Assembly: GCA_040902745.1 (NCBI GenBank)
Contig: JBBDWR010000011.1
Location: 50,320-114,319, forward strand
From: Actinomycetota bacterium
GTDB taxonomy: Bacteria > Actinomycetota > UBA4738 > HRBIN12
Length of the DNA stretch: 64,000 nucleotides
Direction: 5' to 3'
Positions within the stretch are counted from its first letter, which is position 1, and each line of letters starts with the position of its first letter. This document shows positions 1 through 64,000 of the stretch, one piece after another. A program made the position numbers and the translations under genes. The notes under the pieces are model-generated. The model was given only the letters and a program-made list of their open reading frames with translations. It was not told the DNA's origin and did not search any database.

Positions 1-2526
1 GGGAGCGATCCGAACGGCGGTGTGCTGGCGGGACGTCGTCGCGCCACCGATCAGCAGCGGCAAGCGCATCTCGCGGCGCTCCATCTCCTTGGCGACGTTG
101 ACCATCTCGTCGAGGGAAGGCGTGATCAAGCCCGACAGCCCCACCGCGTCGCAGCCCTGCTCGATCGCCGTGTCGAGGATGCGATCGGCCGGCACCATCA
201 CGCCGAGGTCGATCACCTCGTAGCTGTTACAGGCCAGCACGACACCGACGATGCTCTTGCCGATGTCGTGGACGTCGCCTTTGACCGTGGCCGTCACGAT
301 CTTGCCCTGACCGGAGGTCACCGCGAGGCCCAACGCTCGCTTCTCTTCTTCCATGAAGGGCTCGAGGTACGCGACGGCCTTCTTCATCGCGCGGGCGCTC
401 TTGACCACCTGTGGCAGGAACATCTTCCCGGAACCGAAGAGGTCGCCGACGATGCGCATCCCGTCCATCAAGGGACCCTCGATCACCTCCAGGGGACGCT
501 CGTAGGCCTGCCGTGCCTCTTCGGTGTCCTCGTCGATGTGATCGATGATGCCGTGCACGAGCGCGTGGGAAAGGCGCTCCTCGACCGTGCCCTCGCGCCA
601 CGAGTCGTCGACGACGCGCTGGGCCCCCTCGCCCTTGAACGACTCGGCGAACTCGACCATCCGCTCGGTGGCGTCTTCGCGGCGGTTGAAGATGATGTCC
701 TCGACGTGCTCGAGCAGGTCCGGCGGGATGTCTTGGTAGACCATCAACTGGCCCGCGTTCACGATCGCCATGTCGAGCCCGGCACGGATCGCGTGGTACA
801 GGAAGGCGGAGTGGATCGCCTGCCGGATCGGGTCGTTGCCCCGGAAGCTGAACGACAGGTTGGAGACGCCGCCCGAGACGTGCGAGCCGCGGCAGCGAAC
901 CTTGATCTCTCGCGTCGCTTCTATGAACGCCTTGGCGAACTCGCTGTGTTCCTCGATGCCGGTCGCGATCGCGAGGATGTTCGGATCGAAGATGATATCG
1001 GCGGGGTCGAACCCCGCGGTGTCGGTGAGCAAGGTGTAGGCGCGCTCGGAGATCTCGACCTTTCGTTGAACGGTGTCGGCCTGCCCCACCTCATCGAAGG
1101 CCATCACGACGACCGCCGCGCCGTAGCGCTTGGCGAGCCGGGCGTGTTCGAGGAACACCTCCTCGCCCTCTTTCAGACTGATGGAGTTCACGACGCCTTT
1201 GCCTTGGATGCACTTGAGGCCGGCCTCGAGGACCTCCCACTTGGAGGAGTCGACCATCACGGGAACCCGCGCGATCTCTGGCTCGGTCGCGATCAGGTTG
1301 AGGAACGTCGTCATCGCGTCGACCCCTTCGAGCAGGTCGGCGTCCATGTTCACGTCGAGCAGGTTCGCGCCGCCGCGGACCTGGTCGAGGGCGACCTCGA
1401 CCGCTCCCTGGAAATCTCCCGACTCGATCAGACGCCGGAACTTCGCGGAGCCTGTGACGTTCTGCCGCTCCCCGACCATGACGAAGCCGGTCTCTGGAGT
1501 GATCGTGAACGGCTCCAGACCGCTGAACGCCGTCATCCGCTCGCCCGGCTGCGGTACCTTGCGAGGCGAAAGGCCGCGAACGGTCTGAGCGATCGCACTG
1601 ATGTGGTCGTCGGTGGTGCCGCAGCAGCCGCCAACGATGTTCAGGAATCCCTCGCGGGCGTACTCGCCGAGCCACCGGCAGGTGATCTCGGGGACCTCGT
1701 CGTAGCCGCCGAAGGCGTTGGGCAAGCCGGCGTTCGGGTGGCAGCTCGTGAACGTGTCCGCAACCCGCGAGAGCGTCTCGACGTAGGGGCGCATCTCCTC
1801 GGCGCCGAGCGCGCAGTTGAGGCCGACGCTGAACGGCTCTGCGTGCATGATCGAGAGCCAGAACGCCTCGATCGTCTGCCCGGAAAGCGTGCGGCCGCTG
1901 CGGTCGGTGATCGTGACCGAGATCATCCGAGGGACATCCGGGGCAACATCGAGTGCGGCGATGATCGCAGCCTTCGCGTTCAGGGTGTCGAAGATCGTCT
2001 CCAATAGGAGGACGTCGACCCCACCGGCCACGAGCCCACGGATCTGCTCTTCGTACGCGGCGCGCATCTCGTCGAACGTTCGGGATCGGTAGGCGGGTTC
2101 ATTCACCCGTGGAGAGATCGACAAGGTCGCATTCGTCGGCCCGACCGAGCCCGCGACGAACCGGTCCGAACCGGCCTGCTCGCAGGCAGCACGCGCGATA
2201 CGTGCCGCGGCGACGTTGATGTCGTACACGGCGCCTTCGAGTCCGTAGTCGGCCTGCGAGATCGCGTTCGCGTTGAAGGTGTTCGTCGAGACGATGTCGG
2301 CACCGGCGGCAAGATGGCCTCGATGGATCGAGCCGATCACATCCGGGCGTGTGATGCTCAACAGGTCGTTGTTGCCCATGAGCTCGGATGGATGGTCGGC
2401 GAAGCGCTCGGTCCGGAAATCTGAGTCGGAGAGGTCGTGGCCTTGGATCGCGGTGGCCATCGCACCGTCGAGCACGAGGATGCGCTCCTTCAGGAGCGCG
2501 TCGAGGCGGTTGCGAACGCCTGCCAC
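1..2526 (-). CDS. metH: Cobalamin-dependent methionine synthase MetH; N-terminal about 840 aa, 3' end runs off the window start
   Basis: The minus-strand translation gives the Hcy-binding N-terminus ([16 protein letters not shown]), the pterin-binding region and the B12-binding domain with the GDVHDIGK motif near 230-330. An in-frame stop lies at 2617-2619. I chose the GTG at 2524-2526 as start (alternative TTG at 2596-2598). The gene is absent from the ORF track because it has no stop inside the window. Confidence 0.88.
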
Positions 2527-2751
2527 GATGTGCAGGCTACCCGGCGCGGACGCACGGCCGGCAGCCGGACGAGCCCCGGTCTCGGGTGCGGTCGGCAACG
2601 GGAATGATCGAGCCGCTCATTGCCAGGCATCCTAGCGGCGGGCCGCGATTTGTGACCAACGGTCAGGCAACGACGCGCGCCCGGCGGCTCGGGCACGGCC
2701 CTGCAGGCGTTTCGCACCGCGTCGGTCGCTTCCGGTAGGCTCGGCTGGGCC

Positions 2752-3249
2752 ATGAGCAAGTCTCCTGTCGACATGGTTGCGACGATCTCCAAAGCCCGGG
2801 CCGACGCGGCGGCGGGTTCGGGCGCCAAGGTGCGCAGGCGCAGCGCGGAGGCGATCGCCCGCGTTCCGCTGTTCGCGGGCTTGAGTCGCCGCCACCTGCA
2901 CCAGGTCGCGGACGCCGCCGACGAGGTGCGCTTCCGGCCGGGGGCTACCGTGGTTAAGGAGGGCGATCTCGGTCAAACCCTCTTCGTGATCATGGAGGGC
3001 CAGGTCAAGGTGACCCGAGGAGGGCGGCGGCTCTCCACGATGGGGCCGGGCGAATTCTTCGGCGAGATCGCTCTGCTCGACCGCGGACCACGCACGGCCA
3101 CCGTGGTGGCGAACACTCCACTGGTCGCGATCCGCCTGTTCCGGCGCTCCTTCCTCAAGCTCGTCGAGAGAGAGCCGAAGATCGGTGAGAAGGTCCTTGC
3201 GACGCTGGCCATGCGCCTGCGGACCGTCGAGAAGAACCTGACGGGCTAG
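2752..3249 (+). CDS. Cyclic-nucleotide-binding domain protein
   Basis: 165 aa with a cNMP-binding fold pattern (FGEIALLD...RTATVVA). Confidence 0.7.
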   Translation: MSKSPVDMVATISKARADAAAGSGAKVRRRSAEAIARVPLFAGLSRRHLHQVADAADEVRFRPGATVVKEGDLGQTLFVIMEGQVKVTRGGRRLSTMGPGEFFGEIALLDRGPRTATVVANTPLVAIRLFRRSFLKLVEREPKIGEKVLATLAMRLRTVEKNLTG

Positions 3250-3426
3250 CCTCCGGCGGCCGATCCGTCGGGCGATCAGGCCCGATCCCAGGCGTTCATG
3301 GCCGCTCGTGGAGATTTCGACGCGGTCGGTCGGGGAAGGCGTACCTGGACGTTATGGTGGGTAGGTACCCCTGCGGAACACGAATCGAAGGAGGCGCCCC
3401 GGCGGTCCCCGCGACCGCCCGGAACG

Positions 3427-5265
3427 ATGTCGAAGGCGGTCGAGCAACGAGAACGCGTGATCATCCGATTCGCCGGCGACTCCGGCGACGGGATGCAACT
3501 CACCGGAGACCGCTTCACGAACGCCACCGCGGTGCTGGGCAACGACCTCGCGACGCTGCCGGATTTCCCGGCGGAGATCCGGGCTCCCGCGGGCACGGTG
3601 CACGGAGTCTCCGCGTTCCAGATCCAGTTCGCCTCTGAGGACATCACCACGCCGGGGGATCATCCCACCGTGCTGGTGGCGATGAATCCCGCTGCGCTGA
3701 AGGCCGACCTGTCCACGATGCGTCGCGGCGGCACCGTGATCGTGAACGAGGACGCGTTCACTCAGCGCAACCTCGACAAGGCCGGGTACGACTCCGACCC
3801 ACTCAGCGACGGCACGTTGGAGGGATTCCAGCTCTACAAGGTGCCGATGACCTCGATCACGCTTCGTGCCACGGAGGAGCTGGGTATCTCCAAGAAGGAG
3901 GCCGAACGGTCGAAGAATATGTTCGCCCTCGGCCTGCTCAGCTGGATGTACGGACGTCCGGTGGAGACGACGCTGAACTGGCTCGAGAAGAAGTTCTCCG
4001 GCAAGGAACAGATCCTCGAGGCGAACGTCGCGGCGTTCAAGGCCGGGTACAACTTCGGCGAGACTACCGAGCTGTTCGCCACCAGCTACCAGGTCAAGGC
4101 CGCGCCCGCCGCGCCGGGCCTGTATCGCAACGTGGCGGGCTCCACCGCTCTGTCGTGGGGACTGGTCGCAGCGAGTCAGCGCAGTGGTGTTCCACTGTTC
4201 TACGCGAGCTATCCGATCACCCCGGCGTCCGAGCTGCTCCACGAGCTGTCGCGCCACAAGAACTTCGGTGTTGTCACGCTCCAGGCCGAGGATGAGATCG
4301 CCGCCGCCAACGTCGCGCTGGGTGCGTCGTTCGCCGGCAAGCTCGGTGTCACCGGGACCAGCGGACCGGGCATGGATCTCAAGGCCGAGACCCTCGGCCT
4401 CGCCGTGATCATGGAGTTGCCGATGGTGATCGTGGACGTGCAGCGAGCGGGGCCGTCCACAGGGATGCCCACGAAGACCGAACAGACCGACCTGTTGCTT
4501 TCGCTGTTCGGGCGCCACGGAGAGTCGCCGATGCCCGTGATCGCCGCCAAGTCGCCGTCGCATTGCTTCGATGCGGCGATCGAAGCCTCGCGGATCGCCG
4601 TCACCTACCGCACGCCGGTGATCCTGCTCTCCGACACGTTCCTCGCCAACTCCTCCGAGCCGTGGCTGATCCCGCAGGTCGAGTCGCTGCCCGAATACGC
4701 GGCCAACTACGCCACCGAGGTGAATCATCCCGACGGATTTTTGCCGTACATGCGCGATGAGCACCTCTCCCGGCCGTGGGCGATCCCGGGAACCGAAGGG
4801 CTCGAGCACCGGATCGGCGGCCTCGAACGCGAGGACGTCACCGGCAACATCAGCTACGAGCCCGAGAACCATGAGGCGATGACGCAGCTGCGCCAACGCA
4901 AGGTCGAGGCGGTCGCCGCGTCGATCCCTCCGCTGCAGGTCGACGGAGACGAGGACGCCGAGCTGCTGGTGCTCGGGTGGGGTTCCACCTGGGGCACGAT
5001 CCGAGCAGCGGTCCGTCGCGCCCGCGCCGACGGCCGCAAGGTCGCGCACGCCCACCTCATCCATCTGAACCCGTTCCCGTCGAACCTCGCCGAGGTCTTG
5101 CGCCGGTATCCGCAGGTGCTCATCCCGGAGATGAACCTCGGGCAGCTGGCCCTGCTGATCCGCGGACGATTCCTGATCGACGCCCACAGCTTCACCAAGG
5201 TGCAGGGGGTGCCGATCTTCGCGGAGGAACTCGAAGCGGAGATCGCGAGGGTGCTCGATGCCTGA
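3427..5265 (+). CDS. korA: 2-oxoglutarate:ferredoxin oxidoreductase alpha subunit (KorA, alpha/gamma fusion)
   Basis: Strong match to actinobacterial KorA (VIIRFAGDSGDGMQLTGDRFT...). The ATG at 3427 gives an N-terminus about 10 aa before the conserved block. The alternative ATG at 3298 would add 43 aa. Confidence 0.85.
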   Translation: MSKAVEQRERVIIRFAGDSGDGMQLTGDRFTNATAVLGNDLATLPDFPAEIRAPAGTVHGVSAFQIQFASEDITTPGDHPTVLVAMNPAALKADLSTMRRGGTVIVNEDAFTQRNLDKAGYDSDPLSDGTLEGFQLYKVPMTSITLRATEELGISKKEAERSKNMFALGLLSWMYGRPVETTLNWLEKKFSGKEQILEANVAAFKAGYNFGETTELFATSYQVKAAPAAPGLYRNVAGSTALSWGLVAASQRSGVPLFYASYPITPASELLHELSRHKNFGVVTLQAEDEIAAANVALGASFAGKLGVTGTSGPGMDLKAETLGLAVIMELPMVIVDVQRAGPSTGMPTKTEQTDLLLSLFGRHGESPMPVIAAKSPSHCFDAAIEASRIAVTYRTPVILLSDTFLANSSEPWLIPQVESLPEYAANYATEVNHPDGFLPYMRDEHLSRPWAIPGTEGLEHRIGGLEREDVTGNISYEPENHEAMTQLRQRKVEAVAASIPPLQVDGDEDAELLVLGWGSTWGTIRAAVRRARADGRKVAHAHLIHLNPFPSNLAEVLRRYPQVLIPEMNLGQLALLIRGRFLIDAHSFTKVQGVPIFAEELEAEIARVLDA

Positions 5266-6346
5266 CGCGAAGGGATCGGCGCAGGCTCCGGAGCGGCCCG
5301 GCGCTTCGGCCGACGGCGCCGCGGTGCCCGCTCCCGCGTCTTCGTTGACGAAGAAGGACTTCACGAGCGACCAAGAGGTCCGTTGGTGCCCCGGGTGCGG
5401 GGACTACGCGATCCTCTCGGCGGTGCAGGGCCTCATGCCCGAACTCGGTATCGAGCCCAAGGACACCGTGTTCGTCTCGGGGATCGGGTGCTCGGGGCGC
5501 TTCACCTACTACATGGACACCTACGGGATGCACGGGATCCACGGCCGCGCGCCCGCGCTGGCGACGGGGATCGCGGTCGCCAATCCCGATCTGTCGGTCT
5601 GGGTCGTCACCGGCGACGGCGACGGACTGTCGATCGGCGGCAACCACCTGATCCACGCGCTCCGGCGCAACGTGAACCTGAAGATCCTGCTGTTCAACAA
5701 CCAGATCTACGGACTCACGAAGGGTCAGTACTCCCCGACGAGCGAAGAGGGCAAGATCACCAAGTCGACCCCGTTCGGCTCCGTCGACCATCCCTTCAAT
5801 CCGATCGCGGTCGCCCTGGGCGCCGAAGCGAGCTTCGTCGCTCGCACCGTCGACAACGACCGTCAACACCTGACCGATGTGTTGCGCAAGGCCGCAGCTC
5901 ATTCCGGTACCTCGTTCATCGAGATCTATCAGAACTGCAACGTGTTCAACGACGGAGCGTTCGACCTGCTCCGCGACAAGGACAGTGGCAAGCGCAACCA
6001 GATCCGCCTGGTGCATGGGGAGCCGATCCTGTTCGACGACGGGGAGCGTGCCGTCGCCGTCGGCGACAACGGACGTCTGCAGATCGTGCAGACCGACGAG
6101 GTCGATGCCGACCGCATCATCGTCCACGACTCGTACGGTGACCCGTCCCTGGCCTTCTCCCTCGCGCACCTGTCGAAGGGACCGACGGAGCCGACGTGCA
6201 TCGGCGTGTTCCATCAGGAGGACCGCCCCGTCTACGGCGAGGCGGTGCGTGCGCAGATCGGCGCCGCCACCGAACGTCTCGGCAAGGGTGATCTCGGCAA
6301 GCTGCTTCGCGGCGGCGACACCTGGGAGGTCAAGCCGCAGTCCTAG
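5258..6346 (+). CDS. korB: 2-oxoglutarate:ferredoxin oxidoreductase beta subunit (KorB, TPP-binding)
   Basis: The WCPGCGD Fe-S/TPP motif is followed by the GDGD TPP-binding region. Its start overlaps the end of korA. Confidence 0.9.
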   Translation: MPDAKGSAQAPERPGASADGAAVPAPASSLTKKDFTSDQEVRWCPGCGDYAILSAVQGLMPELGIEPKDTVFVSGIGCSGRFTYYMDTYGMHGIHGRAPALATGIAVANPDLSVWVVTGDGDGLSIGGNHLIHALRRNVNLKILLFNNQIYGLTKGQYSPTSEEGKITKSTPFGSVDHPFNPIAVALGAEASFVARTVDNDRQHLTDVLRKAAAHSGTSFIEIYQNCNVFNDGAFDLLRDKDSGKRNQIRLVHGEPILFDDGERAVAVGDNGRLQIVQTDEVDADRIIVHDSYGDPSLAFSLAHLSKGPTEPTCIGVFHQEDRPVYGEAVRAQIGAATERLGKGDLGKLLRGGDTWEVKPQS

Positions 6347-6373
6347 GGCGCTGCCGCCGGGGACGATGAGCGA

Positions 6374-7564
6374 TCAGTCGAGCTCGGGAACCCGGAACCG
6401 CGCGAGTGCCTCGGACGAAGACGCCTCGACGCCTTGGAGTTCTTCGACGAGCGACGGCAGAAGGGCCACCAAACGGTCGATGGCCGCCTCCGTCGTGTCG
6501 AATCCGACCGAGAGCGGGAACGATGGCGTTCCCGGAACGCCGATCGCCTCGAGAACGGGGGAGGGGTCCCCGGGTGCTCCCGAGCACAGTGAACCGCCGC
6601 CGATCGCGAATCCCCGGTCGTCCAGCGCCATCATCAGTGTCTCGGGGTCCAAGCCGCCGACCGAGAAGCACGTGATGTGGGGCGTGCGCCGGGAGCGATG
6701 GCCGTGGAGGGCGGCTCGCGGCACGCGTTCAGCGATGCCGGCGCGCAGGCGGTCGCTGAGCGCCCACTGCCGGGCAGCTTCGTCTCCGAGTTCATCGCAC
6801 GCGGCTGAGAGCGCCGCCGTCATCGCGGCGACGCCGGGAAGGTTCTCCATCCCCGCCCTGCGCTTACGTTCGCGGTCGTCGCCACAGGGGTACGCGGAGA
6901 CCCCCACGCCGCGGCGGACGTAGAGCGCGCCGACCCCGGCTGGTCCGCCGAACTTGTGGCCGGACAGCGACAGCAGATCCACGCCGAGCTTGGAGACGTC
7001 GACGGGCAGGCGACCGACCGTCTGGCAGGCGTCGGTATGGAACAAGACCCTAGCCTCGCGGCACAGCCGGGCGGCTTCGGCGATCGGCTGCATCGTGCCG
7101 ACCTCGTGGTTCGCATGCTGCACCGATGCCATCAACGTGTCGGGAAGGCGAACCTGCCGGGCGAACTCGTCCAGGTCGAGTTGCGCGGTGTCGTCGACCG
7201 GCACCCGGATCACTTCGAAGCCATCGGTCTCGAGCGTGTGGCCGACGCCGTACACGGCGGGATGTTCGACGTCGCTCACCACGATCCGGTGGCCGAGCTC
7301 GCGGATCGCGCGCACCGATCCCCAGATCGCGAGCGAAACGGACTCCGTTCCTCCGGAGGTGAAGACGATCTCATCGGGCTGGGCGCCGAGACTCTGGGCG
7401 ATCGAGGCCCGCGAATCCTCCAGGATGCGGCGCGCCTCACGTCCGTAGCGATGGATCCGAAGAGGATCCCCGAACGTGTCGAGGGCTGCGACATAGGCGT
7501 CGCGCGCGGCGTCGTGCAACGGCGTCGCGGACGCGTAGTCGAGGTAGGTACCGGGGTCGCTCAT
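6374..7564 (-). CDS. Cysteine desulfurase (aminotransferase class V, NifS/IscS-like)
   Basis: The C-terminal 397 aa of the 709-aa track ORF match class V PLP enzymes (SGHKFGGP..., catalytic Cys region SLCSGAPG). The real start is the ATG at MSDPGTYLDY. The upstream 313 codons of the track ORF are a high-GC read-through artifact. Confidence 0.8.
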   Translation of the reverse strand: MSDPGTYLDYASATPLHDAARDAYVAALDTFGDPLRIHRYGREARRILEDSRASIAQSLGAQPDEIVFTSGGTESVSLAIWGSVRAIRELGHRIVVSDVEHPAVYGVGHTLETDGFEVIRVPVDDTAQLDLDEFARQVRLPDTLMASVQHANHEVGTMQPIAEAARLCREARVLFHTDACQTVGRLPVDVSKLGVDLLSLSGHKFGGPAGVGALYVRRGVGVSAYPCGDDRERKRRAGMENLPGVAAMTAALSAACDELGDEAARQWALSDRLRAGIAERVPRAALHGHRSRRTPHITCFSVGGLDPETLMMALDDRGFAIGGGSLCSGAPGDPSPVLEAIGVPGTPSFPLSVGFDTTEAAIDRLVALLPSLVEELQGVEASSSEALARFRVPELD

Positions 7565-7674
7565 GATCGTGGGGTCCGCGCCCAGGCTAGCATCGGGTCG
7601 TCGGTAAGCAGGCGTCGGACCGATCGGGGCCCCTCCCGGGACCCCGATCCCTGGTTGCTCGTGTGCGTATCCCG

Positions 7675-8364
7675 CTACGGGGTTGCGGGCTCTCTTGCTC
7701 GCAGGAACACGCCCCAGTAGACGACTCCGGCGATGATGCCACCGGCGATCGGTCCGACCCAGTACACCCACCAGTCGGTCCAGGCCCCCGAGACGAGGGC
7801 GGGGCCCAGCGAACGAGCTGGATTCATCGCCGCGCCGGTGAACGGACCGCCCATCAGGATGTCGAAGGTGAGCACCAAGCCGATCGTCAGTCCGGCCGTC
7901 TTGGAGAAGGGACCGCGGTCGTCGACAGCGGTGCCGTACACGGCGAAGACAAGGAAGAAGGTCAGCACCGCCTCGAGCAGTACGGCCTTGCCTACGCCGA
8001 ACCCGTTGAGGTCGACCACCTGAGGCGTGCCGCCCTTTGCGCCGTCGAAGATCTCGGTCGGGATGATCAGCTTGAGCAGGAACGCTCCTGCGATCGCCCC
8101 CGCCACCTCGGCCACGATGTAGATGACGGTCCGGTGGGTCTCCAGCTTGCCGGTGACCCAGAGCCCGATCGCCACGGCGGGGTTCACAGCGCCACCGGAG
8201 ATGTGCGCCAGGATCGACACCATGATCGCGAGCACGAGGCCGTGGGCAAGCGCGATACCGACGAGTCCTGCCTGGCCACCGACGATCACCGCCCCTGCGC
8301 CGATGAAGATGAGCGTAAAGGTGGCGATGAACTCCGCCACCGCCGCCTTGCCGATGCTCTCCAA
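7675..8364 (-). CDS. MIP-family channel (aquaporin / glycerol facilitator)
   Basis: Two NPA boxes (GGAVNPAVA and AAMNPARS) and six predicted TM helices. Confidence 0.9.
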   Translation of the reverse strand: MESIGKAAVAEFIATFTLIFIGAGAVIVGGQAGLVGIALAHGLVLAIMVSILAHISGGAVNPAVAIGLWVTGKLETHRTVIYIVAEVAGAIAGAFLLKLIIPTEIFDGAKGGTPQVVDLNGFGVGKAVLLEAVLTFFLVFAVYGTAVDDRGPFSKTAGLTIGLVLTFDILMGGPFTGAAMNPARSLGPALVSGAWTDWWVYWVGPIAGGIIAGVVYWGVFLRAREPATP

Positions 8365-8521
8365 GCTTCCCCTCCTTGGTCGCGACGATCACGACCGCGC
8401 GGCCGGTGTGGGCCATCCGGGGAAGGACGGATGCGAGCGCGGCGACCACATCCGGCCCGGACGATAGCGGAGCGACGCGATCGGAGCAAAGGAGTCGGGT
8501 CATTCGGGTAGGATTCCCGCC

Positions 8522-8911
8522 GTGAAGGTGCTGCTCGTTTCGCCTGACCCCAAGTCACGGCAGGTCATGGGCCTCGCCGTGCGCGGCATCGCACGCAAGA
8601 TCGGGGGCCTCCCACCGGTGCTGCTGGAGGCGACCGACGGAGAGCGCGGAATCGCGGTGGCCCGAGGCGAGCAGCCGGACGTGATCGTTGCGGACGAGAT
8701 CGCCTCCCGAGCCGGTGCGTTCGCACTCGCGCACGATCTGCGCAACGATATGGAGCCGTTCCCCGGAGTGATCGTGATCCTGTTGGACCGTCCGCAGGAT
8801 GTATGGCTCGCTAAGTGGTCGCAGGCAGACGCGTGGTTCGTGAAACCCGTCGACCCGTTCGCGTTGGCGGATCGAGTGCTGGAGTTGACCCGAGCGAAGG
8901 AGATCGCGTGA
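8522..8911 (+). CDS. Single-domain response regulator (receiver domain only)
   Basis: CheY-like receiver with an acidic pocket (VIVAD) and the conserved K (WFVKP). It has no output domain and no kinase gene nearby. Confidence 0.65.
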   Translation: MKVLLVSPDPKSRQVMGLAVRGIARKIGGLPPVLLEATDGERGIAVARGEQPDVIVADEIASRAGAFALAHDLRNDMEPFPGVIVILLDRPQDVWLAKWSQADAWFVKPVDPFALADRVLELTRAKEIA

Positions 8912-8916
8912 AGATC

Positions 8917-9189
8917 ATGGCAAGCTCCCGGCGTACGGGGCGAGAGTTCCTCGTCGACCAGGTCGTGGAGAACGGCGGCGACGACCCATGGGACGGCAAA
9001 CCGTTGCAGGCCGACTACGCGGCGACCCTCGTCGAGAGCCTCAAGGCGGCTGAAGAGGCCGGGACGCATCTGCAGGAGGCGCTGGAACGGGTGGCCGATC
9101 TCGGTCCCCACTTCGTTTTCCAGAAGGAGTCGATCCTCGGTCCGCTCCGACGGAGCATGGATCGTCTCGAAGAGGTCCGGGTCGGATGA
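8917..9189 (+). CDS. Hypothetical protein
   Basis: Runs co-directionally straight after the response regulator, with an ATG inside the 124-aa track ORF (MASSRRTGREFL...). No recognizable domain. Confidence 0.4.
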   Translation: MASSRRTGREFLVDQVVENGGDDPWDGKPLQADYAATLVESLKAAEEAGTHLQEALERVADLGPHFVFQKESILGPLRRSMDRLEEVRVG

Positions 9190-9437
9190 CTCCGCCGACG
9201 ATGACCGAACTGGCGTACGACGTGGTCGCCCACGACGAAGCGGGCACGTGGCGGGTCGCGATCGTCGACCCACGCGGCGCCGTCGTCGCCGAGCGCACGT
9301 GCCGTGATGCCGCGGACGCGCGCATCTACGCGTCGACCGTTCGTCAGCACCTGTACTGGCTGTCGCCCGAGCGCTTCCGCGAGTACTACCGCCTGACCGA
9401 TACCGGCGACGAGACGCCGCCCACCGTGGGAGGATGA
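9186..9437 (+). CDS. Hypothetical protein
   Basis: 83 aa. The ATGA start/stop overlap with the previous gene suggests translational coupling. Confidence 0.4.
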   Translation: MTPPTMTELAYDVVAHDEAGTWRVAIVDPRGAVVAERTCRDAADARIYASTVRQHLYWLSPERFREYYRLTDTGDETPPTVGG

Positions 9438-9440
9438 GTC

Positions 9441-9548
9441 GTGGGCTTCAACGCGATGCAGCCGGGCAAGACCAAGCGCGCGGACTACATCATGCTCGGC
9501 GCGGCGATCGTCGTGGTGCTCGCACTGGTGATCTGGGCGATCCGCTAG
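9441..9548 (+). CDS. Candidate 35-aa single-TM membrane peptide (VGFNAMQPGKTKRADYIMLGAAIVVVLALVIWAIR)
   Basis: A GTG start lies 7 nt after a strong SD (GGGAGGA at 9427-9433). It has a hydrophobic helix with a positive C-terminus and high GC3 codon usage, and it fills the gap between two genes. It is too short for the ORF track. Confidence 0.4.
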   Translation: MGFNAMQPGKTKRADYIMLGAAIVVVLALVIWAIR

Positions 9549-9552
9549 GTCC

Positions 9553-9912
9553 GTGGATCTGCAGGAAGCCGCGGCGCTCGACTTCTGCTACCTGACCACG
9601 ACGGGCCGCCGGACCGGTCACCCGCACACGATCGAGATCTGGTTCGGCGTGAACGAGAACCAGGACCGGCTCTTCCTGCTCGCGGGGGGAGGGGACCAAT
9701 CCGACTGGGTGCGCAACCTGATCGCGAATCCGACGGTCGCGCTGCGCCTCGGCGACCACGACATGATCACCAAAGCACATGTCGTGGCCGACCCCGAGGA
9801 GGACGCCGCCGTCCGTCAACTCCTGCTCGAGAAGTACACCCGGCCGTCGGGCGACGATCTGAGCGAGTGGGCGGCGAGTGCGTTGCCGATCGCCGTCGAG
9901 CTGCATCCCTGA
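9553..9912 (+). CDS. Deazaflavin (F420)-dependent nitroreductase-family oxidoreductase (DDN/PPOX class)
   Basis: 119 aa with the family pattern YLTTTGRRTGHPHT...ANPTVALRLGD. GTG start. Confidence 0.7.
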   Translation: MDLQEAAALDFCYLTTTGRRTGHPHTIEIWFGVNENQDRLFLLAGGGDQSDWVRNLIANPTVALRLGDHDMITKAHVVADPEEDAAVRQLLLEKYTRPSGDDLSEWAASALPIAVELHP

Positions 9913-9961
9913 GGGGTCGGTGAGTCGGCGCCGTCGAAGCCGAAAGAGACCGCGCGGAGCA

Positions 9962-11140
9962 TCAAACACGCTCCAGGGCGACGGCCAGCCCCTGGCCGCC
10001 GGAGATGCAGAGGGTGGCGAGACCGAGGGACCTGCCCGTCGCACGAAGCTCGTACGCGAGCGACAGGATGATGCGGGCGCCGCTCATGCCGATCGGGTGC
10101 CCTATCGAGATGCCGCCGCCCTTGACGTTGAGTCGGTCGCGGTCGAACTTCAGTTCCCGCTCGCAGGCGATCACCTGTGCGGCGAAGGCTTCATTGATCT
10201 CGATCAGATCGAAATCGGGAAGCGAGAGGCCGGTCCGCTCGAGGAGCCTCTTCGTCGCAGGGACCGGTCCGATCCCCATGATCGCGGGGTCGACACCCGC
10301 CCAGCTCATGCCGATGATCCGCGCGAGCGGTTCTCTTCCCTCGGCGTGGGCTCGGGACTCGCTCATCAGAATCATCGCGGCCGCCCCGTCGGTGATGCCC
10401 GACGAGTTGCCCGCCGTTACGCTCCCCTCGTCTCGGAACACCGGTCGCAGCGAACCGAGCTTCTCCGCCGTTGTCTCGGGACGCGGATGCTCGTCCTCGA
10501 TGACCTCGATCGTGCCCTTGCCATCGGGGTTGGGTGCGGTGACAGGGAACAGTTCCGCGGCTCGCCGAGGCTTGCCGGTCTCGGCTTTGTGTTGGCTCTC
10601 GAGTGCGAAGGCGTCCTGTTCTTCGCGGGAGATGTCGTAGCGGTCCACGAGGTTCTCGGCGGTCTCACCCATGACCAGGCCGCAGAGTGGATCGAGCAGA
10701 CCGTCGCGATACATCCCGTCATAGGCGGTGGCGTCCCCGATCCGGTAGCCGGTTCGCATCCGGTCCAGCAGGAACGGAACGCGCGTCATGTTCTCCATGC
10801 CGCCCACGAGGACGACCTCCGAGTCGCCCAGCTGGATCTGCTGCGCGCCCAGCTGCGTGGCCTTCATCCCCGACCCGCATGCGATGTTCACGTTGTAGGC
10901 GGAGATCTCCTTGGGAACGCCGGCGCGCATCGACACCTGCCGTCCGGTGTTGGGGCCGTTGCCCGCCTGACGGGCGTGCCCGAAGATCGTCTGGTGCACG
11001 GCGTCGGGGTCGACGCCCGATCGCCGGAGCGCCTCGACCGCAGCGAGCTCCCCGAGCTCGACGGCGGGCACCTCGGTGAACGACCCGAGGAAACGTCCGA
11101 TCGGGGTTCGGGCGCCCTCGAGGATCACCGCGTTGTCCAT
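9962..11140 (-). CDS. Acetyl-CoA C-acetyltransferase (thiolase II)
   Basis: 392 aa with thiolase signatures (NVNIACGSGMKA, active-site Cys, GHPIGMSGARI, CISGGQG). Confidence 0.9.
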   Translation of the reverse strand: MDNAVILEGARTPIGRFLGSFTEVPAVELGELAAVEALRRSGVDPDAVHQTIFGHARQAGNGPNTGRQVSMRAGVPKEISAYNVNIACGSGMKATQLGAQQIQLGDSEVVLVGGMENMTRVPFLLDRMRTGYRIGDATAYDGMYRDGLLDPLCGLVMGETAENLVDRYDISREEQDAFALESQHKAETGKPRRAAELFPVTAPNPDGKGTIEVIEDEHPRPETTAEKLGSLRPVFRDEGSVTAGNSSGITDGAAAMILMSESRAHAEGREPLARIIGMSWAGVDPAIMGIGPVPATKRLLERTGLSLPDFDLIEINEAFAAQVIACERELKFDRDRLNVKGGGISIGHPIGMSGARIILSLAYELRATGRSLGLATLCISGGQGLAVALERV

Positions 11141-11176
11141 ACGGCCCAGTCTACCGAGGGTGCTGAGAACGGCCGC

Positions 11177-12847
11177 TCACGAGCGGGCGGAGTCGCGGGG
11201 ATCGTGGGCGCGGAGACGACCCAGCAGCCGGTCGAGGGCAGCGCCGCCGTCGACGGGCTCAGAGGGGGCCTCGCCGGCGCTCTCGACGAGCGCGACGGTC
11301 GAGCGGCGAAGCCAGCTGCGCACGGCAGCGAGCTCGTCCGCCCGGTCTCGCGGGCACGGGAGAGAGAGTGGCTCGTCGTCGCTTCCGGTGTCGGTCCCGG
11401 CGGTGGACGACCCCGCGAGGAGCGCGCCGTGGCGCAGCCGGATGCGTTCGCCGTCGGCATCCCGCAGGACCAGGCTCGCGCTGCCGACGAGCCAGGCGTC
11501 GGTTCGCGCCCGCGCGAGCGACTCGGCGAGGGCTCGCAATCGATCCCGCGCCAGCGCGGCTTCTTCGAACCGCTCTTCGGCTGCGAGGAGGCCGAGCCGA
11601 TCCTCGAGCGCTCTGAGGAGCCCGCCCGGCGAAGGGAGGGAGGAGAGCAGGGTCCGAACGAGCTCCTCGTAGCGTTCGTGGTCGACGCGACCGTCACACG
11701 GCGCGAGACAGCGGCCGATGTCGGCCAAGGCGCACGGCGCGAATCGCGTCGTCGCTCGCATCGCCTTGGTGCATCGGCGGATCGGGAAGGCTTCCTCCAA
11801 TGCTTCCTTCGCGAGCACGGCCTGAGCGCGGTTGGAGAAGGGACCGAGGAAAACTCCCGGCCCCGTCGTTTCGCGCGCGATCTTGAGACGAGGCCACGCT
11901 TCCGAAGGGTCGATCCGAAGGTAGGCATAGCGCCGCCAGGCCTTGCCGCGTCGATTGAAGCGCGGCTCGTGACGACGGATCAGTCGAGCTTCGACCACGA
12001 GCGCCTCTAGTTCGGTCGAGCAGACGATCCCCTCGACCGACGCGACGTGGCTGAGCAACTGCTCGATCTTCTTACGGCTGTCGCCGTAGAAGTACGACCT
12101 CACGCGTCGGCGCAGATCCTTGGACTTGCCGACGTACAGCGCGGCTCCGTCTCGGCCGCGGAACACATACACGCCGGGTCCGTTCGGCAGGTGCTCGGCG
12201 AGCGCGATCTTGCCGAAGTTGGGACGTCCCCTCGCGCGAACCACCTCGTGAAGATCACCGAGCGTCGCGATCCCCAATCGCGCGCCGAGCCCGAGTAGGC
12301 CGTGAAGCACTTCGGCCGTCGCCTGCGCGTCTTCGAGGGCGCGGTGTTTCGGCCGCACGGAGGTGCGGAAATACTGCGCGAGGGTCTGCAGCTTCACGTT
12401 GGGAACGTCGGGCCAAACGATGCGTCGTGCGAGGCGCGCCGTACACACCGTCGGTGCAGGCAGCGGGGGATAGTCCAGCTCGACCAGCGCGGCGTCCAAG
12501 AAGGCCACGTCGAACCGGGCGTTGTGGGCCACGGGAACCGTGTGCTCGAGGAACTCCACCAGGCTCGGGAGCACGGCATCGATCGGGGGACTGCCGGCGA
12601 CGTCGCCATCGGAGATGCCCGTGAGGTAGGTGATCGACCGAGGGATCGGACGCAGGGGGTCGACGAAGGTGTGGAACGTCCCCAGTCGCTCCCCCCCGCA
12701 CATCTTGACCGCCCCGATCTCGGTGATCGCGCTCTGCGAGGGGGATCCCCCGGTGGTTTCGAGGTCGATCACGCAGAACGTCACCTCGTGCAAGGGGATG
12801 CCATCGTCCAGGGTGGTCTGACGAGCTCGGATCTGCGGCAGCGCCAC
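11177..12847 (-). CDS. DEDDh 3'-5' exonuclease (DnaQ-like) fused to a GIY-YIG nuclease domain; Cho/UvrC-like repair nuclease
   Basis: The N-terminus has FCVIDLETTGG and HNARFDVAFL exonuclease motifs. The middle has the GIY-YIG motif GVYVFRG...LYVGKS. This architecture resembles M. tuberculosis Rv2191. GTG start. Confidence 0.8.
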   Translation of the reverse strand: MALPQIRARQTTLDDGIPLHEVTFCVIDLETTGGSPSQSAITEIGAVKMCGGERLGTFHTFVDPLRPIPRSITYLTGISDGDVAGSPPIDAVLPSLVEFLEHTVPVAHNARFDVAFLDAALVELDYPPLPAPTVCTARLARRIVWPDVPNVKLQTLAQYFRTSVRPKHRALEDAQATAEVLHGLLGLGARLGIATLGDLHEVVRARGRPNFGKIALAEHLPNGPGVYVFRGRDGAALYVGKSKDLRRRVRSYFYGDSRKKIEQLLSHVASVEGIVCSTELEALVVEARLIRRHEPRFNRRGKAWRRYAYLRIDPSEAWPRLKIARETTGPGVFLGPFSNRAQAVLAKEALEEAFPIRRCTKAMRATTRFAPCALADIGRCLAPCDGRVDHERYEELVRTLLSSLPSPGGLLRALEDRLGLLAAEERFEEAALARDRLRALAESLARARTDAWLVGSASLVLRDADGERIRLRHGALLAGSSTAGTDTGSDDEPLSLPCPRDRADELAAVRSWLRRSTVALVESAGEAPSEPVDGGAALDRLLGRLRAHDPRDSARS

Positions 12848-12903
12848 GGCGGCTGGATCCTTCCCGGTCGGGTGGGGGCCGCGCGCGGGAGGGCAGCACT
12901 GTA

Positions 12904-12919
12904 TCGAACAGGTGTTCGA
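12904..12919. promoter_or_regulatory. LexA (SOS) box TCGAACAGGTGTTCGA
   Basis: Perfect match to the Gram-positive/actinobacterial consensus TCGAAC-N4-GTTCGA. It lies 57 nt upstream of the Cho-like nuclease start. Confidence 0.7.
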
Positions 12920-12972
12920 TGGTCAAGTCGCGCTTGGCAGCCGGGCATGACGTGCGCGTCTACCCGGGTGTG

Positions 12973-13350
12973 TCAGGCGACGTTTCGGCTGATCCGCCTG
13001 CGTTGCTGCTCGGTCGTGCCGCCCCAGACGCCGTAGCGCTCGCCGTTCTTGATCGCCCAGGCGAGGCACTCTTCGCGGATGTGACACCCCGAGCAGTGCT
13101 GTAACGCGGGCGCGGCTTCCTCCTCCGTCGTGGGGAAGAACACATCAGGGTCGACCCCGAAGCATGCGGCGGCTTCTTGCCACACGTCGGGTGGGGAAGG
13201 GTTGGCGGGCAGACCACCGACATCGATGTCCCCGAACCGGTTCCGTCTCACCGCATCCCCCTCAGTCTGTGGTGCCGCGATCGATGGCTCGATCGCAGAC
13301 CCCTTTCCTATCACCCCGAGTGGCCCCAACGGAAGGCCCATCCGGTGCAT
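12973..13350 (-). CDS. whiB: WhiB-family transcription factor (WhiB2/WhmD-like)
   Basis: Four-Cys arrangement (C...CSGC...C) within DPDVFFP...HCSGCHIREECLAWAI...GVWGGTTEQQRRR. The full ATG ORF is 125 aa. A shorter internal start is possible. Confidence 0.8.
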   Translation of the reverse strand: MHRMGLPLGPLGVIGKGSAIEPSIAAPQTEGDAVRRNRFGDIDVGGLPANPSPPDVWQEAAACFGVDPDVFFPTTEEEAAPALQHCSGCHIREECLAWAIKNGERYGVWGGTTEQQRRRISRNVA

Positions 13351-13428
13351 CTTTCGCTCCGGTACAGGGTGATACGAGATTCGGTCTTCCGGTCTGTGGG
13401 CCGATCGACGTACGGCGATCCGCGTGGA

Positions 13429-14307
13429 TCACGCGTGACGGAGTGGGACCTGTGCAGCCTTGAGATCCGCATCGCGGGCACCCCACCGGATCCGGACGAT
13501 CAGGGCGCGCCCTCCGGCGGGCAAGGACGCCGAGCTAGTCACGAGGCCGACCTGCTTCTCGCTGTCGTCGACGGGCGTACCCGCATCGACCGCGCCGTCG
13601 GCCCGCATCGCGACGACGGCGCGCTGGGGATGCCCGAAGTTGCGGATCTTAGCCACCGATTCCTGCCCCAGGTAGCAGCCCTTCGTGGCGTCGATCACGC
13701 CGCGGGCGGGATCGTCGAGTCCCGCCTCGGCCGGGAGGGAATCCTCGTCCAGATCGACACCGAAGGTCGGCGTCCCGTGACGGATCCGCCAGATGTCGAC
13801 GGCGAGTTGGGAGATCGGTGTCCGGGAGTGGCCGACGTCCGCGTCGCCTGGGTCTGCCAGGAGGTCGGTGCCGGAGCCGAGGATCGATGGCGCGAACGTG
13901 GACCCATCTTGCAGGCCTTCTGCGCGAGGCGCGCAGATCGGACCGATCGGGCTCGGGGAGAGCTCTACATCCGAAGAGAGCACATAGGGCGCGAGCAGCT
14001 CGTCGATCGCGCGAGGCTGCGCGGGATCTTGCACGATGACGAAGTCGTCCGCGCGCCGGTAGACGTGCACGTCGGCCCGGATCCGGCCCGTCGGCGTCAG
14101 CAAGAGCGATCGGGCTGCACCCTGGATCGGCAGGCCGGCGAGCTCGGCGGTCAGCAGATCGTTCAGCCACCGCTCAGCGTCGCCGCCGTGGACCCGGATG
14201 GCCCGCCACGTCCGCCGGTCGACCACGACGTCGTCCGTGGTGGGGTCGCCCTCGAGTTCCGCGACCTGCCGCTCAAGGTCTTCGAACCGAGATGGCGTCG
14301 AGGACAT
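13429..14307 (-). CDS. ygfZ: YgfZ/CAF17-family folate-binding protein (GcvT-like fold, Fe-S cluster maintenance)
   Basis: The C-terminal about 293 aa of the 495-aa track ORF show a YgfZ-like pattern (FGVDLDEDSLPAEAGL...KGCYLGQE). The upstream 200 codons are a low-complexity artifact. Confidence 0.65.
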   Translation of the reverse strand: MSSTPSRFEDLERQVAELEGDPTTDDVVVDRRTWRAIRVHGGDAERWLNDLLTAELAGLPIQGAARSLLLTPTGRIRADVHVYRRADDFVIVQDPAQPRAIDELLAPYVLSSDVELSPSPIGPICAPRAEGLQDGSTFAPSILGSGTDLLADPGDADVGHSRTPISQLAVDIWRIRHGTPTFGVDLDEDSLPAEAGLDDPARGVIDATKGCYLGQESVAKIRNFGHPQRAVVAMRADGAVDAGTPVDDSEKQVGLVTSSASLPAGGRALIVRIRWGARDADLKAAQVPLRHA

Positions 14308-14437
14308 ACCGCGAGGATACGAGGCGGCGGGATTTTCGTACTCACCGGTGATGAGCCGATGCTGGGGTGATTGCTCGCGGATCGACCGTGCACGTTGAGG
14401 CGACCGGCCCGCACCGCTCGATCCGGCGTAGATCCGG

Positions 14438-15613
14438 ATGCCCGTAGGATTCGCCTGGATGGACGTTCCCAGGACCCTCGTCGTAACCAACGACTTCCCG
14501 CCGAAGCTGGGTGGGGTGCAGACGTTCGTGCATGCCCTGGTCCACGAGCTGCCCGCGGACGCCGTCGCGGTGTTGGCACCTCGGTCCGAGGATTCGGCGG
14601 CGTTCGACGCCGAGGAGCCGTACCGGATCGAGCGCGCGAACGACACGTTCCTGTGGCCCACACGCGCACTCGCCGATCGGGTCGAGGCGCTCGCTCGCGA
14701 CCACGCCGCCGAGGTCGTCTTGTTCGGATCGCCCGTGCCGTTGACGGGGATCGGTCCGACGCTGGCCAAGCGAGGGCTGCCGTACGTCACGCTCGCCCAT
14801 GGGTTGGAGTACTGGATGTCGATCGCCCCCGGTGCACACGCGTTCCTCAGGTACGGGACGTCACGCGCGTCCGCCGTGCTCGTGTGCTCCCGATACATCG
14901 CGAGGGTCGTGCGCACGGCTGTGCCGCGCGGCGTTCCGGTCGCGGCCCTCAGACCGGGCGTGGATCCGCGGCGCTTCCGCCCCGGACTTGTGGTCGACGA
15001 TCTGCGCGAGGAACTCGGTGTTGCCGGGCGACCCGTGGTCGTGTGCGTGAGCAGGCTCGTGCCACGGAAAGGCCAGGACGTGCTGATCCGGGCGATGGGC
15101 CGGATCCGCGACCGCGTCCCGGATGCGGTGCTCGTGCTGGTCGGGGGCGGTACGGACCGGGCCCGACTCGAGGCTCTCGCGGCCTCGGCGCCCGGTGGCT
15201 CCGTGGTATTCGCCGGACAGGTCTCCGAGGAGGAACTGCCGCGTGCCTACGCGATCGGCGATGTCTTCGCGATGCCGTGCCGCGATCGGTTCGCAGGGCT
15301 CGAGGTCGAGGGGTGGGGGATCGTCTTCGTCGAAGCGGCCGCATGCGGACTCCCCGTCGTCGCGGGCACGTCCGGCGGGGCACCCGAGGCGGTGATCGAG
15401 GGCGAGACCGGAGCGCTCGTGGACGGGTCCGATGTGGGTGTGGTCGCCGGGACGGTGGCGGGCCTACTCGCCGATCCGGACCACGCCCGCGCAATGGGGG
15501 CGGCGGGTCGAATGCGCGTCGAGCGCGAATTGTCGTGGGAGCGTTGCGCAGGTTCGTTGGCTCAGTGGCTCCGGCGTGCGGTGTTCACCGATCCGGGAGC
15601 TCCTGGGGGGTAG
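14438..15613 (+). CDS. GT4-family glycosyltransferase, PimB/MgtA-like mannosyltransferase
   Basis: N-terminal GGVQTFV motif and C-terminal EGWGIVFVEAAACGLPVV (E-X7-E region). The alternative ATG at 14459 also fits. In mycobacteria pimB sits near the Rv2191 cho-like gene, consistent with synteny. Confidence 0.8.
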   Translation: MPVGFAWMDVPRTLVVTNDFPPKLGGVQTFVHALVHELPADAVAVLAPRSEDSAAFDAEEPYRIERANDTFLWPTRALADRVEALARDHAAEVVLFGSPVPLTGIGPTLAKRGLPYVTLAHGLEYWMSIAPGAHAFLRYGTSRASAVLVCSRYIARVVRTAVPRGVPVAALRPGVDPRRFRPGLVVDDLREELGVAGRPVVVCVSRLVPRKGQDVLIRAMGRIRDRVPDAVLVLVGGGTDRARLEALAASAPGGSVVFAGQVSEEELPRAYAIGDVFAMPCRDRFAGLEVEGWGIVFVEAAACGLPVVAGTSGGAPEAVIEGETGALVDGSDVGVVAGTVAGLLADPDHARAMGAAGRMRVERELSWERCAGSLAQWLRRAVFTDPGAPGG

Positions 15614-15640
15614 GCTCGCCCACATGGTGCTGCTTGGAGC

Positions 15641-16567
15641 ATGCCGTCCGTGAGTGAGCGCCGGTGCCCGAACTGCGGCGCTCTCGTGGCGGCCGACGCG
15701 CAATGGTGCAGCCTCTGCTTCCACTCGCTCGTCGAGGTACCGCGTGAGCCGGAACCCTCGCCTCCTGCGGCCGATGGCGGCGGTGCTCCACCGCCTCCTC
15801 CCCCCCCTCCCGGGGATCACGTCCTTGAAGGGCCACCGATCGCGGGCGCGACGCCTCCGCCCCCGCCGGTCTTGGGAGCGGAGGTACCTCCGTCCGAGCT
15901 CGCGGATCAGGGCGAGGCGGCGGCCTCTCCAACCTGGACCTGTCCGAATTGCGACGAGGTGAATCCGCTTGCGGAGAACAACTGCCGCGTGTGTGGCACC
16001 ACCTACTTCAGTCTGTTCTCGTCTGTTTCCCGTCCTGAGGTGTCCCGCCGGGAGGCGGTCATGCGATCGCTGTTGTACCCGGGGCTCGGACACGCGCTCG
16101 TTGGTCGTGCCGGCGACGGCGTCGCGCGCGGCGTGCTGTTCGCCTGGGCGCTGGGGACCGTCGCCCTCCTGCTGCTCAGTCGAGGCGACCGGCCCCTCGG
16201 TCCGTTGTTGGGGATGACGGCGGTCTACCTTCTCGTCGCGATCGGGATCTATGTGTTGACCGCATTCGAGGCGGGGCAGCTTGCCGAAGGAGGTGACGTG
16301 ATCATCTCCTCGCGGGGGCTCGCATGGTTCTCCGCGGCGCTCGTGATCATCACGCTGGTCCTCGCCTTCGTGCTGATCAGCGGGTCATCGAACCCGGCCG
16401 ACGACACGGAGCCCCTCCCGGGTGCGTCGGCGGACCAGAGTCCGGCCACCCTTCCGCTCGAGGACCCGACCGCGCAAGCGACCGGGATCCCGACATCGCC
16501 TGCCACCGGCGCGCCGTCGGTGGTTCCGAGGCGGCCGGCCCCGGAGGGTAGGATGCGGCGCGAATGA
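15641..16567 (+). CDS. Double zinc-ribbon membrane protein (hypothetical)
   Basis: Two CxxC...CxxC ribbons (CPNCG...CSLC and CPNCD...CRVC), a Pro-rich linker and C-terminal TM helices. Confidence 0.6.
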   Translation: MPSVSERRCPNCGALVAADAQWCSLCFHSLVEVPREPEPSPPAADGGGAPPPPPPPPGDHVLEGPPIAGATPPPPPVLGAEVPPSELADQGEAAASPTWTCPNCDEVNPLAENNCRVCGTTYFSLFSSVSRPEVSRREAVMRSLLYPGLGHALVGRAGDGVARGVLFAWALGTVALLLLSRGDRPLGPLLGMTAVYLLVAIGIYVLTAFEAGQLAEGGDVIISSRGLAWFSAALVIITLVLAFVLISGSSNPADDTEPLPGASADQSPATLPLEDPTAQATGIPTSPATGAPSVVPRRPAPEGRMRRE

Positions 16568-17004
16568 GCGAGTACGCGGCGGGATCGGTCCAGATCGACG
16601 CAAGTCCGTGGGACGTGATGGAGGTCATCACCGACTACGAGTCTTATCCCGACTGGACCGAGGTGGCGTCCGCCGAGATCCGCGTGCGTGGCCAAGGTGG
16701 CCTTCCCTCAGAGGTCGCCTACGAGGTTGACGTTCCCTTCCTCGGCACCGCGAGCTACACCCTCGCCTATGTCTACGCAGGCGATCAGGCGGTGTCGTGG
16801 TCGACCAAGGAGGCGCGGGGAGCGGTGCGGGACATCCGAGGTGAGTACCTGCTCCGGGAGCTCGACGACGACCGCACCGAGGTCACCTACCGTCTCGCGG
16901 TCGATCTCGGGGTGTTGGTGCCCGGATTCGTTCGGACACAAGGTTCCCAGCGGGTGATCGAGAACGCCCTCGAGAAACTCAAGGCGAGGGTCGAAGGCCG
17001 CTAA
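16564..17004 (+). CDS. SRPBCC (polyketide cyclase/START-like) family protein
   Basis: 146 aa START/Bet v1-like fold pattern. Its start overlaps the stop of the previous gene. Confidence 0.65.
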   Translation: MSEYAAGSVQIDASPWDVMEVITDYESYPDWTEVASAEIRVRGQGGLPSEVAYEVDVPFLGTASYTLAYVYAGDQAVSWSTKEARGAVRDIRGEYLLRELDDDRTEVTYRLAVDLGVLVPGFVRTQGSQRVIENALEKLKARVEGR

Positions 17005-17064
17005 GACTTCGGCGTCGGTGCTCGTCCGGTCCCCGATCTGTGAGGTTCGCCTATCCTGACGGCG

Positions 17065-18267
17065 ATGCGTGTGCTGCTGTTCACCGGCAAGGGCGGGGTC
17101 GGGAAGACGACCGTCGCCGCAGCGACCGCCGTACGGGCGGCTCGTTCGGGGCTCAAGACGATGGTGATGAGCACCGACCCGGCGCACTCGTTGGCCGATT
17201 CGTTCGACCTGCCTCTCGAGTCGGATGCCACGCAGATCGAGGATCGCCTGTGGGCCGAACAGATCGACTCGCAGGAGCGCCTGGAAACCAACTGGCGCGA
17301 CATCCAGGAGTACTTCATCCAGTTGATGAACTGGGCGGGTGTCGAGGCGGTCCAAGCCGAAGAACTGTCGGTGATCCCGGGCCTCGATGAGATCTTCAGC
17401 CTGATCGACGTCAAGCGTCACGTGGAGTCTGGGAACTACGACCTGCTGGTCGTCGACTGCGCTCCGACCGCCGAGACGCTCCGGTTGCTCTCGCTGCCCG
17501 AGGTCATGAACTGGTACATCGAGAGGATCTTCCCGGTCGAGAAGCGGATCGTGAAGACCGTGCGTCCGCTCGTATCGCGGATGACATCGCTCCCGATCGC
17601 GGGTGACCAGTTCTTCGCCGCGATCGAACAACTGCACGGCAACCTCGACGCTGTTCGTCGGATCCTCACCGACGAGAAGGTCTCGACCGTGCGCTTGGTG
17701 ATGAACCCGGAGAAGATGGTCATCTCCGAAGCGCGCCGGACCTATACGTACTTGTCGCTGTTCGGGTACCGGGTCGACGCGGTCGTCGTGAATCGCATCT
17801 TCCCCGAGGACGTCACCGATCCATACTTCGGCAAGTGGAAGGACATCCAGGCGGAACACCTCGCGACCGTGCGGGAGTCCTTCGAGCCCGTACCGATCCT
17901 GACCGCGAAGCTGTTCGATCGCGAGATGGTCGGAGCCACGCTCCTCGGAGACATGGGTCAGGAGGTCTACGGCGAACTCGACGCAGCGTCGATCCTCTTC
18001 CACGATGAGCCCGTGCGTGTGCGCAAACGAGGCGAGGCGTACGTGTTGTCGATGCGCTTGCCGTTCGTCTCGCGCGACGATATGGACATCCACCGCCGCG
18101 GTGAGGAGCTGTACGTTCGTGTCGGCACCTACAAGCGGAACCTGATCTTGCCTCAGACCCTGCAACGCCTCGTCGTTCGCGAGGCGAACTTCCGCGGGGA
18201 GCACCTCGAGATACTCTTCGGCCGATCGGGATCCTCGACGGCCGCCGGTCCGGGAGGGAGCGCGTAG
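17065..18267 (+). CDS. ArsA/Get3-family ATPase
   Basis: Deviant Walker A GKGGVGKTT, ArsA signature DTAPTAETL-like (DCAPTAETLRLL) and a 400-aa length. Confidence 0.85.
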   Translation: MRVLLFTGKGGVGKTTVAAATAVRAARSGLKTMVMSTDPAHSLADSFDLPLESDATQIEDRLWAEQIDSQERLETNWRDIQEYFIQLMNWAGVEAVQAEELSVIPGLDEIFSLIDVKRHVESGNYDLLVVDCAPTAETLRLLSLPEVMNWYIERIFPVEKRIVKTVRPLVSRMTSLPIAGDQFFAAIEQLHGNLDAVRRILTDEKVSTVRLVMNPEKMVISEARRTYTYLSLFGYRVDAVVVNRIFPEDVTDPYFGKWKDIQAEHLATVRESFEPVPILTAKLFDREMVGATLLGDMGQEVYGELDAASILFHDEPVRVRKRGEAYVLSMRLPFVSRDDMDIHRRGEELYVRVGTYKRNLILPQTLQRLVVREANFRGEHLEILFGRSGSSTAAGPGGSA

Positions 18268-18615
18268 ATGACCACCACGAGGCACGACGGCACACATCCG
18301 TCGGCGGCGCAGCCGAACGGACATGAGACGACCGACGCGGACGGCGTGGTGTCCGGATCCGAGCCGACCCAGAGCGGGACATCCGACGCCGGTACCGACG
18401 CGCCGTCGGACGCCGCGGAAAGCCACGTCTGTCCCGTGGGGTTCTGCCCGATCGGGATGGCCGTCAACTCCGCAGGCCAGGTGAAACCCGAGGCGATCGG
18501 ACACCTACTCGTCGCGGGACGTGAACTACTCCTGGCGGCGAAAGCCGTCGTGGAGGCTCGGTCGGACGAAGTCGACGAGGCCGTCACGCGTTTCCAGAAG
18601 ATCGACATCGGCTGA
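18268..18615 (+). CDS. Hypothetical acidic protein with CPVGFCPIG motif
   Basis: Its ATG comes immediately after the ArsA stop. It has a low-complexity acidic N-terminus and a conserved-looking Cys motif. Confidence 0.5.
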   Translation: MTTTRHDGTHPSAAQPNGHETTDADGVVSGSEPTQSGTSDAGTDAPSDAAESHVCPVGFCPIGMAVNSAGQVKPEAIGHLLVAGRELLLAAKAVVEARSDEVDEAVTRFQKIDIG

Positions 18616-18632
18616 AGCCGGACATCGGTGCC

Positions 18633-19604
18633 GTGAGTCCGTTCCCGTTCGCCGATCCTGCTGCGCAGGCCGTCGGCATCGATGTCGGAGGAACGAAGAT
18701 CGCCGGATATCGGATCTCGGGAGCGGGGGAGATCCTCGCCCATGCCGAGGTCCCGTCGCCCGCCGACGATGCGGACGCCCTCGTCGCGGCCATCGTGGGG
18801 ATCGCGCGGGGGCTGGCGAGGGACGAGGTGCGATGCGTCGGAGTCGGCGCGGCGGGGATGGTCGACCACGCGGGCACGATCCGGTTCTCACCGAACCTCG
18901 CATGGCGCGAGACGGAGCTGCGCAGCCGGATCGCGGACGCCGTCGCACTTCCCACGCACGTCGACAACGACGGGAACGTCGCCGCGTGGGGGGAATTCCG
19001 CGTCGGCGCCGGCCGGGATATCGATCACATGTTGCTGGTCGCACTCGGAACGGGGATCGGGGGAGGCATCGTGATCGACGGTCGCCTGATCCGTGGCGCG
19101 CACGGATTCGCGGGGGAGGTTGGCCACGTCATCGTCGACCCGGACGGTCCCCTGTGCGGCTGTGGCAATCATGGATGCTGGGAACAGATGGCCTCCGGAA
19201 CGGCGATCCAGCGGGCAGGACGGCGAGCGGCTCGAGAGCATCCGCGCAGCCTGCTCGCCGGTCTGGGCGCCGGCGATCCCGAGGCGATCACCGGGCACGA
19301 TGTAACGCGTGCAGCGCGTGAGGGCGATGGGATCGCGCGCAGCGTTCTCGCGAAAGTCGGCCGACATCTCGGGGAAGGACTCGCGGGGTTGGTGAACATC
19401 CTCGATCCGCAACTCATCGTGATCGGTGGCGGCGCCGTCGAGTCGGGTGACCTGCTCCTTGCTCCTGCCCGAGCTGCCTTCCGCGACACGGTGGAGGCGC
19501 CGCAGCACCGGCCGCGACTACCGTCGATCGTGCCCGCGGCGCTGGGGAACGACGCGGGCGGGGTGGGCGCGGGGTTGCTGGCCCTCGAGGAGCTGGCATC
19601 GTGA
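18633..19604 (+). CDS. ROK-family glucokinase
   Basis: ROK signature: DVGGTK N-terminus and the Zn-binding motif CGCGNHGCWE. Confidence 0.85.
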   Translation: MSPFPFADPAAQAVGIDVGGTKIAGYRISGAGEILAHAEVPSPADDADALVAAIVGIARGLARDEVRCVGVGAAGMVDHAGTIRFSPNLAWRETELRSRIADAVALPTHVDNDGNVAAWGEFRVGAGRDIDHMLLVALGTGIGGGIVIDGRLIRGAHGFAGEVGHVIVDPDGPLCGCGNHGCWEQMASGTAIQRAGRRAAREHPRSLLAGLGAGDPEAITGHDVTRAAREGDGIARSVLAKVGRHLGEGLAGLVNILDPQLIVIGGGAVESGDLLLAPARAAFRDTVEAPQHRPRLPSIVPAALGNDAGGVGAGLLALEELAS

Positions 19605-20509
19605 AGCTGGGATTGCTCCTACCCTTGTTCACGGGCGATCCGGGCCGGGTGCGCGAGGCTGCCCAGCGTGCCGAGGAACTCGGGTTCGACGGCGGGTTCG
19701 GGTTCGACCATCTCTTTCCTCCATGGGCGGACGTGCAGCGCCCCTCGCTCGAGGTGTTCACCACTCTCGCCAACGTCGCCGCATCGACGTCGCGGCTCGC
19801 CCTCGGGACGTTGGTCGCTCGCGTGACGATCCGGCCGCCGGGGGTGCTCGCGAAACAGGCCGCCGCGCTCGATCAGCTCACCGATGGGCGGTTCGTGCTG
19901 GCCCTCGGAACCGGTGACGCCGAACGGGATCCCGAAGCTTCCACCTTTGGGTTCCCTTCTCCCACCGCCGCGGAACGCCGGACGCTCCTCGAGGAGACGG
20001 TGGGCGCGTGCCGAGCTCTGTTCGCGGGGGAGCAGTGGCCGGGCGGCGAACAGGTGCCGGCGATCTCGGGACCCCTCGCTCCACCCCCGGCCGGCCCCAC
20101 AGGTCCGCCGATCTGGATCGGGGGAACCTCACCCGCGGCGATCCGGATCGCAGCCAGGCTCGGTGACGCGTGGAACGGTTGGGGGCTGCACGCAGGCGGG
20201 TTCGGGGAGCGCGCGAAACGTCTCGCGAAGCAGACCGCCAGGTTCGGCCGTGTGGTCCCGCCGACATGGGCCGGACTCGCACTCGTGGGCAAGGACGAGG
20301 AGGAGCTTGCGCGGTTGCGCGCCAATCGGGACGAGCGAGGTGCGCCGGGACAGGGCGTCTGGACCGGCACGACGGACGCGTTCGCCGACGAACTCCGCTC
20401 GATCCGCGACGCAGGTGCTTCGTGGGCGATCGTGATGGCCGCCGGTCCCGCCGACCGGGTCGACGTGATCGCTGAGGCAGCTCGTCGCGCCGGCGTTCTC
20501 GGGAGGTGA
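19601..20509 (+). CDS. LLM-class (luciferase-like) F420-dependent oxidoreductase
   Basis: TIM-barrel LLM pattern (FGFDHLF...RLALGTGD...PPIWIGG). Confidence 0.75.
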   Translation: MKLGLLLPLFTGDPGRVREAAQRAEELGFDGGFGFDHLFPPWADVQRPSLEVFTTLANVAASTSRLALGTLVARVTIRPPGVLAKQAAALDQLTDGRFVLALGTGDAERDPEASTFGFPSPTAAERRTLLEETVGACRALFAGEQWPGGEQVPAISGPLAPPPAGPTGPPIWIGGTSPAAIRIAARLGDAWNGWGLHAGGFGERAKRLAKQTARFGRVVPPTWAGLALVGKDEEELARLRANRDERGAPGQGVWTGTTDAFADELRSIRDAGASWAIVMAAGPADRVDVIAEAARRAGVLGR

Positions 20510-20512
20510 GCG

Positions 20513-21118
20513 GTGGACGCGTTGTCATCGGGAGAGCTGAAGCGGCACAAGCGACGGATCCGGGAGGAGATCGTGCGACGGCGGGACGCCGTGCCGGCGC
20601 CCGATCGCGATGCGGCAGCCTTGCGGGTCACCGATCTCGTGGCGAGGATCCTGTCCGATCACAGCGCCCGCATCGTGATGGTGTTCTGGTCGTTCGGCTC
20701 TGAGCTCCCGACGGAAGGGTTGATCGAGCGGCTCGCGGATGAAGGTCGGACGGTCTGCCTGCCGCGCCTCGCGAAGGGGCAGATGCGTGCCCGGACCTAT
20801 CGTCCGGGCGATCCGGTGGTCGAGACGTCGTTCGGGGCCTACGAACCCGCGGATGGCGCGATCGTCGAGGCGGCAGACCTCGATGCCGTGCTCGTGCCGG
20901 CCGTCGCGTTCGATCGCCTGGGTTTCCGGGTCGGCTACGGGGGCGGATTCTACGACCGCTTCCTCCGGGGGGTTCGGCCCGACGCTCTTCGCATCGGAAT
21001 CGGGCTCGCGGCCCAGCGCGTCGAACAGGTCCCCCGAGGGCACTTCGACCTGCCCGTTGACCTCGTCGTTACCGAATACGGGGTCGACGATGTCGGTGGG
21101 CGGCGCTCTTCGACTTGA
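20513..21118 (+). CDS. 5-formyltetrahydrofolate cyclo-ligase (MTHFS)
   Basis: 201 aa with the C-terminal GYGGGFYDR motif typical of MTHFS. Confidence 0.8.
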   Translation: MDALSSGELKRHKRRIREEIVRRRDAVPAPDRDAAALRVTDLVARILSDHSARIVMVFWSFGSELPTEGLIERLADEGRTVCLPRLAKGQMRARTYRPGDPVVETSFGAYEPADGAIVEAADLDAVLVPAVAFDRLGFRVGYGGGFYDRFLRGVRPDALRIGIGLAAQRVEQVPRGHFDLPVDLVVTEYGVDDVGGRRSST

Positions 21119-21194
21119 ACCGCCAGTCAAATCCCTGGTAGAACCCGTGTGCATCACGTCCCCACCCACCGCTGCACGAGGAGGCCGATCCGCG

Positions 21195-22295
21195 ATGGTC
21201 GACGAGCACGAGTCCCCCTTCTACGCGATCCAAGAGTCCTTGGGCGCCACCTTCGTTCCGGAGGGTGGTTGGTTCTGGACGGATACCTTCGGCGACACCG
21301 ACGCCGAGTACAAGGCGCCGCGTGAAGGTGTCGGCATGTGGGATCTGGCTCCCTTGAACAAGTGGGAGTTCACCGGGAAGGATGCGACGGCCGCGATCCA
21401 GCGCATGAACTCCAACGACATCGTGGGGATGCGCCCGGGCAGGGTTCGCTACGGCGCGTTCCTCGATGCCGATGGCCGCATGATCGATGACGGAACCGTG
21501 TACAAGTTCAACGACGAGCGCTATTGGGTGATGACCAACGGGATGGAACGGCGCGAGTACTTCGCCGAGAACACCCAGGGTCTGGACGTGAACATCGAGT
21601 ACCGCTCGTTCGAGCTGCCGAACCTCCAGGTCCAGGGACCGCGTTCCCGGGACCTGTTGGGTTCGCTCACCGACGTCGACCTCGCAGCACTGAAATACTT
21701 CTCGTTCCTCCCCGAGCAGGTGGCGGTCGGCGGCGTTCCGGTGACGCTCTCGCGCACGGGGTTCTCCGGCGAGCTCGGGTTCGAGCTGTTCGTCGCTGCG
21801 GAGAACGCCGATGCCCTGTGGAAGGCTGTGCACGGTGCCGGAGCGCAGCCCTACGGCGTCGGCGTGATCGAGCCGATCCGCATCGAAACAGGCATGATCG
21901 TGACGGACTACGACTACGAACCGAACGCGCGAACGCCTTTCGACTTCAGCATGGACCGGCTCGTCGCGACCGACGTCGCAGGCGCCGAGTTCAACGGCAA
22001 GGCGAAACTCACGGAGATCGCGAAGAACCCGCCGAACCGGTTCAAGACGGTGAAGTGGGACGGCGACGTCACTCCAGAGTACGGCTCGGCGATCACCAAG
22101 GACGGCGAAGAGGTCGGGGTCTGCACGAGCCCCTGTCAGAGCCCGAAGTTCGGCGGCATCGGGCTGGCGATCCTTCGATCGGATGTCGCGATCGACGGCG
22201 AGAAGATCGAGGTCGCACACGAGGACGGAACGCTTCCCGCGACGATCGATGTGCTCGCGATCTACGACCCCGACAAGCGCAAGCCTCGAAGCTGA
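21195..22295 (+). CDS. GcvT-family aminomethyltransferase-like protein (THF-dependent C1 transferase/demethylase-like), paralog 1
   Basis: 366 aa from the internal ATG (MVDEHESPFY...) show glycine-cleavage T-protein family architecture. The upstream 150 codons of the track ORF are an artifact. Confidence 0.8.
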   Translation: MVDEHESPFYAIQESLGATFVPEGGWFWTDTFGDTDAEYKAPREGVGMWDLAPLNKWEFTGKDATAAIQRMNSNDIVGMRPGRVRYGAFLDADGRMIDDGTVYKFNDERYWVMTNGMERREYFAENTQGLDVNIEYRSFELPNLQVQGPRSRDLLGSLTDVDLAALKYFSFLPEQVAVGGVPVTLSRTGFSGELGFELFVAAENADALWKAVHGAGAQPYGVGVIEPIRIETGMIVTDYDYEPNARTPFDFSMDRLVATDVAGAEFNGKAKLTEIAKNPPNRFKTVKWDGDVTPEYGSAITKDGEEVGVCTSPCQSPKFGGIGLAILRSDVAIDGEKIEVAHEDGTLPATIDVLAIYDPDKRKPRS

Positions 22296-22334
22296 GCGCG
22301 TTCGTATCGGCGAGACGAACGAAGGGAAACCCAG

Positions 22335-23438
22335 ATGGCTGATCCGGTGAAGTCCCCGCTCTACGACGTGCAGGCCCAAGCCGGGGCGGAGTTCGAGGAT
22401 TTCGACGGCTTTTTGTGGACGGCACACCTCGGCGACGTGATGGGGGAGTACGAGACTGTTCGCACGGGTGCCGGTCTGTGGGATGTGTATCCGCTGGTGA
22501 AATGGGACTTCTCCGGCACCGACGCGCTTCGGGCGGCACAGCGCGTGTTCACCAATGACGTGGTGCACTTGCAGACGGGCCAAGTCCGCTACGGCGCTTT
22601 CGTCGACGACACGGGCAACATGGTGGACGACGGCACGATCTACAAGCTCACCGACGATCACTGCTGGGTCATGACTAACCTTCCCGGCTACGACGCATAC
22701 TTCGCCGGCGCGATGCAGGGGTTGGACGTGAAGATCGAGGATCGCACCTACGACATGCCGTTGATCTCGCTGCAGGGCCCCGACTCGCGGGCCGTGTTGT
22801 CGAAGGTGACCGACGCAGATCTGTCCGAGCTCCGGTACTTCCGGTTCTGGCCCGAGCGCGTTCAAGTCGCCGGTATCCCCGCGTGGGTGCTTCGCACCGG
22901 ATTCTCAGGCGAGGTCGGCTACGAGTTGATCCCCGATCGCGACCGCGCGGTCGAGCTGTGGAACGCGCTCCAAGCGGCCGGGGCGCGGCCGTTCGGTACC
23001 CACGCGATCGAGATCGCGCGCATCGAGGCGGGCCTGATCGTCGCAGGGGTCGAGTACGAGCCCGGAGTGCGCTCGCCCTATGACCTCTCGCTCGACCGGA
23101 TGGTCGCGATCGACGATCCGGCGTGCGATTTCCTGGGCAAGGACCGACTCACGCAGATCGCCGCCGACCCACCCAACCGTTTCAAGACGCTGCGCATCAA
23201 GGGCACCGCCGTGCCAGGGTACGGAACCGCGGTGATGCTGGGCGGCGAGGAGGAAGTCGGCACACTCACGAGCGCGATCGACAGCCCTCCGTTCGGCGTG
23301 ATCGGACTCGCGGTACTCCGGAGCGATCAGTCCGTCGACGGCACTCAGCTCCAGGTTGCTGTGGAGGGCGGCGCGGCCGAGGCAACGGTGGCGCCCTTGT
23401 CGATCTACGATCCGCAGAAGCGCAAGCCCCGCGGCTGA
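22335..23438 (+). CDS. GcvT-family aminomethyltransferase-like protein, paralog 2
   Basis: 367 aa, about 50% identical to paralog 1 (RYGAFVDDTGNMVDDGTIYK..., both ending IYDPDKRKPR). Confidence 0.85.
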   Translation: MADPVKSPLYDVQAQAGAEFEDFDGFLWTAHLGDVMGEYETVRTGAGLWDVYPLVKWDFSGTDALRAAQRVFTNDVVHLQTGQVRYGAFVDDTGNMVDDGTIYKLTDDHCWVMTNLPGYDAYFAGAMQGLDVKIEDRTYDMPLISLQGPDSRAVLSKVTDADLSELRYFRFWPERVQVAGIPAWVLRTGFSGEVGYELIPDRDRAVELWNALQAAGARPFGTHAIEIARIEAGLIVAGVEYEPGVRSPYDLSLDRMVAIDDPACDFLGKDRLTQIAADPPNRFKTLRIKGTAVPGYGTAVMLGGEEEVGTLTSAIDSPPFGVIGLAVLRSDQSVDGTQLQVAVEGGAAEATVAPLSIYDPQKRKPRG

Positions 23439-23489
23439 TCCGAGCGGCGGTCGTCAGGATCAGGTCGCCCGGATCCGGTGAGCGGAGCC

Positions 23490-25160
23490 TCAGAACAAGC
23501 CAACCGTGCGGCCGTCGGTGTCGATGTCGACCTTCTGGAACGCGGGGGTTCTGCCGAGCCCCGGCATCCGCTGCATGTCGCCGCAGAGCACCACCACGAA
23601 TCCCGCACCGGCACTGGGAACCACGGATCGCACCGGGAGCCAAAAGCCCCGTGGGCGGTTGAGCAGGGTCGGGTCATGCGAGAGGGACAGGTGGGTTTTG
23701 GCCATACAGACGGGGAAGGTCCCGAATCCGAGAGCGTCCATCCGCACGATGTCCTTGCGGGCCTGGGGAAGGAGATCCACGCCCTGTGCTCCGTAGAGCT
23801 GGGTTGCGATCGCCTCGATCTGCTCGGTGATCGGCGTTCCGTTCGGCGTGAGGTGCGAGAAGGTGTTCGGCTGTTCGCACGCCTCGACGACCGCGTTCGC
23901 GAGGGTCACCGCACCGTCTCCGCCGTCGGCGAATCCCTCGTTGACGACGACGGTCTGTGCTCCGGCGGCGGTTGCGAGCCGTTCGATCAGTTCGATCTCC
24001 GCGGGCGTGTCGGTCGGGAACCGGTTGATCGACACCACGCACGGGAGTCCATAGCGCTTCACGATCTCGATGTGGGCGGTCAGGTTGTCCATGCCGTCGC
24101 GCAGCGCGTTCAGATCCTCCGTGCCGAGGTCTTCGAAGCGCTTGCCACCGTGAGACTTCGTGGCGCGCACCGTCGTCACCAGCACCGCGGCGCTCGGCGC
24201 GAATCCGCCGACTCGGCACACGATGTCGCAGAACTTCTGGAACCCGAGATCTGATGCGAAGCCCGCCTCCGTGACCACGTAGTCCGCGAGCTTGAGGGCG
24301 ATGCGATCCTCGATGATGGAGTTGTTCGCGTGGGCGATGTTGCCGAACGGGCCGGCGTGTAGCAGCACGGGCTGGTGTTCAAGCGTCTGCACGAGGTTGG
24401 GCTTTATCGCGTCCTTCATGACCACGGTCATCGCCCCGGCGGCCTGAAGATCCTCCGCGGTGACCGGCTTGCCGTCGCGCGTCTCGGCGACCACGATCCT
24501 GCCGAGTCGGTCCCGCAGATCCCGCAGATCGTTCGCGAGGGCGAGGATCGCCATGATCTCCGATGCCGCAGTGATCACGAAGGAGTTTTCGCGGGGAACC
24601 CCGTGCGTCTTGCCCCCGAGACCGACGACCGTGTTACGCAGCTCGCGGTCGTTCATGTCCATCGCGCGCGGCCAAGTGATCGTTGCCGGATCGATGTCGA
24701 GCAGGTTGCCGTGGTACAGCGACGCGTCGAGGGCCGCGGCAAGGAGATTGTGTGCGGCCGTGACCGCGTGGAAGTCCCCGTTGAAGTGGAGATTGATCTC
24801 CTCCATCGGGACCACCTGTGCGAATCCACCGCCGGTGCCACCGCCTTTGATTCCGAAGACGGGGCCCATGCTCGGCTCGCGCAGGCAGAGCATCACGTCC
24901 TTGCCGATCTTCCCGAGGCCCTGAGTGAGCGATACGGACGTGGTCGTCTTGCCTTCTCCGGCCTTCGTAGGGGTGATCGCCGTCGTGATGACGAGTTTGC
25001 CGTCGGGGCGGTCGGCCAGGCGTTCGAGCGCGGAGAGTTGGATCTTGGCCCTGGAGGCGCCGTAGGGCTCGACCTCGTCGGGGAGCAGTCCCGCTTCCCG
25101 GGCAACGTCGGTGATGGGGCGAAGCTCCGCCTCCTGCGCGATCTCCAGTCCGCTCTTCAT
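23490..25160 (-). CDS. fhs: Formate-tetrahydrofolate ligase (10-formyl-THF synthetase)
   Basis: 556 aa from MKSGLEIAQ with the FTHFS signatures PTKAGEGKTTT and the GGGFAQVVPM region. The upstream 62 codons of the track ORF are an artifact. Confidence 0.9.
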   Translation of the reverse strand: MKSGLEIAQEAELRPITDVAREAGLLPDEVEPYGASRAKIQLSALERLADRPDGKLVITTAITPTKAGEGKTTTSVSLTQGLGKIGKDVMLCLREPSMGPVFGIKGGGTGGGFAQVVPMEEINLHFNGDFHAVTAAHNLLAAALDASLYHGNLLDIDPATITWPRAMDMNDRELRNTVVGLGGKTHGVPRENSFVITAASEIMAILALANDLRDLRDRLGRIVVAETRDGKPVTAEDLQAAGAMTVVMKDAIKPNLVQTLEHQPVLLHAGPFGNIAHANNSIIEDRIALKLADYVVTEAGFASDLGFQKFCDIVCRVGGFAPSAAVLVTTVRATKSHGGKRFEDLGTEDLNALRDGMDNLTAHIEIVKRYGLPCVVSINRFPTDTPAEIELIERLATAAGAQTVVVNEGFADGGDGAVTLANAVVEACEQPNTFSHLTPNGTPITEQIEAIATQLYGAQGVDLLPQARKDIVRMDALGFGTFPVCMAKTHLSLSHDPTLLNRPRGFWLPVRSVVPSAGAGFVVVLCGDMQRMPGLGRTPAFQKVDIDTDGRTVGLF

Positions 25161-25323
25161 GCTTGGCGGTCCCCTTCGTCTGAATGGCCGTTCAACTGGT
25201 TCGGACGATACAACCCTGGCGGAATGGCTCCAAACGTGACACCCGTGAGAACGACCGTGGGTCAGGCCGCCGCGCAGGCAGGGGCGGGCGCGGCCTGCGG
25301 CCGGGGTAGACCCCGAGCGGCGT

Positions 25324-26205
25324 ATGGACCCTCGCGGTTGCCGCACCTACCCTGGAGAGATGGCCGCCACCGAACCGCTGCGCAGGAACGTTGCACGCAC
25401 CAAGATCGTCGCCGTCAACGCAGGCGTGCGGTCGGAGCGGCCCGACACGCTCGCGGCCGAAGAGCCGATGGAGATCCGCGCGGGCGGTCCCGGCCAGGAC
25501 ACCGGTTCGGTTGCCGTCACGATGCGCACGCCCGGTGGCGATTTCGAACTCGCCGTCGGGTTCCTGTTCACCGAGGGCCTGATCCGCGGGCGCGACGAGA
25601 TCGATCGGGTCGCATATTGCGACGACGTCGGACCGGACGAACAGCGCTACAACATCGTGACCGTTCGGCTCGCCCATGCCTTCGACACCGAGTCGGTCCG
25701 CAGGAACTTCTACGCCTCGTCGAGTTGCGGTGTCTGTGGCAAGGCATCGATCGACGACATCCAGGTGCGCTGCGCTCCGGTCGCACCGGGACCGCAGGTC
25801 GAGGGCTCGATCATCGCCGGACTCCCCGATGCGCTCCGCCGGGCACAGCCGGTGTTCGACAAGACCGGTGGCTTGCATGCTGCGGGGTTGTTCGGCGTCG
25901 ACGGCGGCCTGATCAGTCTGCGCGAGGATGTCGGGCGGCACAACGCGGTCGACAAGGTCATCGGTGAGCAGCTGCTGGCCGGCACGGTACCGCTGGCCGA
26001 GCGCATCCTTCAGGTTTCGGGTCGAGTCAGCTTCGAGATCGTGCAGAAGGCCGCGGTTGCCGGGATCCCGGTGATCTCGGCGGTGAGTGCGCCGTCGAGC
26101 CTGGCGGTCGAGGCCGCCGAGGGCTTCGGCATGACCGTCGTTGGCTTCGTGCGCGACGATCGGTTCAATGTCTACTCTCACCCCGAACGCATCGGGACCA
26201 CCTGA
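25324..26205 (+). CDS. fdhD: Formate dehydrogenase accessory sulfurtransferase FdhD
   Basis: FdhD family (SSCGVCGK active-site Cys motif, GRHNAVDK). The alternative start ATG at 25360 has an adjacent GGAGAG. Confidence 0.8.
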   Translation: MDPRGCRTYPGEMAATEPLRRNVARTKIVAVNAGVRSERPDTLAAEEPMEIRAGGPGQDTGSVAVTMRTPGGDFELAVGFLFTEGLIRGRDEIDRVAYCDDVGPDEQRYNIVTVRLAHAFDTESVRRNFYASSSCGVCGKASIDDIQVRCAPVAPGPQVEGSIIAGLPDALRRAQPVFDKTGGLHAAGLFGVDGGLISLREDVGRHNAVDKVIGEQLLAGTVPLAERILQVSGRVSFEIVQKAAVAGIPVISAVSAPSSLAVEAAEGFGMTVVGFVRDDRFNVYSHPERIGTT

Positions 26206-26350
26206 GGTCTCTGGGCGGTCATACGGTCGACCCCCGCCCGGCGGGGTGCGACCAAGGGTCATGGCCGAGGTCCGGATCCCATTTGAACGGGGGTTTAGAA
26301 TCGTGGAGCAACCGGCCGATGCCGGTTGGACATCTCGGAAAGGAGCGCCG

Positions 26351-28282
26351 ATGCCGAACGGGCTCGCGCGACTCACGGAGCCGATGGTTCGCGAGAACGG
26401 CGAGCTGCGCGTCGTCCCCTGGGAGGTGGCCCTGGACCGGGCCGCCGAGGGGCTGCGCGCGGCGACCGATGCGAACGGCGGGGACGGAGTCGGCCTGTTC
26501 AGCTGCTCGAAGGCCACCAACGAGATGAACTTCGTTGCTCAGAAGTTCATCCGCCAGGCCCTTCGCAGCAACAACATCGATAGCTGTAACCGCACCTGAC
26601 ACGCACCTTCGGTCGTCGGTCTGGCGACCGTGTTCGGGGCAGGTGGTGGCACAAGTTCATACGAGGAGGTCGAACACACGGACCTCGTGATCCTCTGGGG
26701 ATCGAATGCGCGAGAGACGCACCCGATCTTCTTCCATCACGTCCTCGCCGGGATCCACAACGGTGCGCGGCTGTTCGCCGTGGATCCTCGGCGCACCTCC
26801 TCGGCCGAATGGGCCGATCTCTGGCTGGGGATCGACGTCGGTACCGACGTCGCGTTGTCGAACACGATGGCGAGGGAGATCATCGCGAGCGACTTGCACG
26901 ACAAGACGTTCATCTCGCGGGCGACCAGCGGGTTCGCCGCGTACGAGAAGAGCGTCGAGGACTGGACGCTCGACCGAGGGGCGGCCGTTACCGGCGTCCC
27001 GGCGGAGGTGATCCGGGAGGCCGCCCACGCGTACGCACGCGCGGACCGCGCGATGATCTGCTGGACGCTCGGGATCACCGAGCACCACAACGCGGTCGAC
27101 AACGTGCTCGCGTTGATCAACCTCGGCCTGCTGACCGGTCACGTCGGCACCTACGGCAGCGGACTCAATCCGCTTCGCGGACAGAACAACGTTCAGGGCG
27201 GTGGAGACATGGGCGCGATCCCGAACAAGCTCCCCGGGTTCCAGGACCTCGAGCGAGATCCGGCCGCGCGCGAGCGGTTCGAGCGCGCGTGGGGGGTTCC
27301 GATCGCTCCGAAGTATGGCTGGCACCTGACGCAGATGTTCGAGGCGATGGAGCGTGGCGAACTGACGGCTGTTTACGTGATCGGGGAGAATCCCGCGAGT
27401 TCAGAGGCCGACATGCATCGGGCCCGCAAGCTGCTGTCCAACCTCGACACCCTGATCGTGCAAGACATCTTCATGACGAAGACGGCGGAGATGGCTGATG
27501 TGGTGCTGCCCGCCTCAGCCTCGTGGGCCGAGACCGAGGGGACGGTGACCAACTCAGAGCGCCGGGTGCAGCGTGTTCGCAAGGCGCTCGACCCTCCCGG
27601 GAACGCACGCGACGACGTCTGGATCATCAACCAGCTCGCGAACCGGCTCGGACTGAGCTGGGGTGAGGTGACGCCGCATGCCGCGTGGGACGAACTCCGC
27701 ACCCTGAGCCCGATGCACGGCGGGATGAGCTGGAAGCGGCTCGAGGAGGAGGGCGGGCTCCAGTGGCCCTGCCCGGACGAAGAGCATCCCGGGACCCTCT
27801 TCCTGCACGAACGGCTCTGGGAGGAGGATCCCGCTGCGCGAGGCGAGCCCGCACCGTTCAGCATCACGATCGACTCCGCGCCCGTCGACGAGCTGACAGA
27901 TGAGTATCCGCTGCGGCTGACGACGGGACGGCGCCTGACCGACTACAACACGGGCGTGCAGACGGGTGGATTCTCCTCACCCCTGCGTCGGCAGGAGTCC
28001 GTCGACATCTCGCCCGAGGATGCGCGAGACCTCGGTGTGGCCGAGGGGGAGATCGTTCGCGTGACCTCTCGGCGGGGGACGGTCGACGCGCCGATCCGGA
28101 TCGACACGGTCCTGCGGCCGGGGCTGATCTTCATGACGTTCCACTTCCCCGAAGAGGTGGAGACGAACAAGCTCACCATCGACGCCACCGATCCCAAGTC
28201 CGGAACCGCCGAGTTCAAGGCGGCGGCGGTGCGGATCGACAAGTTGCCGGACGTGGTTGCCGCCGGCGGGGGCGGATCGTAG
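26351..28282 (+). CDS. fdhA: Formate dehydrogenase Mo-bisPGD catalytic subunit; probable selenocysteine at an in-frame TGA (26597-26599); lacks the N-terminal Fe4S4 domain
   Basis: The ATG is preceded by the RBS GGAAAGGAG. The translation across the TGA reads CNRT-U-HAPSVVGL, which aligns with E. coli FdhF CARV-U-HGPSVAGL. The downstream frame continues as molybdopterin oxidoreductase domains to 28282. The ORF track splits this gene into 26141..26599 and 26630..28282. Confidence 0.8.
26597..26599 (+). other. In-frame UGA, predicted selenocysteine codon
   Basis: Its position corresponds to the Sec/Cys active-site residue of FDH-alpha. Confidence 0.65.
26610..26630 (+). other. SECIS-like hairpin (CGGUCG-UCGGUCUGG-CGACCG)
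   Basis: A 6-bp stem with a 9-nt loop containing GGUC starts 11 nt after the UGA. This is the usual place for a bacterial SECIS. Confidence 0.45.
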
Positions 28283-28301
28283 TGCCCGAGCGGCAGGGGG
28301 C

Positions 28302-30236
28302 GTGTTGGACCTCCAGCTGACCGACGCGCGCGCCACCGTGGAGGAGCGCGCGGCAGTCGACGCGCTGCTCGGACCGCCCGAAACGCCGTGGGACGGCGGC
28401 GAGCGCGATGCGTACGGCGTCCGTGTTTCTCGAACCGGCCGCGAAGCGAGGGAACAACGCCACCTCCTGCTCCCCGCTCTGCACGCCGTGCAGGATCGGA
28501 TCGGGTGGATCAGCGAAGGCGCGTTGAACTACGTCTCGATCCGGCTGACCGTTCCTCCCGCCGAGACGTTCGGAGTCGCCAGCTTCTACGCGCTGTTCGC
28601 TCTGCAGGAGCGCCCGCCGACCGTGGTCCACATCTGCGACGACATCGCCTGTGGATCTTCGGGAGCGGAGCGTCTCTGCGGAGAGATGGAGCGGCTGATC
28701 GGTCCCGCAGGCACACCCACCACCGACGGGGGCACGACCTGGCAGCGCAGCCCGTGTCTCGGCCTATGCGAGCAGGCCCCCGCCGCGCTGGTGCAGCGAG
28801 CGGGGATCGGCGTGACCGACCGGTCGATCGGCTGCGCGCGCGCCGAGGACGTCGTTGCGGCGATCACGTCCCGAGCCGACGAGATCGGCCTCGGTGCCGA
28901 CGTCGCGACGATCGCGCCGCAGACCGCAGACGAGAGCAGGTCCGAACTTCGGCTGCTGCGCCGGGTGGGTGTCGTCGACCCCGGATCCCTCGACAGCTAC
29001 CGAGCCGAAGGAGGGTACGAAGCCCTTCGGATGGCGGTCGAGATGGGCCCGGGCGGCGTCATCCGAGAGCTCAAGGACGCGAGGCTGATGGGCCGCGGCG
29101 GGGCTGCGTTCCCGACGGGGGTCAAGTGGGAGGCCGTGGCGTCGCAGGCGAGTCGCCCGCACTACTTCATCTGCAACGCGGACGAGTCCGAGCCCGGAAC
29201 CTTCAAGGACCGTGTCCTGATGGAGCACGATCCGTTCGCATTGATCGAGTCGCTCACGATCGCCGGATACACCACGGCGTCGGAGCACGGGTCGATCTAC
29301 ATCCGAGGGGAGTATCCGCTCGCCCAGGCGCGACTGCGCCATGCGATCGATGAAGCACGTGAACGCGGGTATCTCGGTGACGACGTGATGGGGGAAGGGT
29401 TCACCTTCGACATCGAGGTGCGCCGCGGAGCCGGCGCCTACATCTGCGGCGAGGAAACGGCATTGCTGAACTCGATCGAAGGCAAGCGCGGCGAACCTCG
29501 AAGCAAGCCACCGTTCCCGGTTTCCCGCGGCCTGTTCGGCAAGCCCACAGGGATCAACAACGTCGAGACGCTCGTCAACGTACTGGAGATCCTCCGGATC
29601 GGAGGCCCGGCATACGCGCAGATCGGCACAGAAGGATCCACCGGCCCGCGGCTGTTCTGCCTGTCGGGCACGGTGGAACGACCCGGACTGTACGAGGTCC
29701 CGTTCGGTGCCACGCTCCGCGACCTGATCGAGCTCGCCGGCGGGGTGTCCGGCGGGCGGCCACTGAAGGCGGTTCTGCTGGGCGGTGCTGCCGGAGCGTT
29801 CGTCCGTCCGCAGGACCTGGATCTGAAGCTGACGTTCGAAGACACTCGGGCGGCGGGGGTCACCCTGGGGTCGGGCGTCGTGATGGCGTTCGACGACACG
29901 GTGTCGCTCCCGGAGGTGCTGCTGCGGATCGCGGCGTTCTTCCGCGACGAATCCTGCGGGCAATGTGTACCGTGCCGTGTGGGAACGGTGCGCCAGGAGG
30001 AGGCGCTCCAACGGATCGTCCGCGGCGCCCAGATCGGCTCGCGGGACGAGGAGCTCGCGCTTCTGGGCGAGATCGCGCAGGTGATGCGCGACGCCTCGAT
30101 CTGCGGGCTCGGTCAGACAGCAGCAAACGCGGTGGTCTCGGCGATCGAGCAGCTCGGTGTGTTCGAAGGCGCGGACACGTCGAACGGGAGTCAGGATCGC
30201 TCCGTCCCCACTCGTACCGAAGAACAGGAGTCCTAG
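28302..30236 (+). CDS. NAD(H)-binding formate dehydrogenase diaphorase subunit, NuoE-like/NuoF-like fusion (FdsG-FdsB)
   Basis: The N-terminus is a thioredoxin-like 2Fe-2S domain (CDDIACGSSG...C). It is followed by NuoF motifs (GRGGAAFPTG FMN site, GAGAYICGEETAL NADH site, ESCGQCVPCR 4Fe-4S). The GTG at 28302 follows AGGGGG. The alternative TTG at 28257 overlaps the previous gene. Confidence 0.85.
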   Translation: MLDLQLTDARATVEERAAVDALLGPPETPWDGGERDAYGVRVSRTGREAREQRHLLLPALHAVQDRIGWISEGALNYVSIRLTVPPAETFGVASFYALFALQERPPTVVHICDDIACGSSGAERLCGEMERLIGPAGTPTTDGGTTWQRSPCLGLCEQAPAALVQRAGIGVTDRSIGCARAEDVVAAITSRADEIGLGADVATIAPQTADESRSELRLLRRVGVVDPGSLDSYRAEGGYEALRMAVEMGPGGVIRELKDARLMGRGGAAFPTGVKWEAVASQASRPHYFICNADESEPGTFKDRVLMEHDPFALIESLTIAGYTTASEHGSIYIRGEYPLAQARLRHAIDEARERGYLGDDVMGEGFTFDIEVRRGAGAYICGEETALLNSIEGKRGEPRSKPPFPVSRGLFGKPTGINNVETLVNVLEILRIGGPAYAQIGTEGSTGPRLFCLSGTVERPGLYEVPFGATLRDLIELAGGVSGGRPLKAVLLGGAAGAFVRPQDLDLKLTFEDTRAAGVTLGSGVVMAFDDTVSLPEVLLRIAAFFRDESCGQCVPCRVGTVRQEEALQRIVRGAQIGSRDEELALLGEIAQVMRDASICGLGQTAANAVVSAIEQLGVFEGADTSNGSQDRSVPTRTEEQES

Positions 30237-30239
30237 ACG

Positions 30240-31286
30240 ATGTCCAGGGTGATGCTGGCTCCGCCCAAGCGACTGATCGACATCGAGGTCGACGGTGCGA
30301 CGGTCCGCGTGCCCGAGGGCTCCACGCTGCTGGATGCGCTGCGCACCGAGGGGGTGGACACGCCCACGCTGTGTTACCTCGAGAACCTGACACCGGTGAA
30401 TGCGTGTCGCGTATGTGTTGTCGAGGTGGAGGGTGCTCGCACCCTGGTCCCTTCGTGCGCCCGCCAGGCTGAGGCGGGGATGAAGGTTCGAACCGATTCC
30501 GAGCGCGTGCGGACGAGCCGCAGGATGGTCTTCGAGTTTCTGGCCTCCAGCGTGGACCTCTCCCTCGCGGGGGAACAGGTCCAGGGGTGGATGTCCGCCT
30601 ACGGCGTGGAGCCGGACCGCTACGGCCCGAGCGCCGAGCCGGCTCCGCTGGGCGAACGCGAGGCCCGCATCCCCGGGCACCACCACGGGTCCGAGGGGGA
30701 AGCGGCCGAGACCGTCGCACAGCCGATCAAGGTGGACAACGATCTGTACGTCCGGGAGTACTCGCGGTGCATCCTCTGCTACAAGTGCGTCGAGGCGTGC
30801 GGTGTCGACGCACAGAACACGTTCGCGATCGCGGTCGCCGGCCGGGGCTTCGATGCGCGGATCTCCACCGAGTTCGACGTCACGCTGCCCGACTCCGCGT
30901 GTGTGTACTGCGGCAATTGCATCGGCGTCTGCCCCACTGGAGCCCTGATGTTCAAGTCCGAGTACGACATGCGCGAAGCCGGCACCTGGGACGAGCAGGA
31001 ACAGACCGTGACCGAGACGATCTGCCCGTATTGCGGCGTCGGCTGTGATCTGTCGCTGCACGTCCAGGACAACGAGATCGTCAAGGTCACGAGCCCGCTC
31101 GACAACTCGGTCACACACGGGCATCTGTGCATCAAGGGCAGGTTCGGGTTCCAGTTCGTGCAGAACAGAGGCCCCAAGGACGCCGACGCCGGCGCCCGCG
31201 GAGTCGGACTCGTGGAGGGCCCCGCCGATCGGATCGCGCGTCAAGCCGGTACCGGAGACGACGCCCCGGAGACGACGCGAAGGTGA
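30240..31286 (+). CDS. Fe-S subunit corresponding to the N-terminal (NuoG-like) part of FDH-alpha: 2Fe-2S, two 4Fe-4S ferredoxin clusters and a molybdopterin-oxidoreductase Fe4S4 domain
   Basis: Cys motifs CYLENLTPVNACRVC, CILCYKCVEACG, CVYCGNCIGVCP and CPYCGVGCDLSLH. Confidence 0.85.
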   Translation: MSRVMLAPPKRLIDIEVDGATVRVPEGSTLLDALRTEGVDTPTLCYLENLTPVNACRVCVVEVEGARTLVPSCARQAEAGMKVRTDSERVRTSRRMVFEFLASSVDLSLAGEQVQGWMSAYGVEPDRYGPSAEPAPLGEREARIPGHHHGSEGEAAETVAQPIKVDNDLYVREYSRCILCYKCVEACGVDAQNTFAIAVAGRGFDARISTEFDVTLPDSACVYCGNCIGVCPTGALMFKSEYDMREAGTWDEQEQTVTETICPYCGVGCDLSLHVQDNEIVKVTSPLDNSVTHGHLCIKGRFGFQFVQNRGPKDADAGARGVGLVEGPADRIARQAGTGDDAPETTRR

Positions 31287-31324
31287 TCCGATGGAGGTTC
31301 TCGCCGCGCTGATCGCAACGATCG

Positions 31325-31921
31325 ATGCCTCCAGTCCTTGACACCACCGGGGTGGTTCTGGCCGGCGGACGATCCACCCGCTTCGGCTCCGACAAGCTCG
31401 TGGCGACCTACCGAGGGATGCCGTTGCTTCACCACGCCGTCCTTCGCCTGATCGAGGTGTGCTCCGAGGTCGTGGTAGTGCTCGCTCCGGAAGGTGCGGA
31501 CCCGACGCTCCCGCCCGGGATCCCCGCGCGGTTCGCGCGCGACGCGACCGAGGGCCAGGGACCGTTGGCCGGGGTGCTTGCCGGACTGCAAGCGACGACG
31601 ACGGATGTGGCACTGGTCGTCGGCGGGGACATGCCCGAGATCTCGACTCCGGTTGTGTTGGAGATGCTCGAGGTCGCGGCGCAGTCGTCCGTTGATGCGG
31701 TCGTCCTCGGCGACGGGGACACGTTCCGCCCGCTTCCGGTGCTGGTACGCGCTGATCGAGGGCGTGAGGTCGCCCACGCGCTACTCCACGACGAGGAACG
31801 CCGGTTGCGAGCCTTCGTCCAAGCACTGCGCGTCGCCGTGATCGACGCGGAGACGTGGCGGCTTCTGGACCCTGCGGGGGCGACCCTGCGCGACATCGAC
31901 ACCCCCGGTGACCTCGGGTGA
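31325..31921 (+). CDS. mobA: Molybdenum cofactor guanylyltransferase MobA
   Basis: LAGGRSTRFG N-terminal NTP-transferase motif and about 198 aa. It is located directly after the FDH genes. Confidence 0.75.
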   Translation: MPPVLDTTGVVLAGGRSTRFGSDKLVATYRGMPLLHHAVLRLIEVCSEVVVVLAPEGADPTLPPGIPARFARDATEGQGPLAGVLAGLQATTTDVALVVGGDMPEISTPVVLEMLEVAAQSSVDAVVLGDGDTFRPLPVLVRADRGREVAHALLHDEERRLRAFVQALRVAVIDAETWRLLDPAGATLRDIDTPGDLG

Positions 31922-31964
31922 GCGTCGGCTATCCTCGGACCCTTCCCCGATCCCTGGAGGCCTG

Positions 31965-32915
31965 ATGGAGCGCGTTGTGGTGGCCCTCGGCGGCAACGCC
32001 TTGCTCCGACGGGGCGCGGATGACACCTTCGAGGAGCTGTACCGGTCCGCGCGTGGCGCTGCGGAGAAGGTCGCCGACATCGCGGCCTCCGGTTGGGAGG
32101 TCGTGCTCACCCACGGTAACGGACCACAGGTGGGTCGGATACTCATGCAGCAAGAGGCAGCGCGCGGCTGGGTGCACCCGATGCCGCTGGACGTCTGCGG
32201 CGCCGAGAGCCAGGGGCAGATCGGCTACCTGCTCCAGGTCACGATCGGCGACGTGTTCTTCGAACGCGGTATGCAGCGTCCGGTTGTCACGATCCTCACG
32301 CTCACCCGCGTTCCTCCCGACGATCCCGCCTTCGAAGATCCGACCAAGCCGGTCGGCCCGTTCTTCGAGGAGGAGGAGGCGCAACGCCTCGCGGACGAGC
32401 AGGGGTGGACCGTTAAGCCTGACAGCCACGGCGGATGGAGGCGCGTCGTTCCCTCGCCCGTGCCGTATTCGATCGTGGAGACCCCGGTGATCGCGAACCT
32501 CGTCGGGGACGGTGCGATCGTCATCGCGGCGGGAGGAGGAGGGGTTCCGGTGATCGAGCAGGGGCCCAGGCTGATCGGCGTCGAGGGCGTTGTGGACAAG
32601 GACCTCGCGGGCGCGATCCTCGCATCCGAGGTGGACGCGTCGACGTTGTTGATCCTCACGGACGTGAAGTCCGTACAGACCGGGTTCGGGACCGACCACG
32701 CCGAAGAGGTCCACGGGCTCTCCTTGGACGAGGCGCGCCACCTGCTGGGCGAAGGGGAGTTCGGGGCGGGATCGATGGGACCCAAGGTCCGCGCCGCGGT
32801 GAACTTCGTGGAGGGCGGGAGTCGGCGCACCGCGGTCATCGCCGACCTGGAGGACGCGTTGGCGGCGCTCACCGGTGGTGCCGGAACCACGATCGGCCGG
32901 TCGGTCCCGACGTAG
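31965..32915 (+). CDS. arcC: Carbamate kinase
   Basis: Strong ArcC pattern (VVALGGNAL...THGNGPQVG...AAGGGGVPV). Internal ATG of the track ORF. Confidence 0.85.
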   Translation: MERVVVALGGNALLRRGADDTFEELYRSARGAAEKVADIAASGWEVVLTHGNGPQVGRILMQQEAARGWVHPMPLDVCGAESQGQIGYLLQVTIGDVFFERGMQRPVVTILTLTRVPPDDPAFEDPTKPVGPFFEEEEAQRLADEQGWTVKPDSHGGWRRVVPSPVPYSIVETPVIANLVGDGAIVIAAGGGGVPVIEQGPRLIGVEGVVDKDLAGAILASEVDASTLLILTDVKSVQTGFGTDHAEEVHGLSLDEARHLLGEGEFGAGSMGPKVRAAVNFVEGGSRRTAVIADLEDALAALTGGAGTTIGRSVPT

Positions 32916-32924
32916 GGTTTCGCC

Positions 32925-33590
32925 GTGCGGCTGGTCGTCTACAACCTCAAGGGCTTCCGGCTCGGTCGAGAGCCGATCGCGCAGGTGCTGGACGAACTGC
33001 GTCCGGACCTTGCCCTGCTCCAGGAGACGGGCCCCAGGAGGCAGCTCCGGGCCCTCGCCGGGCAGCTGGGGATGCGGGTCGCAGCCGATCCGTGGGCCTT
33101 CCCGCGTCGGAGGGTCAAGAACGCGGTGCTCGTGCGCCCGCCGCTCGAGCTGCTCGGCCAGCGGTTGCACCGATTCCCCGGTACCGAGCGCCTGCATCCA
33201 CGCGGGGTGATGGTCGCCGAGGTACGCGCAGGAAGGCGCGAGCTCTGGACGCTCTCGGCCCATCTCGGCCTGGTTCCGCGGGAACGAACGAAGCACGCGA
33301 GATTGCTCGCGGGTCTCGCCTCGGCGCTCGATGGTCCCGTCGTGCTGGGAGCGGACCTCAACGAGCTGCCCGGGCGGACGACACCGGCGGTGATCGAAAG
33401 GTCGTTGCGTGACGCGTGGTCGTTGGTTGGGGTCGGTGGCGGCGAGACGTTCCCGTCCGATGGACCCTCTACGCGGATCGACTACCTGTTCGTGTCCGTG
33501 GGGGTGGAGATGGCCGGGATACGCGTCGGGAGCGAGGCGGGGATGGCATCGGATCACCTGCCGGTGATCGCGGAGGTCGAGATCGCCTGA
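32925..33590 (+). CDS. Endonuclease/exonuclease/phosphatase (EEP) family protein
   Basis: 221 aa ending with the SDH catalytic motif typical of EEP enzymes. Confidence 0.65.
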   Translation: MRLVVYNLKGFRLGREPIAQVLDELRPDLALLQETGPRRQLRALAGQLGMRVAADPWAFPRRRVKNAVLVRPPLELLGQRLHRFPGTERLHPRGVMVAEVRAGRRELWTLSAHLGLVPRERTKHARLLAGLASALDGPVVLGADLNELPGRTTPAVIERSLRDAWSLVGVGGGETFPSDGPSTRIDYLFVSVGVEMAGIRVGSEAGMASDHLPVIAEVEIA

Positions 33591-33599
33591 TCTGCGAGA

Positions 33600-33749
33600 T
33601 CAGATCCGGCGGCGAGCTCCGCGCGCCGGGTTGCGGAACAGCTGGATCACGACGAACACGCCGAACAGGCCCGCGGCCCCGACGAGACCGACGAGCAGGA
33701 CCGCGAAGAACCACTCCAGGAAACCACTGATCGCGAGGTAGGCGGTCAT
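33600..33749 (-). CDS. Candidate 49-aa hydrophobic peptide (MTAYLAISGFLEWFFAVLLVGLVGAAGLFGVFVVIQLFRNPARGARRRI)
   Basis: It sits in the 190-nt gap between the EEP gene and pfk. It has one TM helix with a positive C-tail and high GC3, but no clear SD. Confidence 0.3.
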   Translation of the reverse strand: MTAYLAISGFLEWFFAVLLVGLVGAAGLFGVFVVIQLFRNPARGARRRI

Positions 33750-33789
33750 CGGGCGGAGATGCTACCGCACGCGGCATAAGATGGAGCTC

Positions 33790-34818
33790 ATGCGACTGGG
33801 GCTCCTGACGGGTGGCGGCGACTGCCCCGGATTGAACGCCGTGATCCGCGCCGTCGTTCGCGACGGCGCCGGCCGCCGCGGCGCCGAGATCGTGGCCTTC
33901 CGAGACGGCTGGCATGGCGTCCTCGAGAACCGATCGGAGGAGCTCGTCGTGGGCTCCGTTCGCGGCATCATCCATCGGGGCGGCACGATCATCGGCTCCT
34001 CCGGGACCAATCCGTTCAACCACGAGCGGGGAGAGGAGCGGATCGCAGAGACCTTCGCCGCCCAGCGGCTGGACGGACTGATCGCAGTCGGCGGAGAAGG
34101 AACGTTGACCGCGGCATCCCGGCTCGCGGATCGCGGCCTCAAGATCGTCGGCGTTCCCAAGACGATCGACAACGATCTGTCCGCGAACGACTTCACGATC
34201 GGCTTCCATACCGCCGTAGGGACGGCGACCGATGCGATCGACCGGCTCCACAGCACGGCGGAGAGCCACAACCGCGTGATGGTAGTGGAGGTGATGGGGC
34301 GCAACGCGGGGTGGATCGCGATGTACTCGGGGATTGCCGGTGGCGCGGACGCTGTCCTGATCCCGGAGCGGTCCTTCGACCTGGACGAGATCTGTGCACG
34401 TCTGCGCAAGCGCCACCTGCAGCGCTCCTCGTTTTCGATCGTAGTCGTGGCGGAGGGAGCGACGCCGATCGAGGGGTCGATGAACCTTCCCTCTTACGAG
34501 CTCGACGAGAACGGGTTCGAACGGCTGGGAGGGATCTCGACCCTCCTCGGGCCCGAGCTCCAAGCGCGGACCGGTTTCGAGACGCGCGTCACGATCCTGG
34601 GACACACGCAACGCGGCGGCTCGCCGGTGCCGTTCGACCGGGTCTTGGGGACCCGGCTCGGGATCGCCGCAGTGGGTCTCGCCGAGGCGGGCGGTTGGGG
34701 ACGCATGGCGGCGTTGCAGGGTGGGGAGATCGTCGACGTGGCCCTGGCCGACGCGGTCGCCGAGCGCAAGGTGGTTCCCGATCCGCTGATCGCCACGAGC
34801 GAGGTCTTCTGCAGTTGA
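33790..34818 (+). CDS. pfkA: 6-phosphofructokinase
   Basis: MRLGLLTGGGDCPGLNAVIR N-terminus and the GGEGTL, PKTIDND and MGR motifs. Confidence 0.9.
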   Translation: MRLGLLTGGGDCPGLNAVIRAVVRDGAGRRGAEIVAFRDGWHGVLENRSEELVVGSVRGIIHRGGTIIGSSGTNPFNHERGEERIAETFAAQRLDGLIAVGGEGTLTAASRLADRGLKIVGVPKTIDNDLSANDFTIGFHTAVGTATDAIDRLHSTAESHNRVMVVEVMGRNAGWIAMYSGIAGGADAVLIPERSFDLDEICARLRKRHLQRSSFSIVVVAEGATPIEGSMNLPSYELDENGFERLGGISTLLGPELQARTGFETRVTILGHTQRGGSPVPFDRVLGTRLGIAAVGLAEAGGWGRMAALQGGEIVDVALADAVAERKVVPDPLIATSEVFCS

Positions 34819-34839
34819 AGCGGTCCATATACTGAATCG

Positions 34840-35909
34840 GTGCGCTCCTACCGCGTGGATCTGCGCTCGGATACGGTCACCCGCCCCTCCGACGAGATGC
34901 GTCGGGCGATGGCGGGCGCCGAGGTGGGCGACGCGTGGTACGGCGACGACCCCAGCGTGAACCGACTGCAGGACCGCGCGGCCGAGGTCGTCGGCACCGA
35001 GGCCGCGCTCTACGTGCCGACCGGAACGATGGCCAACCAGATCGCGTTGCGTCTGCACGCTCGGGGCTCGGGTCATCTCGTGGCGTGCGAACGACGCGCG
35101 CATGTCGCATCGACGGAGGTCGCCAGCTCCGCGGTGCTGTCCGGGATCGCGTACCGACGTCTGGACGGCGTCGATCGAGGACACCTGACCGCCGAGTCGG
35201 TCACCGAGGGACTGGAGCCCGACACCTATTTCGACGTCGAGGTCGTGGATCTGGTCGCGATCGAGAACACCGCCGGATACGCGGGCGGGACGTGCATGCG
35301 GTTGCGGGAACTGGAGGCGATCCGGCGCGTCGCACGGTCCCGCGGTATCCCGGTTCACCTCGACGGCGCTCGGCTGTTCAATGCGACGGCGGCGACCGAT
35401 ACCGACCCCGCTGACTACGGGCGCCAGGTGGACACCCTCATGTTCTGCACGTCCAAGGGACTCGGCGGTCCGATCGGCTCCCTGCTGTGCGGCCCGGTGG
35501 AGCTGATGCCCGAGGCCCGGCGGGTGCAGATCCTGTTCGGTGGAGCCTGGCGTCAGGCCGGAGCATGGCGGCGGCGGGACTCGTTGCCCTCGAGAACGGC
35601 CCGAAGCGCCTCCACGAGGACCATGAGCGGGCAAAGCGACTCGCCGCAGGTGTTTCCGACGTGCTCGAGGGATCGCTCGACGCGGCCGCGGTCGAGACGA
35701 ACATGGTGTTCGTCGACGTCCGGGCCACGAAACTCGACACGGGAACCGTGATCGAGCGGCTCCGCGACGCAGGTGTGGGGGCCACCCCGACCGATCGCGG
35801 GGACGTTCGCATGGTCACCCACGCGGACGTCGACGACGACGGCATCGACGTGGCCCTGGAGGCCTGGAGGGAGATCGCCCCATCTGGGTCGGGAAGGAGC
35901 GAGGCGTAG
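34840..35909 (+). pseudogene. ltaE: Low-specificity threonine aldolase, interrupted by a 1-nt frameshift near 35563-35564
   Basis: Track ORF 34840..35751 carries homology up to ...ILFGGAWRQAG. Homology continues in the +1 frame from ATG 35565 (MAAAGLVALENG...) to 35909. Only 2 nt separate the two frames. Confidence 0.6.
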
Positions 35910-36533
35910 ATGGCGCTGTTCTCGAAGAAACTTCCGGACGATGTCGCTCGTCGCGTGCCTCCGGGGCAACGCCTCGTCAAGACGTGGCCCGTGCTTCACG
36001 TTGGCTCGATCCCTGCATTCGATTTCTCCACGTGGGATCTGCGGCTCTACGGTGAGGTCGAGGACGAGGTGCGCCTGACCTACGAGGAGCTCAAGGCCCT
36101 GCCGAACACGACCGTGCCCGCGGATATGCATTGCGTGACCGGGTGGACCACGCTGGACAACGCATGGACGGGCGTTGCGTTCTCGACACTTCGTGATCTC
36201 TGCCGGCCCACGGGCGAGGCGGGTTGGGTGATCACCCACTGCGAACAGGGCTACACGTCCGACCTGTCGCTCCAGGTGATGAACGGCGACGACGTCCTGG
36301 TGGCCTGGGCGCATGGGGGGGCGGACCTCGCGCCGGAACATGGATATCCGCTGCGACTCGTGGTTCCCAAGCGTTACGCATGGAAGAGCGCGAAATGGCT
36401 ACGGGGATTGGAGTTCAGCACTCGCAACAAGCGCGGCTACTGGGAGGAGCGGGGGTATCACGTGCACGCGGACCCCTGGCCCGAGGAGCGCTACTCCTAC
36501 TCCGAGCACGCGCGAGCCGACCTCGAGTCCTGA
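35910..36533 (+). CDS. Sulfite-oxidase-family molybdopterin-binding oxidoreductase domain protein (YedY/MsrP-like, no signal peptide)
   Basis: Oxidoreductase molybdopterin-binding domain pattern (HCVTGWT...WTGV...PKRYAWKSAKWL). Confidence 0.65.
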   Translation: MALFSKKLPDDVARRVPPGQRLVKTWPVLHVGSIPAFDFSTWDLRLYGEVEDEVRLTYEELKALPNTTVPADMHCVTGWTTLDNAWTGVAFSTLRDLCRPTGEAGWVITHCEQGYTSDLSLQVMNGDDVLVAWAHGGADLAPEHGYPLRLVVPKRYAWKSAKWLRGLEFSTRNKRGYWEERGYHVHADPWPEERYSYSEHARADLES

Positions 36534-36647
36534 GCGGCTCGGAGGCCGCCGGAACCTGCTTCGGTCGTTCTCGCGCGGACAGGTATCCTGCCCGCTCCTC
36601 AAGGCTGCGATTCCCACCGCCGATGCTGCCTGTGGGGGATACCCACC

Positions 36648-37838
36648 ATGGCTACGACCACAACCGCTCTCGTGATCCGACGTCGGGCGAGCCTCGCGCT
36701 CGCCTCGGCGCTCGTCCTGCTGCTCATCGTGCCGGCGCTCGCCGCGGCGGCCGAGCCGTCGAACCAGGACCTCGATCGCAAGGAGGAACACACCGACATC
36801 GCGATCGGTGACGTGCAGGATCGTCTCACCGCACTCAGCGACCAGATCGCCGCTCAGCAGCAGGCCGCGGTGCGGCTCCAGGCCGAGATCGCCGGATCCG
36901 TACGGGAGCTCGGCGCTGCGCAGCGAGCCTTCGATGACACGCAACAGAGCCTTATGGAGGTCCGCGCCCGGCTCGCTACCGTCGAGGCGGAGCACGCGCA
37001 GATCCAGGAACGGCTTTCGGACCGGGCGGTCGCTGCGGTCCGGATCTCACAGGGGTCGAGTCTCGAGTTCGTCCTGGATTCCAGCTCGCTGACCGAGGTG
37101 GGCGACCGCATGGAGTTCTTGACCCAGTTGCAGGTCGCGGACGAGTCCCTCGCCGGCGAGGCTGTCTCGTCGGCCGCGACGCTCGAAGCGGCCCGAGCCA
37201 GTGAGGAGGCGCAACTTGCGCGGCACGTCGACCTCGTGAACCAGCTCGACACCGAGAAGGAGGAGCTGGCCAAGGCGCTCGTCGACCAACAGTGGCGTCT
37301 CGACGCGATCGCCGATGCGAAAGCGGAGGCGCGCTCCTTGCTCGCCCAGCTCAACGCGCGTGCCGAGAAGATCGCCGAGCAGCGCTTCTCGGTTGGCGCG
37401 GCGGGTGGGGGAGCGACGTTCGGTGCGTGGGCGAAAGCGTTCCTGACTTACATCGACGCGCCCACCTGTACCGATAACCTCGTCATCATGGTGACCTGGC
37501 AGGTCTCCGAGTACACGGAAGCGAGATGGAACCCCCTCGCGACCACGCTCGATATGCCCGGCGCCACGATGTTCAATTCCGTGGGCGTCAAGAACTACGC
37601 CTCCCTCGAGCAGGGCCTCGAAGCGACCGAGATGACCCTTGTGAACGGGTCCGAGACCTACGGGTACGGGTCCGTGCTTCAAGGATTGCATCGGTGTGCA
37701 GATCGCATGGTGACCGCGACCGCGATCCGGAACTCTTCTTGGTGCGCCGGCTGCGCCGGGGGCGCCTACGTCACCGGCCTGGTCCCGATCGTCGAGCGGT
37801 ATTGGGACCGCTACGCGAACGAGTCCGCCTGGGCCTGA
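36648..37838 (+). CDS. Secreted coiled-coil protein with a C-terminal Cys-containing domain (hypothetical)
   Basis: Signal peptide (LVLLLIVPALAAAAEP), about 230 aa of heptad-like coiled coil, then a roughly 150-aa globular domain. Confidence 0.55.
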   Translation: MATTTTALVIRRRASLALASALVLLLIVPALAAAAEPSNQDLDRKEEHTDIAIGDVQDRLTALSDQIAAQQQAAVRLQAEIAGSVRELGAAQRAFDDTQQSLMEVRARLATVEAEHAQIQERLSDRAVAAVRISQGSSLEFVLDSSSLTEVGDRMEFLTQLQVADESLAGEAVSSAATLEAARASEEAQLARHVDLVNQLDTEKEELAKALVDQQWRLDAIADAKAEARSLLAQLNARAEKIAEQRFSVGAAGGGATFGAWAKAFLTYIDAPTCTDNLVIMVTWQVSEYTEARWNPLATTLDMPGATMFNSVGVKNYASLEQGLEATEMTLVNGSETYGYGSVLQGLHRCADRMVTATAIRNSSWCAGCAGGAYVTGLVPIVERYWDRYANESAWA

Positions 37839-37848
37839 TCCGAACGGG

Positions 37849-39780
37849 TCACGCCACGAAGATCGTGATCGACTGTCCCGCTCGCACGGTCGTACCCGGC
37901 TTCGGCTCCTGACCGCGGACGCGATCGTCGACCGATCCCGGGACCCGCTCCACACGCGCGACGAGTCCGTCTTGCTCGATCGCCGCGACGGCCTCGGCTT
38001 CGCTCATCCCGATGTAGCTGGCAACCTCGAACCGTTCCGGACCTTTGGAGACCGTAAGCGTCACCGCTGACCCGTAGGCGCGTTCGATGCCACCCTCGGG
38101 TGTCTGCCCCATGACGGTGTCGCGTGTGGCGGTCTCAGAGAACCGCTCTTCGATCTGCACCTCGAACCCCTCGGCCTGGAGCGCCGCGACCGCCGCCGCC
38201 TCGCTCTGACCCACGACGGCTGGGATCGGCCGCGGCGGCGGTCCCTTGCTGATCACCAGGTCGATGTCGCTTCCTCGCGGCGCCTCCTTCTTGTTCGGCT
38301 GCTGCGAGACGACGTCGCCGTCGCGAACGCGCTCGGAGAACTCCGAAGTGACCTTGCCGATCGCGAATCCCGCCTGGGTGAGCTTGCGCTCGGCGATCGC
38401 CTGCGAGCGGCCGGTCACATCGGGCACGGGGATCGGCGGCGGACCGAGGGACGGGACCAGCGTCACCGTCTGGCCCTCTTCGAGCCGGGTTCCGGCCGCC
38501 GGATCGATCCGTAGCACGGCGCCCTGATCGACCTGGGCCGAGAACGCACCGTCGTCTTCGACGACGACGTACCCGAGTCCGATCAGCTCATTGCGAGCCT
38601 GTTTCATCGGCGAACCGAGCAACTGCGGAACGTCGTGATAGTGGGGGATCAGGAACTCCCACACGGCGTAGCCGCCGCCGACGAGCACCGCCGCCATCAG
38701 AAGTGCCCCGAGGAGCTGGCGGAGCCAACGGCGCTTCGGTGCTTGGGGATCGGGATCGGCGCGGGGGATCGTGACCGTCTCCGCCCGCTCTGGGTCGGAC
38801 GCCTCGGGGAGTACGATCGGGGTGTCGTCGACCAGCGTGGCGAGCGCTGGAGCGACCGGCAGCAACTTGGCTTCACGCGAAAGGTCGCGTCGCATCTCCT
38901 CCGCGGACTCCGGCCGGAGCTCGCGATCGCGTTCGGTCGCCGACGCGACGAATCCATCGACGCCCTTCGGGACTCCGGGAACGAGCGTTGAGGGCTTTGG
39001 CACCCTGTTCGACAGATGCTTGTAGGCGATCGCCATCGCGGTCTCGCCGGTGTAGGGGAGCCTGCCGGTCAGCAGCTCGAAGCTCACGATGCCCAACGAA
39101 TAGAGATCTGTTCGCGGATCGGCAGGTTCGCCACGGATCTGCTCGGGCGCGAGGTACTGCACCGTTCCCGTAACGGTACCCGTCGACGTCTGTCGGCCCT
39201 CCGCGTACGCGCGTGCGAGGCCGAAGTCTGCGACCTTCGCCACACCGTCGGGGGTGATCATGATGTTCTCCGGCTTGATGTCGCGATGGACGATGCCCTG
39301 GCGGTGCGCATGCCCGAGCGCGGACAGCACTTGGTCGAGAACCTCTGCCGTCTGTACGGGTGCGAGCTTGCCGTGTGCGTTGAGGATCTCCCGCAGGCTC
39401 TGGCCGCGGATGTGCTCCATGACCATGAAGTAGATGCCGTCGACCGCACCCCAGTCGTACACCGCGACGATGTTCGCGTGATTGATCCCGGCCGCGGCCC
39501 GAGCCTCGCGGCGGAACCGCTCGATGAACCCCGGATCTCCGGCCAGTGACCGGTGGAGCACCTTGATGGCGACCTCGCGGTCGAGGACGGTGTCGTGCGC
39601 CAGGAAGACCTCACCCATGCCGCCCGCGGCGATCCGTTCGACGATCCGATAGCGACCGTCGAGGGTGGTCAGGCGTATCCCGGCCGTGGCCGTGGCTGCG
39701 ACCGGCTTGGGGGAAGTGCTCTGCTGTGCCGTCGTAGACCCTCCCGCAGGTGGGGCCGCGCGATGGGTCCGGCCCATCAT
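37849..39780 (-). CDS. pknB: Ser/Thr protein kinase with three C-terminal PASTA domains (PknB-like)
   Basis: Kinase motifs GGMGEVF, VAIK, HRDIKPEN, DFG and APE. It has a single TM and three PASTA repeats. The start is the internal ATG (MMGRT...). Confidence 0.85.
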   Translation of the reverse strand: MMGRTHRAAPPAGGSTTAQQSTSPKPVAATATAGIRLTTLDGRYRIVERIAAGGMGEVFLAHDTVLDREVAIKVLHRSLAGDPGFIERFRREARAAAGINHANIVAVYDWGAVDGIYFMVMEHIRGQSLREILNAHGKLAPVQTAEVLDQVLSALGHAHRQGIVHRDIKPENIMITPDGVAKVADFGLARAYAEGRQTSTGTVTGTVQYLAPEQIRGEPADPRTDLYSLGIVSFELLTGRLPYTGETAMAIAYKHLSNRVPKPSTLVPGVPKGVDGFVASATERDRELRPESAEEMRRDLSREAKLLPVAPALATLVDDTPIVLPEASDPERAETVTIPRADPDPQAPKRRWLRQLLGALLMAAVLVGGGYAVWEFLIPHYHDVPQLLGSPMKQARNELIGLGYVVVEDDGAFSAQVDQGAVLRIDPAAGTRLEEGQTVTLVPSLGPPPIPVPDVTGRSQAIAERKLTQAGFAIGKVTSEFSERVRDGDVVSQQPNKKEAPRGSDIDLVISKGPPPRPIPAVVGQSEAAAVAALQAEGFEVQIEERFSETATRDTVMGQTPEGGIERAYGSAVTLTVSKGPERFEVASYIGMSEAEAVAAIEQDGLVARVERVPGSVDDRVRGQEPKPGTTVRAGQSITIFVA

Positions 39781-39988
39781 AGGGCTCGCGACCCGTGGAA
39801 TCCCGCAAGCAGGACACCGGACCCCTGCGTGTGACCAGCACCGGAACCCCGTCGCCACCGGGGGATCTCCGTCGCAAGGCGAGCAGCTTCGGCTATCATC
39901 CGAGCCGACACGGGGAGCTCGGGCGTCACCGGGCTGAGAGGTCGGCTGCATCCCAGGCGCCGGCGACCCGACGAACCTGCACCGGGTA

Positions 39989-40666
39989 ATGCCGGCGGAG
40001 GGACGATTGCGCGAGCAGCTACGACTCGACGTCTATGTGCTGACGTCTGCCGATCTCGTCGTCGGTCGCGACCATCTCGACGTCGCGCGGGCCGCGATCG
40101 CCGGAGGCGCCACGATGCTGCAGCTCCGGGCGCCCGAGGTTTCACAGGAGCGACTGCTGCCGATGGCGAGATCGTTCGTCGCCCTCTGCAAGCAAGCCGG
40201 AGTGCCGGGGATCGTGAACGATCGCATCGACGTCGCGATCGCCTGCGATGCCGCGGGGGTGCACCTCGGTCAGGATGATCGACCCGAGGGGGCCCGGGAG
40301 GCGCTGGGACCCGATCGGATCCTCGGCGCCAGCATCGACAACCCCGCCCAAGCCCGGGAGGCGGAGGTGCTCGGCGCCGACTACCTCGGCGTGGTCGTGT
40401 GGTCCACGGGGACCAAACCCGCGGCGCGCCCCGTGGGACTCCACGGTCTGCAGGCGATCGCGCGGACGACGGCGCTGCCGATCGTCGCGATCGGGGGGAT
40501 CGACACGTCGACCGCGGGTGAGGTGCTCGACGCCGGAGCATCGGGGGTCGCGGTCGTGTCGGCGGTGGGCGCGTCCTTCGATCCCGTTGCGGCGACGCGA
40601 TCCCTGGTGCGCGTGGTCGCTGCTCGCCGCGGGCGTATCGCCGCGCCGCAGGAGCACCGCGGGTGA
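39989..40666 (+). CDS. thiE: Thiamine-phosphate synthase
   Basis: ThiE pattern (LYVLTSADL...MLQLRAPE...GIVNDRIDVA...VAIGGI). Confidence 0.85.
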   Translation: MPAEGRLREQLRLDVYVLTSADLVVGRDHLDVARAAIAGGATMLQLRAPEVSQERLLPMARSFVALCKQAGVPGIVNDRIDVAIACDAAGVHLGQDDRPEGAREALGPDRILGASIDNPAQAREAEVLGADYLGVVVWSTGTKPAARPVGLHGLQAIARTTALPIVAIGGIDTSTAGEVLDAGASGVAVVSAVGASFDPVAATRSLVRVVAARRGRIAAPQEHRG

Positions 40667-41733
40667 GCACGGGGCAGCGCACCGGCAAGGCCACACCGGA
40701 GTTGTTCCGCCAGGTGATCCTGCGGCGCCTCGGAGCCACGGATCCCGATGTACTCGTCGGACCGCGTCATGGCGTCGACGTCGGAGTCGTTCGGGTTGCC
40801 GAGGGCGTGGCGATGGCGCTGACGGCCGATCCGGTGTTCGTGGTGCCCGCGTACGGGTGGAAACGCGCGGCCTGGTTCGCCGTACACATCCTCGCATCGG
40901 ACGCGTCCACGAGCGGCTTACCGCTGCGGTGGATGTCTGTCGACCTCAACCTTCCTCCCGACACCTCAGACGAAGATCTGACGGCGTTGTGGGACGCCTT
41001 TCACCGCACGTGCGCCGATCTCGGCCTTGCCGTCGTGACCGGACATACGGCGCGATACGACGGCTGCGCGTGGCCGATGGTGGGAGGCGCGACCTGCGCG
41101 GCGCTCGGTTCCGAGGACGGCTTCGTGACGCCGACGATGGCGCGCCCCGGGGATCGCATCGTCGTCACCAAGGGCGCCGCGATCGAGGCGACAGCGCTGT
41201 TCGCTGCAACCTTTCCCGACCGGCTCGCAGCGGCGATCGGCGCAGAACAGACCCGACATGCCGACGCACTGTTCGAACGGATGACGGTGGTTCCCGAGGC
41301 GCGTGTCGCAGCGGCGTTCGGATTGCGCGATCGCGGCGTCACTTCGATGCACGACGCGACCGAGGGAGGGGTTCTCGGCGGGCTTCTCGAGGTTGCCGAC
41401 GCATCGGGGAACGGCATCCGGGTCGAGCTTGCGGCGATCCCTGTTCGGCCGGAGGTGCGCGCGGTCTGCGAACACGTTGGTATCGACCCGATGGTCTCGA
41501 TCTCGGAGGGAACGCTCATCGCAACCGTGGTGCCCGAACGGGCAGACGCGTTCGTTGAGGCACTGGCGGGGGAGGGGATCGAAGCCGCAGTGGTCGGGAC
41601 CATCCTGGCGCCGGAGCAGGGACGGATCCTCGTCACGAGCGACGGACAGCGGCCCCTGACCCATGTCGGGCTCGACCCCTTCTGGGGGGCGTTCGGGCGG
41701 TGGGCGGCAGAAGCCGAGCGAACGACCGGATAG
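40663..41733 (+). CDS. AIR-synthase-related (PurM-superfamily) protein, ThiL/HypE-like, function unclear
   Basis: PurM N- and C-domain pattern, but the GDDAA motif of ThiL is replaced (GPRHGVDVGVV). GTG start overlaps the thiE stop. Confidence 0.6.
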   Translation: MSTGQRTGKATPELFRQVILRRLGATDPDVLVGPRHGVDVGVVRVAEGVAMALTADPVFVVPAYGWKRAAWFAVHILASDASTSGLPLRWMSVDLNLPPDTSDEDLTALWDAFHRTCADLGLAVVTGHTARYDGCAWPMVGGATCAALGSEDGFVTPTMARPGDRIVVTKGAAIEATALFAATFPDRLAAAIGAEQTRHADALFERMTVVPEARVAAAFGLRDRGVTSMHDATEGGVLGGLLEVADASGNGIRVELAAIPVRPEVRAVCEHVGIDPMVSISEGTLIATVVPERADAFVEALAGEGIEAAVVGTILAPEQGRILVTSDGQRPLTHVGLDPFWGAFGRWAAEAERTTG

Positions 41734-41842
41734 CGTCACGGAACGAGCGCGAACAACACAAACCGCCGAATGCCCCATCTATGGGTCCAACGGCCTACGG
41801 AACTTGCTTGACCCTCGCGGGGTCTGTCCGTACCCTTCCTAG

Positions 41843-44224
41843 ATGCGACGCCCGCCTCTTGCTGCTCTGCTTGTCCTTGCGATCGGTGCTTTTGCGCTCG
41901 CGATCCCCCAGGCGTTCGGAGGCACGGGGACCTGCAAGACCAGCTCACCTCCGAGCTCGAGCGCCACGGTCGAAGTCTGCATCGCCCAACCCTCCGGGCT
42001 CGATCCCCTCGCGGACACCGTGCCGGTTGTCGTCACTGTGGACGTCTCGAACGGCCGGCCGGTGGACTCGGTCAACCTCCTGCTTGACGGAACGAAGACC
42101 GCGCAGGACGACCAGTCGCCGTACAGGTTCTTCATCCCCACGGACCTGTACGTCGATGGCCCTCACACGATCCAGGTGAATGCAAGCGTGCAGTTCGCGG
42201 TGCCCTTCACCACGCCGAAGACGCGCCTCCCGGTGACCTTCGACAACGGGAACGCGTCACCTCCTCCGCCGCGTACGGGGTTCGTGGCTCCCGGAGTCGC
42301 CGGGATGCAGCCGGCGATCGTCGGTGCCACCGGAGACGGAGCCGACGGCGGGGTACGGGCGGACGCTGTGATCGACGAGATCGTCTCGTGGGATCCTGAT
42401 CTGTTCTTGTACCTCGGCGACGTCTATGACAACGGGACGAACGAGGAGATGGCGAGCTGGTACGGGCAGCCCGGGCAGCGTTGGGCGACGATGCGAGATA
42501 TCACCGCCCCGACGATCGGAAACCACGAATACATCACTGCGAGCGGCCGGCCGTATTTCGACTACTGGGACGGGGTGCCGCACTTCTATGCCTTCAACGC
42601 GGGGGCGTGGCGGGTGATCGTGCTTGACACGATGAAGGCATTCAACGGCTACGCGGTCGGCTCCCCGCAGTACGAGTGGCTGGCCGACGAACTGATCGAC
42701 GACGAGCACGAGTGCACGCTCGTCAGCTTCCACCATCCTCGGTTCTCCGTGGGCAAGTACGAGGGGTCGCCCTGGCTGCAACCGCTGTGGGCGCTGATGG
42801 CCGACAACGGCGTGGACATCGCCGTCACCGGTCACGACCACAACTACCAACGCTGGAAGCCGCTCCGGGCCTCGGGGAACTTCGATAGCAAAGGCACGCG
42901 GCAATTCGTTGCGGGAACAGGCGGCCACGAGTCTTACGCGATCCAGCGCGACGACAGTCGCGTGGTGGAAGCAGTGGGGATGGTGGACGGCGCGATCCGG
43001 TTCGAGCTGGAGCCGGGCAGGGCGGAGTTCTCTTTCGTCACGTCCAACGGCCAGCAATTGGACTCCGGTCAGTTCTCCTGCTCGCCCACGATCGACCGGC
43101 AGCCTCCGACCGCCCCGGCGATGCTCGCGGCCACCGCCGTGGCGCCGGATCGCATCGACCTGGAGTGGGACGCGGCGTCCGACGATCGCGGTGTGACGGG
43201 ATACGAGGTCTTCCGTGATGGTGTCCTGTTGGACACCACCGATGGAGCGACGACGACCTACGCGGATACGGGCGTGTCCGCGGACCAGACCTACCACTAC
43301 CGCGTCCGCGCGTTCGACGAGGCAGGCAACCGTGGCGAGCGCTCACCGCAAGCTGAAGCGACGACGCCCGCCGGTGACGTCGACCCTCCGAGCGTGCCGA
43401 CCGGGGTCACTGCCGATGCTCCGACCCCCTTCCGCGTCGATCTGTCGTGGAACGCGTCGAACGACGACGTCGGTGTCGACGCCTACGACGTGTATCGCAA
43501 CGGGACGCTCGTTGCCGGCGACCTTCCTCCGATCCCCGATCCGGTGTGGTCCGACGACGATGTCACACCCGGTGCGACCTACGACTACACCGTGGTCGCG
43601 CGCGATCAAGCGGGTAACGCGTCGGCGCCGGGAGGACCAGCCACCGTCACGTTGTCGGCCGGGCTGTTCTCCGACGGGTTCGAGAGCGGAACACTGTCCG
43701 CCTGGACCAACAGTGACCACGCCTCCGTGGTTGACGGGATCGGCCTGCGCGGGACCCACGGCGTGGCACTGGTCTCGACGGGTACCACCCGCGCGTACGT
43801 GTACAAGACTCTCCCGACTCCCAGGAAGAACACGTATACGAAGGTGTCGTTCGAGGTGGAGGAGCAGGGCCCGCACACGATCGACCTGCTTGCGATCCGT
43901 ACCGCCGCGGGGGCTGGGATCGTCACGGCGATCGCTCGCGCCGACGGGACGCTCGCGCTCTTGGACGAACGCACTTCCACCGTGATCGGGTCCGCCAGAC
44001 AGGTGGGGACGGGGGTCCATGACCTACAGGTGCGCACATCGGTGGCCGGCTCGGAGTCGAAGCTCGTCGTGTGGCTCGACGGGCAGAAGGTCAACGCCCT
44101 GAGTCAGCCACGCCCGCTTGGGACGACATTCGCCGGCCGCGTCCGGCTCGGAGACGCGACCATCGGGCGGACCCTGGAACTCGTGATGGACGAGGTACAG
44201 GTGCGAACCAAACAGATCCCGTGA
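41843..44224 (+). CDS. Secreted calcineurin-like metallophosphoesterase with two fibronectin type III domains and a C-terminal beta-sandwich domain
   Basis: Signal peptide, the phosphoesterase motifs GDVYDNGT, GNHEY and GHDHNYQR, then two FN3 repeats (DLEWDAASDDRGVTGYEVFRDG and DLSWNASNDDVGVDAYDVYRNG). Confidence 0.75.
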   Translation: MRRPPLAALLVLAIGAFALAIPQAFGGTGTCKTSSPPSSSATVEVCIAQPSGLDPLADTVPVVVTVDVSNGRPVDSVNLLLDGTKTAQDDQSPYRFFIPTDLYVDGPHTIQVNASVQFAVPFTTPKTRLPVTFDNGNASPPPPRTGFVAPGVAGMQPAIVGATGDGADGGVRADAVIDEIVSWDPDLFLYLGDVYDNGTNEEMASWYGQPGQRWATMRDITAPTIGNHEYITASGRPYFDYWDGVPHFYAFNAGAWRVIVLDTMKAFNGYAVGSPQYEWLADELIDDEHECTLVSFHHPRFSVGKYEGSPWLQPLWALMADNGVDIAVTGHDHNYQRWKPLRASGNFDSKGTRQFVAGTGGHESYAIQRDDSRVVEAVGMVDGAIRFELEPGRAEFSFVTSNGQQLDSGQFSCSPTIDRQPPTAPAMLAATAVAPDRIDLEWDAASDDRGVTGYEVFRDGVLLDTTDGATTTYADTGVSADQTYHYRVRAFDEAGNRGERSPQAEATTPAGDVDPPSVPTGVTADAPTPFRVDLSWNASNDDVGVDAYDVYRNGTLVAGDLPPIPDPVWSDDDVTPGATYDYTVVARDQAGNASAPGGPATVTLSAGLFSDGFESGTLSAWTNSDHASVVDGIGLRGTHGVALVSTGTTRAYVYKTLPTPRKNTYTKVSFEVEEQGPHTIDLLAIRTAAGAGIVTAIARADGTLALLDERTSTVIGSARQVGTGVHDLQVRTSVAGSESKLVVWLDGQKVNALSQPRPLGTTFAGRVRLGDATIGRTLELVMDEVQVRTKQIP

Positions 44225-44246
44225 GCGAGACCCCCTCGACGATCCG

Positions 44247-45293
44247 TCAGCGCAGCCAGGTCTGCATGATCGCCTTGCCGAAGTGGTAGCCGTACTTGAG
44301 CGATTTCGGCTTTTTGGATTTTCCTCCCTTGCGAGCCTCGATCGTGACCGGGACCTCGACGATCTTGGCGCGATGACGCAGCGCCTCGATCAGCACCTCG
44401 CTGGTCCAGAACTGATCCTGTTCGAGGACGAGTTTGCGCAGCAGCTCGGTGGTCGCGGCGCGGTACCCGGAGGAGATGTCGGTGATCCGCTGCCCCGTGA
44501 GGATCGTGGTCAGCCACGAGAAGAAGTGCACGCCGACGTGACGGATTGCACTCTCCTTCTCGAACTCGCCCAGCAGCCGGGACCCGTTCACGTAGTCCGC
44601 CCGACCCGACAGGATCGGCTCGATCATGACCGGTAACTCCTCGGGCATGTGCTGACCGTCGGCATCGATCGTGACGACGATGTCCGCGCCGAGCTTGATC
44701 GCGATGTCGTATCCGACGCGCAGCGCCAACCCGCCTCCGCGCCGGATCGGATTGCTAGCGACGAGCGCGCCCCCCGCCCGCGCGACCTCGGCTGTGTCGT
44801 CCTCGGAGCCGTCGTCGACCACGATCGAGATCACCCGGTACCCGCTGAGATCACGGGGGATCCTGCGCAGGACCTCGGCGATGTTCTCCGCCTCGTTCAG
44901 TGCGGGCGAGACCGTCACAATCTTCTTGCCGGACGGCAGGGCGTTCGCACTCGCCCAATCGAACTCCCGTTGCGCGAGGGCCTCGACGAGCAACCGGATG
45001 CTGCGTTCGTTCGAATCGGCGGTCGCTTGCGTGCGTAGCAGCAACGCGAACAGGATCGCGACCGCCACGAACAGCACCGCGTCGAGCCGACGCCCGTTGC
45101 CCGGCCGGAAGTTGAAGGCGTCGAAGAGGAAATTGAACAGGTTGGGATCGAGGGCGAGGATCACGACTCCAGTCGCGATCGCCCAGCCGATGATCAAGCT
45201 GAGTCGAGAGATCTGGCGGCGGCGGTAGCGGACGACGGCCGCCGCGAAGATCGCGACCGCGAAGATCGCGCCGAGGATCCGAAGCGCGCTCAT
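44247..45293 (-). CDS. Membrane-anchored GT2 glycosyltransferase (Dpm1/polyprenyl-phosphate glycosyltransferase-like)
   Basis: N-terminal TM helices, then a GT-A domain with VVDDGSEDDT and TIDADGQ (DxD). It starts 13 nt downstream of sqdB. Confidence 0.8.
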   Translation of the reverse strand: MSALRILGAIFAVAIFAAAVVRYRRRQISRLSLIIGWAIATGVVILALDPNLFNFLFDAFNFRPGNGRRLDAVLFVAVAILFALLLRTQATADSNERSIRLLVEALAQREFDWASANALPSGKKIVTVSPALNEAENIAEVLRRIPRDLSGYRVISIVVDDGSEDDTAEVARAGGALVASNPIRRGGGLALRVGYDIAIKLGADIVVTIDADGQHMPEELPVMIEPILSGRADYVNGSRLLGEFEKESAIRHVGVHFFSWLTTILTGQRITDISSGYRAATTELLRKLVLEQDQFWTSEVLIEALRHRAKIVEVPVTIEARKGGKSKKPKSLKYGYHFGKAIMQTWLR

Positions 45294-45306
45294 CGGGCCA
45301 GGTCGG

Positions 45307-46488
45307 TTAGCCGGCCGGCTGCGCCGACGGCGCCGGCGGCTTCCAGCGCGTCTTCGGATCGATCCGGCCGGGGATCACGCGCTCCTTGTAGGCCGCCATC
45401 ACGTCGAACATGTGCTCGATCAACGAGTCCGAGAGGAGACGCGGCTTCAGCCCGAGGTCCAGCAGCTTGGTGTGCGTGGGGTTGTAGTAGTGCTCTTCCA
45501 TCTCGACACGGGGATTCTCCGTGTGTTCGACGACGACCTCGAGCCCGTGCTCTTTGCCGGCTTGCTGAACGAGATGGGCGAGTTCGCCCACCGAGAACTG
45601 CTCGGTGAACTGGTTGAACACCCGGAATTCGCCGGCTTCAGCCGGGTTCACCGTTGCCAGCTCCACGCACTGCAGCGTGTCGACGATGTTGAGGTAGCCC
45701 CTCGTCTGACCACCGGCGCCGTAGACGGTCAAGGGATGGCCGATCACCGCCTGGAGACAGAAGCGGTTGAGCGCCGTGCCGAAGACTTCGTCGTAGTCGA
45801 AGCGCGTGAGCAGGCGGTCGTCGAGCTTGGTCTCGTCGGTCTCGATGCCGTAGACGACCCCCTGATTCAGATCGGTTGCGCGCAATCCCCAGATCCGGCA
45901 GGCGAAATGTACGTTGTGCGAGTCGTGCACCTTCGACAGGTGGTACATCGAACCCGGGAGCTTGGGGAAGGGGAGGGTGTCGGTGCGACCGTTGTGGTCG
46001 ATCTCGATGAAACCTTCCTCGATGTCGATGTTGGGGGTGCCGTACTCGCCCATAGTGCCGAGCTTCACGAGGTGCGCGTCCGGCGTGATGTCGCGCATCG
46101 CCCACAGGATGTTGAGGGTGTTGACGACGTTGTTCGTCTGCGTGAAGACGGCGTGTTCGCGGTCGATCATGGAGTAGGGGGCACTCGGCATCTCACCGTA
46201 GTGAACGATCGCCTCAGGTCGGAAGTCGGTGAACAGCTGCTCAACCACCGGCCACTCGGTCAGGTCTCCCTCCGTCGCCCCAACCGTGTAGCCGGAGACC
46301 GCTTGCCAGGAGTCAACCCGTTCGGGCAAGGAGGCACCGATCGGCGTGAGCGAGTCCGTCCCGGCCTCGGTATGGGCTCGACGGCGCAGGTAGTTGTCCA
46401 CCACGTGCACCTCGTGTCCGCGGGCAGAGAAGTGCATCGCCGTGGGCCACCCCAGGTAGCCATCTCCTCCGAGGATCAAGATCCGCAT
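45307..46488 (-). CDS. sqdB: UDP-sulfoquinovose synthase
   Basis: About 60% identity by eye to plant SQD1 across the whole length (ILGGDGYLGW, HYGEMPSAPYSMIDR, LGTMGEYGTPNIDIEEG, HLSKVHDSHN, GQTRGYLNI, FRVFNQFTEQFSV, PRVEMEEHYYNP). Confidence 0.85.
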   Translation of the reverse strand: MRILILGGDGYLGWPTAMHFSARGHEVHVVDNYLRRRAHTEAGTDSLTPIGASLPERVDSWQAVSGYTVGATEGDLTEWPVVEQLFTDFRPEAIVHYGEMPSAPYSMIDREHAVFTQTNNVVNTLNILWAMRDITPDAHLVKLGTMGEYGTPNIDIEEGFIEIDHNGRTDTLPFPKLPGSMYHLSKVHDSHNVHFACRIWGLRATDLNQGVVYGIETDETKLDDRLLTRFDYDEVFGTALNRFCLQAVIGHPLTVYGAGGQTRGYLNIVDTLQCVELATVNPAEAGEFRVFNQFTEQFSVGELAHLVQQAGKEHGLEVVVEHTENPRVEMEEHYYNPTHTKLLDLGLKPRLLSDSLIEHMFDVMAAYKERVIPGRIDPKTRWKPPAPSAQPAG

Positions 46489-46633
46489 GTCTTGGTTGTC
46501 CTTTCGCGCTTGCTCGAGAGGAAGTGGCCGTATGGTAGCAAGCCACCTGGCTCGTTCGTGCAGGTGGCGCAGCGGTTCCGTGTGACCCTCGCGCCTCGCC
46601 GGCCTCGGGCGCCGCCGGGCCGCGGCAGAGCGG

Positions 46634-46667
46634 AAAAAAGAAGGACCGCCCCGCAGGACGGTCCTTC
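46634..46667 (-). terminator. Rho-independent terminator
   Basis: A perfect 9-bp stem GAAGGACCG/CGGTCCTTC with a 10-nt loop. On the minus strand it is followed by TTTTTT, 60 nt downstream of the stop of the 46727..47518 gene. Confidence 0.65.
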
Positions 46668-46726
46668 GATCGGTCGCGACGCCCGGCGTCGGGGCCTTCT
46701 TACGTCGCTGCTGGGGCCGAGGGTGG

Positions 46727-47518
46727 TCAGCGGCGGTACGCGCGAGTGTCGTCGCCGCTCATCGGCGTCCGGTCTGTGCCATCCACGGCGCCTTCGTGCT
46801 CCACACGTGCGCGCTCGACGAGGTACCGGTCAGCCTTGCGGTGGTAGCGCTCGCCCCACAGAGCCCCGAGCATCCCTCCGATGAACGCCACGACGATCGC
46901 GACGATGCCGCTGATCACGGCGCCGGCGGTGACCTGGTCGGTCGTGAACCAGCGATCGAACCAGTTGGGAAGATCGGCCTGCACGAGCACGTTGTACTCG
47001 GCCGCGGCCCAAGCGCCCAGGGCCGTGAGGATCGCGCCCAGGGCGAGGAACCAGACGGCGACCATCGCGCCGTTCCGGAGTCCGTCATACCGCGCGATCC
47101 GACCGGCGACCCATCCGCCGATCGCGAACGCGAGGAACAAGACGGCGATCCCCGCGATCACGCTGCCGATCGTCAACTCGTTGCCGGCGGCATCTTCGAC
47201 GCCGGTTTCATAGGCGATGCCGCCGATCGCCGCTCCGACCAGGCCGCCGAGTACCAGCGTCGCGGCTAGCGCCGTGAGCATCCCGGCGAGTGAGCCTCCG
47301 AATGAGATCCCACCGAAGCGGCTGCGCGCCTCGAGACGCACCACGCGCTCATCTCGGGCGCTCGGGCGCTCGGTTACGGGTCGGTCGCTGCGGGTGGGTG
47401 CTGGGTTCGGCGGATAGCTCGACGCCGCCGGGTCTGTGCGGTAGCTCACCTCGCCGGTCGTGGGGTCGCGGTAGGTCTCGGTGGATACGCCATCGTTGCG
47501 CGGCTCCATAGCGATCAC
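46727..47518 (-). CDS. Membrane protein (hypothetical)
   Basis: Disordered N-terminal region followed by 4-5 predicted TM helices rich in G and A. Confidence 0.5.
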   Translation of the reverse strand: MIAMEPRNDGVSTETYRDPTTGEVSYRTDPAASSYPPNPAPTRSDRPVTERPSARDERVVRLEARSRFGGISFGGSLAGMLTALAATLVLGGLVGAAIGGIAYETGVEDAAGNELTIGSVIAGIAVLFLAFAIGGWVAGRIARYDGLRNGAMVAVWFLALGAILTALGAWAAAEYNVLVQADLPNWFDRWFTTDQVTAGAVISGIVAIVVAFIGGMLGALWGERYHRKADRYLVERARVEHEGAVDGTDRTPMSGDDTRAYRR

Positions 47519-47612
47519 TCCCTCCGGTCATGCGTCCCTCGAACGGGATCGCTCGTCTCATCGCGGGGTACCCGGTCGGTCGGCGCGGGAAACGCGCAGG
47601 CTGTGGCGCGGT

Positions 47613-48866
47613 TCAGGTGAGGAGTGAGAGCTCGTCGAGGATTCGGTCGACCTCGCTGGCACTCGTGTAGTGACACAGTCCGATCCGGACGCAACCGCCC
47701 GCCTCCGGCCACAGGCCGAGGCGCTGCATCAGCTCGATCGCGTAGTAGTGACCGTCCCACGTGAAGATGCCGCGCTCGCCCAGCGATCTTGTGGTTTCGA
47801 TCGGGAGCTGCTCGCCGACACGGATCGCGAAGGTCGGGACGCGCTCCTCAAGGCGTGCCGGGTCGCCGATCCCGTACAGGCGGACGTGATCCATCGCTGC
47901 GATCCCCGCAAGGAACCGCTGGGCCAGGATCCGCTCGTACGCGCCGATCGCTTCGAATGCCGCGAGGATGCGCGAGCGTCGATCGGGAGTTCCGCCGGCT
48001 CCGCCGTATGTGGCGCCGATCTGTGCGAGGTAGTCCACGGCAGCGACGAAGCCCGCCAGCCCCTCGTGGTTCGCGGTTCCCGTCTCCCAGCGATCGGGCG
48101 TGGCGTCGGATGCGGGACGGACCTTGTACGGGGTCCAGACCTCGAGCAGTTCGCGGCGGGCCCAGAGCACGCCGAGGTGAGGCCCGAAGAACTTGTACGG
48201 CGAGCACACAGCCAGGTCCGCGCCGATCGCACGGACGTCGTAGGCACGGTGAGGAGCGAACTGCACGCCGTCGACGCACACGAGCGCCTCGGTCGCGCGC
48301 GCCCTGCGAACGAGATCGGTGGCGGGCGTGATCGTGCCGACGGCGTTGGATGCGAGCGTGAAGGCGACCACCTTCGTGCGCTCGGTCAACGCCGCGTCGA
48401 ACGATCCCGGGTCGATCGTGAGGTCGTCATCCCGGACGTCGACCCAACGGATCGTCGCGCCGGCATCCTGTGCCGCCATCACCCACGGTCGGATGTTGCC
48501 GTCGTGGTCGAGCCTGGTCACGACCACCTCGTCTCCGGGTCCGAGCGTGCGCCCGATCGAGCGGGAGATCGCGAACAGCAGCGACGTCGAGTTCGGTCCG
48601 AAGACGATCTCACCGGGCTCGGCGTTGAGCAGATCCGCGGCCGCACGACGCGCCCCGGCGATCAGTTCGTCCGTTTCACGACTGGTCGCAAAGGTCCCGT
48701 GGGTGTTCGAGTTGGATCGCACGAGGTATCCCTGCATCGCTTGGAGCACCGTGTCGGGCACTTGCGACCCTCCCGGGGCGTCTGCGAACACACACGGGCG
48801 GCCGTCGAGTTCGCGCGCAAGTGCCGGGAACCTGGGGCGCAATGCGGAGAGATCGGCGACGTCCAC
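47613..48866 (-). CDS. Aminotransferase class V / cysteine desulfurase-like PLP enzyme (SufS/CsdA-like)
   Basis: The PLP-enzyme fold class V pattern starts near the LRPRFPAL N-terminus. I chose the GTG start (VDVADL). The longer track ORF extends to 49010. Confidence 0.7.
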   Translation of the reverse strand: MDVADLSALRPRFPALARELDGRPCVFADAPGGSQVPDTVLQAMQGYLVRSNSNTHGTFATSRETDELIAGARRAAADLLNAEPGEIVFGPNSTSLLFAISRSIGRTLGPGDEVVVTRLDHDGNIRPWVMAAQDAGATIRWVDVRDDDLTIDPGSFDAALTERTKVVAFTLASNAVGTITPATDLVRRARATEALVCVDGVQFAPHRAYDVRAIGADLAVCSPYKFFGPHLGVLWARRELLEVWTPYKVRPASDATPDRWETGTANHEGLAGFVAAVDYLAQIGATYGGAGGTPDRRSRILAAFEAIGAYERILAQRFLAGIAAMDHVRLYGIGDPARLEERVPTFAIRVGEQLPIETTRSLGERGIFTWDGHYYAIELMQRLGLWPEAGGCVRIGLCHYTSASEVDRILDELSLLT

Positions 48867-48940
48867 GGCTTCAGGGTGACCGAACCGAACCCAGCGTGGC
48901 AACTGCAGCGAGGCAGCTCCGGAGGTCCTAGGCTCTCGCC

Positions 48941-49750
48941 ATGAGCGCTCCGAAGGTGCAGAACCGCTCCGCCCGCCCGCCTGATGGCTCCGGCCGAGGT
49001 TTCGCGGCAACGACCCGGCACGTCATCGACGTGCTGCGAGGCCAGGACAGCTACTCGCTCGTCCTGCTGATGACCGTCGTCACGATCGCGTTCCTCGCCG
49101 GGACCAGCGACAGCGGATGGGAGTGGATCGTCGGCATCGCGCTGTTATGCGGGACGCTCCTCGTCGCACTGCACACCTCGGATGCCCGGCCCCGTACGTT
49201 CCGCTTCGCGGTGGGGATGACGGTGCTCGCGATCGCGCTGGCCGTGGTCGCATCCTCGACGGAGGGGCGTCCCGCGACGACGACCGTGGCGGCGATCGGA
49301 GCGGTGCTCGTTCTGCTGACGCCGATCGCGATGCTTCGGCGCGTGGCGCGCCATCCGGTCGTCAGCCTGCAGACCGTCCTTGCCGGGATCTCGATCTACC
49401 TGTTGGTGGGTCTGTTCTTCTCCTTCGTGTTCATGGTGGTCGCGAGGTCGAGTGTCGGGGGGTTCTTCGAGACGACCGGTTCGGGTGCGGTCGGGGACGG
49501 CACGACGGCGGACTACCTGTTCTTCAGCTTCGTCACGCTGACGACGCTCGGATACGGCAATCTCGTGCCCACGGGCGACCTCGGGAGGATGCTGGCGGTG
49601 CTGGAGGCGCTCCTGGGTCAGATCTACCTCGTGACGGTCGTGGCGCTACTCGTCGGAGGATTCGCGGGGGAGTTCCAGGCACGTCGGATCGCTCGGGTGG
49701 GATCGGGTGAGGATGCAGCCGACGTCGGGATGAAGTCCGTGCAGGAGTAG
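48941..49750 (+). CDS. Potassium channel family protein (2TM/P-loop)
   Basis: Selectivity filter TTLGYGN is flanked by TM helices. Confidence 0.75.
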   Translation: MSAPKVQNRSARPPDGSGRGFAATTRHVIDVLRGQDSYSLVLLMTVVTIAFLAGTSDSGWEWIVGIALLCGTLLVALHTSDARPRTFRFAVGMTVLAIALAVVASSTEGRPATTTVAAIGAVLVLLTPIAMLRRVARHPVVSLQTVLAGISIYLLVGLFFSFVFMVVARSSVGGFFETTGSGAVGDGTTADYLFFSFVTLTTLGYGNLVPTGDLGRMLAVLEALLGQIYLVTVVALLVGGFAGEFQARRIARVGSGEDAADVGMKSVQE

Positions 49751-49825
49751 CGTCACCCGACGCTTGCGTGACGCGCTGGCGCGGGGGATGCTCGCCAAGG
49801 GACGGCGTGCCCGGCTCGACCGGAG

Positions 49826-50341
49826 GTGGAGTTCGTGGGAAGTATGGAAACGAAGGTCCGGATCGATGCCGGGCGGCTGTGGGCGGCGGGCGTCGCAACG
49901 TCGATGATCGCCGCAGTCGCGGCGCTGGTCGTCTACCTGTTCGCCGAAGGCGTGTTCGACGTCGACCTCCGGGTGGAAGATCTCGGCGGCGGAGGCCGGA
50001 CGGATCTGACCTGGGTTCCGGTCGTAGGGGTGTCGTTTTTGGCAGGGATCCTCGCGACCGCGGTGCTGCACGCGTTCCTGTTATTCGTCCCCAGGCCAAC
50101 GGTGTTCTTTGGCTGGCTCGCCGTGCTCGCAACAGCCGCGGCATGTCTGGTTCCGCTCACGATGGACGTGAGCAACGAGGTGATGTATTGGCTGCTCGGC
50201 ATGTACGTCGTGGTCGGAGTGGTCGTGATCTCCCTGCTGCTGGCGATCACCCGTTGGGTCGTGGTCGAGGAACCTCGTCTGACCGAACCGGCTGCTCCGT
50301 CGCAGGCACCTCCACCCCCTCCGACGCAACCGATCGCGTAG
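49826..50341 (+). CDS. Membrane protein (hypothetical)
   Basis: Four predicted TM helices and a Pro-rich C-terminus. The start could be the GTG at 49826 or the ATG at 49844. Confidence 0.45.
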   Translation: MEFVGSMETKVRIDAGRLWAAGVATSMIAAVAALVVYLFAEGVFDVDLRVEDLGGGGRTDLTWVPVVGVSFLAGILATAVLHAFLLFVPRPTVFFGWLAVLATAAACLVPLTMDVSNEVMYWLLGMYVVVGVVVISLLLAITRWVVVEEPRLTEPAAPSQAPPPPPTQPIA

Positions 50342-50449
50342 TCGGCGAGGGTTCTCGCACCCGCCACCTTCGCGGGCTAGGCTCGGCAGGTAGGCATAGG
50401 CCCCGGATCCGAGGCGGTTTCTCGGTTCGGTGCGAGGGAAGGAGCAGTC

Positions 50450-51058
50450 ATGCAGACCACCGAGCAGGTACAACCAGCGACGCGCGCGGAGTTCCGGCAG
50501 GTGATGGCGGAGGCGGCCGATCGCTGGTGGTTGTTCTTAGTCACCGGGATCGCCTGGGTGATCTTCGCGTTCCTGGTGTTCCAGTTCGATATCGCATCCG
50601 TCTCGGCGATCGCGATCTTCACCGGGGTGGCGTTCATCGCGGCGGGGTTCAACGAGTTCTTGATGATCCCGATGGTCAGCGGGTGGAAGTGGCTCCACGC
50701 GGTCATGGGCGTGATCTTCATCGGCGCGGGGATCTTGGCGCTCGCCTGGCCGGACACCACCTTCTTCATCCTTGCGTCGATCATCGGATGGTTCTTCGCC
50801 TTCAAGGGCATCTTCGACATCATCCTTGCGATCGGCACTCGCAAGGACTTCGAGCTGTGGTGGCTCCGGCTGATCTCGGGTGTGATCGAGTTGCTGATCG
50901 GTCTGTGGGCCGTTTCGTACCCCGGTCGCTCGATGGTGCTGTTGATCCTGTGGGTCGGCATCTCTGCCTTGATGCGCGGCATCACGGAGATCATCTTCGC
51001 GTTCGAGCTCCACGGCGCAGGCAAGGAGTTGCGGTCCGACACGACCGGCGCCGTGTGA
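50450..51058 (+). CDS. HdeD/DUF308-family membrane protein
   Basis: Six-TM repeat pattern typical of HdeD-like proteins. The RBS GAAGGAG sits just upstream. Confidence 0.65.
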   Translation: MQTTEQVQPATRAEFRQVMAEAADRWWLFLVTGIAWVIFAFLVFQFDIASVSAIAIFTGVAFIAAGFNEFLMIPMVSGWKWLHAVMGVIFIGAGILALAWPDTTFFILASIIGWFFAFKGIFDIILAIGTRKDFELWWLRLISGVIELLIGLWAVSYPGRSMVLLILWVGISALMRGITEIIFAFELHGAGKELRSDTTGAV

Positions 51059-51059
51059 G

Positions 51060-51875
51060 GTGCGGTTCGGCCTTGACACCGCGCAACATCAGCTGAGCTG
51101 GAACGAACTCCTCGGCCGGGTCCGCCTGGCCGAGGAGTTCGGCTTCGACGGCGCCTGGGTATTCGATCACTTCAAGCCGCTCTATGCCGACCCGTCGGGG
51201 CCGTGCTTGGAAGCCTGGACGCTGCTTGCGGGGTTGGCCGCCGAAACCGAACGGATCCGCCTCGGTCCGTTGGTCACCGGCATGACGTACCGCCACCCCT
51301 CGGTGCTGGCCGCGGAGGCGCTCACCGTCGATCACATCTCCGGAGGACGGCTCGAGTTGGCGGTTGGGGCCGCATGGTTCGAGCAAGAACATCGCGAGCT
51401 CGGTATCGAGTTTCCATCGGTCTCCGAGAGGATCGACCGGCTGGACGAGGGCGTGCAGGTGCTGCGTTTGCTGCTGACGCAGGACGACGCCACCTTCGAC
51501 GGTGCCCACTTCCGCCTCGAGACAGCCACGCTCCATCCGCGGCCGGTGCAGTCCCCTCACCCGCCGATCTGGATCGGGGGGAGCGGCGAGCGGCGCATGT
51601 TGCCGCTGATCGGTCGCCTCGCAGATGTCTGGCACGGATTCGGCTCGGCCGAAGAGCTGGTCGGCAAGTCGCGGATCGTAGATCGAGCAGCCACCGACGC
51701 GGGGCGCCGCCCAGGCGACATCGTGCGGTCGACGTCGCTCTCGATCGAGGATCTCGACCAGGCTCGTGCACGGGTCGATGCGGTGTCGGAGGCGGGGTTC
51801 TCCTACCTGACGGTCGGTTGGCCGTCCCAGGGTCGGTCCCGTGTCGAGGAGTTCGTCGCGGCCTTCCTCCGATAG
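51060..51875 (+). CDS. LLM-class F420-dependent oxidoreductase
   Basis: Luciferase-like monooxygenase pattern (FGFDGAWVFDHF...PPIWIGGSG). Confidence 0.75.
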   Translation: MRFGLDTAQHQLSWNELLGRVRLAEEFGFDGAWVFDHFKPLYADPSGPCLEAWTLLAGLAAETERIRLGPLVTGMTYRHPSVLAAEALTVDHISGGRLELAVGAAWFEQEHRELGIEFPSVSERIDRLDEGVQVLRLLLTQDDATFDGAHFRLETATLHPRPVQSPHPPIWIGGSGERRMLPLIGRLADVWHGFGSAEELVGKSRIVDRAATDAGRRPGDIVRSTSLSIEDLDQARARVDAVSEAGFSYLTVGWPSQGRSRVEEFVAAFLR

Positions 51876-52065
51876 GGAGAACGCCCCGCGATGCGGAACT
51901 CGTGTATCGGTCCCTCGACGTAGTCGACCCCTTGTTCACCAGGTTCCGTCGCCCATCGCGACCCGAGCCGATCGACGATGCCTTCCAGGGCAATGTGCCG
52001 TGAAGGGTTCCTCCTCTTGGTGGCAATAGGGATAGAAGCCCCGCGTCAGGAGAGGAAGAGGGAGG

Positions 52066-52335
52066 GTGGTGGCGGTCCGCGAACGCACGCTGTTCTACGT
52101 GAAGCTCGACGACGGACGATGGCGACTGAGTGACGAGGAGGGAGGATTCTTCGGCCGATTCGGGTCGCTCGAGTCCGCCGTGACGGCTGCCCGATTCCTG
52201 GCCCGGCAAGCTGCCCCGAGCGCGATCCTGGGGCAGGACGCGAGCGGAGCATGGGAGGTCTACGAGTCGTTCGAACACGAGGCCCCCGCCGCGGATCGGC
52301 CTGATGACCGATCCAACGGAAGATCGACCGCGTGA
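52066..52335 (+). CDS. Hypothetical small protein
   Basis: 89 aa. Its stop overlaps the next gene's start. Confidence 0.4.
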   Translation: MVAVRERTLFYVKLDDGRWRLSDEEGGFFGRFGSLESAVTAARFLARQAAPSAILGQDASGAWEVYESFEHEAPAADRPDDRSNGRSTA

Positions 52336-52919
52336 AGGCGCTCGGACCTCCGGACGTGCGAGACGGACACCGGGAAGACACCTTGGTCCTCGGTTCGTCC
52401 GGCACCCCCACAGTGGTCCTCGTCGGTGAACGGGCCCTGCCGACGGCCGCGGAGTTCCTCCGGCTCGGTGCGGTCGTGGTGATCGCCCCCGACAAAGACA
52501 CTCTCCGCGCGTGGCAGCAGGAACACGAAGGATGTGGCAGCGGCGACGGCAACGCGACCTCTGCCACCCGTGATGAACGGCTTGACGTCGATCTGCGATC
52601 CCACAGGATCCGCTGGCGCGGCGCGTCATTGGAGCTGACGGAGTTGGAGTTCCGTGTCCTGGCGGCGCTCGCGATCGAGCCGGGACGTGCCTGGTCGTTC
52701 CGCGACCTTCGCGCGGCCGGATGGGACCCTGCCGCGCCGACCGCGGACGATCTGCACACCGTCCGATCCGTGGTGCAACGGCTGCGGCGCAAGCTGGAAG
52801 CCGCCGGTGCGCTCGTGTGCATCGAGGCGATCCGCGGCTTCGGCTACCGGATCGAGCTACGGCCCGCCCCACCTCGAAGTGTTCCCGACCTGCGGCATCC
52901 TGAACTGCTCACATCCTGA
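52332..52919 (+). CDS. OmpR/PhoB-type winged-helix DNA-binding protein with an atypical N-terminal domain
   Basis: C-terminal trans_reg_C pattern (LTELEFRVLAALA...VQRLRRKLE...IEAIRGFGYRI). The N-terminus lacks clear receiver motifs. Confidence 0.5.
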   Translation: MKALGPPDVRDGHREDTLVLGSSGTPTVVLVGERALPTAAEFLRLGAVVVIAPDKDTLRAWQQEHEGCGSGDGNATSATRDERLDVDLRSHRIRWRGASLELTELEFRVLAALAIEPGRAWSFRDLRAAGWDPAAPTADDLHTVRSVVQRLRRKLEAAGALVCIEAIRGFGYRIELRPAPPRSVPDLRHPELLTS

Positions 52920-53012
52920 TGAGCGCTCGCACTCGACCCCGCGCGAATGTGTTGCATACGTTCGCACCCGACGTGGCCGTCGCACCGACGACGCACGCCG
53001 GAGGAGCGACCG

Positions 53013-53603
53013 ATGAACCGACGACGCACGAGCACCGCGATCGGTGTGGGCCTGCTGACCATGTTCCTGGCGATCCCCGCTGTAGCCGAGCAAGAGGCGC
53101 CCGAGCACTGCGCGGTGTTCCTCGATCGGTCGGTCGACGACGCGGATACGAAGCCGGTGGAAACCGCGCCGATCGACATCGGCTGTTTCGACACCCTGAG
53201 CGAGGCACTCGTCGCCGGTTCCGCGGGAACCTTGCATCCCACTCCGTTCGTGAGCCTGCGAACGCTGACGGACCGATCCCTCGACGAGGGGGGCGGCTCG
53301 ACGATGGATGTCGAGGACCCCGAGAAGACCTTCCTGATCGGTATCGAATACGACTTGATCACCTTCGACGGCGGCACCCGGTCGTATTACTTCGATCGTG
53401 CCTGCAACGCCAACCCGATCGAGGTGAACGTCGGCGACACATGGGACGATCGATTCGAGTCCGGCAAGGGGTTCGCTGGTTGCGGCAGCAACAAGAAGTT
53501 CGCCGGCCAGAATCAGAACGGCGATGTGCATCTCTGCACGCCCAGCTGCGGCAGCTACAACGATCTGCGGAATCGCGTCTCGTCGTTGCGCTGGAAGGAA
53601 TAG
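53013..53603 (+). CDS. Secreted Cys-containing protein (hypothetical)
   Basis: The internal ATG is preceded by GGAGGAG. A signal peptide (LLTMFLAIPAVA) is followed by a 170-aa domain with six Cys. Confidence 0.55.
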   Translation: MNRRRTSTAIGVGLLTMFLAIPAVAEQEAPEHCAVFLDRSVDDADTKPVETAPIDIGCFDTLSEALVAGSAGTLHPTPFVSLRTLTDRSLDEGGGSTMDVEDPEKTFLIGIEYDLITFDGGTRSYYFDRACNANPIEVNVGDTWDDRFESGKGFAGCGSNKKFAGQNQNGDVHLCTPSCGSYNDLRNRVSSLRWKE

Positions 53604-53653
53604 CGCAAACGCCGGACTATCGGGCCGAGGCTCGGCCGAGGCAGGATAGCAAC

Positions 53654-54259
53654 GTGCCCGAACCCGCCGGTTCCACCGACGCGGACCTGATTGGGGCTTC
53701 GCTCGAGGAGCCTCGGCTGTTCGAGACCGTGTTCGAGCGTCACTACGACGCGATCCGCCGCTACCTGCATCGCAGGGTCGGAAGGGAGACGGGCGATGAT
53801 CTCGCGGCAGAGACCTTCGCCCAGGCGTTCACGACGCGGCGACGGTACGATGTCTCGAGGCACGACGCCAGGCCGTGGCTGTACGGGATCGCGAGTAACC
53901 TGCTGCGCCACGAACTGCGCTCGGAGCGAGCGCAGTTCGCCGCGTACGCTCGGCAGGCAGGCACCCTCGAGGCGATCGTCGAGCCCAGGTTCGAGGAGCA
54001 CGCCGATATCGCCCGGATCGTTCCCCACGTTGCCAACGCCTTGCGAGGACTGCAGCCGCGCGATCGCGACGTGCTCTTGCTCATCGGCTGGGCGGATCTC
54101 ACGTACGCGGAGGTTGCCGTGGCCCTCGGGATCCCGGAGGGCACGGTGGGATCTCGCTTCAACAGAGCGCGCAGGCAGGTGCGTGAAGCGTTGGAGCCGC
54201 TGGCGGCAATACAGGGGTGGAGGGTGAGCTGGATGGAGACCTCGGAAGGAGAGTCGTGA
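53654..54259 (+). CDS. ECF-type RNA polymerase sigma-70 family sigma factor
   Basis: Sigma region 2 (YDAIRRYLHRRVG...DLAAETF) and region 4 (DLTYAEVAVALGIPEGTVGSR). The GTG start lies inside the 446-aa track ORF. Confidence 0.8.
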   Translation: MPEPAGSTDADLIGASLEEPRLFETVFERHYDAIRRYLHRRVGRETGDDLAAETFAQAFTTRRRYDVSRHDARPWLYGIASNLLRHELRSERAQFAAYARQAGTLEAIVEPRFEEHADIARIVPHVANALRGLQPRDRDVLLLIGWADLTYAEVAVALGIPEGTVGSRFNRARRQVREALEPLAAIQGWRVSWMETSEGES

Positions 54260-55152
54260 ACGATCTCGATCTGGTGCGTCTCCTGGGGGCCGAAGTCCCG
54301 ATTACCGACGACCTCGCGCGGCTGCAGGCCCGGAGCCGATTGCGAACGCTCATCGATCGTGAGACGCGAGTTGGCACGGCCCGGAGCACCGAACGCCGCA
54401 GGCGAAGGCGTGCGTCGACCCTCTTCACCGCGGCGGCTGCGCTTATGCTCGTCGCCGTGTTTGCGGTCCTTCCTCGCGGCGCGGACTACGCAACAGCAGA
54501 CGAACTGTTCTCTGACCTCAGCAGCGTGGCCGAGAGGGGGAGCGCTGACCCGGAAAGCACGGGCGAGTTCTTCTACACGAAGTCGGAGCGAGCAACGGAA
54601 CAGGGGGAAGGGGCAGGCTCGATCCTGGTCGAAGGCGTCCGCGAGATCTGGATCGCCCGGGACGGCTCGGGCCGGATCCGAGACCAGTCGGGAGACGAGG
54701 TGTTCCAACCCGGCGAGCTCCCCTTCATCGACACGGACAACCTTCCGGCCGACGCGGACGCGCTCCTTCGCATGCTTCGCGGGGGCGAGGTGTTCGGCGG
54801 TGCTCCGCCTTCCGATGTCGACCTTCTGGCCGACATCGGCTCCCTCCTCGCCGAGACCCACCCCAGACCCGAGCTGCGGGCCTCCCTCCTCGACGCAGCG
54901 GGGCGCATCCCGGGGGTCGAACTCGTCGGCGATCGTACGGACGCCGCTGGCAGGGCTGGGATCGCGGTGGCATCGGCCGATCCGACGCGGCGCATCGAGC
55001 TCATCTTCGATCCCGAGTCCGCAGCTCTCCTCGAGCGCTCGGCGGTCCGTGCGGGCGACGGGGAAGGTCAGCCCGACCGACTCGAGTACCGCATCACCTA
55101 CGAGGAATCGGGCGTGGTCGAAACGGTCGACGAACGACCGGTGGTTCCGTAG
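54256..55152 (+). CDS. Putative membrane-anchored anti-sigma factor
   Basis: Its start overlaps the sigma-factor stop. A single TM (LFTAAAALMLVAVFAVL) is followed by an extracytoplasmic domain. Confidence 0.5.
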   Translation: MNDLDLVRLLGAEVPITDDLARLQARSRLRTLIDRETRVGTARSTERRRRRRASTLFTAAAALMLVAVFAVLPRGADYATADELFSDLSSVAERGSADPESTGEFFYTKSERATEQGEGAGSILVEGVREIWIARDGSGRIRDQSGDEVFQPGELPFIDTDNLPADADALLRMLRGGEVFGGAPPSDVDLLADIGSLLAETHPRPELRASLLDAAGRIPGVELVGDRTDAAGRAGIAVASADPTRRIELIFDPESAALLERSAVRAGDGEGQPDRLEYRITYEESGVVETVDERPVVP

Positions 55153-55191
55153 CGCGGACAGAGGACATGTCGAGGCGGGACGCTGCCTCCC

Positions 55192-55950
55192 TTATGCGTT
55201 GGGAAGCAGGCGTTCGTACTCGTCGCTCACGACGTCGTAGCACTCGCAGGATGCCTCGGCGAGTCGGTCGCGGCGCACGACGTGGATGCTTCCGCGCCGG
55301 GTCGTGATCGCTCCTCGGTTCTGCAGCTCGTGGATCGCCGCGGTGATCGACGCGCGCCTGACTCCCAGGATCTCCGAGAGGAACTGCTGGGTCAGCTCCA
55401 GTTCGTCATTGGCAACGCGGTCGGTGGTCTGCAGCATCCACCGCGCCAGCCGTTCGCGGACGGTGTGGGACGTCGCGCAGGCGACACCTTGGCCGAATTG
55501 AAGGAGTAGGGCTCGTGTGTAGGCGAACAGGAACTGCCGGAGCGTCGGATTTTCCGTCACCTCGACCCCGAAGTCGGCCGCGTCCATCCTGAGAGCTTCG
55601 CCCCGTAGCTGAACGACACCTCGTGAGTTGGGTACCTGATCGTCGCCCAGGAAGATCGCGACACCGACCATGCCTTCACGGCCAACGGTCGCGGTTTCTA
55701 CGCCCGTTCCGTCGTTCAACGTCGTCAACAACGAGACGATCGCGGTGATGGGGAACCATACAGCCTTGATGCGCTGTCCCGCTTCGTACAGCGGCTCCTC
55801 CGACTGGAGTCCTCGCACCTCCATCTTCGCCACGAGGGCGTCGCGCTCTGCGAGGGGAAGGGCGTCGAGCAGGCGGTTGCCCGTGTGGTCGATCCCGGGC
55901 AGGACGCGGACGGGCGCCTTCGCCTGCTCACCCGCTCCTGTCGACACCAT
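55192..55950 (-). CDS. Crp/Fnr-family transcriptional regulator
   Basis: cNMP-binding domain plus a C-terminal HTH (ELELTQQFLSEILGVRRASITAAIHELQ). The internal ATG (MVSTGAGEQ) gives 252 aa. Confidence 0.8.
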   Translation of the reverse strand: MVSTGAGEQAKAPVRVLPGIDHTGNRLLDALPLAERDALVAKMEVRGLQSEEPLYEAGQRIKAVWFPITAIVSLLTTLNDGTGVETATVGREGMVGVAIFLGDDQVPNSRGVVQLRGEALRMDAADFGVEVTENPTLRQFLFAYTRALLLQFGQGVACATSHTVRERLARWMLQTTDRVANDELELTQQFLSEILGVRRASITAAIHELQNRGAITTRRGSIHVVRRDRLAEASCECYDVVSDEYERLLPNA

Positions 55951-56094
55951 GTGCGGGGAGCCTACCCCTTCGTGAGAGGCGCGATCCGTCCGGTTGCGTA
56001 CCCACGGGTAAGCCAGTTGGTACGGTCGCGGACCGACGCAGCGGTCCCGGTGCACATAGGTTCCCCCCGAGCCCCTCGGGAGGTGGGTCGGGCC

Positions 56095-56448
56095 ATGGGA
56101 TTCGGGATCGTGTGCCAACAGGATGCGCGGCATGTTCGGCTGGTGGGGGAGCTCGACCTTGCCACCGCGTCTCACGTGCTCGAGCGACTCCAACCGCTGA
56201 CCGACGAGGGGGGCGACATCGTCGTCGATCTGTCGGAGTTGACCTTCATGGACGCGACGGGATTGCAGGCGCTGGCGACGGTCGCGCGATCGCTCCGGGG
56301 ACTCGGGCAACTGGTGTTAGATCGACCGTCCGCGCAGGTCCGGCGCCTCTTTACACTGTGCGCCCCGATGCTCCAGGACGAGCCTGCGCTCGTCGTGGAA
56401 GGCGACGACGAAAGTCATTCGCGTCGCGCGCCGTACGAAGTCGGGTAG
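56095..56448 (+). CDS. STAS-domain anti-sigma-factor antagonist (SpoIIAA-like)
   Basis: 117 aa with the DLSELTFMDATGL pattern. Confidence 0.65.
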   Translation: MGFGIVCQQDARHVRLVGELDLATASHVLERLQPLTDEGGDIVVDLSELTFMDATGLQALATVARSLRGLGQLVLDRPSAQVRRLFTLCAPMLQDEPALVVEGDDESHSRRAPYEVG

Positions 56449-57288
56449 CTACCCGCCCTCGTTCTGCTGCAGGAACCGCTCGATCTCCGCCGCGAGTTCG
56501 TCGCCGGAGGGGACGCGATCGTCATCGTCGGAAACCGACTCCAGTTGCTCGACGTACTCACGCGTCTCGGGGCGGTCTGCGAGGAGCTCGTCGAGTCGGA
56601 CACGCTCCGAGGCAGCCTCCTCGGCCAGTCCGTCGATCGGGATCCGCACGCCCAGGTGATCGCCGAGTTTTTCCAGCAGCACGATCGTTGCAGCCGTGTA
56701 GTCGCCCCCGATGTAGTGGGGCACCTGCGCGTAGAAGCCGGTCGAAGGGATCCCGCTCGCACTCACCGCCATCTCCACGACGCTGAGCGCCGCCGCGGGC
56801 ACGCGAAGGAGTCCTTCCGTGCGCGGTTCGTCACCCTTGAGGAGTCCCGGGCGCGATTCGGTCGCGATCAGCCCTGTCGGCCGCGTGTGCGGGACGGCTT
56901 GGGGGATCGAGCCGATGCTGATCCATTCGACGACCCCGAGGCGCATGCACAGCTCGAGTGCCGCATCGGCCACCGACCGCCACCGGTAGTCGGGTTCTGC
57001 TCCGGACAGCACGAGCAGATCGCGTCCCGAGTGCTTGACACGGCGGACGCCGAGTTCTGGCCAGCTAAGTTCATGCAGCGTGCCGTCCACGATGTCGAGG
57101 ACTGGTCGCCGGGAGCGGAAGTCGTAGAGCTGATCGGGATCGAACCGGGCGACAAGCTCCCCCTCGCCGGCGAGCTGCGCGGCCGCTGCCGTCGCCGCAC
57201 CCGCGGCGTCGACCCACCCGTCGAACGAGGCGACCAGCGCCGGTTCGGTGAGCGGGTGCTCGGAGAGCAGCTCGTAGAGGGGTGCCAT
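56449..57288 (-). CDS. PAC2-family protein
   Basis: Strong match to the actinobacterial PAC2 family (SFDGWVDAAGAA..., AEPDYRWRS, C-terminal FLQQNEGG). Confidence 0.8.
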   Translation of the reverse strand: MAPLYELLSEHPLTEPALVASFDGWVDAAGAATAAAAQLAGEGELVARFDPDQLYDFRSRRPVLDIVDGTLHELSWPELGVRRVKHSGRDLLVLSGAEPDYRWRSVADAALELCMRLGVVEWISIGSIPQAVPHTRPTGLIATESRPGLLKGDEPRTEGLLRVPAAALSVVEMAVSASGIPSTGFYAQVPHYIGGDYTAATIVLLEKLGDHLGVRIPIDGLAEEAASERVRLDELLADRPETREYVEQLESVSDDDDRVPSGDELAAEIERFLQQNEGG

Positions 57289-57324
57289 CTCGCCAGCTTA
57301 GCCGCGCTCGCGACGAGCGCCGAG

Positions 57325-58458
57325 TCAGGTACGCAGCGCGTCCAGCGTCCCATCGACGCGGGCAAGGCCCTGCATCGTGTGCTCGATGTCGTAGCCGAAG
57401 CCGAACCGGATGCCGTCGCCGATCCCGAACACCTCTCCGGGCACCAGCAGGACGCTCTGCTCCTCGCGGATCCGGTCGATCAGGGCGCGTGAGCGCACCG
57501 GCAGATCGTAGACCGCGTACGCGATCGCTCCCGCCTTCGGCCGCGCGTATCGGAAGACGTCGTCACGAGCGAGGATCCATTCCTCCAGACGGGGGAGTTG
57601 GCGACGGATGATCTCCCGTGTACGAGCGAGGATGCGCTCGCGGGTGACCGGTTCCATCGCGATCGCGCAGAGGCGATCGCTCACCATGCTCGGGGTGAGG
57701 GTCGTGTAGTCGTGGTGCGCCCAGAAGTCGTTGATGAACGCAACCGGCCCGACCGCCCATCCGATCCGCAGTCCCGGCATCCCGAACGCCTTCGACAGGC
57801 CGCTGGTGCAGACCACCCGGTCGGAGCGTCCCCAGAACGTGGGAGAGGCCTCGTCGGTCTCGACTTCTGCTCCCCGATAGATCTCGTCGGCAACGATCCA
57901 AGCACCGACTCGGTCGGCGGCCGCCACGATCACATCCATCTCGCCTTCGGTGAGGACGTGCCCGGTAGGGTTGTTCGGGTTGCACACCATAACGACACGG
58001 GTGCGGTCGGTAACCGCGGCGGCCAGTTCGTCGGCGTCGAGGAACCAGCGGCCGGCGTCGTCGGAGAGGCGTAGCGAGAACGTGTCGGTGCCGTCGGCGA
58101 AGAAGCGGCCGAGTCCCCAGCCCTCCATGTAGTTCGGCACCATGAAGGCCAGCCGAAACCCACGATCCAGCAGGGTCCACAACGACAGGAAGTTGGCCTC
58201 GGATCCACCGTTGACGACCGTCACGTTGGCGATCTCGGCGCCCGGGTACCACGCTGCGATCGCCGCGCGCGTCGCGTCCGAGCCCTCTGATAGCGGGTAG
58301 CCCAGCTCGGTCTGCAGAAAGGTCTCCGGGTCGAGTGCGGTGCCGTCGAGCAGCTCCGCGATGCGCAACGGTGTGACGCCGGATTCCGAGAGGTCGTACT
58401 CGACCCGATGCCAGTAGAGCGATTGCATGCGCTCCATCTCGAACGGGTCGATCGGCAT
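57325..58458 (-). CDS. Aminotransferase class I/II PLP-dependent enzyme
   Basis: Fold-type I pattern with CNPNNPTG and the SKAFGMPGLRIGW lysine region. Confidence 0.8.
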   Translation of the reverse strand: MPIDPFEMERMQSLYWHRVEYDLSESGVTPLRIAELLDGTALDPETFLQTELGYPLSEGSDATRAAIAAWYPGAEIANVTVVNGGSEANFLSLWTLLDRGFRLAFMVPNYMEGWGLGRFFADGTDTFSLRLSDDAGRWFLDADELAAAVTDRTRVVMVCNPNNPTGHVLTEGEMDVIVAAADRVGAWIVADEIYRGAEVETDEASPTFWGRSDRVVCTSGLSKAFGMPGLRIGWAVGPVAFINDFWAHHDYTTLTPSMVSDRLCAIAMEPVTRERILARTREIIRRQLPRLEEWILARDDVFRYARPKAGAIAYAVYDLPVRSRALIDRIREEQSVLLVPGEVFGIGDGIRFGFGYDIEHTMQGLARVDGTLDALRT

Positions 58459-58547
58459 GGCTCCTCCGCGCGGTCAGGTCCTCGCGGACCGTAGCATCAC
58501 CCGGCGCCCCGACGGGCTCGTCGACTGACCGCGGGTCGCAAACGCAG

Positions 58548-58775
58548 TCAGTTCACATAGCCCTCGACGGTATTCGGATCGCGCACCTGCGCCTCTTCCG
58601 GATCGAGTCCGGCAAAACGACGCGCCCGACGCTGGTGGAGCAGGTCCCAGCACTGGTCAAGCGCCACTTGCAACTCCTTGAGCCGGGCGCGATCAGCGTC
58701 TGATGCTTCGCCGCGCGATTCCTTGCCGAAGAGGGCGTGCTCCTCTTCCGCCAGTTCATTGATGGTGCCGATCAC
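58548..58775 (-). CDS. DUF2630-like small protein
   Basis: The C-terminal 75 aa of the track ORF (VIGTINELAEEEHALFGKE...) are the conserved part. The upstream portion is Arg/Gly low-complexity. Confidence 0.45.
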   Translation of the reverse strand: MIGTINELAEEEHALFGKESRGEASDADRARLKELQVALDQCWDLLHQRRARRFAGLDPEEAQVRDPNTVEGYVN

Positions 58776-58834
58776 GGTCTCGTCCGACCACCGTATCCCC
58801 TGACGAGACGGCGTATCGGCCGGGGGTGCCCTCC

Positions 58835-59089
58835 CTAGTCCTCGTCGACCTCGAGATCGCCGACGCCCAGGTCTTCGAACAGGGCTCGGGCTTCGGCCTC
58901 GCGGGTCGACGGCACCCACAGCTGGACCGTCCCTGCGGGCAACATCCCACCGAACTCCTTCTCGATCACCGGGATCCCTTCGGCTTCGAGACGGTTCTTC
59001 GCGATCTCGCCCTCGCCCTGAGAGGGCGTGTCGAAGACGTGGACGAACTCGACTTCGTCCTGATGTTCGGTCTCGGTCGTGTCGGTCAT
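58835..59089 (-). CDS. Small acidic protein (DUF2007-like putative signal-transducing protein)
   Basis: 84 aa with the IPVIEKE...QLWVP pattern. Confidence 0.4.
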   Translation of the reverse strand: MTDTTETEHQDEVEFVHVFDTPSQGEGEIAKNRLEAEGIPVIEKEFGGMLPAGTVQLWVPSTREAEARALFEDLGVGDLEVDED

Positions 59090-59129
59090 GTCGTCAGTCC
59101 TCTCCGGTCGACGGGAACGTTCCCCGGTG

Positions 59130-60467
59130 TCAGTTCAGCAACGCGGTGAGCAGCTCCCGATAGGCGGCGACGTAGCGTGTGACGTCCTCCTCTGTGCAGG
59201 GGACGCCGACCGTCGGTCCGGCGCCGACGATCGCCTCCCACACCCCACGGTTGGCGAACCAGCGCCGGAACAATCGTGAGAGTTCGAGATCGGCCATCGA
59301 GCGAGAGTCCTCGGCATCGGAGGGCATCCGCGGGCCGAAGGTCGTGCCGCTACGCGCCCACAACCGGTGGATCGTCCAATCGAGCCCGGCCTCGTGCACG
59401 GCCGCCTCGAGCCCGTCGGCCAGCTTGGCTCCGAGGGTCGCCGTGCGGTCGTACGCGTCGTCGGTGAGGATCTCGGTCAGAGCTGCTTTCGCAGCAGCCA
59501 TCTGCAGCGGATTGCCGAACAACGTGCCCCCCGTTGCGAGGTCGTGGCGCGACGGGTCGTAGAGATCCGCGAGTTCTTCGGTCATGCCGTATGCGCCCAT
59601 CGGAACGCCACCGGCGATCGACTTGCCTGCGGTGACGATGTCCGGGTCCAATCCCCAGTGGTGCACCAGCCCTCCCGGCCCGGTGACGAGCGTGTGGGTT
59701 TCGTCGAAGGCCAGGAGCGTCCCGGTCGCACGCGTGATCTCCCGGAGTTGGTCGTGCCATCCGTCCGCCGGCAGGAGCAACCCGACGTTGTTCGTCAGTG
59801 CGGGCTCGGTGAGCACGATCGCCACATCGCCCGGTTCCAGCGCGCGCGCGAGTCCTTCCGCGTCGTTCCACGCGATCACCTTCGACCGGTCGGGGTTGTG
59901 GCTGGGCAGACCCTCCTGCTCGTTCACCACGTGGCCGTCGTCGAGACGCACGAGCGCGTCGTCGAAGTGTCCGTGGTACTTGCCGTCGAACCACAAGACC
60001 TTGTCCCGGCCCGTGGCGACGCGGGCCAGCCGGATCGCCTCGACGTTCGCCTGCGATGCCGAGAGCGTGAACTGCCACTTCGGCACCGGCCAGCGCCGCG
60101 CGAGGTCCGTCGCCACGTCCACGGCGTCTGCCGAGGGCAGGAGGAACTGCGGCCCCTGTGCCATCCGCTCTGCCACCGCCCGCACGATCGGTGCCGGGCC
60201 GTAGCCGCAGAACATGCTCATGTCGGCGACGTTGAAGTCGACGTACTCGTGGCCGTCGAGATCGGTGAAGCGCATCCCCGATCCCTGGGCGACGTAGACG
60301 GGAGGGTCGTTGTCGAGCGCGTGCCAGATCATCGGCACGCCGTTCGGCATCACGGTGCGGGCTCTGGCGACAAGCTCCGCCGTGCGCGGGCGAGCGGCCA
60401 CGAAGCGCTGCTTCTCCAGGTCGAGCAGTTCGGAAACGCGACCGTGGTCGATCAGTGTCGTCGTCAT
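59130..60467 (-). CDS. Aminotransferase class III (glutamate-1-semialdehyde aminomutase-like)
   Basis: 445 aa, class III PLP pattern (FDETHTL...TAGKSIAGG). Confidence 0.8.
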   Translation of the reverse strand: MTTTLIDHGRVSELLDLEKQRFVAARPRTAELVARARTVMPNGVPMIWHALDNDPPVYVAQGSGMRFTDLDGHEYVDFNVADMSMFCGYGPAPIVRAVAERMAQGPQFLLPSADAVDVATDLARRWPVPKWQFTLSASQANVEAIRLARVATGRDKVLWFDGKYHGHFDDALVRLDDGHVVNEQEGLPSHNPDRSKVIAWNDAEGLARALEPGDVAIVLTEPALTNNVGLLLPADGWHDQLREITRATGTLLAFDETHTLVTGPGGLVHHWGLDPDIVTAGKSIAGGVPMGAYGMTEELADLYDPSRHDLATGGTLFGNPLQMAAAKAALTEILTDDAYDRTATLGAKLADGLEAAVHEAGLDWTIHRLWARSGTTFGPRMPSDAEDSRSMADLELSRLFRRWFANRGVWEAIVGAGPTVGVPCTEEDVTRYVAAYRELLTALLN

Positions 60468-60517
60468 GTCAGAGATGCTCGCCGCCACGCGCGATCACGT
60501 CAAACCTCGCCCGAACG

Positions 60518-60555
60518 CAAGAACCCGCCCCGGACGTTCCCGGGACGGGTTCTTG
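60518..60555 (-). terminator. GC-rich stem-loop, possible terminator or attenuator
   Basis: CAAGAACCCGCCCCGG-ACGTT-CCCGGGACGGGTTCTTG, a roughly 15-bp near-perfect stem just downstream of the 60569 stop. There is no U-tract. Confidence 0.35.
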
Positions 60556-60568
60556 TGAGCAGGAACCG

Positions 60569-61402
60569 CTATGCAGCGCTTCGTTGCATGTCGCTTTGGA
60601 GTGTGGCGACGTTCAGTTGCTCCTTCTTCACGCGCAGATTCAGGTACATGATCACGTACACGAGTGCGGAGAAGGGGAGCACGATGATCGCGCCGATCGA
60701 TGCGCCGATCCCGGCGAGGAACCAGTTGGATCCGAACGGCGCCGCGATGATCCCCTGCACGATCCCCACGAGGATCGCGGTGACGATGACAACCCCCAGG
60801 ACGTGCCAGAAGTAGCCCTTCGTCAGGTTCCAGGAGCGGGACAGGGCCTCGGTGCCACGCTTGTTCTCTACCACGAGCGATTGCACGGAGACCGAGAGTT
60901 TCACCATCACGATGATGCCGGGGATGATCAACAGGATGAAGCCACCGATCGTCGCAAGTCCGACGAGGATGCTCACCCAGATGATCGCCCCGAGCCGCGA
61001 GAGCCCGAACTTGTACACGCCCTCCGCGGTGATCGGCTCACCGATCGCTGCGCCCGCTGCTGCGCGCGCGATCGCCCCGCTCAGGATCGCCTGCACGATG
61101 ACGCCGATGAAGATCGTCACGAGCCAGATCGCCCACCACGCACCGATGCCGGTCGTGTTCACCTCGAAAGTGTCGGGGTCGACCGTGACCTCACGCACGA
61201 AGACCTGATCGGTCAGCAGGTACTGGATCAGCGTGAGTGGGACGACGACGATCGCGACGATGCCGACCAGTTTCACGAAGTGAGTCTTGTAGAGCTCGAA
61301 CGCGGTGCTGAAGATGTCCCCGAAGGATCGCGCGGGGATAGCGCCGGCGCCGGGTGTCACGCCGCCGCCTGCGGGCGGCGGCGGAGGTGGGGGTGTGGCC
61401 AT
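60569..61402 (-). CDS. Polytopic membrane protein (hypothetical)
   Basis: ATG preceded by AGGGAGG, a poly-Pro N-terminus, then about six TM helices. Confidence 0.55.
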   Translation of the reverse strand: MATPPPPPPPAGGGVTPGAGAIPARSFGDIFSTAFELYKTHFVKLVGIVAIVVVPLTLIQYLLTDQVFVREVTVDPDTFEVNTTGIGAWWAIWLVTIFIGVIVQAILSGAIARAAAGAAIGEPITAEGVYKFGLSRLGAIIWVSILVGLATIGGFILLIIPGIIVMVKLSVSVQSLVVENKRGTEALSRSWNLTKGYFWHVLGVVIVTAILVGIVQGIIAAPFGSNWFLAGIGASIGAIIVLPFSALVYVIMYLNLRVKKEQLNVATLQSDMQRSAA

Positions 61403-61563
61403 GGGACCTCCCTTTGTTGTTCCCTGGACTATCTCCCGCACCCTAGACCCGGCCGGGGACCGTTTCCAGCACCCGTCGGCGCAGGTGGCGACCAAGGATC
61501 TGGCTCCCGCAAACTCGGGCCCGGGGGGAAACGGCGGGCTGAAGGGCGAGCTAGGCTTCGCTC

Positions 61564-62559
61564 ATGCCGCGAGAAGTGTTGCTGTTGCGCCGTGATGAGG
61601 TCCGGCAGGTGCTCGACATGGCCTCATGTATCGACGCCGTCGAGCGTGCCTTCATCGCGTATTCCACCGGGCAGGCGGAACTGCCGGCGGTGATCCATCT
61701 CGAGGTTCCCGAGCATCGGGGGGAGATCCACGTCAAGGCGGGGCATCTGCACGGCGGCGCGCACTACGCGGTGAAGGTCGCCTCCGGGTTTTCCGACTCC
61801 ACACCGCCGACGATCGACGGCATGGTGCTGGTATTCGACGCGAGGACGGGCGCGCCGGCCGCGTTGCTTCTCGACGACGGATTGATCACCGATGTGCGGA
61901 CCGGCGCTGCGGGAGGAGTGGCGGCCCGGGCGCTGGCGCCGGAGGCCGTTCGCACCGTCGGGGTGCTCGGGACGGGGCTCCAGGCTCGCCACCAGATCGA
62001 GGCGCTCGCATGCGTCCGTCCCGGCTTCGGCCAGGTGCGGGTCTGGGGTCGCTCCGAAGAGCGTGCGCAAGCGTGCGCGAACGACCTCCGTGCACATCCT
62101 TCCACTCCGGCCGGGTGCGACGTCCGCACCGTCGAGTCCGCGCAGGCAGCGGTCGAGGGTGCCGACGTCGTGATCACCTGCACCGCGAGCAGGGAGCCGA
62201 TCGTGCGAGCGACGTGGCTCGCTCCCGGGTCCCACGTCACCGCCGTCGGTTCCGACGGGGCAGACAAGCAGGAGCTGGACATCGACGTGCTGACGTCGGC
62301 GGATCTCGTGGCGGTGGACTCCCGCCGACAGACCGCATCGATCGGCGAGCTGCATCACGCGGTAGATGCGGGCGCGCTCCTGCCGGAAGACGTAGCGGAG
62401 TTAGGCGAGATCGCCTCCGGGGCTCGTCCCGGCCGGATCTCACAGCGCTGGCGCACGGTGTGCGATCTCACCGGTGTCGGTGTGCAGGATGTCGTTGCCG
62501 CCGAGCTGGTCCTGGAACGAGCCGTCAGCAGCGGCCTCGGGCAGCGCATCGCCCTATAG
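61564..62559 (+). CDS. Ornithine cyclodeaminase / mu-crystallin family protein
   Basis: Rossmann motif VGVLGTGLQA and OCD family architecture. Confidence 0.85.
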   Translation: MPREVLLLRRDEVRQVLDMASCIDAVERAFIAYSTGQAELPAVIHLEVPEHRGEIHVKAGHLHGGAHYAVKVASGFSDSTPPTIDGMVLVFDARTGAPAALLLDDGLITDVRTGAAGGVAARALAPEAVRTVGVLGTGLQARHQIEALACVRPGFGQVRVWGRSEERAQACANDLRAHPSTPAGCDVRTVESAQAAVEGADVVITCTASREPIVRATWLAPGSHVTAVGSDGADKQELDIDVLTSADLVAVDSRRQTASIGELHHAVDAGALLPEDVAELGEIASGARPGRISQRWRTVCDLTGVGVQDVVAAELVLERAVSSGLGQRIAL

Positions 62560-62615
62560 ACGGATCCTCATCTTGACGCGTGTCACACCCCGGGCGTACC
62601 GTGAGCTCTCTCACA

Positions 62616-62631
62616 TCGAACGTATGTTCGA
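62616..62631. promoter_or_regulatory. LexA (SOS) box TCGAACGTATGTTCGA within a 28-bp perfect palindrome (62610-62637)
   Basis: Perfect consensus. It lies 87 nt upstream of the 62718 GTG. Confidence 0.75.
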
Positions 62632-62717
62632 TGTGAGCAGCCCGCTCGGTCTGGGGTCCATGGGGAAGGGGTCCCGGGCCGGGTCGGCGACTCCCGCCGC
62701 CGCGGGGAGGTCCTCAG

Positions 62718-62987
62718 GTGCTCGTGACCAGGCAGGCAGAGATGTCCAAGAGGTACGACGAACAGGTCCGGGTCGAGCGCGAAGCGGGCATGCCTTCGGT
62801 CTTCTTCTGGCGGCACCGTCGCTACGAGGTTGTCGACGTGATCGGCCGGTGGAAGATCGAGGGACGGTGGTGGTCCGATGGCCGAGACCGTGAGTACTGG
62901 CGTGTCGAGGCACGGGGCGGATCCGTCTGGGACCTCTACTTGGACAAGGTTCGTGATCGATGGCACATGGAGCGGCTCTGGGACTGA
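62718..62987 (+). CDS. Small conserved Trp/Arg-rich protein, predicted LexA-regulated (uncharacterized)
   Basis: GTG start 7 nt after GGGGAGG, 89 aa, directly upstream of dnaE2. Confidence 0.55.
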   Translation: MLVTRQAEMSKRYDEQVRVEREAGMPSVFFWRHRRYEVVDVIGRWKIEGRWWSDGRDREYWRVEARGGSVWDLYLDKVRDRWHMERLWD

Positions 62988-63130
62988 TCCGGACGCCCGA
63001 CCCGGGCCGTCCTCCAACTCCTGCATCCCGTCTCTCACGGAGGGTTTCGTTGAGAGAGCCCCTCGCGCTTGGAACAATCCGAACGTCCCGGCCTTGACCG
63101 GTCGCGCGTCACCGGGCTACGGTGCGCCGT

Positions 63131-64000
63131 ATGTCCTCGAACATACGTTCGATTCCTTCCTCGTTCGTCCATCTCGACGTTCGTTCCTTCTTCTCCCTGA
63201 AGGAGGGCGCCTTCTCGCCCGAGCAGCTTGCGAGCCGTGCGGCGGCGCTCGGTATGCCGTCGGCAGTCCTCACCGACCGAGACGGTCTGTACGGGGCCGC
63301 GCGGTTCGTCGCCGCGTGTGCGCGCGAAGGAGTGCGTCCGATCCTCGGGGCATCGGTGACCCTGCAAGAGCCGGGGCACTCCGATCCCGGGTCGCTCGTC
63401 CTGCTCGCCGCCGACGAGATCGGGTACGCGAACCTGTGCCGACTGCTGACCGACGCCCATATGACGGAGGAACGCGGTGCGCCGGAGCTCGTTCCGGCCC
63501 AGGTCTGCGCACATGCCGGTGGATTGGTGGCACTCGCCGGTCCGCGGTCCGCGGCCGGCAGGCTCGCCGCGAACGGACGCCTCGCCGCCGCTCGCCGCGA
63601 GCTCGGCCCGCTGCGCGAGGCGTTCGGCCGTGACCGGCTGTTCATCGCGGCAGAACACCGGTTGGAGCGTGATTCGGACACGGAGATCCGCGCGTTACTG
63701 CGGCTTGCCGACATCGCCGAGGTGCGGGCCGTCGCGGCGAACCCGGTGCGCTACCTCGTCGAGGACGACGCGTTCCTCGCCGATGTACTCGAATGTATGC
63801 GCGAGATCGTGCCACTCGCCGCCCACAACGTATCGCGGCGCAACGCTGAAGGTTGGTTGAAGCCTGCGGTTGCGATGCGTGGTCTGTTCGCGGAGCGTCC
63901 GGATCTGTGCGACGCGACGCTCGAGGTGGCAGACGCGTGTCGGTTCGACCTCGGTCTACGACGATTGCACTTCCCGGAGTTCCCGACGCCGCAGGGGCGC
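63131..64000 (+). CDS. dnaE2: Error-prone DNA polymerase (DnaE2, PHP domain N-terminus); partial, continues beyond the window end
   Basis: The open frame runs from ATG 63131 to the window end with no stop. The PHP-domain pattern HLDVRSFFSLKEGAFSPEQLASRAAALGMPSAVLTDRDGLYGAARF matches the DnaE2 N-terminus. The gene is not in the ORF track because it has no stop codon inside the window. Confidence 0.8.
   Translation, partial: MSSNIRSIPSSFVHLDVRSFFSLKEGAFSPEQLASRAAALGMPSAVLTDRDGLYGAARFVAACAREGVRPILGASVTLQEPGHSDPGSLVLLAADEIGYANLCRLLTDAHMTEERGAPELVPAQVCAHAGGLVALAGPRSAAGRLAANGRLAAARRELGPLREAFGRDRLFIAAEHRLERDSDTEIRALLRLADIAEVRAVAANPVRYLVEDDAFLADVLECMREIVPLAAHNVSRRNAEGWLKPAVAMRGLFAERPDLCDATLEVADACRFDLGLRRLHFPEFPTPQGR
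63137..63152. promoter_or_regulatory. LexA (SOS) box TCGAACATACGTTCGA
   Basis: Perfect consensus beginning 6 nt into the annotated dnaE2 ATG. Confidence 0.7.

Follow-up and report, generated by a model that had tools for sequence, protein, structure and literature searches.

A probable selenocysteine formate dehydrogenase of uncultured soil bacteria, encoded with its proximal Fe4S4 domain and its catalytic subunit on separate genes around a diaphorase gene

The window, the whole 64-kb stretch of Actinomycetota DNA that was analysed, carries five genes on the forward strand in the operon order fdhD, CAT, EF, FES and mobA. This order had been proposed in the original prediction and was confirmed, coordinates included, by Pfam and NCBIfam profiles. 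The first gene, fdhD (25324..26205; Pfam FdhD-NarQ, 233.7 bits; NCBIfam NF001943 FdhD, 315 bits vs a cut-off of 269), is predicted to encode the bis-PGD-maturing sulfurtransferase/chaperone of formate dehydrogenases (FDHs), and its location is not constant among related loci. Its real start codon may sit a few codons further 3'. The last gene, mobA (31325..31921), codes for a putative molybdenum cofactor guanylyltransferase (Pfam NTP_transf_3, 111.8 bits) with TIGR02665 MobA as top NCBIfam match, under the cut-off of that profile, and follows FES in most Actinomycetota loci. The MobA product is the guanine dinucleotide form of the cofactor, which is required by CAT. As maturation genes flanking the core, fdhD and mobA count toward a bis-PGD FDH.

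CAT (26351..28282, forward) has the Shine-Dalgarno sequence AAGGAG 6 nt 5' of its ATG and encodes a predicted Mo/W-bisPGD catalytic subunit of 643 aa. Its Pfam content is Molybdopterin and Molydop_binding only, with no Molybdop_Fe4S4 domain among the Pfam profiles, and it is equivalent to FdhF from residue ~61 to the end, the best PDB matches being FdhF of HDCR (7qv7_S, E 1.4e-149) and FdhH (1aa6, E 9.5e-136). An in-frame TGA (26597..26599) within the motif CNRT-U-HAPS is predicted to specify the active-site selenocysteine (Sec); U83, H84 and R276 are invariant across the family, and all 62 catalytic genes in related loci (62/62) have TGA at the homologous codon. A predicted SECIS hairpin (26610..26630) with an 8-bp stem and an invariant GGUCU loop begins 11 nt 3' of the UGA; its apical loop is GGUC-type, of the same kind as in E. 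coli fdhF. Among 61 sequences six core pairs were nearly always paired, pair 18:30 alternated between CG (43) and GC (14) and was unpaired in none, and the covariation score of 0.266 (0.150 in shuffles) was reached by 0 of 500 shuffles. Rfam SECIS_3 matched weakly at 26594-26655, and a tRNA-SeC gene adjoins the operon in one related locus (L026). The Sec dependence claimed before is upheld by the conserved TGA and the covarying hairpin.

The product of EF (28302..30236, forward) combines 2Fe-2S_thioredx, Complex1_51K, SLBB and NADH_4Fe-4S (Pfam) in a single chain, as expected for a diaphorase subunit with a NuoE-like [2Fe-2S] and a NuoF-like FMN/NAD(H)/[4Fe-4S] module. NCBIfam matches were NuoF and NuoE/FdsG, and PDB matches were HydB/HoxF/NuoF and the beta subunit of MeFDH1 (7e5z_B). 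Its eight cluster Cys residues (C112, C117, C152, C156, C552, C555, C558, C601) show 100% conservation, and the protein contains the motif GAGAYICGEE. An additional C-terminal ferredoxin domain was not found by Pfam; as bifurcating and non-bifurcating beta subunits are reported to differ, among other things, in how many Fe-S centres they have (PMC7311640), this counts toward the non-bifurcating type. The NuoE-NuoF fusion emphasized in the original prediction is present but not novel, since the same fusion occurs in a solved FDH (MeFDH1 beta); it is also found in HydB of S. aciditrophicus.

FES (30240..31286, forward; AGGAG 5' of the ATG) encodes an Fe-S subunit of 348 aa, composed of a [2Fe-2S] domain, an insert without Cys, two ferredoxin-type [4Fe-4S] and a C-terminal Fe4S4 domain for the proximal [4Fe-4S] cluster FS0 (31005..31166, residues 256-309; Pfam PF04879, 71.4 bits), with the Pfam matches Fer2_4, Fer4_7/Fer4_Nqo3 and Molybdop_Fe4S4. 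Its best PDB matches were the N-terminus of FdsA (E 1e-44 and 3e-42), aligned over residues 25-306 of the Rhodobacter-type protein (9wxb_B, 6tg9_A), and it also aligned to residues 69-341 of MeFDH1 alpha. In 54 sequences all Cys residues (16/16) were conserved at 100%, and K299 of FS0, the Lys in LCIKG, was present in 54/54. The earlier description of this protein, with a 2Fe-2S, two 4Fe-4S and an Fe4S4 domain, was correct, and needs the amendment that a His-ligated NuoG-type 4Fe-4S domain is missing, as indicated by the absence of a PF10588 match and of any conserved Cys within residues 74-176. The best 120 FES homologues in the database (73-93% identity) were 310-392 aa long, all except one 310-345 aa, and none contained a Molybdopterin domain. 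An AlphaFold2 model of FES alone had a pLDDT of 52.6.

Ordinarily, FS0 is bound by the N-terminus of the catalytic subunit, in its first ~55 residues. Here, the NCBIfam profile Fdh-alpha (TIGR01591) is divided between two proteins, with positions 52-672 in CAT (637.6 bits) and positions 1-50 in FES residues 260-309 (52.6 bits). Joining FES residues 250-308 in silico to CAT led to one continuous alignment to FdhF-type PDB chains, spanning chain residue ~5 to the end, colinear with 7qv7_S, 7bkb_D, 9t1s_L and 1aa6_A, and gaining 37-49 bits compared to CAT alone; the FS0 domain then becomes colinear with FdhH residues 5-55. Both the profile partition and the rejoined alignment bear out the proposal that alpha is split exactly at the Fe4S4/Mo boundary. 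CAT alone stays just under the TIGR01591 cut-off of 666.25, by 29 bits, and gave lower-scoring matches to assimilatory nitrate reductase and YjgC-type proteins, which might hint at a substrate other than formate, as in some FdhF/YjgC/Nas-like MopB enzymes. We regard this as highly improbable, as the shortfall reflects the missing 50 N-terminal positions and both pieces sum to ~690 bits, the next best family is 225 bits behind, the invariant Sec-His pair and the Arg of RGQNNVQG constitute the FDH active-site signature, and fdhD, an FDH-specific maturase gene, adjoins.

All 80 related loci were from metagenome-assembled genomes, and 60 of them had enough flanking (upstream) sequence for the gene order to be counted. 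CAT, EF and FES followed each other in this order on one strand in 59 of the 60, from at least five phyla (Actinomycetota, Chloroflexota, Acidobacteriota, Planctomycetota and Vulcanimicrobiota), so that the survey also confirmed the permutation of the alpha halves around the diaphorase gene; many uncultured soil bacteria share this layout, which far exceeds chance. A CxxCxxxC motif in frame 5' of CAT was found in 0 of 59 CAT genes, and the Fe4S4 domain occurred once per locus in 79 of the 80 loci. These data contradict the reading that an ordinary single alpha gene has decayed into remnants or only looks split through an assembly error or frameshift, which we find hardly credible. Gene callers do break Sec FdhA genes at UGA and thereby create false stand-alone Fe-S proteins (P0205, P0245), and a few metagenome gene calls fuse EF and FES, indicating that errors occur in the gene set. 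A frameshift is nevertheless excluded as the cause, since the halves lie in reversed order with the 1.9-kb EF gene between them and each has its own ribosome-binding site and start codon. In addition, the layout recurs in independent assemblies, catalytic residues and cluster ligands are all invariant, and FES homologues are still 67-79% identical between phyla. Neither a second MopB gene, as a full-length alpha elsewhere would be, nor a second copy was found in the 64-kb window.

The same loci bear on the question whether EF and FES might instead be an independent HoxFU-like NAD(P)H diaphorase/ferredoxin-type module that serves another enzyme, with CAT as a mere neighbour that uses a different Fe-S partner or none. 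HoxU/HndD-type Fe-S proteins exist as subunits of their own, FES homologues carry the JGI annotation HndD, in one locus (L039) FES stands without CAT or EF within 8 kb, and insertions between CAT and EF are tolerated in Chloroflexota, where unrelated genes sit between the two in nine loci. This is still very unlikely, because the PF04879 domain at the C-terminus of FES otherwise belongs to MopB catalytic subunits, the Lys kept in all 54 FES sequences is the pterin-contacting Lys of FdhH-type enzymes, CAT lacks its own cluster although every related FDH needs FS0, and the CAT, EF and FES genes travel together between phyla.

From the domain content, the conserved ligands and the gene order, the operon thus likely encodes a cytoplasmic three-polypeptide Sec Mo/W-bisPGD FDH of the NAD-linked (complex-I N-module) type, and this enzyme is apparently intact. 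CAT would hold the metal-pterin cofactor and oxidise formate at its Sec-His-Arg active site, with FS0 supplied in trans by the C-terminal domain of FES. Electrons would then pass from bis-PGD via FS0, the two ferredoxin-type [4Fe-4S] and the [2Fe-2S] of FES to the NuoF-type [4Fe-4S], FMN and finally NAD(P)+ in EF, while the NuoE-type [2Fe-2S] of EF probably lies off the main path. The His-ligated cluster missing here can be considered off-pathway, because that of RcFDH lies off the route from bis-MGD to FMN (PMC7171172) and MeFDH1 is active without it (PMC10869683). We infer the assembly of the three proteins, formate as substrate, NAD(P)+ as acceptor and the oxidative direction. The original prediction of a distinct, soluble and Sec-dependent NAD(P)-FDH subfamily is supported in all parts that can be judged at the sequence level.

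The closest characterised enzyme is FDH1 of Methylobacterium (Methylorubrum) extorquens (MeFDH1; PDB 7E5Z, 7VW6, 8J83), an alpha-beta heterodimer. Its alpha subunit contains bis-PGD, the proximal [4Fe-4S], two ferredoxin-type [4Fe-4S] and one [2Fe-2S], with no His-ligated dimer-interface cluster, and its beta subunit unites FdsG and FdsB in a single chain with FMN, [4Fe-4S] and an off-path [2Fe-2S] (PMC10869683). This cofactor inventory is common to both enzymes, and CAT aligns to alpha residues 372-978 and EF to beta, so that neither the fusion nor the lack of the His-ligated cluster is a novelty. However, MeFDH1 alpha is one polypeptide of 989 aa, whereas here it corresponds to two genes with the beta gene between them, and Sec is used here. 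MeFDH1 has a Cys active site and contains tungsten. The enzyme may accordingly be pictured as MeFDH1-like with alpha cut at the FS0/Mo boundary and genes for the catalytic half, beta and the Fe-S half in this order, although CAT itself is nearer to the FdhF-type 7qv7_S (503 bits) than to MeFDH1 alpha (435 bits). FdhF-type monomeric catalytic subunits, namely E. coli FdhH (1AA6), T. kivui HDCR FdhF (7QV7) and methanogen FdhA (7BKB, 9T1S), are closest to CAT (E 1e-136 to 1e-149) and share the Sec-His/Arg active site, but carry FS0 in their own first ~55 residues instead of at the C-terminus of another protein, and have hydrogenase, F420 or Hdr as redox partners. FdsGBA(CD), the NAD+-dependent FDH of Rhodobacter capsulatus and Cupriavidus necator (6TG9, 6TGA, 9WXB), resembles the present system in its complex-I N-module logic, the FdhD/FdsC maturase and the cytoplasmic location, yet its FdsG and FdsB are two distinct proteins and its FdsA is one chain. 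The Rhodobacter and Cupriavidus enzymes have a Cys active site. FdsA also binds an extra His/Cys-ligated [4Fe-4S] at the dimer interface (PMC7171172), the ligands of which are absent in FES.

That a MopB catalytic unit can consist of two polypeptides has a precedent in the formylmethanofuran dehydrogenase FwdB/FwdD (PDB 5T5I), in which FwdD supplies the C-terminal cap domain. There, the split is at the opposite end of the fold, where domain III meets domain IV, and FwdB (a 432-aa chain matching only the front part of CAT) retains an FS0 of its own, without any permutation of the genes around a diaphorase gene. HylABC-FdhF2, grouped with other electron-bifurcating FDH/hydrogenase complexes, has a separate NuoG/HydA-like Fe-S subunit and NuoF/NuoE-like subunits beside the FDH catalytic subunit (PMC5736913), but FS0 is still part of FdhF2 itself, and the NuoF-like subunit bears additional [4Fe-4S] domains that EF lacks. 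An FS0 supplied in trans and a permuted order of the genes appear to be new, no published description of either having been found in the literature. Speculatively, an EF-alpha operon may have been duplicated in tandem and lost its outer parts, which would amount to an operon-level permutation by duplication.

Upstream of the operon, and divergent from it, lies a gene for a predicted formate-tetrahydrofolate (THF) ligase (23490..25346, reverse; Pfam FTHFS, 817.6 bits; NCBIfam NF010030, 783 bits vs a cut-off of 652), preceded by two GcvT-family paralogues on the forward strand (20739..22295 and 22335..23438; Pfam GCV_T and GCV_T_C). By their profiles, the latter are assigned as THF-dependent aminomethyltransferase or demethylase; with 159 and 167 bits, both remain under the gcvT equivalog cut-off of 235.85. 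In this setting the enzyme likely oxidises formate to CO2 in the cytoplasm with reduction of NAD(P)+, and might thereby dispose of formate that the adjacent ligase frees from C1 units bound to THF. The same enzyme could also work in the reductive direction, as an NAD(P)H-dependent CO2 reductase that feeds formate to the ligase for C1 assimilation by a reductive-glycine-type or serine-type route. The ligase and GcvT neighbours would fit such a formate-assimilating role equally well, the linkage is repeated in many related loci, and the RcFDH and MeFDH1 literature describes metal-dependent NAD-linked FDHs as reversible in vitro. We consider this direction unlikely, as the CO2/formate potential of ~-420 mV (PMC7171172) is well below that of NAD+/NADH (-320 mV, textbook value), EF lacks the extra ferredoxin domains able to drive CO2 reduction by bifurcation, the GcvT paralogues are demethylase-like and fit C1 oxidation better, and GcvH, GcvP and glycine reductase genes were not found among the scanned ORFs of the window. 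FTHFS is a neighbour in 15 related Actinomycetota loci, where it has the same divergent upstream position, and in a single Acidobacteriota locus (L043), where it is located downstream of FES.

Domain and ORF analysis of the window returned five genes in one direction, with small gaps between them and spanning 25324-31921, in the order fdhD, CAT, EF, FES and mobA and at the positions assigned to them in the original prediction. The gene fdhD (25324-26205) is located directly upstream of CAT (26351-28282), which encodes the catalytic Mo/W-bisPGD subunit of 643 aa and matched PF00384 (Molybdopterin, 236.7 bits) and PF01568 (Molydop_binding, 98.4 bits), while no PF04879 (Molybdop_Fe4S4) was detected in it by the Pfam scan. 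EF (28302-30236), the NuoE-NuoF fusion, combines a NuoE-type thioredoxin-like [2Fe-2S] domain, the Nuo51 FMN domain, SLBB and the NuoF [4Fe-4S] domain in a single chain. In the Fe-S protein encoded by FES (30240-31286; 348 aa) a [2Fe-2S] domain of the plant type and two CxxCxxCxxxC motifs are accompanied by the Molybdop_Fe4S4 domain of the proximal [4Fe-4S] cluster (FS0), which occupies residues 256-309; the next gene is mobA (31325-31921). Shine-Dalgarno sequences were found ahead of both parts of the alpha subunit, AAGGAG for the ATG of CAT at 26351 and AGGAG for the ATG of FES at 30240. With regard to a full-length alpha gene elsewhere, of which these products might be remnants, the 64-kb window contained no second copy of any operon gene, and no further gene of the Mo/W-bisPGD enzyme superfamily (MopB) was present among the other large ORFs scanned.

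The model TIGR01591 (Fdh-alpha, 672 positions) was divided between the two proteins, with positions 52-672 found in CAT (637.6 bits, and thus alone below the curated cut-off of 666.25 bits) and positions 1-50 in FES residues 260-309 (52.6 bits). When FES residues 250-308 were joined in silico to CAT and the chimera was searched against the PDB, a single unbroken alignment, which began near residue 5 and ran to the C-terminus, was obtained with full-length FdhF-type chains, namely FdhF of HDCR (7qv7_S), methanogen FdhA (7bkb_D), F420-dependent FDH (9t1s_L) and E. coli FdhH (1aa6). The score was 37-49 bits above that of CAT alone, and the adjustment at the junction did not exceed 3-4 residues. 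Judged from these alignments, the split is located at the boundary between FS0 and the Mo domain, without loss or duplication of sequence, and the exact cut at this boundary postulated in the original prediction is borne out by both the partition of TIGR01591 and the chimera.

In a genome collection holding one representative of each species, at least 544 stretches were found to encode a relative of FES (E <= 1e-3), and the best 80 of them were inspected. All 80 loci were from MAGs and, with the taxonomy taken from the record titles, belonged to Actinomycetota (about 40), Chloroflexota and Acidobacteriota (15 each), Planctomycetota (4), Armatimonadota and Vulcanimicrobiota (1 each) and unclassified bacteria (3), and one was labelled as a Micrarchaeaceae archaeon. 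The contig of the latter (L074) carries a bacterial-type operon at 62-70% identity and is probably mis-binned. An exact look-up of the FES sequence of the window, made in search of cultured carriers, gave no match, and the clusters to which ten NCBI-sourced homologues belong yielded no organism names. Sixty loci had 4.3 kb or more of sequence upstream of FES; in 59 of them the order was CAT-EF-FES on the same strand, with median gaps between matches of 41 nt (CAT-EF) and 30 nt (EF-FES), and fdhD was near this core in most related loci. No CxxCxxxC motif was found in frame upstream of CAT in any of 59 homologues, and 79 of the 80 loci had a single FS0 domain. Similarly, the best 120 FES homologues of a metagenome protein collection (73-93% identity) were 310-392 aa long, all but one of them 310-345 aa, and none contained a Molybdopterin domain; in metagenomes FES forms hundreds of 90% clusters, some holding 200-300 sequences.

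The predicted ligands are conserved as well. In an alignment of 54 sequences all 16 cysteines of FES, arranged in four motifs, the eight cluster cysteines of EF and K299 of FES, the lysine of LCIKG that aligns with the LCLKG lysine of FdhH, were 100% conserved, and U83, H84 and R276 (in RGQNNVQG) of CAT, the positions of which align to FdhH, were invariant in 53-54 family members. This conservation of layout and ligands rules out a pseudogene or a frameshift artefact as the cause of the split; moreover, no frameshift could leave the halves on either side of a 1.9-kb gene with their order reversed. Deviations from the compact layout were seen in nine Chloroflexota loci (L017, L020, L024, L026, L036, L037, L055, L056 and L068) with 0.6-4.9 kb extra between CAT and EF, which in L036 encodes a glyoxalase-fold protein and ORFs without assigned function on both strands, and in a Chthonomonadaceae MAG with an orphan FES (L039:7989-8999, 72% identity). 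Neither CAT nor EF was found within 8 kb of this orphan; the genes next to it encode a glycosyltransferase, a 3-keto-disaccharide hydrolase and a homologue of the selenium-binding protein SBP56. In five metagenome gene calls (P0125, P0150, P0162, P0215 and P0236) the C-terminal part of EF is continuous with FES, with patchy domain matches; these calls could stem from frameshift errors or reflect genuine EF-FES fusions in some lineages.

Two stand-alone representatives at about 40% identity (P0205 and P0245) were considered as a second split family and rejected, as they are ordinary fused Sec-FdhA genes cut at UGA by gene callers. In L082 a call of 365 aa is followed by a gap of 37 nt and the remainder of 575 aa, and the partner is a GltD-like protein. 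As these proteins are cut fused genes, the true split appears to be specific to the CAT-EF-FES family, within which identity is at least 57% compared to 36-40% with the nearest fused relatives. Since true split proteins resemble such false fragments, the real split is easily overlooked. In a search of 50%-cluster representatives, where metagenome fragments predominated, the nearest fused relatives had 38-40% identity. Such relatives of FES (P0230-P0233 and P0222; 38-40% identity) are NuoG/FdhA-like, with an insertion in the region of the His-ligated cluster, and a reading of their sequences revealed no Sec/Cys-His active-site motif. Three of them, P0230, P0231 and P0232 (the end of which is cut off), have an apparent C-terminal NuoE-like domain, judged from the sequence alone. 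The five proteins appear to represent a different, uncharacterised family.

A PDB search placed CAT nearest in sequence to the FdhF-type subunits (E 1e-136 to 1e-149), followed by residues 372-978 of the alpha subunit of Methylobacterium FDH1 (MeFDH1) and residues 308-931 of the Rhodobacter-type FdsA. FES aligned to the N-terminal Fe-S module of these chains (FdsA residues 25-306; MeFDH1 alpha residues 69-341), and its architecture was absent from all PDB chains among the 60 matches listed for it. EF matched NuoF, HoxF and HydB proteins as well as FDH beta subunits, with MeFDH1 beta (7e5z_B) covered in two stretches. In FdhF-type enzymes FS0 is part of the catalytic polypeptide, whereas here it is part of FES. 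The FwdB/FwdD pair of formylmethanofuran dehydrogenase is a precedent for a MopB unit made of two polypeptides, in which the cut lies at the opposite end of the fold. Compared to the FdsGBA(CD) enzymes RcFDH and CnFDH, in which FdsA is one chain, the Fe-S and catalytic parts are encoded by separate genes; the NuoF-like FMN/NADH/[4Fe-4S] and NuoE-like [2Fe-2S] parts of FdsGBA are both present, but as domains of the single EF chain, and a maturase (FdsC/FdhD, here fdhD) is encoded together with the enzyme in both cases.

A further difference to RcFDH is the region of the His/Cys-ligated [4Fe-4S] cluster (His117, Cys121, Cys124 and Cys130), which in FES is a Cys-free insert, with no match to PF10588 and no conserved cysteine at residues 74-176 in the 54 sequences. 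[quoted passage not shown] A reduced cluster set is thereby already precedented, if only implicitly. The predicted cofactor inventory equals that of MeFDH1, with FS0, two [4Fe-4S] clusters, one [2Fe-2S] cluster and no His-ligated cluster on the alpha side, but the alpha subunit is one polypeptide in MeFDH1 and two here, and gene order and Sec use also differ. The NuoE-NuoF fusion of the original prediction is indeed present in EF; it is not new, since in MeFDH1 beta, too, an FdsG-like and an FdsB-like part make up a single chain, and such fusions are known from non-bifurcating hydrogenases (PMC7311640). Extra C-terminal [4Fe-4S] ferredoxin domains on the NuoF-like subunit are a criterion for bifurcating complexes of the HylABC-FdhF2/HydABC type (PMC7311640, PMC5736913). 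No Fer4-type domain was detected in EF by the Pfam scan, the chain stopping after NADH_4Fe-4S; this is an argument that the encoded enzyme is a simple NAD(P)-linked FDH of the non-bifurcating kind. Within the Cys-free insert that replaces the region of the His-ligated cluster (30534-30767; residues ~99-176 of FES) a G146-H147-H148 motif is strongly conserved; H148 occurs in all sequences compared (53 of 53), H147 in 44 of 54. An AlphaFold2 model of FES calculated with 44 aligned close homologues had a mean pLDDT of 52.6, which is too low for a fold search.

CAT contains an in-frame TGA at 26597-26599 in the motif CNRT-U-HAPS, and the active-site codon was TGA in 62 of 62 homologous catalytic genes of the loci. 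A hairpin with an invariant GGUCU loop starts 11 nt past the UGA (26610-26630). In 61 aligned sequences the six core pairs of this SECIS hairpin were almost always paired, and compensatory changes occurred at three pairs; pair 18:30, for instance, was CG in 43, GC in 14 and unpaired in none. The covariation score of 0.266, compared to 0.150 in shuffles, was reached by none of 500 shuffles and was above all register-shifted controls. Rfam SECIS_3 gave a sub-threshold match at the hairpin; at gathering thresholds there was no Rfam match anywhere in the window, which also contained no tRNA genes. The only Sec-machinery gene seen adjoining the operon was a tRNA-SeC in an Anaerolineaceae MAG (L026:442-538), about 1.8 kb upstream of CAT. 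Another locus (L071) has, some 2 kb downstream of its split operon, a further MopB gene with a Sec codon (10869-12851), which is of the usual fused type and has its own FS0. The hairpin after the TGA of this gene (at 11304) shares the GGUCU loop and shows compensatory changes in the stem. Sec is predicted for all catalytic copies examined, and, if this is true, formate turnover would need selenium in several of the soil bacterial phyla represented among the loci.

CAT, EF and FES of 54 loci were concatenated for a neighbour-joining tree, in which the clades were partly phylum-coherent, with Actinomycetota, Acidobacteriota and Chloroflexota each appearing in two or three places. Given correct MAG taxonomy, this scattered placement together with an FES identity of 67-79% across phyla suggests some inter-phylum transfer. 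The order CAT-EF-FES itself may have originated when an EF-alpha operon was duplicated in tandem and the first EF-FeS part and the last catalytic part were then lost. Such an origin is speculative: no intermediates were found, and, compared by eye, the C-terminal tail of FES and the 145 nt upstream of CAT had no evident likeness to the missing halves.

No published description of the CAT-EF-FES architecture was found in a full-text literature search, the coverage of which excludes most subscription journals. A study on the evolution of the MopB superfamily notes only that some members are without FS0 altogether, and another paper reports, for a planctomycete, fdhA in an operon with nuoEF without mentioning a split. 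The family may be the first described within MopB with the proximal [4Fe-4S] cluster provided in trans, may go back to an EF-alpha operon that was circularly permuted when it was duplicated in tandem and lost its outer parts, and may be a major, so far mis-annotated, Se-dependent enzyme with which uncultured Actinomycetota, Acidobacteriota and Chloroflexota of soils oxidise formate; we hold these statements jointly as a tentative proposal, with somewhat less than an even chance of being correct in full. FS0 and the lysine bridge to the pterin are usually seen as integral to MopB catalytic subunits, and if FS0 comes from another polypeptide, this would be a natural demonstration of the separability of the module in a widespread and conserved family, which bears on the design of modular CO2-reducing FDHs. 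Regarding annotation, FES is labelled "HndD", "YjgC" or "2Fe-2S cluster-binding protein" in the sources, and gene callers cut CAT at the UGA, so that the mechanical ORF list holds just the 550-aa part after the TGA. With FES mislabelled, CAT cut and lookalike false fragments around, metabolic reconstructions from soil MAGs may miss or mislabel this FDH.

Divergently upstream of the operon, on the minus strand, a formate-THF ligase (FTHFS) is encoded at 23490-25346 (783 bits; cut-off 652), and beyond it, at 20739-22295 and 22335-23438, two GcvT-family paralogues follow that score under the gcvT cut-off, the first with a 160-aa N-terminal extension; both resemble THF-dependent demethylases. The longest FTHFS ORF (618 aa) overlaps the start of fdhD (25160-25360). 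As the FTHFS Pfam match starts only at residue 65 and the FdhD matches at residues 13-21 of the fdhD ORF, the true starts of both are probably further in, which would leave a divergent intergenic region between the two genes. Among the related loci, FTHFS and the operon are neighbours in 15 from Actinomycetota and one from Acidobacteriota. Downstream, a carbamate kinase gene (arcC, 31908-32915; 377 bits, cut-off 358) lies directly after mobA, with the end of which it overlaps by 14 nt, and in many of the related loci from Actinomycetota a homologue is likewise located downstream of the operon; a threonine-aldolase-like gene follows at 34840-35751.

From this C1/THF neighbourhood, the most economical interpretation of the operon and its neighbours is a C1-oxidation module, in which methyl or aminomethyl groups would be converted via methylene-THF to formyl-THF, formate would be released from formyl-THF by FTHFS, and the predicted CAT-EF-FES enzyme would oxidise formate to CO2 with formation of NAD(P)H. 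The enzyme may also run in the reverse, assimilatory direction; with a CO2/formate potential of about -420 mV (PMC7171172), however, the redox potentials favour formate oxidation. Further downstream in the window, a short sulfite-oxidase-type Moco-domain protein of 207 aa (35910-36533) and a cysteine-desulfurase-like protein (47613-49022; TIGR01976, 450 bits) are encoded.

Follow-up and report, generated by a model that had tools for sequence, protein, structure and literature searches.

Two open reading frames from an uncultured Actinomycetota lineage raise the question of whether they are one gene or two and, if one, how the TGA codon between them is read. The first-pass annotation had placed ORFs 26141..26599 and 26630..28282 in the same frame of the window, by which we mean the whole 64 kb stretch of DNA analyzed here. 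All features described below lie on its forward strand unless stated otherwise. Reading the sequence directly bore out the shared frame. It starts with an ATG at 26351, ends with a TAG at 28280-28282 and is interrupted once, by the TGA at 26597-26599; the gene (26351..28282) thus comprises 643 codons, including the predicted Sec83. A Shine-Dalgarno sequence, AAGGAG (26340..26345), can be read 5 nt 5' of the ATG. The translation across the TGA that the annotation had proposed was also recovered (...SCNRT*HAPSVVGLATVFG...), and the Sec-site stretch becomes SCNRT-U-HAPSVVGLATVFGAGGGTSSYEEVEHTDLVILWGSNAR when the TGA is read as U. A scan of the window for read-through sites yielded only one other candidate, TGA 34816, which we rejected as an ordinary phosphofructokinase stop that shares its frame with the following gene by chance.

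The frame encodes the catalytic Mo/W-bis-pterin subunit of a formate dehydrogenase (FDH), which we refer to as alpha. Pfam places PF00384 at residues 7-432 (E = 4.5e-70) and PF01568 at residues 521-625 (E = 2.9e-28), and the best PDB matches are formate dehydrogenases throughout. These include E. coli FdhF (1aa6_A), which matches residues 7-638 (E = 9.5e-136). Residues 6-637 align to FdhF 62-713 (7qv7_S) and residues 7-629 to FdsA 308-931 (6tg9_A). Alpha also aligns to positions 52-672 of the NCBIfam Fdh-alpha profile TIGR01591 with 637.6 bits, which is under the equivalog cutoff of 666.25. The best protein match in the database search is 82% identical, and the best match in the genome search is a metagenome-assembled genome with 79% amino-acid identity.

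The TGA had been claimed to match the Sec site of formate dehydrogenases, and the alignment agrees: it falls on the catalytic Cys/Sec column of the solved enzymes. In the alignment of the query stretch CNRT[C]HAPSVVGL to CARLCHAPTVAGL (7qv7_S) and CARICHGPSVAGL (7bkb_D), residue 83 stands opposite the Cys in CARLCHAP and in CARICHGP, respectively. The conserved His next to it (H84) and the conserved active-site Arg (R276, in NPLRGQNNVQG) are both aligned and identical. Together with its conservation in relatives, this alignment predicts that the TGA at 26597..26599 is read as selenocysteine, residue 83, and that this residue is a ligand of the Mo or W.

TGA occupies the residue-83 codon in all 80 of the best related species-level loci. 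According to their record titles, these loci belong to at least six phyla, among them Actinomycetota, Acidobacteriota, Gemmatimonadota, Chloroflexota and Dormiibacterota, and they are mostly metagenome-assembled genomes, many of them out of soil surveys. The syntenic metagenome contig L082, which is closer to the window, shares both the TGA and the hairpin described below. A single Cys-type homologue was found, locus L081 (protein P0002), and it has TGC at this codon. A second protein, P0001, is apparently full-length and was considered as another Cys form. We rejected it, since its DNA (L082) has the TGA and the hairpin, and single-base indels shift the called frame.

A hairpin had been reported downstream of the TGA, with a stem of 6 bp and a loop of 9 nt. 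The hairpin is real and does begin with base 11 past the TGA, but it folds into an 8-bp stem with a 5-nt loop. The earlier shape is the same hairpin minus two inner pairs. The predicted SECIS hairpin spans 26610..26630, with 26610-26617 paired to 26623-26630 around the loop GGUCU (26618-26622); its conserved 6-bp core is formed by 26612-26617 and 26623-26628. The stem thus begins 10 nt past the UGA, and the loop lies 19-23 nt after the third base of that codon (its first base + 2). On its own, the window hairpin folds no better than chance at 67% G+C (z-score -0.42; 67 of 200 shuffled sequences equal or surpass it). The significance of the hairpin therefore comes only from comparison with relatives.

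This comparison gave a consistent picture. Every one of the 81 sequences can form all six core pairs. One of these pairs is C-G in 62 sequences and G-C in 19, at synonymous sites and with zero unpaired intermediates, and on a neighbour-joining tree this swap needs at least eight independent events. Another pair is U.G in 70 sequences, C-G in nine and U-A in two. None of 500 shuffles reached the observed covariation score, and displacing the 3' side of the stem by at most 3 columns cut the paired fraction from 93% to values of 16-81%. The GGUCU loop is invariant in all 81 sequences, as are the third positions of the codons GTC, GGT and CTG. GGT is kept in the hairpin even though it is the rarest Gly codon of the window (15%). 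In the Cys homologue L081, two of the six core pairs are lost and a loop U is changed to C. The pairing, the compensatory changes and the frozen synonymous sites argue that the hairpin is a selected RNA element, and the single Cys homologue found has lost it.

No Rfam family reached its gathering threshold when the whole window was searched, and a permissive Rfam search of 23000-33000 returned nothing at E <= 1. In a 261-nt search, the element scored 18.3 bits against RF01989 (SECIS_3), a score that stems in part from conserved coding sequence. Its alignment to SECIS_3 runs the full length of the model (positions 1-59), keeps the register of the UGA and has the same nested stems. However, 18.3 bits is far under the gathering score of 63, so by Rfam's threshold the window element falls outside SECIS_3, and it is not captured by any other Rfam family either.

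A familiar comparison is E. coli FdhF (FDH-H), in which Sec occupies the homologous position of the active site with a His directly after it and the coding sequence has a SECIS right after the UGA. As in the window, the fdhF SECIS has a GGUC apical loop encoded by the Gly-Leu codons GGU CUG, and the distance from this loop to the UGA is the same in fdhF as in the window. The two elements differ in that the window stem lacks the bulged U and its loop is 5 nt long. The proteins differ as well: FdhF, a component of the formate-hydrogen lyase complex, carries a [4Fe-4S] domain at its own N-terminus, whereas the window encodes this domain on a separate polypeptide and has NuoE/NuoF-like partners.

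The TGA could in principle be read through without selenocysteine, either by near-cognate insertion of Trp, Cys or Arg or because TGA has been reassigned. In line with this possibility, searches of the 64 kb window gave no sign of the Sec machinery: ARAGORN detected no tRNA-Sec there, and neither Pfam scans of about 40 ORFs nor tblastn with the SelA, SelB and SelD of relatives detected selA, selB or selD. We nevertheless consider such read-through very unlikely. TGA is the stop of 23 of the 35 confidently identified genes in the window and is therefore not reassigned. A conserved hairpin with a GGUC-type loop, at the spacing of E. coli fdhF, has no role in leaky read-through. In relatives, the Sec genes are found beside the same operon, with tRNA-Sec and/or selA, selB and selD within 10 kb of it in seven of the 80 loci (L058, L059, L060, L069, L071, L072 and L077). 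Finally, formate oxidation is selenium-dependent in the homologous system of Actinomycetospora chiangmaiensis (PMC7176365).

As the first-pass annotation had anticipated, automated gene callers do cut off the 5' part of this gene. Of the 120 best homologues in the database, 118 have a length of 542-560 aa and cover 84-86% of the query, and the four of them that we inspected begin just 3' of the TGA. These calls correspond to a different reading of the locus, in which the TGA is a true stop and an 82-residue peptide is followed by a 550-residue protein starting from the GTG that is indeed present at 26630. We give this reading almost no credence. The 550-residue form would have neither the metal ligand nor His84 nor the first ~95 residues of the pterin domain, which align to FdhF 62-160, and there is no Shine-Dalgarno sequence before 26630. 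The apparent starts of the truncated calls vary among homologues (VVGL..., VFGAGG..., MVGL...), whereas the one-codon frame relation between the two ORF parts is unchanged in 80 of 80 loci.

The 82 codons upstream of the TGA likewise look like part of the gene. All 80 loci have at least 82 open in-frame codons 5' of the TGA. Across the 69 loci with a gap-free alignment to the window over this stretch, these codons have a mean amino-acid identity of 64%, and their differences fall most often on third positions (2356) and less often on first (1405) and second (1295) positions. This pattern indicates that the upstream codons are coding and conserved as protein. An ATG lies exactly 82 codons before the TGA in 38 of these 69 loci, and most of the 25 loci that were printed have a GGAG-like purine run within 20 nt upstream of that ATG.

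The last alternative, a pseudogene or sequencing error in which a Cys codon (TGC or TGT) became TGA, takes just one base from TGC, has a TGC-bearing homologue to start from (P0002/L081) and a precedent in the frameshifted copies known from draft assemblies (L082/P0001), yet it is effectively refuted by the presence of TGA at this position in all 80 independent species-level genomes as well as in L082, by a protein conserved on either side of the codon with mostly third-position differences and by the selection on the hairpin at synonymous sites, since a random nonsense mutation would have had to hit one codon of 643 in every lineage. We conclude that 26351-28282 is almost certainly a single gene in which the internal TGA encodes selenocysteine.

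We also looked at the subunits that accompany alpha. On alpha itself, the Pfam scan found PF00384 and PF01568 alone, with no PF04879 (Molybdop_Fe4S4) or other Fe-S domain. The gene directly after alpha encodes a beta subunit (28302..30236) that is a NuoE-NuoF fusion with a [2Fe-2S] cluster, an FMN/NAD(H) site and a [4Fe-4S] cluster, as judged from Pfam, NCBIfam and PDB matches. Its product is about 644 aa long, and its start codon is uncertain (GTG 28302, TTG 28305 or TTG 28257). Beta matches PF01257, PF01512, PF10531 and PF10589, the NCBIfam nuoF and nuoE families and, among PDB entries, the FDH beta subunits 6vw7_B, 7e5z_B and 6tg9_B. The beta gene follows alpha in all related loci that extend far enough.

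Two positions downstream of alpha, after the fusion gene, lies the gene of a separate Fe-S protein of 348 aa, gamma (30240..31286), which Pfam, NCBIfam and alignment identify as the counterpart of the FdsA N-terminus. It contains a [2Fe-2S] domain (PF13510, residues 11-87), a 4Fe-4S ferredoxin-type region (PF12838/PF22117, residues 173-236) and, at its C-terminus, the Molybdop_Fe4S4 domain (PF04879, residues 256-309); its translation shows the cysteine motif CPYCGVGC...C. Residues 13-310 of gamma align to FdsA 25-306, and residues 260-309 match positions 1-50 of the TIGR01591 profile. The Fe-S function is thus provided in trans by gamma, which makes alpha a split variant. That the Fe-S N-terminus of FdhF and FdsA is here a separate gene downstream had been overlooked in the first-pass annotation.

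The same cofactor chain and domain set are found in FdsABG of Rhodobacter capsulatus (6tg9/6tga) and Cupriavidus necator (6vw7) and in Fdh1AB of Methylorubrum extorquens (7e5z, 7vw6). In FdsABG, FdsA 25-306 corresponds to gamma and FdsA 308-931 to alpha, FdsB resembles beta, and FdsG corresponds to the NuoE-like part. Fdh1B of M. extorquens is, like beta, a NuoE-NuoF fusion (PMC7176365 supplement). However, the alpha subunits of these enzymes are unsplit and approximately 960-990 aa long, while the break in the window alpha coincides exactly with the border between the Fe4S4 and pterin domains, and the window gene order is alpha(Mo)-beta-gamma(FeS). In addition, FdsABG-type and Fdh1AB enzymes have Cys in place of Sec (PMC7176365 supplement).

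A closer counterpart is FDH3 of Actinomycetospora chiangmaiensis DSM 45062, which consists of FdhA3, FdhB3 and FdhC3 (Rohwerder et al. 2020, PMC7176365; WP_084681743.1, WP_018332443.1 and WP_018332444.1). FdhA3 has 640 aa with U80, FdhB3 is a NuoE/NuoF fusion of 614 aa and FdhC3 is a separate Fe-S protein of 316 aa (PMC7176365). Compared by this published description, the window subunits have matching domains and similar sizes (alpha 643 aa with U83, beta ~644 aa, gamma 348 aa); Actinomycetospora itself lies outside the best 80 loci of the genome search. FdhC3, the counterpart of gamma, is homologous to the FdsA N-terminus, and its host is also an actinobacterium. All three FDH3 subunits were found in the proteome of A. 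chiangmaiensis, in which formate removal was selenium-dependent, and FdhD is listed among the FDH proteins in the proteome table (PMC7176365). The two loci differ in that the window derives from an uncultured Actinomycetota lineage and its neighborhood holds folate/C1 genes rather than the 2-HIBA pathway. The three-subunit, Sec-containing layout of the window matches FDH3, and this enzyme type is already described in a cultured actinobacterium.

Genes for cofactor maturation flank the subunit genes. Upstream lies fdhD (25324..26205), the accessory sulfurtransferase for FDH cofactor maturation (PF02634; NF001943 with 315 bits, above the cutoff of 269). The 145-nt spacer between fdhD and alpha was considered as a site for a Moco riboswitch, but Rfam had no match there. 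Downstream is a mobA-like molybdenum cofactor guanylyltransferase gene (31325..31921; PF12804), whose best NCBIfam hit, TIGR02665 with 94 bits, is below the cutoff of 152. The position of this gene is kept in the closest relatives, and its product would convert the cofactor to its guanine dinucleotide form.

Taken together, the locus very probably encodes a cytoplasmic, probably NAD(P)-linked, Mo- or W-dependent formate dehydrogenase of three polypeptides, with a single alpha gene in which the TGA is decoded as Sec83 via the downstream hairpin. Translation would begin at ATG 26351. Just 3' of the UGA at 26597-26599, the hairpin with its GGUCU loop would recruit SelB carrying GTP and Sec-tRNA(Sec), so that Sec may be inserted as residue 83, a ligand of the metal center beside His84, and translation would go on to 28282. 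The operon would supply, in this order, the pterin domains with Sec83 (alpha), the NuoE-NuoF module with FMN and the NAD(H) site (beta) and the Fe-S wire (gamma), which in FdsA-type enzymes is the N-terminus of alpha. Electrons would pass from formate to the Mo or W, through the [4Fe-4S] and [2Fe-2S] clusters of gamma to the FMN of beta and on to NAD(P)+. FdhD and the MobA-like protein would mature the cofactor. For both the direction of catalysis and the electron acceptor, it is the NuoF-type FMN/NADH domain that suggests NAD+-dependent formate oxidation.

The divergent neighbor of fdhD is a gene for formate-tetrahydrofolate ligase (FTHFS; 23490..25346, reverse strand; PF01268, E = 5e-246), which is context and lies outside the enzyme. 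FTHFS adjoins the FDH genes in 19 of the 80 related loci, usually in the order FTHFS-fdhD-FDH. It does so in L081 too, and in L082, where the FTHFS gene is fragmented. Further folate/C1 genes near the operon are two GcvT-like aminomethyltransferases and a 5-formyl-THF cyclo-ligase (MTHFS). Because the operon adjoins FTHFS and these three genes, it might serve selenium-dependent entry of formate/CO2 into folate-bound C1 metabolism (reductive-glycine-like), and not simply formate-oxidizing detoxification, in abundant uncultured soil Actinomycetota. We regard this role as unlikely and offer it tentatively. If it were true, the near-identical SECIS across at least six labelled phyla would mark a laterally spread, selenium-requiring module.

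For annotation, the value of these results is that one selenoprotein of 643 codons should be called here instead of a 550-aa fragment, and the same fix applies to many truncated database entries. They leave knowledge of selenoprotein formate dehydrogenases unchanged. The relatives do offer an unusually clean comparative view of a bacterial SECIS, in which synonymous sites are frozen, compensatory swaps recur and the element has decayed in the Cys form. For the organisms themselves, the results imply that an uncultured actinobacterial lineage, and its relatives in several phyla, would need selenium and the Sec machinery for formate oxidation.

The ATG at 26351, with AAGGAG 5 nt upstream of it, opens a reading frame that, read directly from the sequence, ends at the TAG at 28280-28282. 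The sole internal stop of this frame is the TGA at 26597-26599. ORFs 26141..26599 and 26630..28282, which the first-pass annotation had placed in one frame, both lie in the frame of the 26351 ATG, and its translation through the TGA was reproduced (...NNIDSCNRT*HAPSVVGLATVFG...). Since TGA is the usual stop in the window, ending 23 of 35 genes, the genetic code is not reassigned. The TGA at 34816-34818 ends a phosphofructokinase gene (33781-34818), and the gene after it, a beta-eliminating lyase (34840-35751), is in the same frame; third-position G+C is high on both sides of this TGA. We rejected it as a second read-through site, since it resembles the normal stop between two adjoining genes.

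The product of 26351-28282 contains only two pterin-binding domains in Pfam, PF00384 (residues 7-432) and PF01568 (residues 521-625). Its best solved relatives are formate dehydrogenases (FDHs) throughout, among them T. kivui FdhF (7qv7_S, E = 1e-149), archaeal FdhA (7bkb_D), E. coli FDH-H (1aa6_A), M. extorquens Fdh1A and R. capsulatus FdsA. The TGA had been proposed to be the selenocysteine (Sec) site of an FDH, and residue 83 indeed aligns with the catalytic Cys of CARLCHAP and CARICHGP. Those alignments also conserve the His next to residue 83 and the Arg in NPLRGQNNVQG.

Thousands of relatives came up in a protein search, and the best 120 of them were considered. Among these, 118 homologues are 542-560 aa long and cover 84-86% of the query, and the four that were read start with VVGLATVFG, MVGLATVFG or VFGAGGG. 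Such homologues are, to judge from their sequences, gene calls cut off just 3' of the TGA, as anticipated by the claim that gene callers shorten this gene. We also scanned one genome per species and retained the best 80 loci (66-79% identity). Their record titles include Actinomycetota MAGs (Gaiellales, Thermoleophilia, Solirubrobacterales, Acidimicrobiia and Streptosporangiaceae) as well as Vicinamibacteria and other Acidobacteriota, Gemmatimonadota, Chloroflexota and Dormiibacterota. The aligned codon is TGA in all 80 loci, and in all 80 it is preceded by at least 82 open in-frame codons. Over these 82 upstream codons 69 loci align to the window without gaps, with a mean amino-acid identity of 64% and differences mostly at third codon positions. 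An ATG lies exactly 82 codons upstream in 38 of the 69, with a GGAG-like purine run right before it in most of the 25 loci printed.

A hairpin is present downstream of the TGA, as first described, but the 6-bp stem with a 9-nt loop that was proposed gains two inner pairs. ViennaRNA pairs 26610-26617 with 26623-26630, giving 8 bp and the 5-nt loop GGUCU. In a single-sequence fold of the 64 nt 3' of the TGA, z was -0.42 and 67 of 200 shuffles folded at least as well; in a window of 67% G+C, the hairpin by itself proves nothing. We therefore turn to a comparison of 81 sequences in a gap-free alignment, where all 81 form the six core pairs (26612-26617 with 26623-26628). One core pair, which joins the third base of a Val codon to that of an Ala codon, is C-G in 62 sequences and G-C in 19, with no C-C or G-G intermediate in the 81. 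A neighbour-joining tree built from the downstream protein requires at least eight independent swaps of this kind. A second pair varies among U.G (70 sequences), C-G (nine) and U-A (two). Neither the loop GGUCU nor the third base of the codons GTC, GGT and CTG varies, GGT being the least used Gly codon of the window (15%), while all four bases occur at third positions just beyond the stem. The observed covariation score was reached by none of 500 column shuffles, and shifting the partners lowered pairing to 16-81%. Rfam SECIS_3 matches over the full model length and in register with the UGA, at 18.3 bits against a gathering score of 63, so Rfam's rule does not admit the hairpin to that family.

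Two further contigs served as natural controls. L081 has the same operon as the window with TGC at the Sec site, and its protein (P0002, 6001-7941, 72% identity) is the only Cys-type homologue seen among close relatives. The hairpin has decayed there: only four of the six stem pairs still form, and the altered loop (GGC CTC GAC) has C in place of a U. L082 is syntenic with the window at about 84% DNA identity. Its protein P0001 (10001-11935) was rejected as a full-length Cys form, because the L082 DNA matches the window in the TGA and in every base of the hairpin, and single-base indels on the flanks shift the gene call into another frame across the Sec region. Several other genes of L082 are broken, which is typical of an error-prone assembly, and the fragmentation of its formate-THF ligase (FTHFS) and fdhD genes makes assembly errors likely.

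The TGA in 80 of 80 loci and a hairpin under selection support the initial interpretation as the catalytic subunit of a Sec-containing FDH, and residue 83 is very probably selenocysteine. The same two observations argue against a pseudogene or sequencing error, against two separate products and against read-through without Sec, each of which appears highly improbable. Further arguments against them are that TGA normally serves as a stop here and that a truncated product would lose essential catalytic residues.

The gene lies in an operon between fdhD (25324-26205) and a NuoE-NuoF fusion (beta, ~28302-30236), followed by a 348-aa Fe-S protein (gamma, 30240-31286) and a mobA-like gene (31325-31921). 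The 145 nt that separate fdhD from alpha (26206-26350) had no match in Rfam, including the Moco riboswitch. The first residue of alpha corresponds to about residue 62 of FdhF and 308 of FdsA, so alpha is without any of their Fe-S domains. Gamma carries Fer2_4, a 4Fe-4S ferredoxin-type region and a C-terminal Molybdop_Fe4S4 domain with the motif CPYCGVGC...C. Considering that gamma aligns with FdsA residues 25-306, and that TIGR01591 (NCBIfam Fdh-alpha) matches gamma with profile positions 1-50 and the pterin subunit with 52-672, the usual alpha subunit is divided precisely where the Fe4S4 domain meets the pterin part. Its halves are swapped in order, with the diaphorase gene in between, and this alpha-beta-gamma order, split included, is kept in all related loci of sufficient length. 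From the domains, electrons would likely pass from formate via Mo/W-Sec, the gamma Fe-S clusters and the beta FMN to NAD(P)+.

No tRNA of any kind was found in the 64-kb window, Pfam scans of about 40 window ORFs revealed no SelA, SelB or SelD, and Sel proteins from relatives gave no tblastn match to it. Of the related loci, L058, L059, L060, L071 and L072 have tRNA-Sec no more than 10 kb from the operon, next to selA, selB and selD (sel regions: L058 755-4019; L059 4064-7335; L060 385-4558; L072 6197-9574), and selD also occurs in L069 and L077. In Chloroflexota-labelled relatives and one labelled Streptosporangiaceae, selB, selA, tRNA-Sec and selD lie upstream of the FDH operon at a distance of at most 10 kb; in L059, moeA and fdhD lie between the sel genes and the operon. 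Upstream of the operon in the window is a folate/C1 neighbourhood (18633-25346) with 5-formyl-THF cyclo-ligase (20513-21118), two GcvT-like aminomethyltransferases (20739-22295 and 22335-23438), FTHFS (23490-25346, minus strand), a ROK kinase and an F420-type luciferase-like oxidoreductase. The FTHFS-fdhD-FDH linkage is repeated in many of the closest relatives. Elsewhere, 47613-49010 (minus) encodes a class-V aminotransferase; cysteine desulfurases and selenocysteine lyases belong to the same family. ORFs 46727-47518 (minus), 52947-53603 (plus) and 36648-37838 (plus) have coding-like codon bias with absent or marginal Pfam matches.

Sec-containing FDHs with a SECIS inside the ORF are textbook knowledge. 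Among bacterial selenoproteins FdhA is the most widespread (PMC1794560), and Sec-FDHs are on record in Actinobacteria (PMC13449736). The split architecture is also already known from FDH3 of Actinomycetospora chiangmaiensis (Rohwerder et al. 2020, PMC7176365), which by its published description matches the window operon subunit for subunit: FdhA3 (640 aa, U80) is the pterin part alone, FdhB3 (614 aa) a NuoE/NuoF fusion and FdhC3 (316 aa) an Fe-S protein of its own that is homologous to the N-terminus of FdsA. The A. chiangmaiensis proteome contains all three, and formate removal by this organism is selenium-dependent (PMC7176365). The main value of the present locus is a corrected annotation and, in its hairpin set, a clean comparative view of a bacterial SECIS.

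Follow-up and report, generated by a model that had tools for sequence, protein, structure and literature searches.

A conserved sqdB–GT2 gene pair in an Actinomycetota bacterium as a predicted polyprenyl-phosphate-sulfoquinovose synthase operon

Introduction

Where would sulfoquinovose (SQ) go in a bacterium whose UDP-sulfoquinovose synthase gene, sqdB, is followed not by a sulfolipid synthase gene but by one for a family 2 glycosyltransferase (GT2)? This question is raised by a stretch of 64,000 nucleotides from an uncultured Actinomycetota bacterium of soil (GCA_040902745.1, contig JBBDWR010000011.1), which is called the window below. The original prediction had proposed that a polyprenyl-phosphate-SQ intermediate serves a cell-envelope glycoconjugate here, rather than SQDG. 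Considering family, fold, domain fusion and context together, we lean towards the reading that the two genes form an operon for a predicted polyprenyl-phosphate-sulfoquinovose synthase feeding extracytoplasmic glycosylation.

Layout of the operon

Both open reading frames were of coding type (GC3 0.87-0.88), and the GT2 gene was located on the minus strand 13 nt downstream of sqdB, just as had been proposed (Table 1). Terminator-like hairpins were found on both sides of the pair, enclosing these two genes only. A sigma-70-like promoter was sought at the locus and none was found, and an Rfam scan of 38-52 kb of the window returned no RNA family.

Table 1. Features of the sqdB–GT2 locus, in coordinates of the window
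Feature	Position	Strand	Basis
Weaker terminator-like hairpin, 14 nt past the GT2 stop codon	44214..44233	(-)	
DUF2304-GT2 fusion, 348 aa, predicted polyprenyl-phosphate sulfoquinovosyltransferase	44247..45293	(-)	PF10066 + PF00535, ATG start
GT-A catalytic domain, aa 129-286	44436..44909	(-)	Pfam PF00535, E 3.9e-16
DXD motif D210-A-D212 in DADGQH	44658..44666	(-)	codons GAT GCC GAC
DUF2304 membrane domain, aa 4-110, three transmembrane helices	44964..45284	(-)	Pfam PF10066, E 1.4e-9
Intercistronic spacer, sqdB stop to GT2 ATG, 13 nt	45294..45306	(-)	sequence
sqdB, predicted UDP-sulfoquinovose synthase (SQD1/SqdB/Agl3 family), 393 aa	45307..46488	(-)	SQD1 homology, ATG start
Shine-Dalgarno-like GAAAGGA, 10 nt before the sqdB ATG	46499..46505	(-)	sequence
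Terminator-like hairpin, 12 bp, 8 GC, T-run; ends the upstream gene, ~150 nt before sqdB	46640..46667	(-)	
Cysteine-desulfurase-like class V PLP enzyme (VC1184 family)	47613..49010	(-)	TIGR01976, 450 bits vs 352-bit cut-off

Further upstream, between the gene of the class V PLP enzyme and sqdB, the window has a 263-aa membrane ORF (46727-47518) that is specific to the lineage, as well as the hairpin. Of 64 related loci that could be assessed, 46 have the PLP enzyme gene on the strand of sqdB and immediately upstream of it. Speculatively, this enzyme may be an accessory one that supplies the sulfur donor. An SqdB::Aminotran_5 fusion protein (P0361) was considered in support of such a role and is a weak lead only, its PLP domain being unrelated in sequence to the window enzyme.

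Identity of the sqdB product

The 393-aa product had been said to match SQD1/SqdB along its whole length, and a phmmer search against PDB sequences bore this out, with residues 2-384 aligned to residues 3-384 of SQD1 (1qrr; E 8e-161) and an identity to the Arabidopsis protein of 228/383 (59.5%). The NAD site GxxGxxG was retained as GGDGYLG (residues 7-13). Moreover, the proposed check of active-site residues found the SDR triad Thr145/Tyr182/Lys186 and His183 intact and aligned with those of SQD1, and the TYHK or SYHK pattern was present in nearly all of 150 SqdB-family representatives. The sqdD-linked SqdB homologue of S. meliloti shares 40% identity with SQD1, so that the window SqdB is much the closer of the two. 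Its assignment as a UDP-sulfoquinovose synthase (EC 3.13.1.1) is thus predicted from homology and well supported. Some family representatives are unusually long and were considered as SqdB-glycosyltransferase fusions; this was rejected, as they proved to contain inteins.

It is highly improbable that the SQD1-like protein is instead another UDP-sugar 4,6-dehydratase or epimerase. Such an identity would be in line with the NCBIfam NF041015 score of 486.9 bits, which falls below the 575-bit equivalog cut-off although the match runs end to end (1-383 vs 1-384/384), and with the annotation by PGAP, which names it an epimerase/dehydratase family protein only, whereas JGI names close homologues UDP-sulfoquinovose synthase. 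It would also accord with the Pro that occupies the position of SQD1 Arg101 in the window SqdB and in 120/120 close homologues, given that an Arg101Ala exchange abolishes the activity of Agl3 (PMC4388408). A family survey, for which 1.84 billion cluster representatives were searched, revealed, however, that Pro is the commonest residue at this position: among 137 informative representatives, ~100 had Pro and 25 had Arg (23 of them as QR), the top SQD1-like matches being among the latter. Because Pro is the majority state and Arg is confined to 25/137 representatives, residue 101 is not family-defining, and Pro101 was dropped as a disqualifier. The end-to-end identity to SQD1 with its intact triad and His183 likewise argues against a different enzyme, as does the observation that the scores of generic epimerases and dehydratases were worse by over 100 orders of magnitude.

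A DUF2304-GT2 fusion downstream of sqdB

The GT2 had been described as carrying N-terminal transmembrane helices ahead of a GT-A domain resembling those of polyprenyl-phosphate-sugar synthases, and both parts of this description held. The helices are three in number and constitute a DUF2304 domain, which had gone unrecognized; they span residues 2-24, 30-59 and 68-110 in the AF2 model, with hydropathy maxima near residues 12, 40 and 80, and the pLDDT of the GT-A core was 81-94 over most of the domain. In 18 GT2 homologues, D210, D212, G213, Q214 and H215 were invariant, and residue 211 was either Ala (15 homologues) or Ser (3 homologues). Furthermore, the DADGQH motif aligned with DADLQH of P. 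furiosus DPMS and DADLQN of ArnC, and SGY with SGF of DPMS.

The best NCBIfam matches of the GT2 were AglJ (2e-32), a Dol-P-hexose transferase (8e-23), PpgS (3e-22) and ArnC (3e-10), and all top matches among curated profiles were Dol-P or Pol-P sugar synthases. The closest solved sequences in a PDB profile search were P. furiosus DPMS (5mlz, 3e-17) and ArnC (1.6e-10), and Foldseek placed ArnC, DPMS and GtrB closest to the AF2 model (2.9-3.4 A rmsd); GpgS, a soluble and retaining enzyme, was also matched with a worse rmsd. The cut-offs of named equivalogs were not reached (AglJ, 112.7 vs 325; PpgS, 79.1 vs 370; another, 80.5 vs 375). Judged by its sequence, the GT2 is a member of a distinct, unnamed subfamily of polyprenyl/dolichyl-phosphate glycosyltransferases; since it scored below every named cut-off, we infer both its donor and its acceptor. 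With regard to the DUF2304 domain, the DUF2304 proteins GacJ and Rv3632 have been demonstrated to bind and stimulate the Pol-P-GlcNAc synthase GacI and the Pol-P-GalNAc synthase PpgS, respectively, and natural DUF2304-GT2 fusions are on record (bioRxiv 10.1101/180810).

Predicted route of sulfoquinovose

In the pathway that we propose, SqdB would convert UDP-glucose and sulfite to UDP-SQ in the cytoplasm, a step well supported by homology. The inverting GT-A GT2, its catalytic domain held on the cytoplasmic side by the fused three-helix DUF2304 anchor, would then move SQ from UDP-SQ onto polyprenyl monophosphate, yielding polyprenyl-P-beta-sulfoquinovose. Subsequently, the carrier-linked sugar would be flipped and a polytopic glycosyltransferase would decorate a surface polysaccharide or glycoprotein, following the three-component scheme of Gtr, Arn, GacIJKL and PpgS/Rv3779. 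The components of this last step would be encoded outside the window, in whose 64 kb neither a flippase nor a GT-C was found.

Alternatively, the GT2 may use UDP-SQ with another membrane acceptor, be it a lipid-linked oligosaccharide as for Agl1, or a glycerolipid or other lipid that would become a beta-linked sulfoglycolipid; we regard this as unlikely, though worth keeping in view. A direct inverting GT2 would indeed yield beta-SQ, and the Sulfolobus N-glycan carries SQ in just this linkage, to GlcNAc (PMC8993221); Agl1, the membrane glycosyltransferase encoded beside agl3, is predicted to add SQ to a lipid-linked oligosaccharide (PMC4388408). Other actinobacterial sqdB homologues also adjoin quite different GT2 genes, of a GT21-like type in Pseudonocardia and a cellulose-synthase-like type in Rhodococcus, so that SQ evidently takes several routes. 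The Pseudonocardia enzyme was considered as a relative and proved not to be homologous to the window GT2. Against another acceptor, the best sequence and fold matches of the window GT2 are specifically glycosyltransferases acting on monophosphate polyprenols, the operon holds no other glycosyltransferases that could build an oligosaccharide acceptor, and DUF2304 has so far been known as a partner of Pol-P-HexNAc synthases only (bioRxiv 10.1101/180810).

Conservation of the pair in Actinomycetota

Among uncultured Actinomycetota, sqdB was located immediately upstream of the GT2 gene in 83/83 assessable loci, and a collection with one genome per species gave 237 matches. The spacing is short in relatives as well (e.g., sqdB ends at 7995 and the GT2 gene starts at 8001 in locus L001), and the adjacency persists in loci with completely different flanks. 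In seven related loci (L029, L052, L060, L065, L066, L033 and L042), a gene for a membrane protein of 626-708 aa with 10-15 helices abuts or overlaps the pair, and some of the seven also encode nearby a Wzz/GNVR/ParA kinase (BY-kinase), a WecA-like PF00953 protein and secreted NosD beta-helix proteins. A profile of the 10-15-helix family (alignment A2; e.g., L060, 8331-10367) gave nothing significant against PDB sequences, and we regard this new family, whose first outer loop bears an invariant Asp, as a candidate membrane transferase.

The genes thiE and thiL and a PASTA kinase gene are likewise conserved near the pair in relatives, and much of the adjacency could be vertical synteny. If synteny were all that joins the two genes, the GT2 would make an ordinary Pol-P-hexose or Pol-P-HexNAc, and SqdB would feed an unlinked SqdX or SqdD for SQDG, a phosphate-sparing membrane lipid. 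This appears quite improbable to us. It would fit the synteny of the whole neighbourhood across the lineage, the PLP enzyme included, and the haloarchaeal GT2 homologues that occur without sqdB. On the other hand, the two genes are spaced by 13 nt or less or overlap, the terminators flank this pair alone, and the adjacency outlasts complete turnover of the flanks and the insertion of a NosD gene; moreover, the same sqdB/GT2 pairing recurs in Archaea, and neither the window nor 80 flanking regions showed an SqdX/SqdD-like gene.

The absence of SqdX (GT4) and SqdD (GT8) sulfolipid synthases had been part of the original prediction. It stood insofar as neither the 64-kb window nor 80 related loci yielded a GT8 and the window yielded no SqdX orthologue, but a generic GT4 at 14438-15613, the sole one in the window and 30 kb from the pair, had gone unmentioned. 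This GT4 was examined as a hidden SqdX and rejected as an orthologue, its similarity to an sqdB-adjacent GT4 being generic (27% over 198 aa, E 1.6e-8). In S. meliloti and Microbulbifer, sqdB is directly followed by the gene of its glycosyltransferase, a GT8 and a GT4, respectively; in some cyanobacteria, sqdB and sqdX are unlinked (PMC13436972), which would also suit a pairing due to synteny. Because the search for SqdX/SqdD covered these 64 kb and such unlinked arrangements exist, the statement "rather than SQDG" applies to the window and not to the whole genome, elsewhere in which an unlinked sqdX could still lie.

Comparison with known systems

For the favoured polyprenyl-phosphate-SQ synthase, GtrA/GtrB/GtrC and ArnC/ArnT offer one parallel, as they share with the window GT2 its fold, the DADxQ motif and its closest structures; GtrB and ArnC bear C-terminal transmembrane helices, whereas the window GT2 has DUF2304 at its N terminus. 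In such three-component systems, a cytoplasmic Pol-P-sugar synthase and a flippase are followed by a periplasmic polytopic transferase (general reference, PMC11127046). A system of this kind that handles a sulfonated sugar was not found described in the literature searched.

GacI/GacJ of Streptococcus pyogenes and PpgS/Rv3632 of Mycobacterium tuberculosis also resemble the window in combining a GT2 GT-A enzyme acting on polyprenyl monophosphate, a function predicted here for the window GT2, with a three-helix DUF2304. The DUF2304 is a separate protein in both systems and is fused N-terminally in the window GT2; their donors are UDP-GlcNAc and UDP-GalNAc, whereas the dedicated neighbour of the window GT2 is a predicted UDP-sulfoquinovose synthase. 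The products of these systems are consumed outside the membrane by a GT-C (GacL and Rv3779, respectively) (bioRxiv 10.1101/180810).

The SQDG pathways, namely SqdB-SqdX in cyanobacteria and plants and SqdB-SqdD-SqdC in Sinorhizobium and Rhodobacter, share their first enzyme with the window. They employ a retaining GT4 or GT8 and make alpha-SQDG, in contrast to the Dpm1-like, inverting GT2 of the window with its predicted carrier-linked sugar.

In Archaea, Agl3 of Sulfolobus acidocaldarius is likewise an SqdB homologue with a membrane glycosyltransferase gene beside it, though it shares only ~40% identity with SQD1 as compared with 59.5% for the window SqdB. There, SQ is thought to be added straight from UDP-SQ onto a Dol-PP-linked oligosaccharide, and we know of no proposal of a Dol-P-SQ intermediate for Sulfolobus, whereas a carrier-P-SQ intermediate is predicted for the window. 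Agl3 supplies UDP-SQ for a protein-linked glycan and not for SQDG (PMC8993221, PMC4388408).

The archaeal parallel drawn in the original prediction extends to real homology, as haloarchaeal glycosylation clusters encode full-length DUF2304-GT2 homologues of the window GT2 (35-36% identity, E 2e-56 to 5e-63). Natrinema, Haladaptatus and Haloterrigena have sqdB-like genes in the same clusters; in Haladaptatus, the homologue is followed by two GT39 GT-C genes, and a Halosimplex homologue adjoins AglB. These agl-type clusters encode proteins of the same two-domain architecture as the window GT2, some of them together with sqdB-like genes, GT39 GT-C genes and NosD-domain proteins; they differ from the window in their dolichol carrier, in another two SDR enzymes and in multiple accompanying GT4/GT2 genes. 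In half of the haloarchaeal examples examined, in Halorhabdus, Halosimplex and Halococcus, the homologue occurs without sqdB, and the DUF2304-GT2 family is therefore not intrinsically SQ-specific.

Wider implications

SQ is treated as phototroph-derived, and reviews of its cycle take cyanobacterial, algal and plant SQDG as their starting point (PMC13436972). The lineage in which the sqdB operon is conserved is a widespread actinobacterial one, both uncultured and non-phototrophic. It is possible, though we hold it to be on the doubtful side, that hundreds of uncultured Actinomycetota species of soil and groundwater, together with many haloarchaea, make an undescribed polyprenyl- or dolichyl-P-sulfoquinovose and place SQ on surface polysaccharides or glycoproteins through the 10-15-helix transferase family, which lacks a Pfam or PDB relative. 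If so, SQ would arise in soils without recourse to photosynthesis, from a large unrecognized non-phototrophic source, and bacterial surfaces would display it as an anionic charge free of phosphate; a sulfonated sugar would also join the repertoire of three-component glycan-modification systems. With its two genes, the sqdB-GT2 operon is a concrete construct for seeking polyprenyl-P-SQ. Haloferax carries a methyl-SQ N-glycan (PMC8241124), and the pathway of this orphan glycan would, on the same premise, gain a candidate origin and candidate genes.

Identity of the SqdB homologue

The sqdB product aligned end to end with SQD1, the Arabidopsis UDP-sulfoquinovose (UDP-SQ) synthase (PDB 1qrr; E 8e-161; residues 2-384 versus 3-384; 228/383, i.e., 59.5% identity), bearing out the whole-length match of the original prediction. 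The active-site residues expected there were also all retained, namely the Thr145/Tyr182/Lys186 triad and His183, residues named in PMC4388408, together with the GxxGxxG NAD motif. The S. meliloti homologue from the canonical sqdB-GT8 arrangement was far more distant (40% identity) than SQD1. A non-SQ function of this SDR enzyme might be suspected from its score against NCBIfam NF041015 (486.9 bits, below the 575-bit cut-off) and from position 101, which is Arg in SQD1 but Pro in SqdB and in 120/120 close homologues; the Arg101Ala exchange abolishes the activity of Agl3, the Sulfolobus acidocaldarius homologue (PMC4388408). However, the NF041015 alignment spanned the entire profile, and among the best 150 family members from a scan of 1.84 billion cluster representatives, approximately 100 carried Pro and 25 carried Arg at this position, with a near-universal TYHK/SYHK catalytic pattern. 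This majority marks Pro101 as the normal bacterial state. A non-SQ function is highly improbable, and the protein is very probably a UDP-SQ synthase. In the same family, many proteins of 700-1100 aa carried intein or LAGLIDADG homing-endonuclease insertions (cluster representatives P0242, P0254, P0279, P0289, P0321, and P0363), and one SqdB-like representative (P0361) had as its fusion partner a class V aminotransferase domain without sequence relationship to the cysteine-desulfurase-like PLP enzyme of the window.

The DUF2304-GT2 glycosyltransferase

The partner gene encodes a DUF2304 domain (PF10066; residues 4-110; Pfam E 1.4e-9) followed by a Glycos_transf_2 domain (Pfam; residues 129-286). 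The N-terminal membrane helices proposed originally were seen, but the DUF2304 domain had been missed. In S. pyogenes, the GT2 GacI has a lower Km for undecaprenyl phosphate when in complex with the DUF2304 protein GacJ, Rv3632 acts likewise on the polyprenyl-P-GalNAc synthase PpgS, and natural DUF2304-GacI fusions occur (Rush et al., bioRxiv 10.1101/180810). The top NCBIfam matches were AglJ (2e-32), haloarchaeal Dol-P-hexose transferase (8e-23), PpgS (3e-22), and ArnC, with every named match below its equivalog cut-off, so that the sequence sets this GT2 apart as a separate subfamily. Moreover, an 18-homologue profile searched against all PDB sequences ranked P. furiosus Dol-P-mannose synthase (DPMS; 3e-17) and ArnC first, with DADGQH opposite DADLQH and SGY opposite SGF in the alignment with DPMS. 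The AlphaFold model (mean pLDDT 76; GT-A core 81-94) superposed best on ArnC, DPMS, and GtrB (~3 A), whereas the soluble GpgS also matched, with a clearly worse rmsd. These comparisons of the catalytic domain point in the direction already given by the DUF2304 fusion, that of the polyprenyl-phosphate-sugar-synthase-like enzyme predicted earlier. Three hydrophobic helices and a RYRRRQISR loop were present, and by the positive-inside rule the catalytic domain would be cytoplasmic.

Organization and conservation of the pair

The two adjacent minus-strand ORFs and the 13-nt spacer between them were confirmed, both with a GC3 of 0.87-0.88, as in real genes (window GC 67%); PGAP names the products 'NAD-dependent epimerase/dehydratase family protein' (SqdB) and 'DUF2304 family protein' (GT2). 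Given this spacing, a Shine-Dalgarno-like element, and hairpins on either side, the pair looks like a self-contained bicistronic unit. The surrounding genes are unrelated to it and comprise thiE, thiL, a PASTA Ser/Thr kinase, a convergent secreted metallophosphoesterase, a cysteine-desulfurase-like PLP enzyme, and a 263-aa membrane ORF, which had no Pfam or NCBIfam family and a counterpart in none of 84 related loci.

The GT2 has hundreds of homologues at 66-88% identity, nearly all of precisely 348 aa. A scan of a one-genome-per-species collection yielded 237 encoding stretches, of which the 80 listed came without exception from MAGs of uncultured Actinomycetota/Actinomycetes or from unclassified-bacterium assemblies. 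In 83/84 loci sqdB lay directly upstream on the same strand, the sole exception having only ~100 bases of sequence upstream of the GT2 gene. Because the region around the pair is largely syntenic among related loci, adjacency by itself is weak evidence, and the pair could reflect mere synteny with SQDG made elsewhere; sqdX and sqdD, the GT4 and GT8 SQDG synthase genes, can be unlinked from sqdB (PMC13436972). This explanation is nevertheless rather unlikely, as the pair remained intact with wholly different flanks in eight relatives' loci (L006, L029, L052, L060, L065, L066, L071, and L077) and with a secreted NosD/beta-helix gene inserted between sqdB and the GT2 gene in five loci.

Features in the window and in loci of relatives (L-handles)
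Locus	Feature	Position	Strand	Remark
Window	sqdB	45307-46488	minus	393 aa
Window	DUF2304-GT2 gene	44247-45293	minus	348 aa
Window	Shine-Dalgarno-like GAAAGGA	10 nt before sqdB ATG	minus	
Window	Terminator-like hairpin, strong	46667-46640	minus	12 bp stem, T-run; ends gene upstream of sqdB
Window	Terminator-like hairpin, weaker	44233-44214	minus	3' of GT2 gene
Window	263-aa ORF	46727-47518	minus	between PLP enzyme and sqdB; coding-type GC3, several hydrophobic segments
Window	VC1184-family cysteine-desulfurase-like PLP enzyme	47613-49010	minus	TIGR01976, 450 bits
Window	Formate-dehydrogenase-type molybdopterin subunit	26257-28282	plus	in-frame TGA 26597-26599
Window	FdhD	25324-26205		near formate-dehydrogenase-type gene
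Window	NuoE/F-like subunit	28257-30236		near formate-dehydrogenase-type gene
Window	Separate Fer2/Fe4S4 subunit	30240-31286		near formate-dehydrogenase-type gene
Window	GCV_T (glycine-cleavage-T-like)	20739-23438; 13429-14916	plus; minus	two tandem genes and a third weak match
Window	Formate-THF ligase	23490-25346		close to GCV_T genes
Window	5-formyl-THF cyclo-ligase	20513-21118		close to GCV_T genes
Relatives	NosD/right-handed beta-helix gene	L027 3185-4330; L030 4897-5910; L038 4857-5876; L046 4912-5934; L061 5213-5743; L060 7136-8200; L065 7085-8197		between sqdB and GT2 or just past GT2
Relatives	626-708-aa membrane protein genes	L029 7044-9062, 9077-11023; L052 7044-8924; L060 8331-10367; L065 8457-10439, 10442-12496; L033 2677-4803; L042 2698-4758		

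Surface-glycan context and proposed pathway

In the rearranged loci, the pair had a surface-glycan context. A new family of membrane proteins (626-708 aa, 10-15 hydrophobic segments), without a Pfam family or a relative among PDB sequences, always adjoined the pair; in the loop that follows helix 1, its members share an invariant G-x-D-x-P-x-Y-x-W. In L029 and L052 the gene of this family overlapped the stop codon of the GT2 gene, in L060, L065, and L066 it followed a NosD gene, and in L033 and L042 it lay between the PLP enzyme gene and sqdB. In addition, a divergent Wzz/GNVR/ParA-type co-polymerase-kinase gene was located upstream in L029, L060, and L065, and a WecA/MraY-type PF00953 gene upstream in L071. 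The family is the natural candidate for the transferase that would consume a lipid-linked SQ; the window contained no homologue of it, and no flippase or GT-C was found there.

A haloarchaeal parallel emerged from tblastn of plasmids with SqdB as query, which located sqdB homologues in several settings. In Natrinema versiforme and Haladaptatus pallidirubidus, the clusters with the sqdB homologue also encode 344-354-aa 'DUF2304 family proteins', which match the window GT2 over its full length and share both of its domains (35-36% identity; E 5e-63 and 2e-56). Directly after this gene come a SAM methyltransferase gene in Natrinema and two GT39 (PMT-type GT-C) genes in Haladaptatus, where NosD-domain genes are also close by. 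In Haloterrigena turkmenica the gene is preceded by two SDR genes and one resembling sqdB, in Halosimplex rubrum it lies two genes from AglB, and in Halorhabdus and Halococcus it is the first gene of agl-type clusters that lack sqdB. These settings thus assign the DUF2304-GT2 family, as predicted carrier-lipid glycosyltransferases, to the surface-glycosylation loci of both bacteria and archaea, with the sugar fixed by context and not by family membership. An N-glycan of Haloferax volcanii carries methyl-sulfoquinovose from an orphan pathway (PMC8241124), and a link to these clusters is a matter of speculation.

Strengthened by the fusion to DUF2304, by the conservation of the operon across the lineage, and by the homologues in archaea, the original prediction of a polyprenyl-phosphate SQ route to an envelope glycoconjugate is the best-supported reading. 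By homology, SqdB makes UDP-SQ, from which the DUF2304-GT2 may move SQ onto polyprenyl phosphate with inversion; once flipped, the product would serve a polytopic transferase that decorates a surface polymer or protein. Direct transfer of SQ by the GT2 to another membrane acceptor seems unlikely. The predicted system is of the same kind as known three-component carrier-lipid glycan modification, differing in its sulfonated sugar, which, if true, would be unprecedented for such systems; no description of polyprenyl- or dolichyl-phosphate sulfoquinovose was found in the searchable literature.

Possible sulfur supply and other sqdB partners

The VC1184-type PLP enzyme gene lay immediately upstream of sqdB in 46/64 assessable loci. 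Its PDB relatives include cysteine desulfurases, a 'cysteine sulfinate desulfinase', and M. tuberculosis 3cai ('possible aminotransferase'). The enzyme could provide the sulfur donor for the sqdB pathway, speculatively by supplying sulfite, e.g., as a cysteine sulfinate desulfinase. Elsewhere, sulfur-metabolism genes also flank sqdB, including PAPS reductase (Pelagovum) and a cysteine-synthase-like enzyme (Pseudonocardia).

The plasmid search further revealed highly variable sqdB partners, including a GT8 (SqdD type) in S. meliloti and a GT4 in Microbulbifer. On a Pseudonocardia autotrophica plasmid (L085), sqdB (58% identity) adjoins a divergent GT2/GT21-like gene, unrelated to the window GT2, and a MurJ-like flippase gene; on a Rhodococcus qingshengii plasmid (L086), its neighbours (sqdB, 43% identity) encode a BcsB-like protein, a cellulose-synthase-like processive GT2, an alkyl sulfatase, and a SulP transporter. 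The latter two loci, both from cultured actinobacteria, suggest further uncharacterised SQ-containing products.

Other features of the window

The in-frame TGA of the formate-dehydrogenase-type gene lies within DSCNRT-[TGA]-HAPSVVG and probably encodes selenocysteine; mechanical ORF calling recovers only 26630-28282. The GCV_T genes, formate-THF ligase, and 5-formyl-THF cyclo-ligase form a one-carbon metabolism cluster.
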